Part shown: positions 1 to 64,000 of the stretch, piece by piece
How the letters are laid out: each line of letters begins with the position of its first letter
Position numbering within the stretch: position 1 is the stretch's first letter
Source of the DNA: Octopus sinensis
Taxonomy: Eukaryota
DNA length: 64,000 nt
Assembly: GCF_006345805.1 (NCBI RefSeq)
Contig: NC_043011.1
Span: 63,066,464 to 63,130,463, forward strand
Reading direction: 5' to 3'
Program-made: the position numbers and the translations under genes
The notes under the pieces: model-generated
Seen by the model: only the letters and a program-made list of their open reading frames with translations
The model's database searches: none
Told to the model about the DNA's origin: nothing

Positions 1-880
1 CAATATTTGTATTATCAGTTCCCGCTTAAGAATCCAGTCAGACGATGTAATAACATTTGCTTTTGATTGAATCCTATGAAGAAGGTGTGTGATAATTCTA
101 CCCCACCATCTACCCCACTACCCCTTGATCTACTCAGATGCAGTGGATGGAAATGAGAGGTAAAATAATTCCAAGGAATGTAACATAATAACCATAATAA
201 ATGGCATTAATGAAATACCTAAACCAATAGTAAAGATATGTGAATATTTGATTTAATTCGATTAGTTTTAGATTTGAGAAACTTTCACGTCGATCAATTT
301 CTTTACAGTAAACAATGTTTAGATTAATTGTACTCAATCATCTATTTCTCATGAATTACTTACGCACAGGATACAAACATCATCAATTATACAGCGGAAA
401 TTTATTTTTTATCAGGAAATATATGTCACATTCATTCTCAATTCTAAGTCGTCTTTCAGTAAATTTGTCTTTTTTTAATTTCATAATAGTGAAACTCGTA
501 ACACAGTGGTTATAGCATAGATTTCGGGGTAAGGACTGGTGGATGGAATATATGGAGTTGGTACGATCATGTGAAGTGGAGCAAGATATAAAGGTGTATG
601 GAATAGCATTGATCAAGTCAAAGCATGTAGAAGTGTATACAGGCTTGGGCAGAAGCATTATTCTCAAGTTTCTCTAACACGCATCCTGGATGTGCTGATA
701 TGGTTCCTCCCCAAAGTGTCTGAAGTAAACTTAATCAACAGAGTATGTATCACCGAGATCAGGGAGGCTCTCCAAATCGAATTTCAAATTCGAGGAACCT
801 CGAGGATGTCTATGTATACTTACTATTATATAACTATCGAATACAATAAATGAATGGAACGTTACCAGGCCATATTCGGT
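1..880 (-). pseudogene. Heavily decayed Penelope-like RT-thumb/endonuclease remnant
   Basis: Weak motifs only (NAIPYTF, LIKNKFPL in ORF 383-667). Confidence 0.25.
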
Positions 881-1172
881 GAAGAAATCATATTGCAATT
901 GTCTTCAGTGTAACACTACAAACTGCAGCCTGATTTTCATTTTCATATCTAATATTTAATAAGAAACAATAATTACTGCTATAAGAAACATTATATTTTC
1001 TATTCACAGATCTTGTTAGGATCAATCCAATATATTGAATGTGGAAGCTATCATCACCTATTACAGAAATAAAAAAGATTCTCTTTTCATATGTGTTTAT
1101 TATTAATTTCCATGACTTTGGCATCCACGTAATATACACACACATGCATGCATAAATATCTATAGACACTCG

Positions 1173-1253
<81 letters not shown>

Positions 1254-1315
1254 GTCTATCTATCTATCTATCTATGACCTATCTATCTATCTATCTATCT
1301 ATATTATATATATAT

Positions 1316-1350
<35 letters not shown>
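1173..1350 (+). repeat. (ATCT)n plus (TA)n microsatellites; representative of dozens of TA, TG/CA, ATCT/AGAT, ATT, TAC and GTA tracts (e.g. 14940-15405, 16320-16580, 37850-38200, 44690-44925)
   Basis: Directly visible; these explain the poly-IY, CV and HT ORFs. Confidence 0.97.
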
Positions 1351-1354
<4 letters not shown>

Positions 1355-1709
1355 CAATTAATCAATTTAGGGTAGCAAAAAATTCAGTAAAAATTTATCG
1401 CTACCAACGGCCTAGTGGAAATAGTCAAAGACTGTTTAGGCCATTCCTAAATTGTTATATTTATACATATTTAGTCTTTGACTATTTTCTCTTTTCCACT
1501 ACGCCGCTGGTAGCGATAAATTTTTACTGAATTTTTTGCTACCCTAAATTGATTAATTGATAATTTTCTGACTAATTCTGAGATTGAATCGGCAGTTTAT
1601 ATTTGCTGCCGATAAGTTTGGCGCGAATGCGTTGGTCTTGAAAATTTTAAGATAGATATTCCCGAGGCATTGATACAGTCGCCTCGTGTATATCCGTCTC
1701 TCCCAGGTT

Positions 1710-1810
1710 TCTTTTACTGATGAAGTGTGACCTATGGTAGACTAGCTTAATTTAATTTAATTAAGCTGGTCTATCATTAAAGACACTGAAACGATGCATC
1801 GTATAAAAGA
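1710..1810 (+). ncRNA. Type I hammerhead ribozyme, predicted cleavage after GUA at 1803
   Basis: Stem I TCTTTTA/TAAAAGA; CTGATGA 1717-1723; stem II AGTGT/ACACT capped by a 19-bp hairpin; GAAA 1788-1791; palindromic stem III ACGATGCATCGT; GUA triplet. Confidence 0.9.
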
Positions 1811-2185
1811 TGAATTAGGGTAAATGTTTTTAAATTTTCACCTTATTTCCGAATTACACTACTTGGCGGTTGGAGTTCTGGCTGCTCTTTCTGGTGGACG
1901 AATGGCCTGTTTAGGCCATTCCTAAATTGTTATATTTATACATATTTAGTCTTTGACTATTTTCTCTTTTCCACTAGGCCGCTGGTAGCGATAAATTTTT
2001 ACTGAATTTTTTTGCTACCCTAAATTGATTAATTGATAATTTTCTGACTAATTCTGAGATTGAATCGGCAGTTTATATTTGCTGCCGATAAGTTTGGCGC
2101 GAATGCGTTGGTCTTGAAAATTTTAAGACAGATATTCCCGAGGCATTGATACAGTCTCCTCGTGTATATCCGTCTCTCCCAGGTT

Positions 2186-2286
2186 TCTTTTACTGATGAA
2201 GTGTGACCTATGGTAGACTAGCTTAATTTAATTTAATTAAGCTGGTCTATCATTAAAGACACTGAAACGATGCATCGTATAAAAGA
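2186..2286 (+). ncRNA. Type I hammerhead ribozyme (second copy), predicted cleavage after 2279
   Basis: Identical to 1710-1810, 476 nt downstream. Confidence 0.9.
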
Positions 2287-2406
2287 TGAATTAGGGTAAA
2301 TGTTTTTAAATTTTCACCTTATTTCCGAATTACACTACTTGGCGGTTGGAGTTCTGGCTGCTCTTTCTGGTGGACGAATGGCCTGTTTAGGCCATTCCTA
2401 AATTGT

Positions 2407-2431
<25 letters not shown>

Positions 2432-2439
<8 letters not shown>

Positions 2440-2610
2440 TTAGAGATAAAACCACTATTAGGCAAATCAAGCAGTGAAAATCATAAACCAATACATAGAA
2501 ATAAAATTAATTAATAAACAATATATAAAATATAAAATTCAAAATTTAAATTATTTAAATTTAAAGTTAAAATTTCTAAAATTATTTAAATTAATAATTT
2601 ATACTTACAA

Positions 2611-2668
<58 letters not shown>

Positions 2669-3423
2669 ATTATTATTATTATTATTATGATTATGATTAT
2701 TATTATTATTATTATCATTAATTTTTAAATATATATAACTATCAAAAAGTATTAAAAGTTTAAAATGAGATAAAGAGTAAAACCACTACGATCGATTCAT
2801 GCCCATAAACCAATTCGAATAACAATAATTTAAATTCGAATTATGGTTATAGTCAATCTTCAGGTTAATTATAATATTTAAATAAATAATCAGAAATATC
2901 TAAACAATATTTTTTAAGAAATGAATAAAATAGTTTTTCTTATAAAAAACTGTATTATCAAACTAGAAACTTAACGATTATGATTGTCATACAATGGATT
3001 ATAATGTTAAATATTAATTTTTAAGTATTAATTTTTAAGGTAAGAAACCCACAAATAATCTAATATCAGTTACAGTCAATATCTACTTACATACATATTT
3101 CACAAAAAAAATGACTATTCATATTATTAAATATAATTTCAAGTCAAATAATTATATAATATTTGAATAGTAAATAAATTATCAATGAAAATATATAAAT
3201 GTATATAAATATTAGAATTAAGATCTAAAATTATCTCTATCAATAAATATATAAATTTATACGTATAAATGATTAATTTAAATTTTTAAAAGAATTTTAA
3301 CTTTAAATTTAAATAATCTAAATTTTGAATTTTATATTTTATATATTTTTTATTAATTAATTTTATTTCTATGTATTGGTTTATGATTTGCCTAATAGTG
3401 GTTTTATCTCTAATTTAATATAT
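2432..3423. mobile_element. Extremely AT-rich fold-back element with ~175-bp imperfect terminal inverted repeats
   Basis: ATTAAATTAGAGATAAAACCACTATTAGGCAAATC... at the left; its reverse complement ends at ~3423. The left arm has a 14-nt insertion. Flanked by TA. Confidence 0.7.
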
Positions 3424-3490
3424 ATATTTATACTATAAAATTAGATTTAATCCTAAATCTAATTTTTCCCTGTAAGTTTGGATTTACTCC

Positions 3491-3605
<115 letters not shown>

Positions 3606-3831
3606 TTATTTCGGATGTTCATCTTTGGGCCAAATAAACACACGTAATATATATTTTTAACGCATCTTAAAATAATAAGATAAAATTATAATTTTATAAT
3701 ATAATTACAGTAATAAACGAGTGAAGAAAAAATATAGATGGTGTGTGTGTGTTTATTTGGCAAAGAGAGTGACAATCCCGAAATACAACAATATCTGTTT
3801 CAACACACAATTATACATCAGGAAACGAAAG

Positions 3832-3871
<40 letters not shown>

Positions 3872-3949
3872 CCTTATGCCAAAGTGATATTACATGCCAC
3901 TCACACTGAAACGAAGCACATTGCCAGTCGGTGATATATCTACAAGTGG

Positions 3950-4480
3950 AGTAAAGTCTATTCATTGACATGCAGCGGGGTGGCTTATGTGAAAGAAAAT
4001 TATATTTTGTATAAAGACAGCTTTAATAATGTAAATAGTATCGATGGCAAATGCGTAGCGTGAGTGCTTTGTTTATACGTACAATATCTGCGGGTTACCA
4101 TCCTGGGGATTATCTTCTCACGCTGCCGAATATTAATGAAAATTGAATGTCGCAGAGCATAAAAGGCAACTCACTCCTACGTTGAACAAGAACATGCATA
4201 GAGATATTTCGTTAGCCGTTTACCTATTCCGTTCATTATTCTACAATAAACCCAGAATGATTCGTACAGGCGGTCGGAGACATATGCAAATTCTACCAAC
4301 TCTATTCCGTGATGTTCTGTGGCGTCGCAAACATTAAGCAAAATGAAATTTTGAATTAAACAAGGCCTTAAAATGCAAACATAGTCACTGATACATTCAT
4401 AATATATGAGATATTTTGATAGGTCCAAGAGTAGCGGTAGAGTACCTTGGGAAACGCCCATTCGTAGTGGTTTCAAGGAA
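3950..4480 (-). pseudogene. Decayed non-LTR reverse transcriptase fragment
   Basis: GVSQGTLPLLL resembles the GVPQGS-LSPLLF RT motif; the rest is degenerate. Confidence 0.3.
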
Positions 4481-4535
4481 CGTTTGTCACGATGTCAACA
4501 ATGTCCACATAATTACATACACACACACACATATT

Positions 4536-4566
<31 letters not shown>

Positions 4567-4569
<3 letters not shown>

Positions 4570-4968
4570 CGCAGGAGTGGCTGTGTGGTAAGTAGCTTGC
4601 TAACCAACCACATGGTTCTGGGTTCACTCCCACTGCGTGGCATCTTGGGCAAGTGTCTTCTGCTATAGCCCCGGGCCGACCAATGCCTTGTGAGTGGATT
4701 TGGTAGACATAAACTGAAAGAAGCCTGTCGTATATATGCATATATATATGTATGTGTTTGTGTGTCTGTGTTTATCCCCCTAGCATTGCTTGACAGCCGA
4801 TGCTGGTGTGTTTATGTCCCCGTCACTTAGCGGTTCGGCAAAAGAGACCGATAGAATAAGTACTGGGCTTACAAAGAATAAGTCCCGGGGTCGACTTGCT
4901 CGACTAAAGGCGGTGCTCCAGCATGGCCGCAGTCAAATGACTGAAACAAGTAAAAGAGTAAAAGAGTA
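4567..4968 (+). mobile_element. tRNA-derived SINE (dominant family) with internal TA/TG microsatellite and (AAAGAGT) tail
   Basis: AGGCGCAGGAGTGGCTGTGTGGTAAG head with A/B-box-like motifs; many copies in the window. Confidence 0.9.
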
Positions 4969-5039
4969 TATATATTACTTCGAGTAGAGTTGTTCGATTC
5001 CTAGTATTTGGGGGGAATTAATATGTATATATATATATA

Positions 5040-5330
5040 TAGTTAATCCAAACAAGAAAAAACAGAAAATAACACAGCAACGCGAGGATGTGGAACAATT
5101 AAAGTATTATTTGACGCTCAGGAAAGAAGGGAAGGAGGGTTTAACGTTTCGAGCGGAGCTTTTCGTCGGAAACAAAGGAGAAGGAAAGATCCCGAGAAGG
5201 AAAGAGATAGGAAAAAAATATTTTTTGCTGGTGGTGCTCAAGAGATCACATGGAGTAGGGAGCTATCCTTGTGCTGTTCAGGAGGGCAAGCTAGTCGTTG
5301 TGGATGTGACGTATATATATAGAGACATAT
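5040..5330 (-). mobile_element. Penelope-associated repeat with a minimal hammerhead-like motif; second copy on + at ~16040-16240
   Basis: The two copies align in opposite orientation; motif TTTCCGACGAAGAGCTCCGCTCGAAACGTTAAAC. Confidence 0.55.
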
Positions 5331-8300
5331 AGTTTATATTCATATAAACGAAGGAAAAGAAAATGTAGATTGGGAAGTTAATAATTGTTTGTTATTAGCA
5401 ATAAATTAATCATCACCATTTACAGCTGTTTCAATTACTACGCATTTAATATTAAGTAAATAGTAAATTTCTATGTCCAAAGCATATCTTCATAGGGAAA
5501 TAATACGCTTGGATATTTTATATGCGTTTATAGACTCATTATAGTAGGCTGCATTAATTGTTAAGCTTACGAATAGACGCTTTCAATGCGTGGATACCAT
5601 ATCATACAAGCTTCAGCTCATGCCATTAATCGTATTAAACGTTACTTCGTAAAACTGAGGAAATGTGCAATCTCAAGAGGTCTATAACAATACGAACAGC
5701 TTTCCTAGTATAATCAGTATACATGGATTTGAGATTGGTACTTCTTTATTTCATGTGTTACTTATATTTCACTGTAAATGTACTCTTTAGATGCAACTCA
5801 TGAATCTAGCATGCATAAGCAATCCTCAGATTTCTTCACATGGATGAGTATTACAAATCGCAGACATTGAAGTAAATCGTTTTAGATACTGGAGTGTTAC
5901 AAGGCCAGTGGGAGGAGGGTGAGAAGCAACAAACGATACTGGGACATCACTCTGAAGAAGTTTATATTAATTAACAACGACTACTGATGCACTAACATGA
6001 AAACTGTCACGCACCATTCCACAGCGATAGGGATTTAATATAGGAATATAAGCATCAATGTTATAGCATAAATAACATTACAGCAGTATTCGTTTTCAGA
6101 TAGCATGTCGTACGCACAAGTTTTGATCAAAACGGAATAAATGTCAGACAGCAGCAAACATCGAAAATGGCACATGCATTTCAGGCTTTGCAATGATGTA
6201 TACTCACAAGCACCCACACATTAGAGGAGAGATCGTCAACTCTTACATAGAAAGCAGCGGACAAATATATTTACCGCTGTTGTGAAAAGCCCGAGTGTAT
6301 ATAAAACCGGTAAACACATTTGAGAGAGTATTAAAGAGTAAATATTTAAAAAACATGTGAGTATCGTAACTAATGCATATACATCTTTCATAGTCCAGTC
6401 AGAGCTATATTCCTCCTGAGATAACATCTCTAGCAGACATACTATTTCAAAATCACAGTAAATATTAGGTGGTGGTGAGTGTCATTCCAGCTGCAAGTAC
6501 CAAGAAAATCATATGTAGTTCCGTCTGTGAATGTTTCATATTGCTCTTATTTTCAATCTGTGGCTATGGTTGCATTACAATACGTTTTTATCAGCTTTTC
6601 TGAAGATTCAACTACGATTCATATTATCACACCATTTCGCTTTCACATAATGACTTTTGTGCCGGCTTATAGCCAATTTTAATATGGTTAACATCCGAAT
6701 ATTATAAATTCGTGCGCCTCAACCACTTTTTGAAATGACAAAAATGTGGTACGGACATTAGATGAGTTGATAAAAGGAAGTTGATATCGACATTAAGTGA
6801 GTTGATATTAATGAAAATGAGAAAGTAGAGAAACTTTAGGACCTAGCGTGTGGGATGAAGAGATTACAATGGTAAAAATTGTCACTGCGTTATTTCTTTT
6901 ACACAGTATGAAATTTCGTAGAAGGGCTTGTTACACTTGTAGATATTCTATCGACCTCGAAAGGATAAAAAGCGAACGCTCAGATTGCCGAAAGAGCGCT
7001 ACGAAGTTTGTTCGGCGCACTAAAGTTTCGGCCAGCTCACCGGATTGATAATTGAGATAATAATTAACAATAACGTGTTATTAGTCACAACGGTCCAAAG
7101 CTTTGACCAAGACTGCAAATTCGAATGAAAAGTTACGAAAAATTTTGGTAGTGCAACATTTACATTTTCGCCAATTAAACACATGCACTATGCAGTCGTT
7201 CTTCACTCGTTTATAACTGTTCTTATTTTAACTGATGTCTATTGTCCGGAGATCTTTCGTCACACATCTGTGACCTCTTCATAGACGCTTTCCATCTTCG
7301 TGTATGCTCCTGCTATGCTTATCCGTTTAGATAATTATAATCGGAATATATGTACAATTAGAACAAGTAGTATTGCCAAGGTGATTAATATCGATAGAAA
7401 GTGCCTGTTGCCTCAACAATATTTTCAAAGCAATGGATGTCTTGTAATTATTTCTTTCACATGTTCCCTATTGATTTTGATGGTATATAAGGTGTTAACC
7501 TTTTGATTCATCGGTGTTTATTGAAATGGAGTTATATTGAGAGAAAACTAAATTATACAATTACTCAATGTAATACGCATTCGTTTAATAAATTTCCTCA
7601 CGGACATGTTGGCGTTAATGAGTTTGTTTATGTCGTGTCTGTAGAATCCGTTGTCTTTCTACTTACACTTGTTGAGTAATTTATTCATTAAATCGCTGCA
7701 GTCGGTATTATTGCCTTCGTAAATTGATAAATATTTTAGGTGGAATTCAATCAATTATGATTTGCATGCACGTTAATGAGTATGTAGCTTTTGATGACAA
7801 GCATTTTTAAAGGTTTCGTACGTAATAGGTTTTTTTTTCTTTTCCATGATGACATGTAACAACTGTTTTACCGTTGATGTACTGACGTCATTACTGTCGA
7901 AGTTGCATATGTAGATATAAATACATAAATGCATATATATATATATACATACATACATATATATGTTTAAATATACGTCAATGAAACGTCACTTGCAACC
8001 GTTGTTCATTGACAATGTGTAACCCTTATGCAGTGACGTGTGTGTAGTTTTGCACCTCTGTGCTAATATTAAGAGGAGAGGAACTCCGATGAGTTTGAAG
8101 ATCTAACAGCAGAAGAAAACTTGTACACTACTTTGCATTTTTATTAGAGAAACTTTATAATTTTAGATTGCACGATTGTCTCAAACTAGGTGATATATAT
8201 ACTAGGAAAAAAGAGAAGCTCAACGTTAAGTCGAAAATATTTTCAAACGGGTTTATATAATATAACTGAATCAGCTTCACTTGACTCTCGTGTGTGGTCG

Positions 8301-9081
8301 TATCTGGAACTGGTAAGGAAGTTGTTTAAGTATTGTGGTTGGTAATTTTTCGATGTTATAAGTACATGAAAGCTTGTTTCTAATAATATTTAGCCAGGTA
8401 ATATTCTCCCTAGCTGAGTGAAAGTTATTTTGTAGTCATCAAGAGTGACTGAAATGTTATATTTGGATATGATGTTGTTAGAATTCCTCGGCATAGCTAT
8501 TTCATTCACGTGCGCGTTGCCGATATTAAATGTGTGACTGTTCGATTTTAAAAAGCTTATTTTTATGATTGCGTGTAGTAAGAGACAGAGAGTATCTGGC
8601 TTATTTTGTCCAGATTGATGTCTAATTAAAATAAAGCATGTCAATGGACAGTCGTGGTTCATTTTAGCCTGGATTCTTAAATCAATAGCAGCCAGAAGGA
8701 TTATACATACGCATATGTTTATATATATATATACACTTACTCGCATATATATCTTTTCTCTTCTTATATACGTTACTATGTCTCAGCCATTGAAATCCAT
8801 CTACAATGGAACACGGCATTAGTGAGCTTTATTGAAACAATGACACTCCAGTCATGTCTTTCCAGCGTGAGACATATGTTCAATTTATTCAATTATTCAG
8901 TCTTACAGTCCAAATGACAAAGCCTTTCCGTTTGCTATGTGTCGGACAGCGGATGACAGCCGCACACGCAAACACTCAAACACGTACACACAGAGAAGAA
9001 ATGCTATTAGGATGCTTCTTGGAGGGTGGCAAATTCAAATGTCTACGCCTTGATATTTTCCAGGTTGTCTATATGTGTATA

Positions 9082-9161
<80 letters not shown>

Positions 9162-9622
9162 AAAGGAAAAAAATAGTAATAATAAAGCAGAATGCTAAAC
9201 TGAAAGCAAATTTAAACGTAACTGGATGTAAGAAAGATTTGAAAGGATTTCAATCCGTCTTTCATTGCATGGCCAAATTTCAAAATAAGGAATGTTTTTT
9301 TTTCAAAACAAAAAAATAAATATATACAAAAATAAATATTCCAATACATCATAGTATATTTAAGTTTTTAAAGTCCAATAGTATTCCATGGAAAAACGTG
9401 TTTGAAGGATGAAGATGCATGTGTTTCAGTGTAGTGTTTTGTTCGAGAAGGTTGGGTGTTTATGTATCAAACAGAAAATGGGGTAGGAGTTATTCAGTTC
9501 CTGTGCATAAGGGGAGATAATTCTATGGGTTTTATACTCTTTAATTTGAATACTGGATTTTTTTGTCAACTGGATGCTAATGCCTGTTCTTAGAAATACA
9601 AGTAAAATATATATTTGTTACT

Positions 9623-10035
9623 AGGCGTAGGAGTGGCTGTGTGGTAAGTAGCTTGCTTACCGACCACATGGTTCAGGGTTCAGTCCCACTACGTGGCACC
9701 TTGGGCAAGTGTCTTCTACTATAGCCTCGGGCCGACCAAAGCCTTGTGAGTGGATTTGGTAGACGCAAACTGAAAGAAGCCCGTCGTACATATGTATATA
9801 TATATGTATGTGTGTGCATGTGCTTGTGTGTCTGTGTTTGTCCTCCCAACATCGCTTGACAACCGATACTGGTGTGTTTACGTCCCCGTAACCTAGCGGT
9901 TCGGTCTAAGAGACCGATAGAATAAGTACTAGTCTCACAAAGAATAAGTCGTGGTGTCGATTTACTCGACTAAAGGTGGTACTCCAGCATGGCCACAGTC
10001 AAATGACTGAAACAAGTAAAAGAGTAAAGAGTAAA
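9623..10035 (+). mobile_element. tRNA-derived SINE, full length
   Basis: Same family as 4567-4968. Confidence 0.9.
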
Positions 10036-10344
10036 GCGTATATATATATTTAATTAGGTAATCTAGAAAAAGGAATACGGTCACCGTGGAGTTTGCACAT
10101 TAAGAAGGGTTTGGAATTGTTCCATAAAAAGATACTCCTTGTTGATTCTTTCTTGTATAGAAATTATGTCTTTACATTGATAGAAAGGGAATAAAAGTAA
10201 TTTGGTTTTTTTTCTAGCGCAAGAGTCTACGTGACCACTGAGTGGGAGATTTATATCTTCTTTATGGACGGCTGCTCTTCTGCGGAAAGGAAGACCCATC
10301 TGTCCGATATAATTGTGTTGGGAACCTGCGTATGTAAGGACGTA

Positions 10345-10760
10345 AGTGAGGTCCTTGCGAACCTCGTAACGGGCTTCTTCGAACTATGACTTATGAGATA
10401 TCACGCCAGAAATTTGGATACCTTTTCCACATCTACTTAATGGAAAACTGGAAAAATACCTAGATGATTGTTTAATCATATGGAAAGAATCTTATGAAAA
10501 ACTTCTAGAATTCAAAACCACGCTTAACAACATACATCCCAATATTCAATTCACTATGGAATTCAGGAAACTTGATCTCCCTTTTCTTGATCTCCTAATT
10601 ATAAAAACACCTAACAACTAAATCACAACCGACATGTACCACAAACCTATAGACTCACGACAATACCTCCTCTTCAGCTCATGCCATCCAAAACACACCA
10701 AAATAAATATCCCCTTCAACTTAGTTAAAAGGATTTGCACCATTGTCTCTGACCCAACCA
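10345..10760 (+). pseudogene. Penelope-like reverse transcriptase fragment
   Basis: ANLVTGFFE...YLDDCLIIW...LNNIHPNIQFTME...LPFLDLLI...TDMYHKPIDSRQYLLFSSCHPKHTKINIPFNLVKRICTIVSD, with a stop and frameshift. Confidence 0.9.
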
Positions 10761-11344
10761 CATGGTTTTTCCCTATTTTTTTAGGATTGCCGGGTGCAGG
10801 TACCCGGTGATTCTTGAGGGTCGCCCCACCAGGTGCCATCGGAATGATTCCTTTATTATCTCCCCTTGTTCAGACCGGTCGACGTAATGGAGCATCGGTT
10901 GGTAGAAGCTATCGCAGTGTTCATGAGTTATTTCATCGAACTTTTTAGGTATCAATTGGTGGGCTCTACTGGACGAGATAAATAAGACAGACATGTATTC
11001 CCTTACGGCTGGTGTAGTTTAACTCTCTTATTTTTTAAGGCTTGGCACCAATTGAGAATTTCAAATTTGATTGCAAAGAATACAAATTTGATGGAAAAGA
11101 ATCCAAATTAGATCAAAAACATCTATAATAATGTTTCAATTTGTAAATGGCCTATTAATCCAATAATTGTAAAACAGAAGTAAGAGGTTCAATACCTCGG
11201 TTTGATTTTTCTGTAAAAAATAATGTTTTAGAGAAAAACAAAATCGGCGGGAGTTTTTGTCTTATCCCTTAATATCATTTTATTTCATCAATGTTTCTGT
11301 CCAGCCCGCAAGATACTCTGTATGATGCCTTAATGGCAAATATT

Positions 11345-11830
11345 TTTGAAATAAAGTAGTTTGCTTACGGACCACATTGTTCCGGGTTCCGTCCCACTGA
11401 GGGCACTTTAGGCAAGTGTCTTCTACTATAGCCTCGGGCCGACCAAACACTTGAGAGTGGATTCGGTAGACGTCGTATATATGTATGGATATGTATGCGT
11501 GTGTATATGATTTTGTGTCTGTTTTTGCCTCCCCCAACATCACTTGACAACCCATGCTGGTGTGTTTACGTCCCCTTAACTTAGCGGTTCGGCATAAGAG
11601 ACCGATATCATAAGTGCTAGGCTAACAAAGAATAACTCCTGGGGTCGATCTGCTCGACTCAAGATGGTGTTCCAGCATGGCCGCAGTCAAATGACTGAAA
11701 GAAGTAAAAGTAAAATAGTACCCATCATTGTTAAACCCAAGGTAATAACAAAAGACGTTTGGCCAAGCTGCTACGCAATGGTACTGAATCCGGAACTATG
11801 TGGTAGTGAATCTACCTTCTTAACACAAAG
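11345..11830. mobile_element. Rearranged SINE pieces (inverted head fragments around a + strand 3' half)
   Basis: Segments match the SINE family in both orientations. Confidence 0.7.
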
Positions 11831-12058
11831 CCGTACCTACGCCCATATACGCACACATACACATACACACACACACGCACGCACACACGCACGCACACAC
11901 ACATACACACATATATACCTGATGTTACCTATATAACAATGGACATGATGTGCATTCAATTTTTCATATAAATGTTTTCCCAATTGCATATTTAACAGCA
12001 CGCGTATGACATCCTACGTATGTATTGAAAAATGACCTCGACTTCTGTCTATCAAAAG

Positions 12059-12092
<34 letters not shown>

Positions 12093-12136
12093 CTTTTGAT
12101 AGACATATATATAGACATATCACAACTCCACTTTCT

Positions 12137-12186
<50 letters not shown>

Positions 12187-12381
12187 TTACTTTTGATAGA
12201 CATATATTACAACAAAGGAGTCAGAAATTATTGTTGGGGAAATAGTCGATTTTATTTAACGTACAAAGCGAACAAATTTGAAACCATAGAAAAAGTATTC
12301 ACCCAATACACATATATGGTGAGGACTCGAGGCTTTATTGAATGGCGCTGAGAATAAGCACCTGCGCTAGTATATTCTACG

Positions 12382-12388
12382 TATATAA
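12382..12388 (+). promoter_or_regulatory. TATA box candidate for the 12463 first exon
   Basis: TATATAA in unique (non-microsatellite) sequence about 75-80 nt upstream of the ATG. Confidence 0.4.
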
Positions 12389-12462
12389 GATATAGTTACT
12401 CGAAATAAGTGACTAGTGGTCGTCCTTGGTATTTAATCATAAGAATTCTTACTCAACAAATG

Positions 12463-12499
12463 ATGAAATCGGTGCTATTTCTTTGCTTTGTACTTATTG
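12463..12499 (+). CDS. Alternative (upstream) signal-peptide exon of six-Cys secreted protein gene 1: MKSVLFLCFVLI-G, phase 1
   Basis: ATG AAA TCG GTG CTA TTT CTT TGC TTT GTA CTT ATT G|GTAAGT. It has the same 37-nt length, phase and MKSV start as exon 15487-15523. An in-frame ATG also lies at 12460, and TATATAA at 12382-12388. Confidence 0.7.
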
Positions 12500-12952
12500 G
12501 TAAGTTTTTACGAGTAAAACTCTTGCTCCCTATTATTGATTATTATTTTTTATTAGCTGTGACCCTTGAATTTGTATGCCTTTTGCGCGTTTATGAGCAA
12601 CTCACAAATAACGTAAAAATAACAGTGTTTTCTCAACTCAAGAAAAAATTTCTAACTATATACGATGCCCTGATGCTAATATTTATATACATACACGCAG
12701 CTGACAGAATCGTTAGCACGACGTGTGAAGTGCTTTGCGGTATTTCGTCTGCCGTTACGTACTGAGTTCACCTTTCACCGAGGTTGACTTTGCCTTTCAT
12801 CCATTCGGGGTCGATTGAATAAGTACCAGTTACACACTGGGGTCGATGTAATCGACTTAATCCTTTTGTCTGTCCTAGTTTGTCCCCTCTATGTTTAGGC
12901 CCCTGTGGGCAATACAATATATATATACAAAAACACATATCCACACACACGT

Positions 12953-13004
<52 letters not shown>

Positions 13005-13238
13005 TGTACAATACCTGTATATAATATATATCATAATGATATTTAATTTCCGATTTTAAAGCGACAATTTTTAAATATAAGCAAATGACCGAAAATGATG
13101 AGATAACTTCAGGCTGAATCGAACCCACAAATTTTAGCTGACATGGCTCCTTGCGAACCTGATTGGCCAAACGCTCACCCATCAATTTCAGTCAAATTTA
13201 GTTAATATATACTTAATCTGTCTGAATACTACATAAAT

Positions 13239-13637
13239 AGGCGCAGAAGTGACTGTGTGGTAAGTAGCTTGCTAACCAACCACATGGTTCTGGGTTCAGT
13301 CCAACTGCCTGGCATCTTGGGCAAGTGTCTTCTGCTATAGCCTCGGGCCGACCAAAGCCTTGTGAGTGGATTTGGTAGACGGAAACTGAAAGAAGCCTGT
13401 CGTATATAGGTATATAAATATGTATATGTTTGTGTGTATGTTTGTGTCCCTAGCATTGCTTGACAACCGATGCTGGTGTGTTTACGTCCCCGTCACTTAA
13501 CTGTTCGGCAAAAGAGACCGATATAATAAGTATTAGGCTTACGAAGAATAAGTCCTGGGGTCGATTTACTCGACTAAATGCGGTGCTCCAGCATGGCCGC
13601 AGTCAAATGACTGAAACAAGTAAAAGAGTAAAGAGTA
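13239..13637 (+). mobile_element. tRNA-derived SINE, full length
   Basis: Same family; lies between the two signal-peptide exons. Confidence 0.9.
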
Positions 13638-14271
13638 GGGAGTAAATAATATTTTTATAAGCAAATCCGAAAGGCTTTCCGAGTTACGCTGAGAAAGCTA
13701 CTATGTTTATAAAAATATTACTTATGTAGTATTATATATATATATATATATAGATACATACATATGTATTCTATATGTGTATTTATGTATATATATATAT
13801 AAAGAGATGACACTGGACAAATAATCAAATGATATTTTATAATAAATATCATTCGCTTACAGGTGTTTCCGCTATTGCCGCATCAACGCGTTCAGAGTGA
13901 AATGTCAGTATTATTCCAATGTTCTACTTTGTCATGGAAATTTCCACGGCCAGTAAAATAAATTTTCTCACTCAAATTGAATGTTTTGAAAACGTAAATT
14001 TTCGAAATAAAGTGTTGTTTTCATATACAAGTCTCTGATGAAGCAATTGTATGCTAACCTGGTGGTCGACTAAGACCCCACCACCACTTGTTGCAGAAAC
14101 AGATGTAAGCGAATGAAGTGGATTACATAAGGTTTGGTTTTTCCGGTGCTTTCTATCATCACTCTATATTATAGGATAATCTTTTCTTGACAATATTATA
14201 ATGATTGCTACACCTGTTTATTAGTCACACGATGGCTAATATATGCATACACAAACACATGCATATAATAT

Positions 14272-14320
<49 letters not shown>

Positions 14321-14329
14321 TTTTTATAC

Positions 14330-14386
<57 letters not shown>

Positions 14387-14954
14387 GTATGCATGTATGT
14401 ATAATCGCGTCACCTAGAAGATTATAATCGTATATATATGTAACAACGTACGTATGTATACATGTACGTATGTATGTCTGTATGTATATGTCTGTGTCTA
14501 TGTCAATCTATCTTTCTATCTATCTATTTCTCTCTTTCTTTGTCTCTATCTGCCCATATGTGTGTATGTGTGTGCGTATGTGGACGTGGGGGAGTGTGAA
14601 CAGAGTGACAGTGTGGACACCAATCAGTTACATAAACAGATATTACTCATAATTTCGATTCTTCATATAATGTATATAGACATGTACACCCACCTATATG
14701 TATGTATATATATATATACATATTTGCACATTTATAAATGCTGCTGGGTACAGATAGACTTCAAAATTCTCACAAGAATACATTTCTCTCAACAAAGAAA
14801 CGATAAAAATGTAAAAGAGGAGACTATCATTTATAATTTACGTCAAGTTAAACTATACAAAAAAATATTGATCCGACACATAATCGTTGGCAGTATGTTT
14901 CTGTTTAACATTGACTATCTTGAACACCTGGTGTAAAGCGATATATATGTATAT

Positions 14955-15024
<70 letters not shown>

Positions 15025-15035
15025 CGTATATATAC

Positions 15036-15097
<62 letters not shown>

Positions 15098-15117
15098 TAT
15101 ATATATACGTTATATAC

Positions 15118-15186
<69 letters not shown>

Positions 15187-15282
15187 CGTATATATACGTA
15201 TATATATATATATACATACATATATATATATATACATTTATATATATATATGTATATATAATTGTGCATATATATATATATG

Positions 15283-15351
<69 letters not shown>

Positions 15352-15486
15352 ACATATGTATATATATATATATATATACATATGTATATATATATACATA
15401 TACATACGACCATTTGTGCTTGTTTGTGGAAATCCTTGCGGCTATAGTTTGGGCTGTTTGAACATTAAATATTTATGCAACCGAAT

Positions 15487-15523
15487 ATGAAATCTGTCAT
15501 ATCCCTCTGTCTCCTGATAGCTG
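15487..15523 (+). CDS. Gene 1 coding exon 1 (signal peptide [13 protein letters not shown]), phase 1
   Basis: ATG...GCT G|GTAAGT. It splices in frame to 18546, giving signal peptide [17 protein letters not shown]. Confidence 0.8.
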
Positions 15524-16267
15524 GTAAGTTATACGAAATATATCTACAAGTGTTACTTTTGTTTTTGGGAAACTATAATCCAAAGAAAAGTTTCTTTGTG
15601 AAGATTTAATATATATTCTTGAACAATGTTATATAACTGCCACTCAGAATTTGTTATTGTAAATCTTTATTACTTAAAAAAAATTATATATTTGATTTAG
15701 TTTTATACAGTATCTTATTTATAGATTTTTCCTGAGAGACTTTTGTACAGAGAAGTATAGATTTATACACTCACAGAAAATAAAAGATTCAAATTTATAG
15801 GAAACAAAAGAAGACAGATAAGGGAACAAGTAGGTGTCTTAGTTTAATGCTAGAGAAGAATGGAAAAGTCTTGACGTATCGAACCAACGCTCCTCGACCG
15901 AAAGTATTCAGAAGAAAGAAATGGAAAAAGGCAAGAACACAAAGAGAGGAGAGGAAATGTATGTGTGGGGAATAACTGTTCAACATGATAATAAGAATGA
16001 TAATGATAGATATATATATATATATGTATATATATCAAAATATGACCTCGTGAGTACCGTTGGCGATTTTTTTTCCTCTGCCTTCCCTTCTCTGGATCTT
16101 TCCTTCTCCTATGTTTCCGACGAAGAGCTCCGCTCGAAACCTTAAACCCTCCTTCTATCTTTCTTTCCTGAGCGTCTAATAATACTATAATTGTTCCACA
16201 TCCTCGCGTTGTTGTGTTTTTTGTGCTTTCTTGTTTGGATTAACTATATATATATATATATGTGTGT

Positions 16268-16301
<34 letters not shown>

Positions 16302-16365
16302 ATGTGTATATATATATATAGAGAGATAGATATATAGATAGATTAATAGATAGATAGATAGATTA

Positions 16366-16431
<66 letters not shown>

Positions 16432-16433
16432 TA

Positions 16434-16474
<41 letters not shown>

Positions 16475-16505
16475 GAGATAGATTAATAGATAGATAGATA
16501 GATAT

Positions 16506-16578
<73 letters not shown>

Positions 16579-17150
16579 CAGATGTACTGGAGGACTACTA
16601 CGATGGTGGCAGACAGACAGCCGTCATTCTAATATAAAACTGGTTATACAGGGAACGGCATTAGACATTTTGGTGGGACGGCTTTCCCACATTCCCGAGG
16701 GTCCCACGTCTAATGACAGTGGGTATCATGTCATGGTTTATCTCTGGGTCATTAAATATGATGGGAGGGGGCTGTCAGATTATCTGGATGACTTGCTGGA
16801 CCGAAAATCTTAGGTTCAGTGTTTGCGGATGTAACAACTCTCAGATGTTTAGTTGAGAACAGGGTGTCATGGAGCATAGAACCCGACGGTACGAGTATGT
16901 TGGGACTGACAGCTTAAGTAGAAATATCATACCTAGGCACTGTTGATATTTTACACGGGCAATGGCAGAAGACCTATAGGAGTCAGGGAGCAACGATTAA
17001 AAATCTCTCAACGACAAGAAAATGTGTGTATAATATTGTTTCATGTTTTCGACGGCCTCAACGATTACCTGATCACTGAAACCTTCCACCACAACGCATA
17101 TTATGCGTACATAATACCTACATACATACATGCATAGGTACATACATACA

Positions 17151-17184
<34 letters not shown>

Positions 17185-17563
17185 CGCATGGCTCCGTCGT
17201 TGGAGAGTTAAACTCACAATCATAAGGTAGTTTGATTCCCAAATCATATTCTCAATTATGGTTCTTGAGCAAGGCACTTTATTTCCCGTTCCACCAAAGC
17301 ACTCATCTTTAGAAATGAGTTGCGGTGTCACGGTGCAAAGCTGTCTCGGCCCTTTTACCTTTTCCTTGCATAACATCGGTGGCGTGGAAAAGGGGGGCTG
17401 GTATGTATGGGCGACTGCGCATTTTCCATAAACAACATTACCCGGACTTTTCCGGCGGAGGGAAACTTTCAAGGTGAAATGCAATAATCATTCTAGGCCG
17501 AAGGATGTCTTCGAAATTTTACCATTTTTAGTATATGTATACGTACATATCATATCATATCAT

Positions 17564-17614
<51 letters not shown>

Positions 17615-18176
17615 TGTTGTGTCTGGGGAGGGTCATTTTCTTTTGTGCCTTATAACATAACACACTCACCGGTAAAATTTCCACTTCTTTCTTATTTTTA
17701 TATTCCTAAAATTTTAGTTGCGTCTAGCAACCTTTTCAATAGTCTTGATTCTGTCCGTTATTTACACTGCGTTCCCTTTTGTTTATTTGTGCGCATGTGT
17801 GTGAGTCGGTGTGTGTGTGTGTGTGCCTATATATGCATGCATGTACGTATGTATGTATGTGTGTGTTTGCATGTGTATGTATGTATATATCTGTGTGTAT
17901 GCATATGTATGTGTATGCATCTATATGGTACGTATCCTGTATATTTATGTGGTTGCATGCCCGTGTTTGTGTGTGCATGTCTGCGTGTGTGTGTGTATTA
18001 TGCAACTATGTACCATGTTTGTATGTATGGATGTGCATCTTGATATCTGTGGATCTGTGTCTCCATATGTGTCTGTTCTTGTAACCTATGTACCTATCCG
18101 TCTGTATGTTGATCTGTTTGTTTTCATATCTATATGCTTACATACAGAAAAAAAGGCATATAGAAATACATACACA

Positions 18177-18332
<156 letters not shown>

Positions 18333-18545
18333 TTCTACGCTGGTACTTGTATGAAACACCAAAGTTACCCGCCAGTGCTCAACTGTAATCCGAACGACAG
18401 GCATGTATTTTCAAATGTTTTATGCAAACGTTCACCTTAACTTAAACATTCTGCCAGCAACATTTTCTATTATGTATGTTTTTGCAGTTAACCACTTTGG
18501 CATCTCTTGTATAATAAATGTAACAGGAACATTTTAACATTCTAG

Positions 18546-18645
18546 GTGTTGCTCTGTCATCGCGCTGCACCGATAAAGCTGAAAAGATCTGCTTGGATGC
18601 CATGGGCACTTACACTAAAGTCGACACAAAGCTGAAAACATGCAG
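18546..18645 (+). CDS. Gene 1 coding exon 2 (GVALSSRCTDKAEKICLDAMGTYTKVDTKLKTC-R), 100 nt, phase 1 to 2
   Basis: TTTAACATTCTAG acceptor, CAG|GTATGT donor, open frame with 3 Cys, and a homologous 100-nt exon at 44513-44612. Confidence 0.9.
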
Positions 18646-18861
18646 GTATGTCATATTTTACCACCACTAAACCTATTTCCCCAGTAATTCATTTGGATTT
18701 GAGCAATGAAGTATTTGCTGAGCTGCAGAAGGAAAACCCTCTGATTTGTAGTATCGATACGTTTACTTTTCATTATTTCGAAATCAACGAAATAGATATC
18801 ACGGCAAAATTTTAAATATAATAATTTGCTGTGTAAATGTATTCGTTTAGATATATAGACG

Positions 18862-19023
18862 ACAATTGCAGCGTGGAAGGTGTTTATAAACCATTTAAAA
18901 ACACGCGAAATACGTGAACAAGTCGCACTCTTACACCGGCGAATATATTTTTAATTTGAAGCGAATCTAACGGTTTTTGGGTGTTTTTAAATGCCTTATA
19001 AACACCTTCCACGCTGCAGTTGT
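18862..19023. repeat. Short MITE-like inverted repeat (~44-bp arms) in gene 1 intron 2
   Basis: TGCAGCGTGGAAGGTGTTTATAA...TTATAAACACCTTCCACGCTGCA. Confidence 0.7.
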
Positions 19024-19956
19024 TTTCGCTTCAACACACGATCACGGATCAGGTAACTTGCTATGCAAGTTCATCTCCATAATGTATATATATATAAATG
19101 TATATATATATATATATATATGTAATTTTGATGTATCTTCGTGACCAGTCACACGTGTGCTGAGGTTTTCTAAAGGATTTTACATTTAGATATAACTGGA
19201 GTACTTATGTGTACTCATGATTCTTGCTTCTGCTTTTTTCCATGTGTGCTTGCAAGTATTTCAATAATTCCTTATCGTATTCTCTACTGAAGAGGGGAAG
19301 ATTTGTGGGATTAATCCCAAAATTGATTCAATATAGAGATAACAAATTAAAAAAAAGATTCTGTTAGCAGGCCTTCCTCGATTTCAGCACGACGTGTATT
19401 TTTGGTGAATGTATATTGTAATGTGGTGATTGACGATTTAAAGTCTATACTCAGCATATTGGCATAGAAATATATTTTTTTCTTTTGATCTTGTTTATAA
19501 ATATGTAGGCTTGTATGAAGATCTGTGTATTATGTCACGCGGAAAGGATTCTCAAAATATTTATTACTACAATGCATTCCGTGTGTTGCAATATTGATAC
19601 AATGCAGCAATAAGCAGCAACAATAAGTTGTATAGATCACTGGGTAGATCACCGATTATGAAAGATCGATTCCAATTACCCTTGGAGTTGAAATGCATTG
19701 TCTCTGGGAACCAAACTACCTTTTGTCCGTGAAGAAGAAATAAACAACTTGAGAATCACAAAGGTTGATGTTTTCAGCTACGCAAAAAGAAATATCAAAA
19801 ATGGTTATAGGAAATTCCATGTAATGCGGCAGGATTATCCGCAGTACACCTTCGATACCAAAATATTGTATTGGGCAAAATACTTTTCTTGAAATTAATA
19901 AAATATTAATACAATTTCTTTTAAGTGAAATACTCAGCTTATTCTTGTTTTTCCAG

Positions 19957-20045
19957 GCGTCTCCATATGTTCCGTTCCTGTATGGAACCGAAAGACCAAG
20001 AGTGCTATAAATACTTTGACTATGCGATACAGACCGTATGCGCTG
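19957..20045 (+). CDS. Gene 1 coding exon 3 (R-RLHMFRSCMEPKDQECYKYFDYAIQTVCA), 89 nt, phase 2 to 1
   Basis: CTTATTCTTGTTTTTCCAG acceptor, CTG|GTGAGA donor, 3 Cys, and a homologous 89-nt exon at 50940-51028. Confidence 0.9.
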
Positions 20046-20087
20046 GTGAGAATATTTTTCATGCCATTTATATTCTTTAGTATTGTT

Positions 20088-20395
20088 ATACGGAGACGCA
20101 ATGGCCCAGTGGTTAGGGCAGTGGACTCGCGGTCGGAGGATCGCGGTTTCGATTCCCAGACCGGGAATGTGTGTGTTTATTGAGCGAAAACATTTAAAGT
20201 TCCACAAGGCTCCGGCAGGGGGGGGCGGCCCCTGTTGTACGCTTTCGCCCCAACTTTCTCTCACTCTCTCTTCCTGTTTCTTGAGCAACTCTGCGATGGA
20301 CTGGCGTCCGGTCATGCAGGGGGGGGGGCACATGCGCCACAGAAACCGAGAAACCGGGCCCATGAGCCTAGCTAGGTTTGAAAAGGGCACATAAA
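20088..20395 (+). mobile_element. Second-family tRNA-derived SINE in gene 1 intron 3
   Basis: GGAGACGCAATGGCCCAGTGGTTAGGGCAGTGGACTCGCGGTCGGAGGATCGCGGTTTCGATTCCC tRNA-like head with a GC-rich body. Confidence 0.7.
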
Positions 20396-20912
20396 TAACA
20401 TAAATTATTGTTATACATTTTTGTTGTTAATTAGTTCATTTAATTAGCCGGAATGTGTGCTGGATTCTGTACTCGATGAAACCCTGTGAGGACCAGGTTT
20501 GCCATTCATTCAGATTCCATAAAATAATTTTCTAATCAAATATTAGGTCAATCAATCAACCTCACCTCTTTCCCTTAATAGTGTTGGCCATGTGCCAAAG
20601 CTTGAAATAGATGGTGAGCTGACGGAATCATTAAAGCGTACTGAAAAATGTCGTTCAGTTCGTTATATTTCCTGCTCAAATTCCACCGAGCCTTCTACTG
20701 AGCCATTTATTATTTGGGGGTCGTTAAAATAGAGTAGTATAAAATAATGGGGTCAGTGTAGCCATCTTTTTCGTGCCCGTCAAAGTTGCCCGTCAAAATA
20801 TGCACATCTCCACCTATAATTTTATCGTTTTATATGTAACCCCCCCCCCACACTTTATGTCTTTCTTTTTATTGTCCACCTTTTACTTCGCTCTTGTGGC
20901 AAATAAATGTGA

Positions 20913-20946
<34 letters not shown>

Positions 20947-21071
20947 TTTTTCTTTCTTCTTTCAAATTTGCTTCCATTTCTTGCCGAGTGTCTTCCCGAC
21001 TCCTAGGGCAAAGAAACTCATAGTATACATTGGTAGGCCATTAAACCAAACTCAATAGTTCGTTAATTAAA

Positions 21072-21121
<50 letters not shown>

Positions 21122-22665
21122 GCATCATCATCATCATCATTACCAACACCAACACCACCACCATCATGTTCATGATCATGATGATGATCATCATCATCAT
21201 CATCAGCATCATCTTCACCATCATCATCACCATTGAATTGCCTCAGGCTCGTCCTTATTCCTCGTAGAATTTATGAGGGTAGCGAGTCACTTCTTGTAAC
21301 TTTAGGCATTCACAAATTTTCAATAGTCTTTCAAGTGCCTAAAACACTCTTGATAATCTTTCTTGTCCCTAAGAGGAAAAAGTTCTGTACAAACTTAACA
21401 GGGAATTATTTCCGAATCTTCTTCAACCACTTGTCTCTATATTTGCTCACAGTTTCCAAAGCAGCAATTCTTGCAATTTTAAGTTTCAAGAGAATTTATC
21501 ATTACATAAGCCAGCAGCGATGACGTCTGGAGGTATCGAGAAAACAAATCTCTTCAAATTTCAAGAATGTTCCAAATTACAAAATAACCCTTATCTGCAT
21601 GTCGATAATATGCCTCTTGCGCGTCTAATATCATTCCGCCCCTTACGTAGCTATTTCGTTGCCGTACCAAGTGCACCTATAATCACTGAACTTGTCGCAT
21701 TTGTCGTCCAGGATCGTTAAATTCTTTTGCTAGGTTCTGACAATTCTAAATTCTCTCCATATCTTTTGTATCCACTTTATTATCATATGTTAATGCAAAT
21801 TCTATTGACTCGTAATAGTTCAATGTCTTTTGCAAATGTATCAGGTTTCCTATTCGTCTTTGCACTTCTATTTTTGGACTCTTTTCCTGCGCAACCTCTA
21901 CAGTAATTTTGTTTTAGATATCGTCAGTTCATAGGTTCTTTCATTGAGCATGCATCGTGTGTCATCATCGCCTTCTGTGTTTTGTGTATATGTTCGAGTG
22001 ATCTGTAAAGTATTTCTCTAGAACGTTTGATCATAATTTACTAGGAACTGAATTCCACAGTAATGGTTTCTATTCAACTCTGTAGCAATTTATATTCAAG
22101 CGTATATTTCATTATTGATGCATTAATTCAATTATGTAACAGGTATCAGGCGTACTTCAAACGATATCTAGACCATGGGCTACAGCATTCAGTACACATT
22201 AAATGGCATATACCTGGGTGTCGTTAGATCGTAATTCTTTTTTAAAAAAACATTTTATATTCTCTATTTATGCATTCAAACTTTCCTCGGCAAATATTAT
22301 GGTTGGCATAGATTTCGGTACATGACAGGTAGAATACGGCCTACAATAAGCGGTCTCTTATTAGAACATTTAGTTATATATTTGGAAAAATTCAGACAAG
22401 CTCTTAGCGGTATTTCGTCTGTCTTTACTATCTGACTTCAAATTCCACCGTGATTGACATTGTTTTCCTCTTTTCGGGGTGGATAAATTAAGTATCAGGT
22501 GCGTATTGGGGTCGAACAACTCGACTGGCCCCCTCCCTTAAAAATGATTTCGAGCCTTGTGCCTAGAGTAGAACAGATTATTTCTAGCACAATTTAGATT
22601 TAGATAAAAACTATTTTATACAATTAAACCCACTGTGTTTCAATGCATTTATTTTCTTATTTCAG

Positions 22666-22688
22666 TTGAGCCCTACGCTGCGACCTAA
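22666..22688 (+). CDS. Gene 1 coding exon 4 (V-EPYAAT-stop); the exon continues as UTR to the donor after 22706
   Basis: TTTATTTTCTTATTTCAG acceptor, phase-1 compatible, TAA at 22686-22688, AAAAAC|GTAAGT donor. Total CDS is 249 nt = 82 aa plus stop. Confidence 0.75.
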
Positions 22689-23000
22689 TGCACTTGGTCG
22701 AAAAACGTAAGTACTAGTAACGGACTAATACTTTATTATGCGTTGTTAATGCCACGAGGGGCTGCTGAAAATATTTGGCTTTGAATCAAAGAAAATACAA
22801 GCAGATCTGTTAAATTTTGTTCGACATATTCTTCTCTCAGACTCACGCACTTATTGCAGTGGTTCATCATGTTTTTTTTTTTTTGGGGGGGGGGGTTAAG
22901 CCCTTCAAATTAAGTTGGACTTCAAGCCAGGCCTTTCGCGATAACTTCAAAGCCGGGAACTTCTCAGCATCCCGTTGTATATCTCTATGTTCTAAATTGT

Positions 23001-23709
23001 CTTCTTTTCTTCTTCTTCTTCTTCTTCTTCTTCTTCTTCTTCTTCTTCTTCTTCTTTTTCTTCTTCTTCTCCTTCTTCTTCTTCTTCTTCTCCTTCTTCT
23101 TCTTCTTCTTCTTCTTCTTCTTCTCCTTCTTCTTCTTTTTTTTGTTGTTGTTGTTCTTCTTCTTCTTCTTATCCTTCTTCTCCTTCTTCTACTTCTCCTT
23201 CTCCTTCTTCTTTTTCTTCCTCTTCTTCTTCTCCTTCTTCTTCTTCTTCTTCTTCTCCTTCTTCTTCTGCCTCTTCTCCTTCTCCTTCTTCTTCTTCTTC
23301 TTCTTCTTCTGCTTCTTCTCATTCTCCTTCTTCTCCTTCTTCTCCTTCTTCTTTCTTCTTCTTCTTCTCCTTCTTCTTCTTCTTCTTTCTTCTTATTTTT
23401 CTTCTTCTCTTTCTTCTTCGTCTTCTTCTTTTTCTTCTTCTTCTCCTTCTTCTTTTTTCTTCTTCTTCTCTTTCTTCTTCGTCTTCTTCTTCTTCTTCTT
23501 CTTCTTCTCCTTCTTCTTCTTCCTCTTCTCCTTCTTCTCCTTGTTCTTCTTCTTCTTCTTTCTTCTTCTTCTTCTTCTCTTTCTTCTTCGTCTTCTTCTT
23601 CTTCTTCTTCTTCTCCCTCTTCTCCTTCTTCTTCTTCTTTCTTCTTCTTCTTCTCTTTCTTCTTCTTCTTCTTCTTCTTCTTCTTCTTCTTCTTCTTTTC
23701 TTCTTCTTC
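23001..23709 (+). repeat. (TTC)n/(CTT)n trinucleotide tract, ~710 bp
   Basis: Directly visible; source of the spurious poly-L/S/F and poly-R ORFs. Confidence 0.98.
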
Positions 23710-23711
23710 AG

Positions 23712-23829
23712 ACCGTGACTTTTATCTATCAGCAGTATGTGTCTACAATACCGTGACTGTATGAAGATAAATTAAATTTAGCCTCTCTCGGGTGGCAAGA
23801 TTTAGCAATAACAATATATCGGTAATAAA
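23712..23829 (+). other. Probable non-coding last exon (3' UTR) of gene 1 with AATAAA at 23824-23829
   Basis: First AG after a ~740-nt AG-free pyrimidine tract (TTCTTCTTCAG|ACCGTG), with a polyadenylation signal ~110 nt downstream. Confidence 0.55.
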
Positions 23830-24073
23830 ATGATAACCAGACATGGTAGACGTGGCTTTATGATAAGAAGACCGTTTCCCATTCACTTAATTTCGTGCAC
23901 AGATCTACTGCACGTTACCTTGGACAATTTTTTTATACTATAGCTTCGAGCCAACATAAGCCCTGTGTAAGGATTAGAGTTACTCGAATTGAAAGAATCC
24001 CGTCACAGACACACACGCTCATATGCATACATACTTACATACATATATATATATGTGTATATACATATATATG

Positions 24074-24162
<89 letters not shown>

Positions 24163-25584
24163 TTGCCTATGTGTGTGTGTGTTTTTGTGATTCTGTTCAT
24201 CTCCCACTACAGCATGCCAACTGGTGCTAATATTTTTGCAACCCCCATAACATAGCAGATCGGCAAAAGAACCGAGAGAATAGGTTCCAGACTTTAAAAT
24301 AGAAGAAATATATAAAAAAGAACAAAAATGAGTACTGGGTTACTTCATTCGACCAACAATACATCAAAGCGGTGCCCCAGCTTGGCCATCGTTATTATTC
24401 TAAAGTGTTTGATAAAACTGAGATTTGTTTCCTACTAACGTCTTCTTAGATAAGGTGGAGAAAACATCCTATATGCGAAAATGACATTCTAATGTAACTT
24501 AGTCTAAAATCATCTCAGGCATTCAGGTCGGTCCAATAACAGAATCAAGAGATAGGAAATGTCGTTATATGGTAAATTTTCCTGTTCGTAAATGTTTAGA
24601 CCATTCATTGTTGTTCTTGATTTTATTGTTCTTTTGTATATAATTCAGCAAAATTCTCATTACAGTTGAATTATTCATAACTGAATATATATTTTCGTTT
24701 CACAATCTTGCCAATAAATAATGGGTATTTCTTCAATAAATATTGTATTCTTCTATTAACAGATTTGGATTCAATTTGTCCAACATTTTGGAAACTGGAA
24801 AATATTCACAGTTTATAAACAAATAAATTGAGTTACTGCCTACACTGTGTTATTTTCTCATTTTCTGTAAAGCTTGCGGTGTATTTTTAATCGGGTAATT
24901 GGTTTAAATACACCAACAGTCCAAAGCACAGTATAGAGTTTTAAGCAGAAAGAAATTGTCGGAATAAAAGCAAAGCTGATATAAGCTTATTTACAGAGTG
25001 CAAGCGCTAACTAACTTCATTGCTTTTAATATGGTAGAGACATATTGATTTGTGTTGTCAGGAAACAGAAACTAAAATATTTACTTAGAAAGAAACAAAT
25101 ATATTCTAAAAACAAACCACTTTATAGAAAGCAATTTAGATAGGTACAGACAAACAAACGATAATAATAAAAAAAAAGGATTTCTAAAATATGGTAAAGG
25201 CAAAGGGTAAGGAATACGAATCAGTAACGAAGACTCAGGAAGAGGGCCGTTCAAAATCTTTGGCCTAAAAAAAGATCCTATTCTCTCATTTTGGTAGCAG
25301 AGGAAAGTAACCCAGCCATATTAGCACGAAAGCACAAAAGGAAAAACGTTATTTGTAAATGTACTTACAACAAGTACACACATCGAAATCGCTAATAATA
25401 AAATGAATGTCTTTATCTGATCAAATTCATAGACGTGAGTTCACTGCACTGAATGCTGACACATCGATGTCTGGATCATTGAGCAACGAGGAAAACTGTT
25501 ATAAAGTAGAACGAGCAGGTTTCTCTTAAGTAATTACGGAAAATACTAATGTAGATTGCTATAAAATTACCCCACCCCAAAATA

Positions 25585-26804
25585 CAGGGGTTGGACAAAA
25601 TAATGGAAACACTTTACAATTTCAAACAGATTTATTTTGATTTGGGGGCAGGACAGCCTTTGGCAATAATTAAAGCTTGAATTCTACGCTACGAGGTATG
25701 GATTTGTACAAAATTTGAATTGTTTACAAAGAAATTTTCGTCCGTTCTTCAGCTAAAACAGTCTCCACTTCTTGAAGTGATGATGGTGGAGGATATCGAC
25801 ACTTTACATGTTTTTTCTAAAACGCACCATAAATTTTCAATAATATTAAGATCTGGAGACCGTGGTGGCCAGAACTTGTTCAACTTCACTGGAATGTTCC
25901 TCGTGCCATCCAGTAACAACTTAGCTGTGTGAATTATTGTATTATCATCCTGAAAGATTGCATTTCCTTCCGGAAGCAGTTCCGTAAAAATAGGATGAAT
26001 TTGATCAGATAAAATGCTTAAATAGTCTTGACTATTAATTCTGCCATGAAGCGAAACCAGTGGGCCAGTGGATTTCTAAGATATAGCACCCTCGCCTAGA
26101 TCATCACGAATCATACCCTATGTTTAACAGGTGGAAGAAGTCTCGACACGTATACTCGGCCGGTGGTCGGAAATAAGGAAAAGTATGACTCGTCCGAGAA
26201 TGTAACATTCTTCCACTGTTCTAGGGACCAATTCTGTAGGTCTAAATGTTTTGAAACGTTTGTGTTTGAAAGTAGTGGTTTTCTGATTGCAGCTATCCCG
26301 TGAAATCCGGCTTTCGGCGAACAGTTTTGGTGGAAACTGGGTTGTTGAGGTGGTCATTAAGCTATGTAGCAATATTGGGAGCTGTACTTTTGTGATCCTT
26401 TCTAACAACTTGCGTAAGAGTCCGACGGACCCAAAATGATGGTCTTGGTTTTCTTCTTCCGGAGTTTTGTTTCGACCAGGTGGTTTTTCGCCCTTTCTCA
26501 AAGTTTGTCATTATTTTCGAGAACGTTCTTCTTGATACACAAAAAATTTCGGGTGTTTTCGTTACGCTGCCATACGAGCACCAACAATTTGAACTCTTTG
26601 AAAGTGTTATAGATCTGTCATATTAATGAATTTTAATTACCTTTTTTTGATGGTATCAGCAATTTCAGCAAAACATATTAAGCAACACTAATAATAATTA
26701 ATTAAAAAAAGCATAAAAATAAACAAGATTTTGACGGTTTTATAGATACTCCAAAATTATGATGCAGTGATGCTCGGTGTTTCCATTATTTTGTCCAACC
26801 CCTG
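25585..26804 (-). mobile_element. Tc1-family DNA transposon, defective, 1220 bp with 28-bp TIRs
   Basis: CAGGGGTTGGACAAAATAATGGAAACAC at both ends (inverted), left TA flank; - strand FQDDN and WPPRSPDLNIIENLW motifs. Confidence 0.9.
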
Positions 26805-28588
26805 GATATGGAAATGATTTACCTCTAGAAGAATTGTAAAACGGTAAGGTTATTGACTAAAATTCTGCAGAAATGTTAAATTGCATGAGACAAATGAGAA
26901 AAGTAGAAATATATATATATATATATAGATAGATATATATGTATAAATATAAAAACATCTATAACAAATGGCACTACTGAATCATATGCGAAATTTGAGA
27001 TACGTAGGGCTGCTACATGTTCAGTGTAAAACAGAAACAAAATCTCTAGCATGTGCGGAGGCGCACGGCGCAAAGATAAGTCTGAGATTGCTCCTTTGCG
27101 ATATAATTTCATATCAAGATGATGGTCTTTCCTGTCAACCGCTACGTGTGAATGTTGAGCTTTTTTCCGAACGAGCATCACAAATGATTTTTATTTAATG
27201 ACGAAATGTATGTGCTGTTTGTGAGGTCATTCCCTCCATCAAATCGACGTTTTCTGAACATGTGTACGTTGCACCACATGCCAGTTCTCGAAGTGAACAC
27301 AGAGAGACGTGAGACGAAGTGTTTTTTCAAGAATACCATGCATCACCTGGTCTAGGAATTGAAACCACAATCTCACGATTGTGAGTGCAAAGCAATTTCA
27401 AATCACTAAATCGCTAAATGGCTGTAAAATTAAAGAGAATTGAGATTAAATTCAGGTTATTTGGAGGTAGAGAATAAATAACCAATTATATACTGCCTGG
27501 TTGCACTGTTGCTCGGATTCATGCGAGAATGTATATGCAAAGATGTAATGTAACTGAGGTATTCGTGCACTGGGAATTATGCCAGTATTATTAAATAACC
27601 ACGGATAGGTTGTCGATATAAATACACACCATGATGCCTGAAAGAAAGGCGAAAGGATCAACTTCAAATACACACTTCCAAACGAAGAGATCAAAGACCA
27701 GATGGATAGGGCATTCATACTAATTGAAGCATCAATAGATATTATTTTCAAAAAAGAGAATTTATCCTTTCATCGATCTTTTAAATAGAAATATAACCCC
27801 GACTCTCAAATTGAAAACTGTAACAATTCCTTAATAGCTTATGCCTTGGGAATTTGCCAATATATATAAACTATATAAAATCAAATATAAATTTGGAGAA
27901 CATACTGAAAATTGTAATTTTGTGTTTTCGTACTGAGTGAAAGTGCCTTGTATTCAATAGTAATATTGTTCAAACGAACCTATGAATGCTGAAGGGTAGA
28001 GGTATGTGTTAGTCTTTACACTGGAAAAAAATTGCGGTAGGAACATGGCTATAGGAAATCAATCGATATGAATAGAGCATCAGGTTTAATCTTTCAGCAC
28101 GCTGCCACATCAAAATAGAAGTCCATCAGATCGTTACAATCAAATGAGATTCTGATTAGAAATGGATTTATTTCTATGACAAAAGATAACTTTCGGGATG
28201 TATTTTGGGTTTCGTGTATAGCATCGATTGAAATGATTTATTTATATCTATATTAACTTATCTAATGCATGAAACAATACACGTTTATAAATGCTATGAA
28301 CAGAATATAAGTATCTCCTGGTCTGAAGATTCCTTTTTGGATACTGAGTAAAACTCGGAAATATTTGTAAAGTTTAGTTATGAATTGGCCATGTTACTGA
28401 AAGCACTCAAAGATGACCAGCAGCACATTGCTTACATTCTAATAAAAGTAACATTTCATTAATTAAAATTAACTGGATTAGATAACGCATTGGTGGATAT
28501 AATAAATTTATTTGTGATTTAAGCCTGAAGGTAAAACAAAATCGAGAAATAGAAATAATGTCGTATATATATATATAATGTAATATAG

Positions 28589-28641
<53 letters not shown>

Positions 28642-29676
28642 TATATGTATGTGTGTGTGTGTGTGCATATTATATATATATATATATATGTGCGTGTGTG
28701 TGTATATATATATACATATATGTGTGTGTGCATGTCTGTTTGTGTATGCATGCGTATTTGTATAAGCATACGCACACACACACACACACATATATGACCT
28801 TGTTAAAGTGCGCCTACAACACCTAGATAGTGTGCTCAAAATGAAGGATAAAAAGGAAAAAGCAATCAATAAATAAATGACAAACCCATGTAATTCTAAA
28901 TAATCCAATAAGTCAATACGCAGTCAACATCGCCATTTTGGACAACAGTAAACTGAAGGAGAATATTAGCAGCAAAGCAAATGGTCAACAGGTAAAGTAT
29001 GAGATGCAAAAGATGAAACCAACTAAGTGAGAATGGCCGATGGTGGAAGTACAGGACGAAGATGATTAAAAGTAGAACTCAGAGAAAAAGGCCCTGGAAG
29101 AAAGAATGTCGGAGCAGTCTATAGGTTTTGTGTGAACGGTCCATGCTTGCAGGGAGGCACTGGAACATTCTACCGATTTTCTCATCCCAAGTTCCGTGCG
29201 ACTTACTGTCTCATCCCAATCGCTTCCTGTTTCCAGACTGGAAATATGTGGATGCTGTACGCACTGCTGATATAACACGGTACTTCAACACAATGTGGAC
29301 AGTAGCAGACGAACTGCAGTGTTACTGGATATGGTGGGAAGGAATTAATTCCTCTCAACTGGCAACAACAACCACGGAATCAAAGGTAAACGCGTCGGCC
29401 CGTAAGACCACCATATACAGCGAATGATCTAGGGTCACCACCGAAAACACCTCAACAAATACTACACCAGTGCTATCGATAAATTCAGGAGCCTAGTAAG
29501 TGCTTAACAACAGAAACTACTCTACTTTGGAGATCTAGATACATGAAATGAAACAATGCGTATGTCACTAGGGGAAGCGTATCTGCCCATTGGCACAGTA
29601 GATGCTGAAATTCACATTCGTATGTTGTATGGGGAACTGATTGGAGTGAAAGAACGAAAGGTGTAATTGCGACGTA

Positions 29677-30417
29677 CACCCGGCATTAAGTAAGTTGGTG
29701 TGATCTAGAAATATGTGAAGTCTGTTACCTCGTTTAGATAATACCTCTTCCATAATTTTGAAACAATACGTATGTCACTAGAGGAAAAATATCTGCCCAT
29801 TGGCACAGTAGATGCTGAAATTCACATTCGTATGTTGCATATGGAACTGATAGGAGTGAAAGACCTAAAGGTGGAGTTGCGACGTACACCTGGCAAGTGG
29901 TCACACCTGTCGAATGAGTCCCCACGATTTGGGCTATCTGGTTGGCGATATGTAGAACATATTACCATTTTGACTTGCATAATATATACTATTAATGTTG
30001 CAGAGACTGCCTTTGAATGTAACAGCCAAACAACAGGTGTGGTCACTTCCCAGGTGTAATTGTGACGTACACCTGGGAAGTGGCCACACCTGTTGTTTGG
30101 CTGTTACATTCAAAGGCAAGTCAAAATGGTAATATGTTCTACATATCGCCAACCAGATACGCCCAAATCGTGGGGACTCATTCGACAGGTGTGACCACTT
30201 GCCAGGTGTGCGTCGCAACTCCACCTTTAGTTCTTTCACTCCTATCAGTTCCATATGCAACATACGAATGTGAATTTCAGCATCTACTGTGCCAATAGGC
30301 AGATACTTTTCCTCTAGTGACATACGTATTGTTTCGAAATTATGGAAGAGGTATTATCTAAACGAGGTAACAACTTCACATATTTCTAGATCACACCAAG
30401 TTACTTAATGTCGGGTG
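29677..30417. repeat. 741-bp near-perfect palindrome with 9-nt centre (30059-30067), preceded by a partial direct repeat (29550-29690)
   Basis: The arms align base by base apart from a few substitutions and a 32-nt insertion in the left arm. Confidence 0.92.
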
Positions 30418-30439
30418 GCTTTAGAGCCATCTTCTCTCA

Positions 30440-31280
30440 GGTAAATCATTGTTTGGTCTTAGACATAAACTATTTATGGAGCAAATATTGCACTACCGAA
30501 ATAGGTATAAAAATGCCCTGCATCTGTGCTTCACAAAAATGAAGCGGTCATCCATAATGTTAAAGAAACTTGAAAGGTTTGCTCGAATTCTAACTTAGTA
30601 CAACTGAGAATGTAAGGTCCGATGAAAACTGGAAACGTGCTATTTATTAGAAGCACTCGATTCCTTTCTAACCTGGTCTTTCATAAAATTGTTCAGAAAC
30701 TTATACATAAATAGGTACGAAATACAAGTTGTGTGACATTGCCTTATTAAGGATATTGAACTTAAAGTTATAATACTTTAAGGCAATCAGGCAATTTATA
30801 TACAGTAAGCTTTGACAGCAGCATAAATTCCCAGATTCAGTGAAATTCTAATATGGGCCTGAACAAAGATCTGAAACCGTTTAAATTGGTTACAAGACAA
30901 CAGTGGCAGGTCAATCGAGACAGACCAAGACGATGCTCGACCACCAGTTGAACAAAGAACGCTACTCAAGTTTCAGGAACTGAACTTGGTAGTATTCTGC
31001 AATCCACCATATTCACCAGACCTTGCACCAATTAAGACAACTTTTTGTAAGGAAACATCCTCAAATCTATAGAAGATGCAAAAACCGCCTTTCGTGATTT
31101 TATCACCTCTTTCTCTCCAAACATTCTTCGCTGCCGGCATAAATAAGCTGCCGATAAAATGGAAAATTGTCTTGATAATGTAGCAGCACAATTTTGATTA
31201 ATGGCATTTATTTCCTTGAGATAAAGTAACATAAACTTTTAGTTCAAAATCGGACATTTTATTCTTAATGACCTGATATA
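30440..31280 (+). mobile_element. Decayed mariner transposon
   Basis: NPPYSPDLAP motif at ~31000-31030 and a mariner-like terminus ...TTCTTAATGACCTGATATA. Confidence 0.65.
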
Positions 31281-31285
31281 TACAT

Positions 31286-31317
<32 letters not shown>

Positions 31318-31318
31318 C

Positions 31319-31371
<53 letters not shown>

Positions 31372-31641
31372 ATATCTATCTATCTATCTATCCATCTATC
31401 TATCTATCTATCTATCTATATATCTATCTATCTATAAATATATGCATAAGTATATACACAGTTAAATGTAAAGAGGGATATACAATATAACCACGAGGTA
31501 TATATTCAAATAAGATATCTGATATAATATAGTAATTAGTAACATCATAAAACCATTACGTATCAAATACGATTTCGCTGATTATTTTTCTGTGGAATTC
31601 GATAAAAATCCACGAAACCCATGTGAATTAGACGTGGGTTT

Positions 31642-32127
31642 TTTGTTTTAAAAATGACTTGTTTTGCAAGACTTTTCTACAGTTCAGGAAAAGTTGACAA
31701 TTCTCTATTTGGCAAATGTATAGCAATTTAATAGACGTACATTCGTCAGGTTGAAGCAGGTATTTTAACAATGCTTAAAAATTAACACTTTAAGAAAGAA
31801 ATCAATCAAATAAATCATTCTGCTTTCATCAATCGTTGACAAAGACGAAATAACAAAAAGAAATGGAAATCAGGATGTGGAAGATGGTGATTCATGTTTG
31901 TATTTTCGCTATCACATTTGATGCAAATAAATTCCTATTTAAATGTCCATATACGTAGCAACGAAAACGCTGAATACATTTATCACAGCAATAAAATTTA
32001 TTTTGTCAGCTCAGACAGTAATTAAAAGAAATATAATAAAATATGATTTGATATTCTTTTGATTTGTGGTTTGTTCAAAAATAAATTGCCATAAATATTC
32101 CCACGCTTTGATGTATTCTGCTAAATG
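31642..32127 (+). repeat. 486-bp direct repeat, copy 1 (copy 2 at 36238-36724), ~99% identical
   Basis: Direct sequence comparison shows only ~3 differences. Confidence 0.92.
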
Positions 32128-32286
32128 TTTATGTACGTATACGTTGGTTGTATACAACTTATATAAGATATTATTAAATAACATGAAGTTTATTCCCGAT
32201 ATTTGAAATTTATCTATTTATCTATTTGTCTATCTAATTGTATGTCGGTCAGTCTGTACACACACACACACACACACACACACACC

Positions 32287-32341
<55 letters not shown>

Positions 32342-32342
32342 C

Positions 32343-32394
<52 letters not shown>

Positions 32395-33419
32395 ATCGAC
32401 CTTTCCAGTGTCGTACATTACTGCAAAGTGAAAATATTTGCTGATGACACCAAGCTCCAGCAAAACGTCAATGAAGAAGCAGACCAAATTCAACTCCAGT
32501 CTGATCTATATGCTGTGAGTCAATGGGCAGACAGAAACAAAATGCAACTGAACGAGGGAAAATTTGAGCTGATGCATTTTGGAAGAAATTCCTCACTAAA
32601 ACAGCCATACTCTCTTCCTTCAGGGGAACCGCTCACAGCCTCTAACAACATCAGAGACTTAGGTGTAATTGTTGATGACGATCTCAGTTGGAGTGCACAC
32701 ATCAACAAGAAGGTCGATATAGCTCGTAGGATGAGTTCCTGGATCTTAAGAACTTTCCGGTCCAGAGAACAAGGTGTCATCATACCACTCTTCTCCTTTG
32801 TACAGCCACACCTCGAATACTGCTGCCCACTGTGGTCTCCCCATACAAGACAAAACATCTCGAGGATTGAATCACCCCAGAGGGCACTCACTAAACGAAT
32901 TGAAGGCATGGCTGCTCTCGATTATTGGGATCGCCTTAAAGCCTTGAAACTCTACTCTCTCCAGCGTCGCCGTGAGCGGTACATCACTTGTACGATGTGG
33001 AGAATATACCGCCAACTTTGCCCAAACGACCTGAACATAAGCTTCAAGGTTAATCCAAGACTGGGACCACGGGCCATACGTCCTCTGCCCAATTCAAGAC
33101 CACAGCATACTTATACACTACAACATAATTTCTTTTCCTCAACAGGCCCTGCCCTTTTTAACATTGTCCCGAAAGAGATCAAAGAGGAACAGGATCCCAT
33201 CATCTTTAAACGGAGTCTGGATAGATTCCTTCAAAGAATACCAGATAAGCCACCTATAATTGGATACAACTCACCCAACAAAAACTCACTACTTGAATGG
33301 ACCATAAGCAAAACTTGACTTAAACAGGATTCAAATAATCCTATCAGGTGGTGCTATTAAGTTAGACATGGCCTGGACCAATCATTGGTCGAAATACATC
33401 TAAGTTTATCTAAGTTTAT
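32395..33419 (+). mobile_element. 5'-truncated CR1-type LINE (RT C-terminus and 3' UTR)
   Basis: IFADDTKL...LQSDL...W...KMQLN..K...RDLGV.VD..LSW..HI...HLEYCCPLWSP...LYSLQRRRERY; ends in tandem ATCTAAGTTT. Confidence 0.92.
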
Positions 33420-33617
33420 ATAACTCAATAAAAATGGTAAATAATTTTTCAGTGGTTTTTCATACAAACAACATTTACTTACCGGTAAATTTCGGTATGT
33501 AAATATGACAATTTCAGCGTCAGGAACTTCTGTAAAGTACAGTATATAGTAAAAACAATTGAAAGGGCGGGTACGCGGCGAAGCAGCCTGTTGCCCGCCC
33601 TTTTAATCATTTTTATG

Positions 33618-33653
<36 letters not shown>

Positions 33654-33654
33654 T

Positions 33655-33870
33655 ATACTCTTTTACTCTTTTACTTGTTTCAGTCATTTGACTGCGGCCA
33701 TGCTGGAGCACCGCCTTTAGTCGAGCAATCGACCCCGGGACTTATTATTTGTAAGCCCAGTACTTATTCTATCGGTCTCTTTTGCCGAACCGCTAAGTGA
33801 CGGGGACGTAAACACACTAGCATCGGTTGTCAAGCAATGCTAGGGGGACAAACACAGACACACAAACACA
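33655..33870 (-). mobile_element. SINE 3' half
   Basis: Reverse complement of the SINE family tail. Confidence 0.8.
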
Positions 33871-33874
33871 CACC

Positions 33875-33905
<31 letters not shown>

Positions 33906-34281
33906 CCTATTTCATGTTTAATTTGTTTTAACCATTAGATCGTGGCCATGCTGGGGTACCGCCTAGAAGCATTTTAGTCAAACGAAGTGACACCAGTACT
34001 TATCTCTTTTAAGCCTAGCATATAAGACATCGATCTCTATGATCGAGCCGCTAAGTCGATGGAAGCTAAACACGTGAACACTGGTTGTGAAACGGAGGTG
34101 GGTTAAGAATACAGGTGTGAAAACACACCTATGCATGTACACACACACACTCCCCCCTCTCTCTCTCAAACACACATACCGACATACATACTTACATCAA
34201 TTTTCGGTCATTTGTTGGTATTCAAAAATTGGCACTTCAAATCGGAGAATATGTATTAGTATATTTTTATAGTTATATTTA

Positions 34282-34317
<36 letters not shown>

Positions 34318-34355
34318 GTACATACATATATATGTATATATTTATATATATATAT

Positions 34356-34540
34356 ATATCAAACTATGGTTATAGAACAAACAACTGCAAGGTCATCCGC
34401 ATAGCATTTCATAATTCGAACATTTAATCATGGAATATACATATAAACAGCCCGCAAGATGGAACATAATTCATCTGTACAAGCACATAAGCATATAATA
34501 ATAATAATATGGTGCGAGAAAAATTCTAGAGTTAATATTT

Positions 34541-34582
<42 letters not shown>

Positions 34583-34867
34583 TATATATTTTTATATACC
34601 TATATATGTTTTATATATTACTCATATTATATTTTTACTTTCTACGTCTTTTTAAAAAAATGTATTTTTTCTGAATCGCTAAAATATTAACTCTAGAATT
34701 TTTTGTCGCACCTTATTATTATTATTATATGCTTATATGCTGGTACAGATGAATTATGTTCCATCTTGCGGGATGTTTATATGTATATTCTATGATTAAA
34801 TGTTCGAATTATGAAATGATATGCGGATGACCTTGCATTTGTTTGTTCAATAATTTTAGTTTGATAT
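34356..34867. repeat. Fold-back inverted repeat (~185-bp arms, TA-rich spacer)
   Basis: 34356-34542 is the reverse complement of 34680-34867. Confidence 0.85.
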
Positions 34868-35285
34868 TTTTTTTTCTTTCAATAGAGCACTTCTATAGCA
34901 GTCCTATTAATCCTTATATATCCAATATATATCACATGTAATTATTGTCTTTAAATTATTCAGAATAGTTTCTATCATAATTAAAAATTAAATCCAGAAA
35001 TTAGCCCGACAATTATGCAAGCAAGTCGTGAATTTAAATGTAGTTTTCTGATGAATCTCAGCGCAGCTTGAGATAGTTTTGAAAGAATTTCGTGAGATGT
35101 TCACATGATTTTAGGACTCGTTCCATTATATTATTCTTATGTAAACATATTTGAAATGTTTAATTGTAGATACACATTTATACAAAAGCAGCTGAAACAG
35201 TTTTCACAGCTATTAACGCATATTACTTCGTTTTCACGTGAGAAGCAAATTCTTTTGACTCCAAGAAATTTTCGGATATTCTTTT

Positions 35286-35542
35286 ATTCTTTTACTGTTT
35301 TACTTGTTTCAGTCATTGACTGTGGCTGGAGCACCGACTTTAGTTGAGCAAATCGACCCCAGGACTTATTCTTTGGAAGCCTAGTACTTATTCCATCGGT
35401 CTGTTTTGCTGAACCGCTACGTTACGGGGACGTAAACACACCAGCATCGGTAGTCAAGCGATGTCGGGGGGACAAACACAGCAAACAAACATATACACAC
35501 AAATACATATATACGTACACACACACACACACATATATATAC

Positions 35543-35612
<70 letters not shown>

Positions 35613-35772
35613 GACGGGCTTCTTTCAGTTTCCGTGTACCAAATCCACTCACAAGGCTTTGTTTGGACCGAGGCTATAGTAGAAGACGTTTGCACACGAT
35701 GCTACGCAGTAGGAATGAACCCGGAACTATGTAATTGGCAAGCAAGCTATTTACCACTCAGCCACTCCTGCT
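35286..35772 (-). mobile_element. tRNA-derived SINE, full length
   Basis: Reverse complement of the family, with internal TA expansion. Confidence 0.85.
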
Positions 35773-36237
35773 ACTTAAAAAAAAATCAAAGATCATGGAC
35801 ACTTGTAGTATATCAATACCGGAAAATATTTTTTATACAGTAAGTGTTATACGAGGGAGATCGAATGTTGCACATCTTATTACTACATTTTATTGTTAAC
35901 TCATAAATTCTGTTTTTTGTTTTGTGAATCTCTTTCACTCCTCTGCAAGCATCGTATGCACCACCACAGATCATGTTTCAGGATTCCTTAAAGATGAAGT
36001 GACCCGATACGATATTAAGTCAAAGTTCATAAAGCGGCCGAAATGCTATATCAACGAGGGTGGACGCTGCAATCCATACATGCCTGAGCCATTAAGCATC
36101 CTCATAGACTCCGCGGACCCAGTATTATTAAATTCCTGGCATGACATTTATAATCCCTGCCCCTATGTCAACGCTACCTGCTGCAAATATGCGATTACAC
36201 ATTAGAAGCAACCAAATGCGGATTTCCATGTTCGGTA

Positions 36238-36724
36238 TTTGTTTTAAAAATGACTTGTTTTGCAAGACTTTTCTACAGTTCAGGAAAAGTTGACAATTCT
36301 CTATTTGGCAAATGTATAGCAATTTAATAGACGTACATTCGTCAGGTTGAAGCAGGTATTTTAACAATGCTTAAAAATTAACACTTTAAGAAAGAAATCA
36401 ATCAAATAAATCATTCTGCTTTCATCAATCGTTGACAAAGACGAAATAACAAAAAAGAAATGGAAATCAGGATGTGGAAGATGGTGATTCATGTTTGTAT
36501 TTTCGCTATCACATTTGATGCAAATAAATTCCTATTTAAATGTCCATATACGTAGCAACGAAAACGCTGAATACATTTATCACAGCAATAAAATTTATTT
36601 TGTCAGCTCAGACAGTAATTAAAAGAAATATAATAAAATATGATTTGATATTCTTTTGATTTGTGGTTTGTTCAAAAATAAATTGCCATAAATATTCCCA
36701 CGCTTTTATGTATTCTGCTAAATG
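36238..36724 (+). repeat. 486-bp direct repeat, copy 2
   Basis: See 31642-32127. Confidence 0.92.
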
Positions 36725-37459
36725 AACTGGTCTAAGGGATATAACTCATCCTCGTCTACCCGAAAGGTTTAATATTTGGTTTATTCTCTGTTTACTAACT
36801 AACTGTAACTGATTTCTTCATCCATGGTTTGAAGAGGTATATGCCCATCGCCATTAGAGCCTGAAGAGTAATCCGTAGAGGTAGGCGCTTCATGGAGGTG
36901 AGACCATTGGTCATTTTATGATCGGGCATCTAACTAAAAGCATATGAGTACATTACTGCTTTATACTTTAGAGCGTGCATCTTCTTCGAATATATGACAC
37001 ACTGACAATGTGTGTGTGCGCGTGTGTATGTGTGTGTGTGTATTTATGTGTGTGTGTGTTTTCTTGCTAAATTTCATAGTTTGCAATTTTAGGTATTGGA
37101 AGAGAAAACGCAATATCCGAACTAAAGTTAGGAATATGAAAATTAAAAACAGAGAACTTATCGGGATTATATCTGGGAAATACTTGTTTTCTCGTGTTCG
37201 TCGGCCTCAAGAAGGTGCCGTAAGGTGGTAAATGCGTTCCTGAATCTCTTTCTGGGAGGATCTTCGGACACCTTCTTGATCTTTGCCAACAGCTCGGACA
37301 TGGAGTTCCAGGAGGTGCGGTTGGGACCGAAACCCATACATGGGTCAGACAATATGGGGTCTATATCTAGCATAATAGATGCCCACTTAATTGTCATCCC
37401 TCTTATACATATATATGCTTATGTATGTATGTATGTATGTATGTATGTATGTATGTATG

Positions 37460-37522
<63 letters not shown>

Positions 37523-37847
37523 CTATGTAAGAATGATACCGAGTACATGATACTTGCTAGAGAGGAGAGTCAAGATACTCAACTTATTCACTAATTTCAC
37601 TGAAAATACGCAACGGACCAACATACATCGGGCAAACGAGCAGAATTGAGTGTACTATCTGAGCTAAAATCTGTAGAATGTGGTAATATATATACCTGGA
37701 ACATGATTTCGAATGCTGGCAACTGCCTTCATTCTCGTCAGCATTTCGTTGGAATCTGCTACATTTTGAAGCCCCCCCCCTCTTCAAATTCAAAATAATT
37801 TCAGTGCATAATATATGGATATAATTACAAATATAAATACATATACA

Positions 37848-37922
<75 letters not shown>

Positions 37923-37933
37923 ATATATATTTT

Positions 37934-38048
<115 letters not shown>

Positions 38049-38092
38049 TATATTTATATTTATATGTATATATATATATTTATATTTATATG

Positions 38093-38182
<90 letters not shown>

Positions 38183-39660
38183 GAGAGAGAGAGAGAGAGA
38201 TAGGGAGAGAGAGATATCCAGTGTAAGTTTGAATGAGCATAATATCCATTCGATATTATTTTATGTCCCGCTAGTTTTAACAATAGCCTGGCAAGAAGAC
38301 GACAACAAATATGATAAATGATGAAAGGTGATGATTATTTCTTTCCATACCGGGACATATTTGCCAATTCTCGTAATGAAATCGTGAGACAAATGTCTTA
38401 AAACATATTTGAATAAGGATGGGCAAAGGCAATATTAATTAATAGTGGTAAAGACTCAGCAGACGTCGTAGTGCTTGCTTGTTCAATTAATCAGATCATG
38501 TTAGAGTTATTACAAAAAATAGAGCGGTTTTATGTATGGTCGGAACTGAACATCAACAAAATATTGCGATAGGGTAAAACAATGAATATAAAATGTGTAC
38601 TCCAGTACTATTCTAGCATTTAACGTAGGATAGTCTATGCCTTGAAGAGTGCTTCATGTTCTGAGTCTGATATCAATAAGAGCATTGATTTCAAATTATG
38701 GTGTCAGTAATTTCGGCCCCCGAAAGTTTTAAGGACAAAATTGTCCTCGGCGGAATTAGATCTCTGAACATGAAGACGGACGAAATGTCCGGATGTAGTT
38801 CAACCGGCGTGCCAACGAATCTGTAAATATCTCCACCTTAAAAGAAATAAATTGAAATACTGCTATCAAAATTGCGTACAAAGACAGTAATATCGTGGGG
38901 GTGGTGCGTCGATATTGTCGACCCCAACTTTCAATTGGTACTTACTTTAACAACCCCAAGATGATGAACGAGTAAGACGATCTTGGTGAAATTTGAACTC
39001 AGAATGTTTAGTCGGAAGAAATAGTGCTAAGCATTTGTTTCCCGCTCGATAACGAATTTTTCAAGCTTTTAGTCCTAAAATCTTTTAAAATATAACAAAT
39101 ATTTTAATGAAACACGTTTTACAAGAAAGTCGATTATAATTATGAATTTTGTCGTAATTATTTCAATGCAAATTCTATTATAGTTACATTCTTAATTTTA
39201 GGTCAGCAGTATATTGTCATTTTAATGATAAATTACATCATAGGGATATGCTATCTTTGTCTTTTTAAACGACGTAATTTAGAATCAGGATAATCGTTTT
39301 TTATTGATTTTCTCCTCCATAGACGGGAAGGATATAAATAAAGCGATAATGACTGGAGAAGCGATAAGAAATCGCTTTATTTATACACTTATATATATAT
39401 TATTTATATAATTCCAGCCTTCTGCGAACATAACCATATCTCACTACTACTATTTGCTGCATTCTGTTTGGGAATTTACCATTCAGGGCCTTCTATTGCC
39501 AGTCATCTGTTTATTTTTTAGATTTTTAAAGTTCGTTTGTTGTTTTGGTTTCTTTATGTTGGCGAATATTATTGTGGTCGATGGTAAGAACATTTCAAGA
39601 GAATTTTCTGCTACGTTTTTCAACCCAGCGTCGATATAACATTTGTCCTGACAGTAAAAG

Positions 39661-40097
39661 CTAATTCTCCTCACATTTCAAACGAAATCTTCTCAACCAA
39701 AATGTTCCTTTGTCTCCGAGAAAGATGAAATCATTTGTCTTCAGGATCGGAATTTCCACTTTTTCAAATTTCATTAAACAGTTACACAACCAGTTCAAAG
39801 GATTATAAGAAGAGCATACATTTTCAATCACACTGAACATTTCCTTAATGTCTCCATCGAACAATATTAATTTTGAATAATAGTGTTCACTACCAACTTC
39901 CAGACACAATAACAGTAGATCGACAGATCTTGCCGAACGTTTTGCTTCAAACGACTGCAATTTTGTAAAAGACTTGAAAGTGCATATTCTCAGAAAATAT
40001 TCAGAATCTACTTCACTTTCCCTTCTCAAAATGTATGGGCAGAAATATGTCTGCGGGTTATAAATATCTGGGGGAATGAATAAAATGACAGGAGAAT
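39661..40097 (-). CDS. Orphan terminal coding exon, ~146 aa (D-SPVILFIPPDIYNPQTYFCPYILRRESE...WLRRFRLKCEEN), function unknown
   Basis: 437 nt stop-free in AT-rich DNA, preceded on the - strand by TTCTTTTGTACAAATTTGATCAG (phase-1 acceptor). The frame stays open in the duplicate at 60557. Confidence 0.6.
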
Positions 40098-40397
40098 CTG
40101 ATCAAATTTGTACAAAAGAATTTGATTAAATATTCTTCTATTTCCTTTTCCCTTTCGTCTTTTTTCTGTCTTTTTGTTTTCGTTTGTTTTTAATTTGTCA
40201 AAAGTCCCATAGTAAATTAATTATGCATGCCAACCAAATCATTATATATGTTTTCAGATTATAATTTACAACGTCACATACTACAAATGACATTCGTCCT
40301 TGTAGTTCAAGAACATCTGTTACACCAGAGTCCATCATACGATTTCAAATAATAATTTAATTGGTTACAACAGCACTAAACGTTTAGTTCAAGAAAA

Positions 40398-40443
40398 ATG
40401 GCCAGGAAAAGTTGTTCCTTATTTATATCATTTCTCGTTTTCG
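40398..40443 (+). CDS. Gene 2 coding exon 1 (signal peptide MARKSCSLFISFLVF-G), phase 1
   Basis: AAAAATG...TTC G|GTAAGT. It splices in frame to 44513, giving MARKSCSLFISFLVFGIALT. Confidence 0.75.
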
Positions 40444-41164
40444 GTAAGTTATATTATGCTTTTACGTACTTTCCTGTTCTACGATACCCGTGTTTGAAGA
40501 AGAAATATCTTATACTCTCTCTATCCATCTATCTGTTCGCTTGTCTGCATGTCTGTCTGTAGTCTGCCTGCCTGTCTAGCTACCAACCTCTGTTTCTCTT
40601 CCAAACCACCTATTATGTATGTATGTATCTAGGTATGTATTTATTTACATCACTATGTATCTGTTTACAACTATCTAGGGAATTAAACCAATTTTGTAAT
40701 ATTAGCTAATAATTCGGAGATACTTTATAAGGCAAAAACATATCGAATAGGTAGAAATTTTTGTTTATAACGTACTAACGAATTTAAGGAGATATTATTG
40801 ACTAATAACAAAAAAAAACATCATTAATTCCCTAGACGACAAAAACTTAAATGTAGACAATAATTAAATTACTTATATCATAAATTTAGCAAATTTGTGT
40901 ATATATATAAACCCGGTTATATTTTACTAATTATTGTAGTTATAATATGTAGTAGTAAAATGTGTATAAATTTGCAAGATGCTATATAGTCTATATTAAT
41001 GTAATTAGAATAAGATGAAAATTAGATGTTTACAAAATAGATAATTTCATGAATGAAAATAGATTAAATTGGATGTTTTTTTTATTAATTTATATTATTA
41101 TATTATGTATGTTACGTAGTTAGTATTTAAGTTATTTACACTTAAAATTTTTTGCAGTAAATGA

Positions 41165-41716
41165 TATATTAAAGTTGATTTTTTTTCCTTATTCTCACAG
41201 CTAAAATATATTTGTAATTTTTATAGCTGAAATACATATTTCTATCTATTTTTCTGTACATTCTATTTACTTCATATTTTCACGCGATATATTTCTTATA
41301 AACGGTAAGTTCTACGTAATTCGTTTAAATGTTTAGTTAACGAAAATCCTTCGATAGGATAAGTGATATTTTTATTTTAAGGAATATTGTTAAATGATTT
41401 CCGATCATGTAAGGTTAATATACATATTTTTGTATATTTATTTGATAATTAGTTAAGATAAGTACATTTATTCTATAATTATTTTTATAATAATTTATTA
41501 TTTTAGACATGAAGGGTGACTATATTTCTTAATAAAATTAATTTTTTGATTGATTTAATTTTAAATAGAATTGATTTTATTCTTGTTATCTATTTGAAAA
41601 TATAGCCGCGAGACGCGCGAAGTCTTTTTATTGCTATTTACTATTTATTGTACTTTATTGATTTTTAGAATAACGTTTTAATAGTATATGTTTTCTATAT
41701 GGTGTGAATAACATCA
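41165..41716 (+). repeat. ~550-bp segment in gene 2 intron 1, repeated (diverged) at 49948-50736 in intron 2
   Basis: Colinear alignment, e.g. CACGCGATATATTTCTT...AAACG(G/C)TAAGTTC and GGTGTGAATAACATC. Confidence 0.8.
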
Positions 41717-41865
41717 TTCATTATTGAATTGTTTAAGATAGGTCTTTCTCTAAATTATATAAATATATTATATATTGTGAAATTTGATTTAAAATTGTTA
41801 ATTTGAATTTTTCCCTGTAAATGTTTGAATTATATACCCTACTATTATTAGAATAATATATTTTT

Positions 41866-41906
<41 letters not shown>

Positions 41907-41966
41907 TTATAGATATATTTATAGATATATATGTGTGTGTATATATGTATATACATATATATATGT

Positions 41967-42076
<110 letters not shown>

Positions 42077-42899
42077 CATACACACACGCGTATATATATT
42101 TGTATATATACATATTTGTATATGTCTGCTTCCCGATTACGCTTAGCTAGTTCTGTGTCGGTGCGTGTTCAATATTAAAATAGGCTTTGTGCATCAGTCA
42201 TCGTATAAGTTGTGATGTGCCAAAATTACATTTACAGCAACAAAAAAAAAATGGTAGTTACTTATTTCCAAGATTAAAAATTGTTTGAAATAACCGAGAA
42301 TGCAACTAAGATTTTATAATTTTATTACTGTTGCAAAAATTAAAGTATTAAAACCTTTAGTAAACTGTTTCAATATTAAGTCATAGCTAATTTTAATATC
42401 ATTTTTAGTGTAGCACTCAATATGGTATATTTTTATAATACTTGTCCACACTTTTTAATACATATGCATATATATGTGTGTGTGAGTGCGTTTGTATGCA
42501 TGTATGTATAATATACATATAAACGTATATGCATACATATTGTTAACGCATACACACACGTTTATACATACATATAAATATATATATATATACACTACTG
42601 TCAGAAATTAATTAGCACCCTTGATTTGCTCTTCACTCAAGGTATGTGCTGTCACCTAGTGGCCATATCTCGAACTATTGCTTTGTTGCGAGTTCACTGT
42701 TGCGCAGAACCATGACGTAACTTTGTTTGCAGAGCAGTTTGAGAATCTACAGCCTTATGATGCTGACATAGCAGTGCAACAACAACTTTGAGTGCGGATG
42801 CAGACAAACTTCCTTTGTTTAATAGATATAGGTAGCGCCTCGCAAGGACCGAAATCACACCATACTAAGTTTTCTCATCGCGTAAGACGTTTTGAACAG

Positions 42900-43790
42900 C
42901 TCATAGGTTAATTGATTTAACCTATTTAATGTAGAAGAGAAGACCTGAATGGAAAGCCCTCAACATACAAAAAGAAAACCATGCTTCAAGACAGTAGAAT
43001 TGATACGAAGTGCAGCATCACTTGGACACAGGACCACTATATTACATAACATTTTGCAGAATGTATTTCCGCAAACTACCTGATGAACAAGAGACACAGT
43101 GCCGCTCTTGGAATCCGAAGGTGCAACAGCATGTGTAGTCTATGTCATGTTTTTGTGGAAGACATTACGCATATGATTAGCAGCTGTCCTAAAATATCGT
43201 CACGGTACTACCTCCCTATGCGGCACGATGTTGTTGCTCAAACAATTCACCATGCCACCCGCAAAAAAGATTGTCCTGAAATATAGTTAGAATATCCTTC
43301 TGTTATGGAATACATTCATAAATACCAACTCAAGGAATGCTGGTGGAATATTCTCATCTAATCTTCTGTCAAATGTAAGCATAACAGGCCGGATATTGTT
43401 GGGGCAAAGTTATGCACCACCTTAGAGTTTAGCTGCCCAGCAGATATAAATATCTCTCTGAAAATCAAAGTAAAAGAGGATATCTATGGACAACTGTTTT
43501 GAAACTTCCAGCATATATATCCAGACTATGAATTAATATTCATATCAATAATAAATGGAACTCTAGCTTTTGTTATTAAATGCTTAAATGAGAATCTGGA
43601 TAAACTGGGTATCTCAGAAAGAGAAAATTCACCGTAGCTCGTTACAAGTCCAATCTACGAGTAGAACAGAAAGAATAGGCAAGGCATTTGTCAAGTTCCA
43701 AATGTGAGTTTGTCTATATTAACTGCATCCCAAAGAGGGAGCCTTGTGTCTTCGCTGGAAACCGACTCCCTCCTCAGTGGAAAATTTATA
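42900..43790 (+). pseudogene. 3' fragment of a restriction-like-endonuclease (R4/R2/NeSL-type) non-LTR retrotransposon
   Basis: CSLCHVFVEDITHMISSC (CCHC), RHDVV, HNRPDIV and LEFSCP motifs, with stops. Confidence 0.85.
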
Positions 43791-44512
43791 TTAAGAGTTG
43801 AAGAGACGTACATACATACATACATATATTACTTACAAACAAATATATGAAACAGTCGGATTTACAATACTTGCTACTCCGAGTTTCAAGCAGGTGGAGG
43901 GTCTTCAGCCTGCGATTGGTCGAGAAATGTCAAGCGGTATAGATGTAGGTAACTTCAGCGACAGCAATTAGATTGAAAATACTGCGTGGTGAACAGGAAA
44001 TCGACTGCGCTCGGGTGGTTATGGGGAGATTGAATGGGGCACTAGGCGTGGGTGCATATATGTACATGAATATATCCATATACCTGCGTAAATGCCCCCC
44101 CTACTTTTACGATTGACAAGTGCACTTACAGACAGATACACACACACACGCACTTGCGCCTATGTACACACACACTTACATACACATGGACACAAACATA
44201 CACGCGTGCACAACTTTATCTTCGTGTACATACGCCCAGGAGCACACGCACACGTGCGCATATTTTCAAGCGTGCACTTGTATATATATATATGTACATG
44301 CACGGATTTGCATGTATATGGCATGCACATACATGCACACCAACGCACATACATCTATGTGCATACATACGGTGAGCGGATGCATATGCACACTCAAACG
44401 CACACTCACGCATATTCGTGTGGTCATTCTCATTGTTTAATTACGAGGAAAATAAATTGTTTCGAAGTTGAAGACGGAAAAGTTCAATATATTTCTTCTC
44501 TTTTATATTCAG

Positions 44513-44612
44513 GAATTGCTTTGACAGAGTTTTGCACTGATACGGCGAAGTCATATTGCAGAGATGCGAACAAAATGATTCCCGCTGTCCGGACTGATAA
44601 GGAATACTGCAA
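44513..44612 (+). CDS. Gene 2 coding exon 2 (GIALTEFCTDTAKSYCRDANKMIPAVRTDKEYC-N), 100 nt
   Basis: TTCTTCTCTTTTATATTCAG acceptor, CAA|GTAAGA donor. It aligns without gaps to gene 1 exon 2 (G.AL...CTD.A...C.DA). Confidence 0.9.
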
Positions 44613-44736
44613 GTAAGAAACTTTATAATTTTTTGGGGGCACTCCTCTTGCACTTCCACCTCTTTTTTTCTCCCTCCCCTTGCTTCTACTCATACTACTA
44701 CTAGTACTACTATATACTACTACTACTACTATTATA

Positions 44737-44772
<36 letters not shown>

Positions 44773-44891
44773 CAATAATACTAGTCGTACCTCTACTGCT
44801 GCTGCTGCAACTACTACTAATACTACTACTACTACTACAACTACCAATAATACTAGTTCTACCTCTACTACTGCTACTGCTGCTGCTGCTG

Positions 44892-44922
<31 letters not shown>

Positions 44923-45436
44923 CACAAATAGATTTATTGAATTTCACCCTGTTATTCGATATTTGCCCGGATGTCTTTTTCGAAGTTACTTGATATATAA
45001 AGATGAAAGTCAAAGTCTACCCCAGAGGAATTTAAACTCAGAACGTAGTGGCAGACGAAACACCGCTAAACATTTCGGCCGGTTTTCTTATGATTCGGCC
45101 TCATCGCCGCCTGCATAACACACAAAACTGACACTGATATCATTTGATCCCAGACCGTAGTCAATATTTGTGTGTGTGTGTGTTAAATTAACCATCAGTT
45201 GCGTACTGGGGTCGATCTAGTCGAAAAGCCCCCTCCCCCAAAATTTCAGGCCTTGTGCCTCGAGGAGAAACTTATGTGTATGCATGTGTGTGTGCACGTA
45301 TCTCTTTCTAATATGAATGGACACACGCATGAACACACGCACATACGTATAACTAATAAATGATATGTAATATATATTACGAAGATGACTTGATCTGACA
45401 GCGTGAAAGGTGCTTTGACCCACATAAATTACCGTG

Positions 45437-45477
<41 letters not shown>

Positions 45478-45687
45478 AAATAAGAAAAGGGAGAAATACA
45501 TCTAAATCAATTATCAACTACCAGATAATACCCAATCACATAATTTATTAAACCACTACATATGAACATTAAGGTCAAACATAATAATATAGAACAAAAC
45601 GGTGTACATGAAGGAGTAATATGATATAATAAGTACAGTGTGTATAAGTGAATATAAATAAATATAAATATAAATTACATCTTACAG

Positions 45688-46058
45688 CTGAATGCCTGAG
45701 GAAAGAGGTGGTTTATCAATGCACTGTAAATACACAATATGATTGTAGGATGTACATTGGTGCGACTAAAAATAGTATGAAACAACGGCTAAACTATCAT
45801 AGATATATTTTTAAAAACAAAAATAGGATGAATTCTACGGTGTTAAGTACGTATATTTGGGAACTCAAGAGTAAGAACATAGATTTTAACTTAAATTGGG
45901 AAATACTAACTTCTGCACCTGTATACAATAATAGAAATAAAACATGCTCTTTATGTATAAATGAAATGTTCTTCATCATCAAAGCTGGCCTACCTATTAT
46001 TAATAATATGAACGAGCGGAATAGTTTGCCTTCACAAATTAGCGTATATTTTCTCTAG
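45688..46058 (+). pseudogene. Penelope GIY-YIG endonuclease fragment
   Basis: ECLRKEVVYQCTV...MYIGATKNSMKQRLNYH...TVLSTYIWELK...WEIL...CSLCINE. Confidence 0.9.
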
Positions 46059-46944
46059 ATTTGAATAGCACTTAGTTTTTCTACCAGTAATTTTTTAACA
46101 TTCCTCTATATAGGATTGTGCTCTTGGTCATTATAATTTATAATTTATAATTTTGTATCTCCATATATATGTTCTGTATTGATTATTTCTGTCCCGGCTT
46201 GAAAATATATTGAAATATATATGTATTTTGATATATACATGATATTCTGATCTTCATGGAATTTTCCACGGGTGTCGAGCGTATATGCGTATCATATCTT
46301 TGGGCGCTGGTTTGGGATTCTGTTATACTAATATGTAACAAGTATGGGTCTTTATTTAGTATACGTTATTTATTTTGGATGAACATATAAGCTTTCCCAT
46401 GTATATGTTTTGCAGTCTTATATATTAATTTATCTTTCTACTCATCTTAATTTGTATTTTATTTTATTTATCTATTTATTTATTTATATATATAGATATA
46501 TATATTTCTATTTATTTATGTATTTATTTTAAAAAATTAATTATTTATTTCTATTATTTCATTTTATTTTATTTTATTTTATTTTTTAAGTAATATCACT
46601 TATTAATTTATAATTAATTTAATTTATAATTAATTTACTTATATCTTAATTAATTGTAATTTCTGTTAACATATTGTTTATGTATTTATACGTCATTTGG
46701 TGGGCAGACATGTATTTTGGTATTTTCGTAAATATATGTGGATGTGTCGAAATGTGTTCATATGTATATATATGTGTATGTGTATTTTTTATATGTATAT
46801 ATATATATTCATAGGTGGATATATGTGTATATGTTTTTCTTATACGTATGAGTACATAAATACATATTTAAATTAGTATATATGTATATGCGAATGTTTG
46901 CAGATGCAGTGCATGCGAGTGTATATATGTTTATGGATGTATGC

Positions 46945-46988
<44 letters not shown>

Positions 46989-48018
46989 TGGTGTAGTTTT
47001 CCCATGCCTGTGATTGTTTATTAGTGAAAGTTTGAATGGGAACGCAGTCGAAATTGTGACTATCTAGAAGTTTCAGTAGCACGATAAATTGTTTACGAAA
47101 TATACGGTGTTATTTTAATTATGTAAAGTGTGATAATAACTTACATCGACTGGGTATAGATGTCTGTGTGCTTGCATATATGCATTTCTATGGATATATG
47201 TGAGTAGATTTGTATGTAAACATGTGTGTGGGGGGGAGGGCTGGTATCTCTTGTGTTGTGGTTTGTCTGTGTATGTGTGTGTGGGCGCACGTTTGCATGT
47301 GTGCGTGCGTGGGTGTTTCTTAACAAACCAACCATCACGGAGACAATTGAAATTTAAATTTAAATCTACAGGCCAATCATATTTTAGCGTTCGATTCTTA
47401 ACTATTTCTGAACGTAATACTGTATATTTGTCATAGTTGAAATTATAGACTGCACTCGCATCTACATTTATACACCTGTGGAACTTAATATCATGTAAAC
47501 CAAATGCTTTTATTTTTCCTTTTATATGTATATGCAAACCTTTAATGCTTTGCATGGTACTGTAGTACTATTGTTGTTCTTGTTTTTGCTATTATGTTGC
47601 TAACCGTGTGATGCATATATTGCTTTGCTAGTATTAGTGTTATTAATAATAATAATAATGATATTAGTAGCAATAGTGGTAATGATAATAGTAATGATGG
47701 TAATATTAATGACATTTTGTAAATTAATATAATGCACTCTTGATTTGTATATCTGCATTTGAGTATCAATATGTGTATGTTTTCTACATTGTAATATCAT
47801 AATATTAAAAACTGAAACATTGAAAAAATGTAACATTGAATATGGAACATATGTATGTATAGTGATTTATATTATTATGTATATGTATATATATATGTAT
47901 AGGAGTATGAGTATATGCACTCATATGTATGTGTATATGATATATTATGGGTATGGAAGCACCCTTGTATGGATGTACCTCCTCTGATATTCATATTTAA
48001 TTTAGTTCGTATTTCATA

Positions 48019-48145
48019 ATCTCCGAAGAGGCCTTGGGATATCTTTGTAAGTGTCTCATTTATAACTACATATTGACCTATCCCACGTGGCTAATATGAG
48101 CGAAATGAGACACCCATATCTGCATGGCCGAAACAGCTGTAAGAT
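48019..48145 (+). ncRNA. Variant type I hammerhead (U4C core, long branched stem II)
   Basis: ATCT/AGAT stem I, CCGAAGA, GGCC/GGCC stem II, GAAA, palindromic ACAGCTGT, GUA. Confidence 0.55.
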
Positions 48146-48528
48146 GTAGTTTACATTTATATTTATATTTATTTATATTCACTTATACATACTGTACTTA
48201 TTGTATCATATTACTCCTTCATGTACACAGTTTTGTTCTATATTATTATGTTTGACCTTAATGTTCATATGTAGTGGTTTAATAAATTATATGATTGGGT
48301 ATTATCTGGTAGTTGATAATTGATTTAGATGTATTTATCCATTTTCTTATTTTGTATTATTAATTTGTGGTAAAACATTTTACCTTTGCCCATATAATAC
48401 AGTAAATGAATTAATTGCATCGCAATTCTTAACATTTTTGTATTAAATGTGTTGGGTACTTCACTAGCAGTATATTGGGTATATGTTATCCCATGGTGGG
48501 TTGCATTTACAACCCCTATCTCAATTTG

Positions 48529-48594
<66 letters not shown>

Positions 48595-48766
48595 TATAAA
48601 TGTGTGTATGTAGGTGTGTATGTGCGCATATAAATATGCATGTATATGTGTAAGTACGTTCTGATGTATATACACATATGCACACGCGCAGACACGTCTA
48701 CACTACTACTTTCTCTGATGCAGCAAGTGTGTTTTGCAATGTATTATAAATACATTCCACGATATA

Positions 48767-48842
<76 letters not shown>

Positions 48843-49260
48843 ATTTGTTAATCTGAATATTTTTTTGTTTTTTCGTATCGATTAACAATAGGCTGACAAT
48901 TGATTATTTCATAGTTGACGGTAAGCAACTGGACTTGTAGTATATGTGAATAAATATCCATGAAGTTGGGAATTGAGTATTTATAATCCAGGCTATGTAT
49001 ATTCCATAGTTAGCAGCATTATTCAGTCGAGGGGTAGATTCAAGCTACTCTTAAATCAAGGATCCCTTGAAAACGTAATGCTTTACATTGTCACGAGGAG
49101 AACCTGTGTTAAGTGTCAAGGGATACGATCAACTAAAACTGCTTTTGAGAGGAAAATGTCTTTGCAAAGGAGTAAAAATAAAATAAATGAGCATATATAC
49201 GTATATATATATATATATATAAATATTTATACATATATATATATACATATATATATAAAT

Positions 49261-49357
<97 letters not shown>

Positions 49358-49589
49358 GGAATATAATTCCAAACTTACAGGGAAAATTTCAATCTAGCAA
49401 TTCTAAATCAAATTTCACAGTGCATATAATTTAGAGAAAAACCTATATTAAGTAATTCAAAAGTGAAACACGTTATTCACATCATATACAAAAAAACAAA
49501 TATAGTATAAAAACCTTGTTCTAAAAGTCAATGAAGTACATAAACACTAATAATAAACTGACTACGCGCGTTTCGTGTCTATATTTTCA

Positions 49590-49910
49590 AATAGATAATA
49601 ATAAAATAATCCTTAGCCTATCGCGGACGGACAGAAGGAGGAACAACTGGGTACTAGAAAAGCTCGGTTGCGTGATGACGCTTCGGCGAAAGATCATGAA
49701 GCGGAAACTGCAGTTGCTTGGCCACGTCATGCGTCGGGATGGACATGAGCGAACGATCATAACTGGCAAGATGAACTGCAGATATAAAAGACCACTCACA
49801 TAATGGTCTTTGTTCTCAGCTGTCCATGGGGTGGAGGACAGGAGAAGGTGGCATGACATCCTCATGACCAAAGCATCGTACAGTGTAACACCTGACTAGG
49901 ATGATGATGA
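49590..49910 (+). pseudogene. RTE-type LINE 3' fragment
   Basis: LSRTDRRRNNWVLEKLG...RKIMKRKLQLLGHVMRRDG; GATGATGAT tail. Confidence 0.8.
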
Positions 49911-50475
49911 ATAAAGTCAATTCCATTTAAAATTTAAATTAACTGTAATATATTATAGTTAATATTTTCTTATTTTCGCTGCTAAAGTACATTTTGTCAT
50001 TTTAACAGCTTAAATACATATTTCTTTCAATTTATTCTATAACTTTATTTACGCCATATTTCCACGCGATATATTTCTTCTAAACGCTAAGTTCGACGTA
50101 TTACGTTTAAAATTTTAGCTAATAGAAATTCTTCGATAAGTTATGGTTTTATTTTAAGTAATATTGTTAAATGTTTTTCCATTATTTATTGTTAAATCAC
50201 GTATTTTTTAATATTTATTTGATAATTATCATAAGTTAAGATACGTACATTTATTTTATAATTTTATTATTATCACTTTTATAATAATAATAACAATTAT
50301 CATCATCATCATCATCATCATCATCATTATTATTATTATTATTATTATAATTATTATTGTTATTATTATTATAATTATTATTATTATCATCATCATTATA
50401 ATTATAAATATTACTATTATTATTGTTATTATTATCATTATGATGCTTCTTCTTCTTCTTCTTCTTCTTCTTCTT

Positions 50476-50514
<39 letters not shown>

Positions 50515-50743
50515 GGTGTTGTTGTTATTATTTTAGACGTGATGAGTGACTATATTTTTAAACTGAATTAATTTTAGAACGATTGGATTTTAAATCGAAT
50601 TGATTTTCTTTTTATCTATTTGAAAATATAGCCACGAAACGCACGTAGTTAATTTAATATGATTGTTTATGTATTTTAGTGATTTTTAGAATCAGGTCTT
50701 TATTGTATTTTTTTTCTATATAGTGTGAATAACATCTTGCGGA

Positions 50744-50787
<44 letters not shown>

Positions 50788-50939
50788 TCCACACACATAC
50801 ACATACACATACTCCCACACGCACATTCACATACACACAGACACAAACACAAACATACACATAGATTCACACATACATAATGTCAAAAAGTAACCTTTTG
50901 TTTTGCAACAATACTCTTCAAATGCTTTTTGTCTTGCAG

Positions 50940-51028
50940 TCTTGTGAGAATGTGGGACAAGTGCTTCCTTGGGGTATCCAAATATTGTTCTCTCGTATTC
51001 CAGGCAGTGCTTAGAGTGGTGTGCATCG
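50940..51028 (+). CDS. Gene 2 coding exon 3 (N-LVRMWDKCFLGVSKYCSLVFQAVLRVVCI), 89 nt
   Basis: GCTTTTTGTCTTGCAG acceptor, TCG|GTAAGT donor. The only open phase is 2 to 1, and the Cys residues fall at the same positions as in gene 1 exon 3. Confidence 0.88.
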
Positions 51029-53095
51029 GTAAGTTTAATGCTATTTTGTATTCCACATATATACCAAAAGTGAATATCAAGTAAGTAAATCAAATTTTAT
51101 AAGATTATAAATATTTCCAGGTTAGGTGAAGATCTAATCCTGGTTATAACACTTACAGGGATTTGAAGCGATTATTATGGTGAATATAGCCGATATTGTC
51201 TCTACTTTCTCGCTCGCTGAGACTACCATTTCAAATAATACCAAAAATTTAGTTACAGTAATTAATTATGATTATTTCTACATGATGGAATAATAACAGC
51301 TTGGTGCGTATAGAAGAATATCTTCCTTGCAGTATATATTTATGGACATCTTTGTAGTTCTTAAATTCCTGCCAATATTTTCTTAATGTTAGATACGTAA
51401 CACATTATTGGATAAATCAAAGCGATGATATTACTCTCAATCGTAGTTATCTAATGGATGAGAAATGTCCTTGTACAAGAGGTAACCTTCATTCTTTGGC
51501 ATGATACTGAATACCTAATATGCATAAGAGAAATTGTAAACTAGTAGTCGGCAGTAATTACGATAGCCGTTTAGTGTATGCCTGCAAAACAAGCGGGTTA
51601 AGTGTATTGATCTGAAACAAGTTTAACAGCACTCAAAGAAAAAGTTTGAAATTGATGTGAGGATCTAATAGATCATGACAACACACGCTGACACATGCAT
51701 AGATGCTTACCAGTAGCGACCAGTTTTTCACTGGTTTAAACAATGCAGTACACATAATTTATATTACGGAAATCCTTGTGTTTGAAGATATAACATTTTT
51801 GCCCAACCTCAGAATTCTAAATTAAAAGCTAGTAACCTAGAGCTAGGGTAAAAGTCTCCTGTATTGGTACACTTATATAAACATAACTGACTAACGGCTT
51901 AACTATATATTGTGCTATTGTGAGGTTATTGTGATACATAATTTGTATGTTTCTGATGACAACATCAGTTTCGTTATTTCCTTCAAACATGAAATGTTTC
52001 TTTGTCTATTAGCTTTGTAACATTCAGGAAGGTTGGAGCATCCACATTGGAGCAAAGCAAAGTGCTTTCGACTGATTAGAAGATCGAACTGGTGATAAAC
52101 TTTATTGTTTTAGACGGAAGAATGTCTACAAGATTACAAATATATTCATTTCTGATTCAAATTTTAAGTAATATTTTTCCAGTGGTTTTATTCAAAGCGT
52201 AATTTCAGCGGAGTATAAGTGTTTGCCATCCAGATGTTTTTCATTGCTGCAGTTGTGATTAATGCTTTTAAGTTATGGTTTTGTTAGTCAACGAATGCCC
52301 TCAAAAAGATAAGCACAGCCATAGATATGTAACTATTTGACCTGGTCTAACAACAAATTCTCCAATTTCCAAAGTTCTTGTAACCTATTTCAGCTTTACA
52401 CTATTAAGTGCATGCCTCATGGTCACTAATTTCTAAAATATTTTAATGTTTTTCGACAGATGGGATGATTTCAAACAGTTTCAAATTTAGTCAGCCACTG
52501 TGCACATTTGTCAATTACACGAAGTATTTAAGGAAATCATTTGACAGCACTTGTATTGATTAGAAAGGAGAATATTTCCCGCGATTTATCGTTCTCCCAA
52601 ATCCACAAAACTATATTAAGAGACATAATACCTTCATCTGAAACAACCAACCAATCTCATTTTAGCATTTACAGTATAAACCGTTTGTGTCTCTTTGCTA
52701 ATTGTGCATTTGATTGAATCGTCAGCGTGATAGTGTGTATGAATTGCATGCAATTATAACTGTCAATAGCAGAGGAGCATGCATACCACAGATATATCAC
52801 TAAAATTTCCTTTCTTTGGCACTTAGCTTTTAAACAATATATTCTTGAGTCGATTCCCTCGACTAAAGCCTGTCAAGTTTTTGCCTCAGCATGGCCACAA
52901 CTCAGCAACTGAAACAAATAAACGTTATAATGTAAACGTTTAAAAAAATATCAGTGTTGACACGATTGTCATTTCCTAAAGAGTGGTCAATACTTCAATA
53001 CTATTATTTCTGTATATTTATCAGTTATTGTTGTAACGAAGTTCTCAACTTACTAATAATACACTGCTGTGCATTCTACGCTTCTTTTGTGATAG

Positions 53096-55550
53096 TCTTT
53101 TACTTTTTTACTTGTTTCAGTCATTTGACTGCGGCCATGCTGGAGCACCGCCTTTAGTCGAGCAAATCGACCCCAGGACTTATTCTTTGTAAGCCCAGTA
53201 CTTATTCTATCGGTCTCTTTTGCCGGACCGCTAAGTGACGGGGACGTAAGCACACCAGCATCGGTTGTCAAGCAATGCTAGGGGGACACACACAGACACA
53301 CAAACACACACACACTTACACACACATATATATATATACATATATACGACGGGCTTCTTTCAGTTTCCGTCTACCAAATCCACTCACAAGGCATTGGTCG
53401 GCCCGGGGCTATAGCAGAAGACAGTTGCCCAAGATGCCACACAGTGGGACTGAACCCGGGACGATGTGGTTAGTTAGCAAGCTACTTTATTTCATAAATT
53501 TGTCATATAGACAGTACAAAGAGCTTTGCGGGCTGGACAAACACATTAATGAATGAAAATGAAATATAATGAATAGATGAGAGACGAAACCCAACACCCG
53601 CCGATTGGATTTTTCTCAAAAACATATTTTCTTTTTTTTATTTTAAATCAATATGAGGTTTCAAACCTCTTACAAGGTGAAGGCACTAAAACCTCTTACT
53701 TAACATGTTTTTTTCTTTCTTTCTTAAAGCACAAATTGAGGTTATAAACCACTACAAAATAATCCAATAAGATGTGGTTTCAAACCCTGTAACGAGGGTC
53801 TTTCACCTCCTACTCTTCGATATATCCATCGATATATTCATCATTATATTCAATGCCGCTTGAGTTCCTGTATCCCGCCATTTCCCATGTGTCACTCATG
53901 TAGGAAATGTAAGTCTTGTAAGGGCCACCCGGCCATATGCGACACTCCTCCCCAAATCCTTTAAGCCTTTCCCGCAAGTGAAACCTTATGACCTCCACAG
54001 CTATCTGCAGAGGCAATCTAGGATCCCGTGTGAAGGGCATATCTACTGTTTCTTTATGTTCTACTATTTTTTCCAACTCACCGCCCTTGTAGAAAAAGAT
54101 AATTAATTGATCATCTTTGAGGGTGGGGGTGGTTTATTCAACCGTGGGTGGCACAACTTCGGGACATGCAGTCGGCACATCATCTCCCCGCTGAGATGAC
54201 CCGTTCTTCTTCCTTCTTTTTTGTTTTCTTCCTGGCTTCGGGAGAGTGGAGCTCTTCCGCTTTGTCCGGAGAGTCTCCCCCGCCTTCCGAAGCCTTAGGT
54301 TCCTTCGGCGGGCAACTATTGTTGCCCGCCTTCTTCCTTTTTAATCCTTTTTGAGTTGAGGAGGCTGAAGCCTCCTCGACCAAATCCACCTCTCCCTTTG
54401 ACTGGGTAGGGGAGGTGGTATCTAGTGACTGTTCCAGGACCTTACCATGGTCCTGGTGGCAGTTCCTTTTAATGTGGCCTGGCTGCAGGCACGAGTGACA
54501 CTTTGGGGGACGTCTCTCAAGTATCACCGGATACCTGCAGCCAGCCATTTTCAACAAGTCTGGAAAAACCAGTTCTGTTGCGGCCGATGGGGTCCACAGG
54601 GTCAAATCGCTATTGGCCCCTCCCAATCGACTGCCGGCAATACTCTTACATTTAAGAGCCTGGGCCCGCCATCCCCCAGTCCCAGTCGAATGGTATATTC
54701 AATCCAATCCGCTTCGGTGCCCGAGGGGAGCCCATATACCTAGGTTCGTATTAATTTTCTTCCACAATATGACGGGAGAAACAGAATTTCCTTGCCTTCT
54801 AAAGGCTGACTCGCAAACTGGCGAGCCTTTTCCCCGTTGTCAAAAAGCAACCATACGGTTGCATATTTGACACCACGGGATATACATTTTACAGAGGACA
54901 AATGTTCTTTAAGTTCATTTTTTATGACTTGTTTTGGGAAGATGGTGATGGAATTAACAACTTTAGAATACGTCTTCTCCTCCATATCTTTTAACCATTG
55001 CTTAGGCGGGTTAATTTCCCACTCTAAGACACAGTTTTTCTTTTTAAGTTCCTTCTCTGCTATGTCAAAAATAGTTCAAAAGTAGTTCAAAAGGCAGTCT
55101 GCCAAAAAATTAAACCGAATAAAAATAAAACAAAATAAAAGAGGAGGAAACTGAAATTAAAATAATGAAAAGAATGAACCAAAATTTAGAAAGAAAGAAA
55201 AAATAGAAGGGAAGAGTAAAAGAAAAATCTCACAAATAGCACAGACAGGGAATCCTTTGTATAATACTCCAAAAAGTTAATCCAAATGGCTAATTCTTAT
55301 TTTTCTGGCGAGATACGCTCACTAGAATTCACAAGAAGAATTCTCAAAAAAATTCTCAATGCACCGCTACGGTGATGAGAACCAAGTATTTTGCTCGCTA
55401 TAGCGAGCCATAATTGACAAGTTTTCTTTTTGTTCTTTTTTTTTCTATTCGCGGAGCCGAAACTCACATCTGCTCACTGTAACAGTCCAGACCAACTAGT
55501 GTTGCATTAAGGGTAAGAAAGCTACTTACCACAAAGCCACTCCTGCGCCA
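53096..55550 (-). mobile_element. SINE split into 53096-53487 and 55519-55550 by a 2-kb insertion
   Basis: The two parts rejoin into the SINE head; AAGCTACTT is duplicated at 53479-53487 and 55519-55527. Confidence 0.85.
53488..55518 (-). mobile_element. ORF1-only (half-LINE-like) retroelement encoding a disrupted gag-like ORF1 with a CCHC zinc knuckle; no RT
   Basis: 9-bp TSD. ORF pieces 54740-54985, 54180-54626 (KCHSCLQPGHIKRNC) and 53810-54076, broken by a stop at 54740 and a frameshift near 54620. Confidence 0.75.
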
Positions 55551-56612
55551 ATCCTGATAGTGATTTATTATCGTCAATCCAAAAAGGTTTTAGAAAAACA
55601 CTAAGTAAAATACGTTGTATAATTTCAATCACACTTCTTTCTCTTTACAGATTGAAATCATCCATTTTGTACCCACTTCGATGGTCGGGTTCCAATCAAT
55701 AAATATGAATATAGATTTGACACCGGAAAAATTTGAAAAGGAGAAAAAAGGTTTAAGTAAATAAATGTATTTATGCGCATCATATCGTTTGGTTGTTTTT
55801 TCGTATTTGTAGATCATTGAACGAAGGACCTATATGCAAAACCAGATGATAAACAAGCTGTACTACACAATAGAAGGTGCCTCCATTTCTGCCCTTCCTA
55901 CATGCAAGGAGATAAGCATACATCCAGAAGGACACGTGTCACTCGGCCCGTTCATGTTTTCGTAATCAATTGTTCGGTGGGGAGAGGCATGGCAATAGAT
56001 AAATATACAAATAACACAATGGCCCTTTAAGTATAAGAAACAAGCTGCATGGACTCCACATCGACTGAATAAAGTACACAATCGCTACCACTAATTCTGG
56101 TAAGAGCAACAAAAGAGACATCAAACTGGAAACAGCAATAATCGCACAAGTGAAAAATTAGTAAATATACACCCAGCGAGCGGACGAAGTACTGAAGAGA
56201 GACACTCTCCTCTTCGATTAAGCTCTCACCGTCTTTCTAAAACCTACAGGAAAGAAATTGTGTTGAGACAAAGTCGCTAAACTCAAACCCTTTGAATTAG
56301 TTGAGACTTGATTAAAGAGAGAACGATCAAGGTTAGTAGGCCAAACCTAAGTTGGCTCCTAGAGGGCGGAGATATCGGTTACAGGATGGCCGTCTTTATT
56401 TTGTACCCTTGACGGTCGGAGTAAGCCAGCATCTGTTGGGTTCTTTTGTTACTTTGAGAGGTACCCGTTCCTTTCGGGATAATGTTGATGTCATTAGTTT
56501 TATTTTGTTAATTGTCATTGTGTTTATAATCTACAATACACTTTAAAAAAAATTTTTGTCTTGGCTTTGTATCATACTGTAAACTATCCTCGCCTGTAAT
56601 GGCTGATGAAGG

Positions 56613-56654
<42 letters not shown>

Positions 56655-56813
56655 TATATACATGCATATAATTCTTCTGTTTACCCAATATCGTGGTGAT
56701 ATTCTTTTGTTGTTATATATATATATATATATATATATACTTTATTTTAAAGCAGCAAAAAATCAACAAAACCTGTTACTCGGAGTTTCACGTTCCCGTT
56801 CGTCGGACAGTTT

Positions 56814-56866
<53 letters not shown>

Positions 56867-57423
56867 AGGTATAGCTATCTGTTTTCTGTACACATGCAGT
56901 TTTATTCTGTATTATAAAACTCCTGAATGAGGCGCATATCCGTAAAATCCTCCATCTTTGCATCCTCTCTTTGTATACATGCATATATACCCATGTATAT
57001 GCACACATAGAGAAGCATAGACTTGTCTAGAAGCAGGCATCAACTGTTTCCAACAGTAGATAATACTGATAGAATATTCCAAATGCTATCAAGAGAAATG
57101 TTTTTCAGCATACGTTATTACTCCTCTCGATATATGAATACAGTATAATTTATCATAAACTCTGGTTTTCTTTTCAATAGGCTGTGTTACGTTAGATTTA
57201 GACAAGAACATGAGTGATTCCACTGGGTATCTTCACCACATTCCAGGTTACGTTCAGATTGCCTACGGCTATTTATTAATACACCTTATTTCATAACAAG
57301 TGGTATGATGAAACTATTAATATAGCAAAAGGCTGAAGCTTAGGAAGTGATCTGTATGCTTAGTGAAAATGTTATTGCTAACTTATTGTTTATGATGACA
57401 TATTACATAAGAACGGTATTAAA

Positions 57424-57508
<85 letters not shown>

Positions 57509-57807
57509 TGAGTGTCTGTGTATGTGTGTGTGTGTGTGTTTATTTATAATAATAAGGGTTTTTTGCAACAAGTTGCTTAAACCAAATACCGAAAATATGA
57601 GAAATAGCAGTCAAAGGGTTACTATTTCTTTGACTACAAAAATAAGTCTCCACAAACAACAGTATTTGTAACTCACATATGGCAAAAGAAGAAGGAAAAC
57701 AACGAAGCCACACAGTCTCCGGATTAATTATGGATGTACGTTTCTGAATTTATCTGTATAAATATATATATATATGTGTGTATATATATATATGTATATA
57801 TATATTT

Positions 57808-57876
<69 letters not shown>

Positions 57877-58026
57877 CATACATATATATATATATTTATC
57901 TATCTATCTATCTATCTATCTATATATATATATAATAGAAGAAATGAGGTAATCAGAAGATCGGATGGTTTATATTTACAGATATTTATATATATATTAC
58001 ATTTTTTACATATATATCATATCACT

Positions 58027-58151
<125 letters not shown>

Positions 58152-58210
58152 TAGAAAAAATTACTTCTTATCAATTCAATATTGAATTGATAAGAGGTGT
58201 TTTTTACCTG

Positions 58211-58249
<39 letters not shown>

Positions 58250-58274
58250 CATATATATATATACATATATGTAT

Positions 58275-58330
<56 letters not shown>

Positions 58331-58440
58331 AGGTTTGGAGATGATGTACAGGTATTATATATTAGAAGAAATGAGGTAATCAGAAGATTGGATGGTTTAT
58401 ATTTACAGATATTTATTGATATATTACATTTTTATATACA

Positions 58441-58810
58441 TACTAGCAGTATCGCCCGGCGTTGCTCGGGTTTGTAAGGGAAATAACTATAAAGCATTTT
58501 TAGAGAGTTATAGCCTAAAAATGGAAAAAATATGATGGTAAATTTTTTTAGTTAAAAAGGTCGAGTTGCGCCCCCTAGACAGTCTGTGGTTTGTGTTTCT
58601 GATTCTCGACCCCATGTCGAATTTATCGATTTTTTTCAGAACTGGAGGAACTTTTCAAAATTTTCGCTGCGTTAGTTTTGAATTATGACATTGGGCTATG
58701 TGTGTGTCAAGTTTAATCAGAATCGGTTGAAAGCCGTGGTCAGGGTGAGGGTACAACCTAACAGACACACAGAAACACACACAGACAAACTGCCGTTTAT
58801 ATATAGAGAG
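58441..58810 (+). mobile_element. Non-autonomous Helitron-like element
   Basis: TACTAGCAGTATCGCCCGGCGTTGCTCGGG start, internal ACAGAC microsatellite, and TTTATATATAGAGAGAT end. Confidence 0.55.
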
Positions 58811-59439
58811 ATCATATCACTTAGATCATTAGCTCTTTCGCCCATTCTAGTGGGGTTTTCAAATCAAAATATGTTCCTTTGTGGGGAATTTTAATCATCT
58901 TATAGAGTTTCGTAGTGGTGTGGAGGAATATAAGACAGTACAAGAGAGTGAGGTGGATATGGAGAAAGTGAGAGAGAGAATATGTGTGTATGTGTATGTG
59001 TCTGTCTGTGTGTGTTTGTATCTGAGGTGAGTGCTAAAGAGAAAGAGGGGCGAAGAAGGAAATATTTTTCTTGGGTCTGCTGGACAGAATATTGACTCCA
59101 AGGGGGTTCTATAGTTACGAGGCTTGACATTTATTTTAGAGGAGGCGGGCTACCGAATGCATCGACCCCAATGTTTCACTGGTACTTAATTTATCAACTC
59201 CGAATGAATGAAATGCAAAGTCGACCTCGGCGGAATTTAAACCCAGAAGTAGAAACGAGCGAAATACCGCTCAGCAATTTGACCGGTGGCTAACGATTGT
59301 GACAGCTTGCCACATTCAACAACGATAATAATACTATTCAGAACCAATCTGCTAATACCACTTTAAACTTTAACTTGTCCAGACATAGTACATCTTCCCT
59401 TTCCACGTAAGACAAATAGCTACAATTACTCGTCCGCGG

Positions 59440-59830
59440 CCGAATGCCCGCTGCATGCCCATTGCATTAGTTTTAACATGGTATATAAATGCATTACCCA
59501 CAACATATTACATATTTCTACTAACTATTACATCGGGTCTACTATTAATTTCAAACAAAAGTATTCTTTAGATCTAAACACATTTAAATATGAGGAGTAT
59601 AGCAAATCCACGTCCCTAGCCAACCACATAAAGCATCCGATAAATATGAAAGTACCGTATCGGATATCCTGGGCCATGATAGATTATGTTTTCCCATACG
59701 AATTTCAGTGCTTCATGTGTGGACACTGCCTGAAACACCTCCAAATATTAATTCATAACTAACCACAATTACTCAATCAGCAACACAATACATTCTCTAC
59801 AGGTAAGCAAAAATTCTATCGCACCTTTAG
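59440..59830 (+). pseudogene. Second decayed Penelope GIY-YIG fragment
   Basis: MVYKC...YYIGSTINFKQKY...KSTSLANHI...W.MI...CFMC. Confidence 0.75.
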
Positions 59831-60556
59831 ATTCTTCCATAGGTCCAAATGCCAGCAAAATCGACAGACATAGCACTTATCTATATGCGTCTACGAGCGT
59901 TACAATATATTTACGATTCGTTTTCCTTCTGTATCAATATAAGTATCTTAGAAGCTTGCTGGCTATAATAAAACATTTAGTTTTTCAATGTTTTAATTTT
60001 TAAAAAATTCATTTAATTTAAACGAATTGTTCAAATCATCAGGAATGCAACTATCCCTGCTGAGATAGATTTGATCCACACGTTCCACAGTCCCTGTAAT
60101 CCATTGGCTACGTCTCCATACTTTTCCTTGAATTCTATAACTCTCATTTAGATATTTTGGTTCCTAATTTCTGAATGTAAAGTCAATTGTCTGGCACTTT
60201 CTATTCTCTTTTTCTACTTCTACGAAATCAGGAGTTCTAGCTTCTATTAATGTGTCTGAATGTTAAAGTCGCAAACCATCTTATATTTCTAATTTTCTAG
60301 TACTTACTATGTTCATTCTCAAACCTCTTATGTATATGTCCAAATCCTAGCTTTCTACATAAACCCCAGTGGATAACACTCCATAGATTGTCATTTCCTT
60401 TCTTGTATTCTATTTGTGCCAGTATACTACAATCACTGAATATTTGAGTAACGCTTTTTTGGTCGATGCTAGGAAATTTTCAAGATAATTTTCTGCTACG
60501 ATTTTCAACCCAGTCTCAATATATTTATCAAATATCATTTGTTCTGACAGTAAAAG

Positions 60557-61054
60557 CTAATTCCCCTCACATTTCAAACGAAATCTTCTCAACCAAAATG
60601 TTCCTTTGTCTCCGAGAAAGATGAAATCATTTGTCTTCAGGATCGGAATTTCCACTTTTTCAAATTTCATTAAACAGTTACACAACCAGTTCAAAGGATT
60701 ATAAGAAGAGCATACATTTTCAATCACACTGAAAATGTCCTTAATATCTCCAATGAACAATATTAATTTTGAATAATTGTGTTCACTACCAGCTTCCAGA
60801 CACAATAACAGTAGATCGACAGAACTTGCCGAACGTTTTGCTTCAAACGACTGCAATTTTGTAAAAGACTTGAAAGTGCATATTCTCAGAAAATATTCAG
60901 AATCTACTTCACTTTCTCTTCTCAAAATGTATGGGCAGAAATATGTCTGCGGGTTATTAATAACTGGGGGAATGAATAAAATGACAGGATAAATTGTACA
61001 AAACAGTTTGATTAAATATTCATCTTTTTTCCCCTCTTTTCTTTCGGCTTTCAT
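60557..61054 (-). CDS. Second copy of the orphan ORF (~97% identical over ~430 nt); the acceptor AG is lost through a ~10-nt deletion
   Basis: Direct alignment to 39661-40090 shows 12 substitutions, no indels, and the same stop position. Confidence 0.5.
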   Translation of the reverse strand: MKAERKEGKKDEYLIKLFCTIYPVILFIPPVINNPQTYFCPYILRRESEVDSEYFLRICTFKSFTKLQSFEAKRSASSVDLLLLCLEAGSEHNYSKLILFIGDIKDIFSVIENVCSSYNPLNWLCNCLMKFEKVEIPILKTNDFIFLGDKGTFWLRRFRLKCEGN

Positions 61055-61483
61055 TCATTCACTTTTTCTGTCTTCCTGTTTTGGTTTGTTATAAAATTGA
61101 AATTTAAAGGCTGATGATGTCATTCCATCAGCGTGTGTACGCTGGTTGCCCTCGTTCAAACATCAAATTTAAATTGTTATATTTTTGAATTTTTATCGCT
61201 TCTTATTTTCAACTCGACAAAGACAGACTTACTGTTAAAATATATTTTAACCAATAAAATATCTATTACCATCGCGCTCTTCGTATCGGGTGTTTAACTT
61301 TGTGAAGAGTAAGTAACGTCAATTGTGCCTTTTTCGTTTGTCCATTCACTGGTATATTTAACTCTATGTAAAACAGAAAATACATCAATAATAGATTATC
61401 CCATAGTTGAGTGCCTGTCTAACAACGTACAATTTCATTCAATGGTGCCCCAACCATGAATTGCCAATACAAACATATACATA

Positions 61484-61660
61484 CAGGCGCAGGTGTGTCT
61501 GTGAAGAGCAGGCGTTGCTGTAAGGCGTCGGCGTGGCTGCATGGTAGGAAACATTAGTCTAAAATTCCGGGTTCCGTCCCACTGAAATATCCATTACTAT
61601 GGCCTCGGGCCGACCAAATCCTGGTAAATGGTTATGGTAGGCTGAAACTTAAACACGCTC
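61484..61660 (+). mobile_element. Degraded SINE head
   Basis: AGGCGCAGG...GGGTTCCGTCCCACTG...GGCCTCGGGCCGACCAAA similarity. Confidence 0.6.
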
Positions 61661-61661
61661 G

Positions 61662-61700
<39 letters not shown>

Positions 61701-61829
61701 GAAATAAGGTACTCAGAAGATCGGATGGTATATATTTACAGATATTTATTTGTATATTATATTCTTTATATATACATATATATCATATCACTTAGATCAT
61801 TAGCGCTTTCTCCCATATATACCCATGTG

Positions 61830-61871
<42 letters not shown>

Positions 61872-64000
61872 CACACACACATTCCTGGGTCTGTATTTGT
61901 CCCCCCATCATTGCTTTACAACCAATGTTGTTGTGTTTACATCGTATGATAGTGGTGCGGTAAATGAATTGGCACATTTCCTCTCACGAGGCTTAAGCAC
62001 ACAGCTTGTAGTCACAAGATAACTATTTTATGTTTTATTATATTTTGTTTTTTCTCACCCACAATCCTTACTATGTCGCGTAGGTATCTATTCAGATAAC
62101 GTTATATGAGGACGATTTCATGTTTTTACTGACTTTATTGAACATTGTTTCTAAATTATGGTAATAGATTATGGTTTCATTATTATGTAGAACATTTCAA
62201 TCATAATAACATAAAGAAGAAAAACATGATAACAAAATATAAATGGAAAAATAAAACAAATTAACCTGACATATAATGTAAATAGAACTGAATATATTGA
62301 CACTTAATGATGCTTATTTAAGGCCAGGTAGTACACAAAAACACACACATACACACACGCACACACAAACACACACACACACACACGCACACACACACAT
62401 TCACACATAAGTATAAATTGAGAAAAAGAAAATGCTTTCATAAGTTTCTATTGGATAAAAGTGAAAAAGCATTTACATATCAAAATGTGCTTTCAGCTGC
62501 AATAATTTGAAAATGCTATTTAATCTTGCTTGAAGTAAACCAAAACAATTAAGGCATCTGACAGAACACTAATCATTCGTGTGAGCCCTAAATATTCTCG
62601 TTCTGTTTTTTTCATCCCTACACATGTCATGCTATTTGTGTTGAACGAACTGAAGAAGAAAAGGAACACAGAGAACAAATATCAATTCATTGCAACAAAT
62701 TGCACATTAATAAAAGTAACAAAAAAGGTAATATAGGTCCGATGTAAAACAAGACTTTTGTGAAGGAACTTAAAGACGGCCTGTCGTGTGAATTTGTAGA
62801 TAATTTGGAATACAATACCAACGCACACAGATACGCACGCACACACACACACACACATATATATATGTGTATATATATATGTGTGTGTATATATATATGT
62901 ATATATATATATATCTATATATATATATATATGTATGTATAAATGTATGTGTGTGTGCCTACGTGTGTCTGTGCGTGTTTATGTAAATAAGTATGTATTA
63001 ATATTTATATGGCTGTGTATATCATGCAAGTTTAAATACATTTTGATGTTAAATATGTCAAAGGTGGTACTCTGGCGGCGTTGAACATTCCTCATGATCA
63101 ATATTCATATAAATCACACACACGCACACACACACACACAGAGCAGTAAAGCGCTCTATTATAATACAATTGTACAGAAATTGAGTGGGAAGAAGTAGTT
63201 GACCACGTCAATCTCGTGGTTCAAGTGTGCTGAGTTATGCCCTGTAAAAAACGATGAAGGGCAATATCAACTCGGTGGCATTTACCTCACAACATAAAGA
63301 GCCGGATGATATACAGCTAAGCATTTTCTCCGGCGTGGTAACGGCTGTGCCATGTCTCCGCCTTTATACATACATATTTCTAAGTCATTCTAGTTTTGGC
63401 ACAAGGTTTGAAATTTTGAATGGGGGGAAGTATCAATGGCATTCAATTCCACTACTTGATTGAGATAATATTGTATTGATTTCGGAATCATGAAAGTTCA
63501 ACTCGGTGTAATTTGACCTCATAACGTATAGATCTGGAGGAAATGCTGACAATTGTATAATTCTACGCGCTAACGTTTCTGCCATCCTGCAACATCTACA
63601 CATATATTAATTACGGTTTCCTTTTTTTTGGAAACTGGGTTAAGAACATATTGAGGGGAAAGTGGAGTAGTTGACCCCGGTCCAAGGAGAAAAAATGCTA
63701 TTTTATTGACCCCCAAAAGGATGAAAGGGTAAGTCAAGTAGCCTGAATTTGAAATCAGATCGATAAGACGGACGAAATGTCGCTAAGTAAGTTGTCCGGT
63801 GTGCTAACTATTCCACCAGCTCGCCGCATACACCGGTTTAGAATAAGTGACAGCAATTTACTTAACTATGCGTTCTGAATTTGAATTAGTTTCCGTACAA
63901 ACATACTTTAGACCTTCTAAAACGAATCAATTGGTTAAATGGCCCATAGCAATTTAATTATGCATGCCATCCAAATCATTATATATGTCTTCAGATTATA

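What the first reader, a model, noticed from the sequence alone, without database searches (positions are those of the whole stretch)
39570..40443. Duplicated head-to-head module: orphan minus-strand coding exon 300 bp upstream of the peptide gene
Seen: a 437-nt stop-free exon-like ORF (~146 aa, 7 Cys, phase-1 acceptor) points away from gene 2's signal exon. The same block recurs at 60457-61092, where the ORF differs by only 12 substitutions (several synonymous or conservative: E/D, M/I, V/A) with no indels, while the flanks are visibly more diverged and gapped. Any upstream exon of this gene must lie on the - strand overlapping or inside gene 2. Inference: a co-duplicated peptide plus partner pair (binding protein, chaperone or antisense-coupled gene), or recent gene conversion. 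The protein is unrecognised.
Basis: partly seen in the sequence, partly recalled or inferred. Interest (0 to 1): 0.7.

Follow-up and report, generated by a model that had tools for sequence, protein, structure and literature searches.

The report
Duplicated orphan ORF, probably not a gene
A 146-codon reading frame next to a putative peptide gene really is present twice in the window. Its two copies look homogenised by DNA copying between them rather than preserved as a protein, so it is most likely an ordinary low-copy repeat and not a partner gene.

Summary
A stop-free 146-codon minus-strand frame (40098-39661, 7 Cys, conserved pyrimidine tract plus AG) recurs at 60457-61095. The core has 12 substitutions and no indels (2.8%), while the flanks are 11-17% diverged and gapped.

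The functional reading is not supported:
- Ten of the 12 changes are non-synonymous (dN/dS 1.2).
- Synonymous sites are as conserved as the rest (dS 0.026 against about 0.13 in the flanks).
- The core is a mosaic of near-identical tracts around one diverged patch.

Pfam, PDB and searches of billions of proteins give no relative. The only exceptions are two short ORF calls on Logan contigs of another organism whose SINE tail matches SINEs in this window. Those contigs match only the first ~45-70 codons plus upstream non-ORF DNA. They are two paralogous loci, and one is bracketed by ~150-nt inverted repeats, which is transposon-like. Copy B keeps that arm. It abuts a truncated LINE and sits 2.8 kb from the only promoter-like match, at the window edge. 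Coding constraint on the shared 45 codons is marginal (P about 0.08).

Best reading: a duplicated, TE-like low-copy repeat with gene conversion and an unselected ORF. An orphan exon is not excluded. Ordinary interest.

The parts
39661..40098 (-). ORF copy A: 146-codon stop-free frame including the TAG stop at 39663-39661, with 7 Cys. It has no in-frame ATG near its 5' end; the upstream in-frame stop is TGA at 40101-40099.
40068..40091 (-). Pyrimidine tract plus AG (ctgtcattttattcattcccccag), a candidate 3' splice site. It is identical in A and B and is the best-conserved stretch against L001 and L002, which also keep YAG.
39933..40067 (-). The 135-nt (45-codon) exon-like segment. This is the only part of the ORF shared with the Logan loci L001 and L002 (67-70% nt identity). 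Constraint in the ORF frame is marginal.
39927..39932 (-). Donor-like hexamer where homology to L001 ends: GCAAGA in copy A, GCAAGT in copy B, GTAAGT in L001, ACAAGT in L002. It is not conserved as a GT donor.
39661..39893 (-). The 3' two-thirds of the ORF (about 77 codons). It is found only in the two window copies and has no DNA or protein relative in L001, L002 or any database searched.
39838..39928 (.). Diverged patch inside the core: 8/91 differences (8.8%), 7 of them non-synonymous. It lies between two near-identical tracts, 39661-39837 (1/177) and 39929-40091 (3/163).
39572..39660 (.). 3' flank of the duplicated block: 13.5% substitutions plus an 11-nt indel against copy B. A/B homology ends at 39572.
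40092..40190 (.). 5' flank, A/G-rich on the minus strand and of low complexity: 17% substitutions and 4 indels against copy B. Copy A leaves the family alignment at about 40190.
40192..40263 (.). 72 nt upstream of the putative signal exon that reappear at 63929-64000 (89%). This is the only evidence that the duplication extends towards the peptide-gene promoter.
40398..40444 (+). Putative signal-peptide exon of 'gene 2' (MARKSCSLFISFLVFG followed by GTAAGT). It is unverified: the window holds no second copy and I found no downstream peptide exon.
60457..61095 (.). Copy B of the block.
60557..61054 (-). ORF copy B: 165 codons from an ATG that copy A lacks, with the same stop position as copy A.
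61100..61290 (-). Arm 'X', present in copy B only. It is homologous to the inverted-repeat arms of L002 (left 509-661, right 2210-2339) and to L001 at about 150-330. It has no inverted partner in the window.
59990..60458 (-). Decayed, 5'-truncated retroelement (LINE-type) tail in the same orientation as the ORF. It starts exactly where A/B homology ends. The family assignment is by eye and from memory.
61291..63928 (.). A 2.6-kb stretch between arm X and the 72-nt promoter-like match in copy B. It holds SINE copies and (TA)n runs. Copy A has no equivalent.
63929..64000 (.). The match to 40192-40263, cut off by the end of the window.

Best explanation
The block is a low-copy repeated DNA segment, not a demonstrated gene. 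It belongs to a small sequence family that is also present as at least two paralogous loci in another organism, whose SINE tail matches SINEs in this window. In one of those loci the segment sits just inside one of two ~150-nt inverted-repeat arms, so the unit looks like a non-autonomous TIR-type mobile element or a relic of one.

In this window the unit was duplicated locally, 20.9 kb apart in direct orientation, about 11-17% of neutral divergence ago. Later, interlocus gene conversion re-homogenised about 444 bp of it (39648-40091) in two tracts and left an unconverted 91-nt patch between them. The 146-codon frame lies within that tract but shows no protein-level selection. It is most likely an unselected ORF. 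Its first 45 codons may descend from an old exon or a mobile-element ORF.

What is shown: the duplication, the divergence contrast, the neutral substitution pattern, the relatives and their inverted repeats. What is inferred: gene conversion as the cause, the mobile-element nature, and the non-functionality.
For: 1. Divergence contrast: core 2.8% without indels against flanks of 11-17% with indels. Finding 12 of 24 substitutions in the 89-nt 3' flank has a binomial P of about 2e-4 (my arithmetic).
2. Substitutions are neutral in pattern: 2 synonymous and 10 non-synonymous, dN/dS 1.23, similar to the two wrong frames at 0.80 and 0.74. If only the protein were conserved since a duplication this old, about 11 synonymous differences would be expected on 80 synonymous sites; 2 are seen (Poisson P about 1e-3, my arithmetic).
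3. The core is a mosaic of 1/177, 8/91 and 3/163 differences.
4. Base composition is flat across codon positions, with T at position 1 at 0.35. The real peptide exon nearby has C3 at 0.36 against C1 at 0.18.
5. There is no Pfam, PDB or protein relative for the 3' two-thirds of the ORF. The single-sequence AlphaFold2 model has mean pLDDT 39.
6. The relatives are L001 and L002 (L002, L003 and L004 are one locus). They are two paralogous loci, about 75% identical to each other, and match only 40165-39894 plus copy B's upstream arm 61286-61100. L002 has inverted arms at 509-661 and 2210-2339. Arm X aligns across L002 left, L002 right, copy B and L001.
7. L002 carries +1 and -7 indels inside the shared region, so the frame is not conserved across the family.
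8. There is no conserved start codon. The ATG of copy B is absent from copy A, where stops intervene.
Against: - The low-divergence tract coincides closely with 'pyrimidine tract + AG ... stop codon + 15 nt', an exon-like footprint that conversion alone does not predict.
- An open frame of 135-146 codons in this composition is improbable by chance, about 1e-5 per start. The frame stays open for 90 codons past the point where family homology ends (P about 2e-4 to 8e-4).
- The shared 45 codons show a third-position excess (19 of 40 differences, P = 0.02 uncorrected) and omega of about 0.32 in the ORF frame only.
- Mobile-element hallmarks (both arms, target-site duplication) are not present in the window, and a family profile finds only copies A and B there.
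- Only two loci were found in the other organism, which is not the high copy number expected of an active element.
- Gene conversion is not proven without orthologous outgroup loci.
Confidence: 0.55

Rival explanations
1. The frame is the terminal coding exon of a real, lineage-restricted (orphan) gene on the minus strand. It would be spliced at 40068 from an exon lying in or beyond 'gene 2', and possibly driven by a promoter region shared with the peptide gene. Conversion, or very recent homogenisation, keeps the two paralogues alike, and the variable patch may be under relaxed or diversifying selection.
For: - The exon-shaped conservation footprint runs from the pyrimidine tract to 15 nt past the stop.
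- The pyrimidine tract and AG are conserved in all four family members.
- Only this frame is open in A, B, L001 and L002.
- The open frame is improbable by chance.
- Omega is about 0.32-0.37 in this frame across three pairwise comparisons.
- The window's own genome is absent from the protein collection, so the negative searches are weak evidence.
Against: - dN/dS between the copies is 1.23. Two or fewer synonymous changes out of 12 has P of about 0.008 if omega = 0.2, against about 0.57 if neutral (my arithmetic).
- There is no codon-position periodicity in base composition.
- The omega signal falls to P = 0.08 once the observed transition bias and the open-frame ascertainment are modelled.
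- The 3' 77-90 codons have no relative anywhere.
- L002 has frame-shifting indels.
- There is no confident fold.
- The relatives were found through an ORF database, so their being open is an ascertainment effect.
Confidence: 0.2
2. Only the first 135 nt (40067-39933) is, or once was, an internal phase 1-1 exon of a minus-strand gene or lncRNA. It would be bounded by the conserved acceptor and a donor: GTAAGT in L001, GCAAGT or GCAAGA here. The remaining 90 codons would be intronic read-through.
For: - Homology to L001 stops exactly at its TTG|GTAAGT, and L001's ORF ends 4 codons later.
- The segment is 135 nt long here and 141 nt in L001, both multiples of 3, and the 6-nt indel between them is in frame.
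- There is a third-position excess of differences.
- Copy B reads GCAAGT, the usual GC-donor consensus (from established knowledge).
Against: - The donor is not conserved; L002 has ACAAGT.
- L002's homology with the window runs 35 nt past that point.
- L001 and L002 are as similar downstream of the 'donor' (74%) as inside the 'exon' (76%), so the exon is not preferentially conserved.
- A 90-codon open read-through would itself need an explanation.
Confidence: 0.1
3. The conserved core is a cis-regulatory module (an upstream enhancer or promoter-distal element) of the adjacent peptide gene. It would be kept similar in both copies by selection on the DNA sequence, and the ORF would be incidental.
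For: - It lies 300-750 bp upstream of the putative signal exon.
- All codon positions are equally conserved.
- The promoter-proximal 72 nt is also duplicated.
Against: - Unbroken near-identity over 170 nt is longer than typical binding-site clusters.
- In copy B the core is separated from the promoter-like match by 2.8 kb of SINE-rich insertions.
- The relatives L001 and L002 carry the segment without any adjacent signal exon.
- 'Gene 2' itself is unverified.
Confidence: 0.07
4. On the origin of copy B only: it is a chimeric retrocopy. A reverse transcriptase copying a LINE RNA would have switched template onto a minus-sense transcript of a family member, giving X-block-LINE tail in one orientation. 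This would imply that the block is transcribed in the ORF sense.
For: - The 5'-truncated LINE tail starts at about 60458, exactly where A/B homology ends, and has the same orientation as the ORF.
- The sequence that continues copy A below 39572 is not found beyond the LINE in copy B.
Against: - I could not identify a poly(A) or repeat tail, or a target-site duplication.
- Same orientation has a 50% prior.
- A LINE insertion accompanied by a target deletion explains the boundary equally well.
- The 72-nt match at 63929-64000 favours an ordinary segmental duplication.
Confidence: 0.08

Closest known systems
Interlocus (ectopic) gene conversion between young segmental or tandem duplicates
   Same: A tract of a few hundred bp is far less diverged than both flanks. 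Synonymous and non-synonymous sites are equally homogenised. Identical tracts alternate with an unconverted patch, and the tract ends where indels begin.
   Different: No orthologous outgroup loci are available to show a conflict between core and flank phylogenies. The tract boundaries coincide unusually well with an ORF.
Non-autonomous TIR DNA transposons and MITE-like elements (octopus genomes are repeat-rich; about 66% is reported for O. vulgaris, PMC13282606 abstract)
   Same: A relative (L002) carries the segment just inside one of two ~150-nt inverted arms spaced 1.55 kb apart. The arm recurs in L001 and in copy B. No transposase is present. Independent paralogues exist in two genomes.
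   Different: The window holds no second arm. No target-site duplication is defined, because the L002 contig ends inside or at its arm. Only four copies are known. Copies A and B share a truncation point, so they arose by duplication rather than by separate insertions.
Orphan or de novo ORFs, and divergent (head-to-head) gene pairs sharing a promoter
   Same: The open frame has no relatives. It is divergently oriented 300 bp from a putative signal-peptide exon.
   Different: Neither partner is shown to be expressed. The arrangement is not seen in copy B within the window or in L001 and L002. There is no selection signature.
LINE-mediated chimeric retrocopies, or LINE insertions with target deletion
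   Same: A 5'-truncated LINE tail abuts the block at the exact end of homology, in the same orientation.
   Different: No tail or target-site duplication was identified. The LINE assignment is by eye only.

Membership tests
Functional protein-coding exon | Open frame with plausible splice or start signals | tested here: met
   146 codons are open, preceded by a pyrimidine tract plus AG at 40091-40068. There is no conserved ATG.
Functional protein-coding exon | Purifying selection between paralogues (dN/dS well below 1, with synonymous sites diverging like neutral DNA) | tested here: not met
   dN/dS is 1.23, with 2 synonymous and 10 non-synonymous changes. dS is 0.026 against flank divergence of 0.11-0.17.
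Functional protein-coding exon | Frame and sequence conserved in relatives | tested here: inconclusive
   Only the first 45-70 codons are shared with L001 and L002. Omega is about 0.32, but P = 0.08 under a neutral model with the observed ts/tv and open-frame ascertainment. L002 has +1 and -7 indels.
Functional protein-coding exon | Codon-position compositional periodicity | tested here: not met
   Base composition is flat across codon positions 1, 2 and 3.
Functional protein-coding exon | Transcription and translation | not testable with these tools
   No expression data are available. The window's ORFs are absent from the protein and contig collection.
Interlocus gene conversion | Tract significantly less diverged than both flanks of the same duplication | tested here: met
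   2.8% against 13.5%, 17% and 11%.
Interlocus gene conversion | Mosaic of identical and diverged segments, independent of codon position | tested here: met
   1/177, 8/91 and 3/163 differences. Omega is about 1 in all three frames. The patch was chosen post hoc.
Interlocus gene conversion | Core and flanks give conflicting trees when orthologous outgroup loci are added | not testable with these tools
   No orthologous loci from sister species are available.
TIR-type non-autonomous transposon | Terminal inverted repeats | tested here: inconclusive
   Present in the relative L002: 509-661 against 2210-2339, 76-85% complementary. In the window there is only one arm, in copy B, with no partner.
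TIR-type non-autonomous transposon | Target-site duplication at both ends | not testable with these tools
   The L002 contig ends at its right arm, and the window copies are truncated.
TIR-type non-autonomous transposon | Many dispersed copies in the genome | tested here: inconclusive
   There are two copies in the 64-kb window and no others by nhmmer profile. There are two loci in the other organism.
Divergent head-to-head gene pair duplicated as a unit | The same pairing at the second copy and in relatives | tested here: not met
   In copy B the ORF is 2.8 kb from the only promoter-like match, and any signal exon is off the window. L001 and L002 have no signal exon upstream of the block.
Structured non-coding RNA | Thermodynamic stability above shuffles, or an Rfam match | tested here: not met
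   z-scores are -0.12 (minus strand) and +0.08 (plus strand). Rfam gives no match anywhere in the window.

The most novel reading that the evidence does not exclude
The frame is the terminal exon of a cephalopod-restricted orphan gene family with no detectable relatives. It would be transcribed divergently from a secreted-peptide gene through a shared promoter and co-duplicated with it. Gene conversion would keep the copies alike while a 30-codon patch diversifies, as in a peptide-plus-partner cassette such as a chaperone or binding protein.
Probability: 0.1. Interest if true: 0.55.

Novelty: new member of a known kind. Interest (0 to 1): 0.22.

Why it matters
If the best reading is right, it matters little. 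This would be one more example of a duplicated, mobile-element-like segment in a repeat-rich genome with a locally converted tract. Its main use is as a warning that 'ORF more conserved than flanks' is not evidence for a gene when synonymous sites are equally conserved.

If the orphan-gene reading were right, it would add a lineage-specific gene physically coupled to a secreted-peptide gene. That would be of moderate interest for the evolution of cephalopod peptide and venom-like families.

Tried and rejected
1. Similarity between the ORF's N-terminus and the nearby real peptide exon ('DIYNP..CPY', 35949-36205). tblastn gives E = 0.3 and blastp 0.7. The motif is absent from L001 and L002. Rejected as chance.
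2. Internal repeat in the ORF (YNPxxxxCxxx[LM]xxE occurs twice). blastp gives E = 0.007 over 16 residues, but there is no DNA-level repeat; 91% of shuffles score as well. Rejected.
3. P0002, a 516-aa repetitive ENA protein (E = 3e-4 over 4 repeat stretches). This is a low-complexity repeat match. Rejected.
4. Pfam on both ORFs, on P0001 and P0003, on L002's neighbouring exon and on ten other long window ORFs gave nothing meaningful. The PDB sequence search gave nothing.
5. The AlphaFold2 single-sequence model had pLDDT 39. I did not run a fold search because a model this poor gives meaningless matches.
6. Structured RNA is rejected: z is about 0 on both strands, and Rfam finds nothing.
7. Exact look-ups of the window's ORFs in the contig and protein collection found none. 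The window's genome is not represented there, so no transcripts could be recovered.
8. A metagenome scan with a 33-base family-specific pattern gave 0 hits.
9. A search for the SRA run in the literature gave 0 papers, so the organism of L001 and L002 is unidentified.
10. I looked for a second exon of 'gene 2' and for other signal exons. None was convincing.
11. I looked for continuation of A/B homology beyond the LINE in copy B. Only a 69% SINE-like match turned up, and it is not colinear sequence.
12. A third-order Markov null for ORF length is inflated by the window's microsatellites (1.5 ORFs of at least 146 codons per simulation) and was not used.
Full report
**Setting**

The window is AT-rich eukaryotic DNA, with 21-42% GC per 2 kb. 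It is full of (TA)n runs and a multi-copy SINE. From memory the SINE looks cephalopod or octopus-like, but I did not test this. None of ten ORFs from the window is present in the 15-billion-protein collection, so the source genome is not represented there. Negative protein searches therefore weigh less than usual.

**Observation**

- On the minus strand, 40098..39661 is a 146-codon stop-free frame ending in TAG, with 7 Cys.
- It is preceded by ctgtcattttattcattcccccAG (40091-40068). An exon starting at 40067 would be in phase 1.
- Its 5' end is 300 bp from the ATG of a 16-codon signal-like mini-exon followed by GTAAGT (40398-40444).
- The block recurs at 60457-61095 in direct orientation. In copy B the frame starts at an ATG and is 165 codons long.
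- Between 40067 and the stop the copies differ at exactly 12 positions and have no indels.

| Region | Differences | Indels |
|---|---|---|
| Core 39661-40091 | 12/431 (2.8%) | none |
| 3' flank 39572-39660 | 13.5% | one 11-nt indel |
| 5' flank 40092-40200 | 17% | four |
| 40192-40263 against 63929-64000 | 11% | none |

With local composition an open frame of this length has probability about 1e-5 per start, which gives roughly 0.1 expected per 64 kb (the 0.1 is my arithmetic). That is unusual, but the feature was selected because it is open.

**What the substitutions say**

- Of the 12 changes, 2 are synonymous and 10 are non-synonymous. Nei-Gojobori dN/dS is 1.23, against 0.80 and 0.74 in the two wrong frames.
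- dS in the core is 0.026, although neighbouring non-coding DNA of the same duplication is 11-17% diverged. Protein-level selection would leave about 11 synonymous differences; 2 are seen (Poisson P about 1e-3, my arithmetic).
- With omega = 0.2, two or fewer synonymous changes out of 12 has P of about 0.008. Under neutrality the figure is about 0.57 (my arithmetic).
- The core is also a mosaic: 39661-39837 has 1/177 differences, 39838-39928 has 8/91 (flank-like), and 39929-40091 has 3/163.

Equal conservation at all codon positions, patchiness, and ends that fall where indels begin are what interlocus gene conversion produces. Base composition is flat across codon positions (T1 0.35, G1 0.23). 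The real Cys-rich peptide exon at 35949-36205 shows C3 at 0.36 against C1 at 0.18.

**Relatives**

- Pfam gave nothing, the word-indexed protein search gave nothing, and the PDB gave nothing.
- A full HMMER pass over 1.84 billion representatives found only P0001 (E = 1e-6) and a spurious repeat protein.
- A profile of A, B and P0001 added P0003.
- Both hits are ORF calls on short Logan contigs from runs SRR11869390, SRR11869391 and SRR11869394. P0001 even contains an in-frame TGA read as Trp.

At the DNA level:

- L001 matches 40155-39929.
- L002 matches 40165-39894. It also matches copy B alone over 61286-61100.
- L001 and L002 are different loci, about 75% identical to each other. They remain colinear with each other past the point where the window stops matching.
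- The last 77-90 codons of the window ORF have no counterpart in either locus or anywhere else.
- L002 carries ~150-nt inverted arms (509-661 against 2210-2339) around 1.55 kb, with the ORF-like piece just inside the left arm.
- The same arm 'X' is present in L001 and in copy B (61100-61290), but not in copy A. It has no inverted partner in the window.
- A family nhmmer profile finds only A and B in the window.

So the segment belongs to a small, TE-like repeat family that has multiplied independently in two genomes.

**Is any part coding?**

- The pyrimidine tract plus AG is the best-conserved stretch in all four sequences.
- The 135-nt piece after it is open only in the ORF frame.
- Against L001 it differs at 8, 13 and 19 sites at codon positions 1, 2 and 3, with omega 0.32. 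Omega is 0.35-0.37 in the other two pairs, and 0.5-1.6 in the wrong frames.
- Transitions make up 26 of the 40 differences, and the relatives were found through an ORF database. Neutral simulations with that bias, conditioned on staying open, give a median omega of 0.59 and P(omega <= 0.32) = 0.08. The third-position excess has P = 0.02 before correcting for three frames.
- L001 has a consensus donor (TTG|GTAAGT) exactly where its homology ends. L002 has ACAAGT there, and the window has GCAAGA or GCAAGT.
- L001 and L002 are as similar after that point as before it.
- L002 has +1 and -7 indels inside the shared piece.

The evidence for an ancestral exon is therefore suggestive at best.

**The 'head-to-head module'**

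- Copy A leaves the family alignment at about 40190. It then runs into 72 nt (40192-40263) that reappear at 63929-64000 (89%), cut by the window end.
- In copy B, arm X and about 2.6 kb of SINE-rich DNA lie between the block and that match.
- This is compatible with a segmental duplication of block plus promoter region, followed by deletion of X in copy A and insertions in copy B. A second signal exon would lie outside the window.
- L001 and L002 have no signal exon upstream of the block. L002 instead has a Cys-containing exon-like ORF on the opposite strand that starts with an acceptor, with no counterpart in the window.
- I could not find a downstream peptide exon for 'gene 2'.

**Boundary on the other side**

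A/B homology ends at 39572/60457. In copy B this is exactly where a decayed, 5'-truncated LINE-type tail begins, in the same orientation as the ORF (the family was recognised by eye). The sequence that follows copy A is not found beyond the LINE. Either the LINE inserted with a target deletion, or copy B is a chimeric retrocopy. No tail or target-site duplication could be identified.

**Other readings tested**

- There is no RNA structure signal (z = -0.12 and +0.08) and no Rfam match.
- The AlphaFold2 single-sequence model has pLDDT 39.
- Resemblances to the neighbouring peptide exon, and between the two halves of the ORF, are chance-level.

**Verdict**

The sequence facts are confirmed. The favoured cause is duplication of a low-copy, TE-like unit with later gene conversion over about 444 bp. 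The ORF shows no sign of being maintained as a protein (confidence 0.55).

Three things keep a real orphan exon alive as a minority reading (about 0.2 for the full ORF, about 0.1 for the 135-nt exon only): the exon-shaped footprint, the improbable length of the open frame, and the marginal codon-position signal. Expression data, a genome-wide copy count and orthologous loci would settle it.

Noticed in passing
window 35949-36205 (+): A likely real terminal peptide exon: about 85 codons, 6 Cys, ending ...CPYVNATCCKYAITH*, with marked codon-position bias (C3 0.36). The word-indexed protein search found no relative.
   Followed up: partly
window 31642-32127 and 36238-36724: A 487-bp direct repeat at 99.6% identity. 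The second copy starts about 30 bp after the stop of the peptide exon (3'-UTR-like). The coding exon itself is not duplicated.
   Followed up: no
window 45469-45690 and 48134-48360: A 94-97% inverted repeat bracketing about 2.4 kb. The interval contains a 136-codon ORF (45648-46058) with no Pfam match. This is possibly a TIR element.
   Followed up: no
window 29549-30417: A near-perfect (97-98%) inverted repeat, 29677-29978 against 30116-30417, with further internal repeats. The structure is foldback-like.
   Followed up: no
window 1432-2421: A tandem duplication of about 476-bp period at 99% identity.
   Followed up: no
window 4551-4968, 9607-10033, 11354-11720, 13226-13637, 33649-33900, 35285-35771, 53092-53487, 61595-61687: At least eight copies of one ~420-nt SINE-like element, 80-95% identical, in both orientations. 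One lies in the intron-like region just upstream of the peptide exon.
   Followed up: no
window 41164-41715 and 49948-50736; also 49472-49610 against 50599-50733 (inverted): An AT-rich repeat at 79% identity downstream of the putative signal exon. One copy is interrupted by an (ATT/ATC)n expansion, and an inverted partner lies nearby. It looks like a repeat, not a peptide exon.
   Followed up: partly
window 22814-23761: About 950 bp of imperfect (CTT/CCT)n. It is open in several frames on both strands, up to 316 codons, and has strong GC and AT skew.
   Followed up: no
window 43050-43283 (+) and 59990-60458 (-): Two decayed tails of LINE-type retroelements, carrying a Cys/His motif and 'HW.LC'-like motifs. 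They were recognised by eye and are not similar enough to each other to hit by tblastn.
   Followed up: partly
L002 1-300 (-): A 100-codon open stretch with 7 Cys in its first 45 residues, preceded by a pyrimidine tract plus AG and running off the contig. It is oriented away from the repeat unit, so the unit probably sits in an intron of, or upstream of, that gene. It has no Pfam match and no counterpart in the window.
   Followed up: partly
window 39330-39385: A short palindrome (ataaataaagcgat ... atcgctttatttat) about 200 bp beyond the end of the duplicated block, present in copy A only.
   Followed up: no
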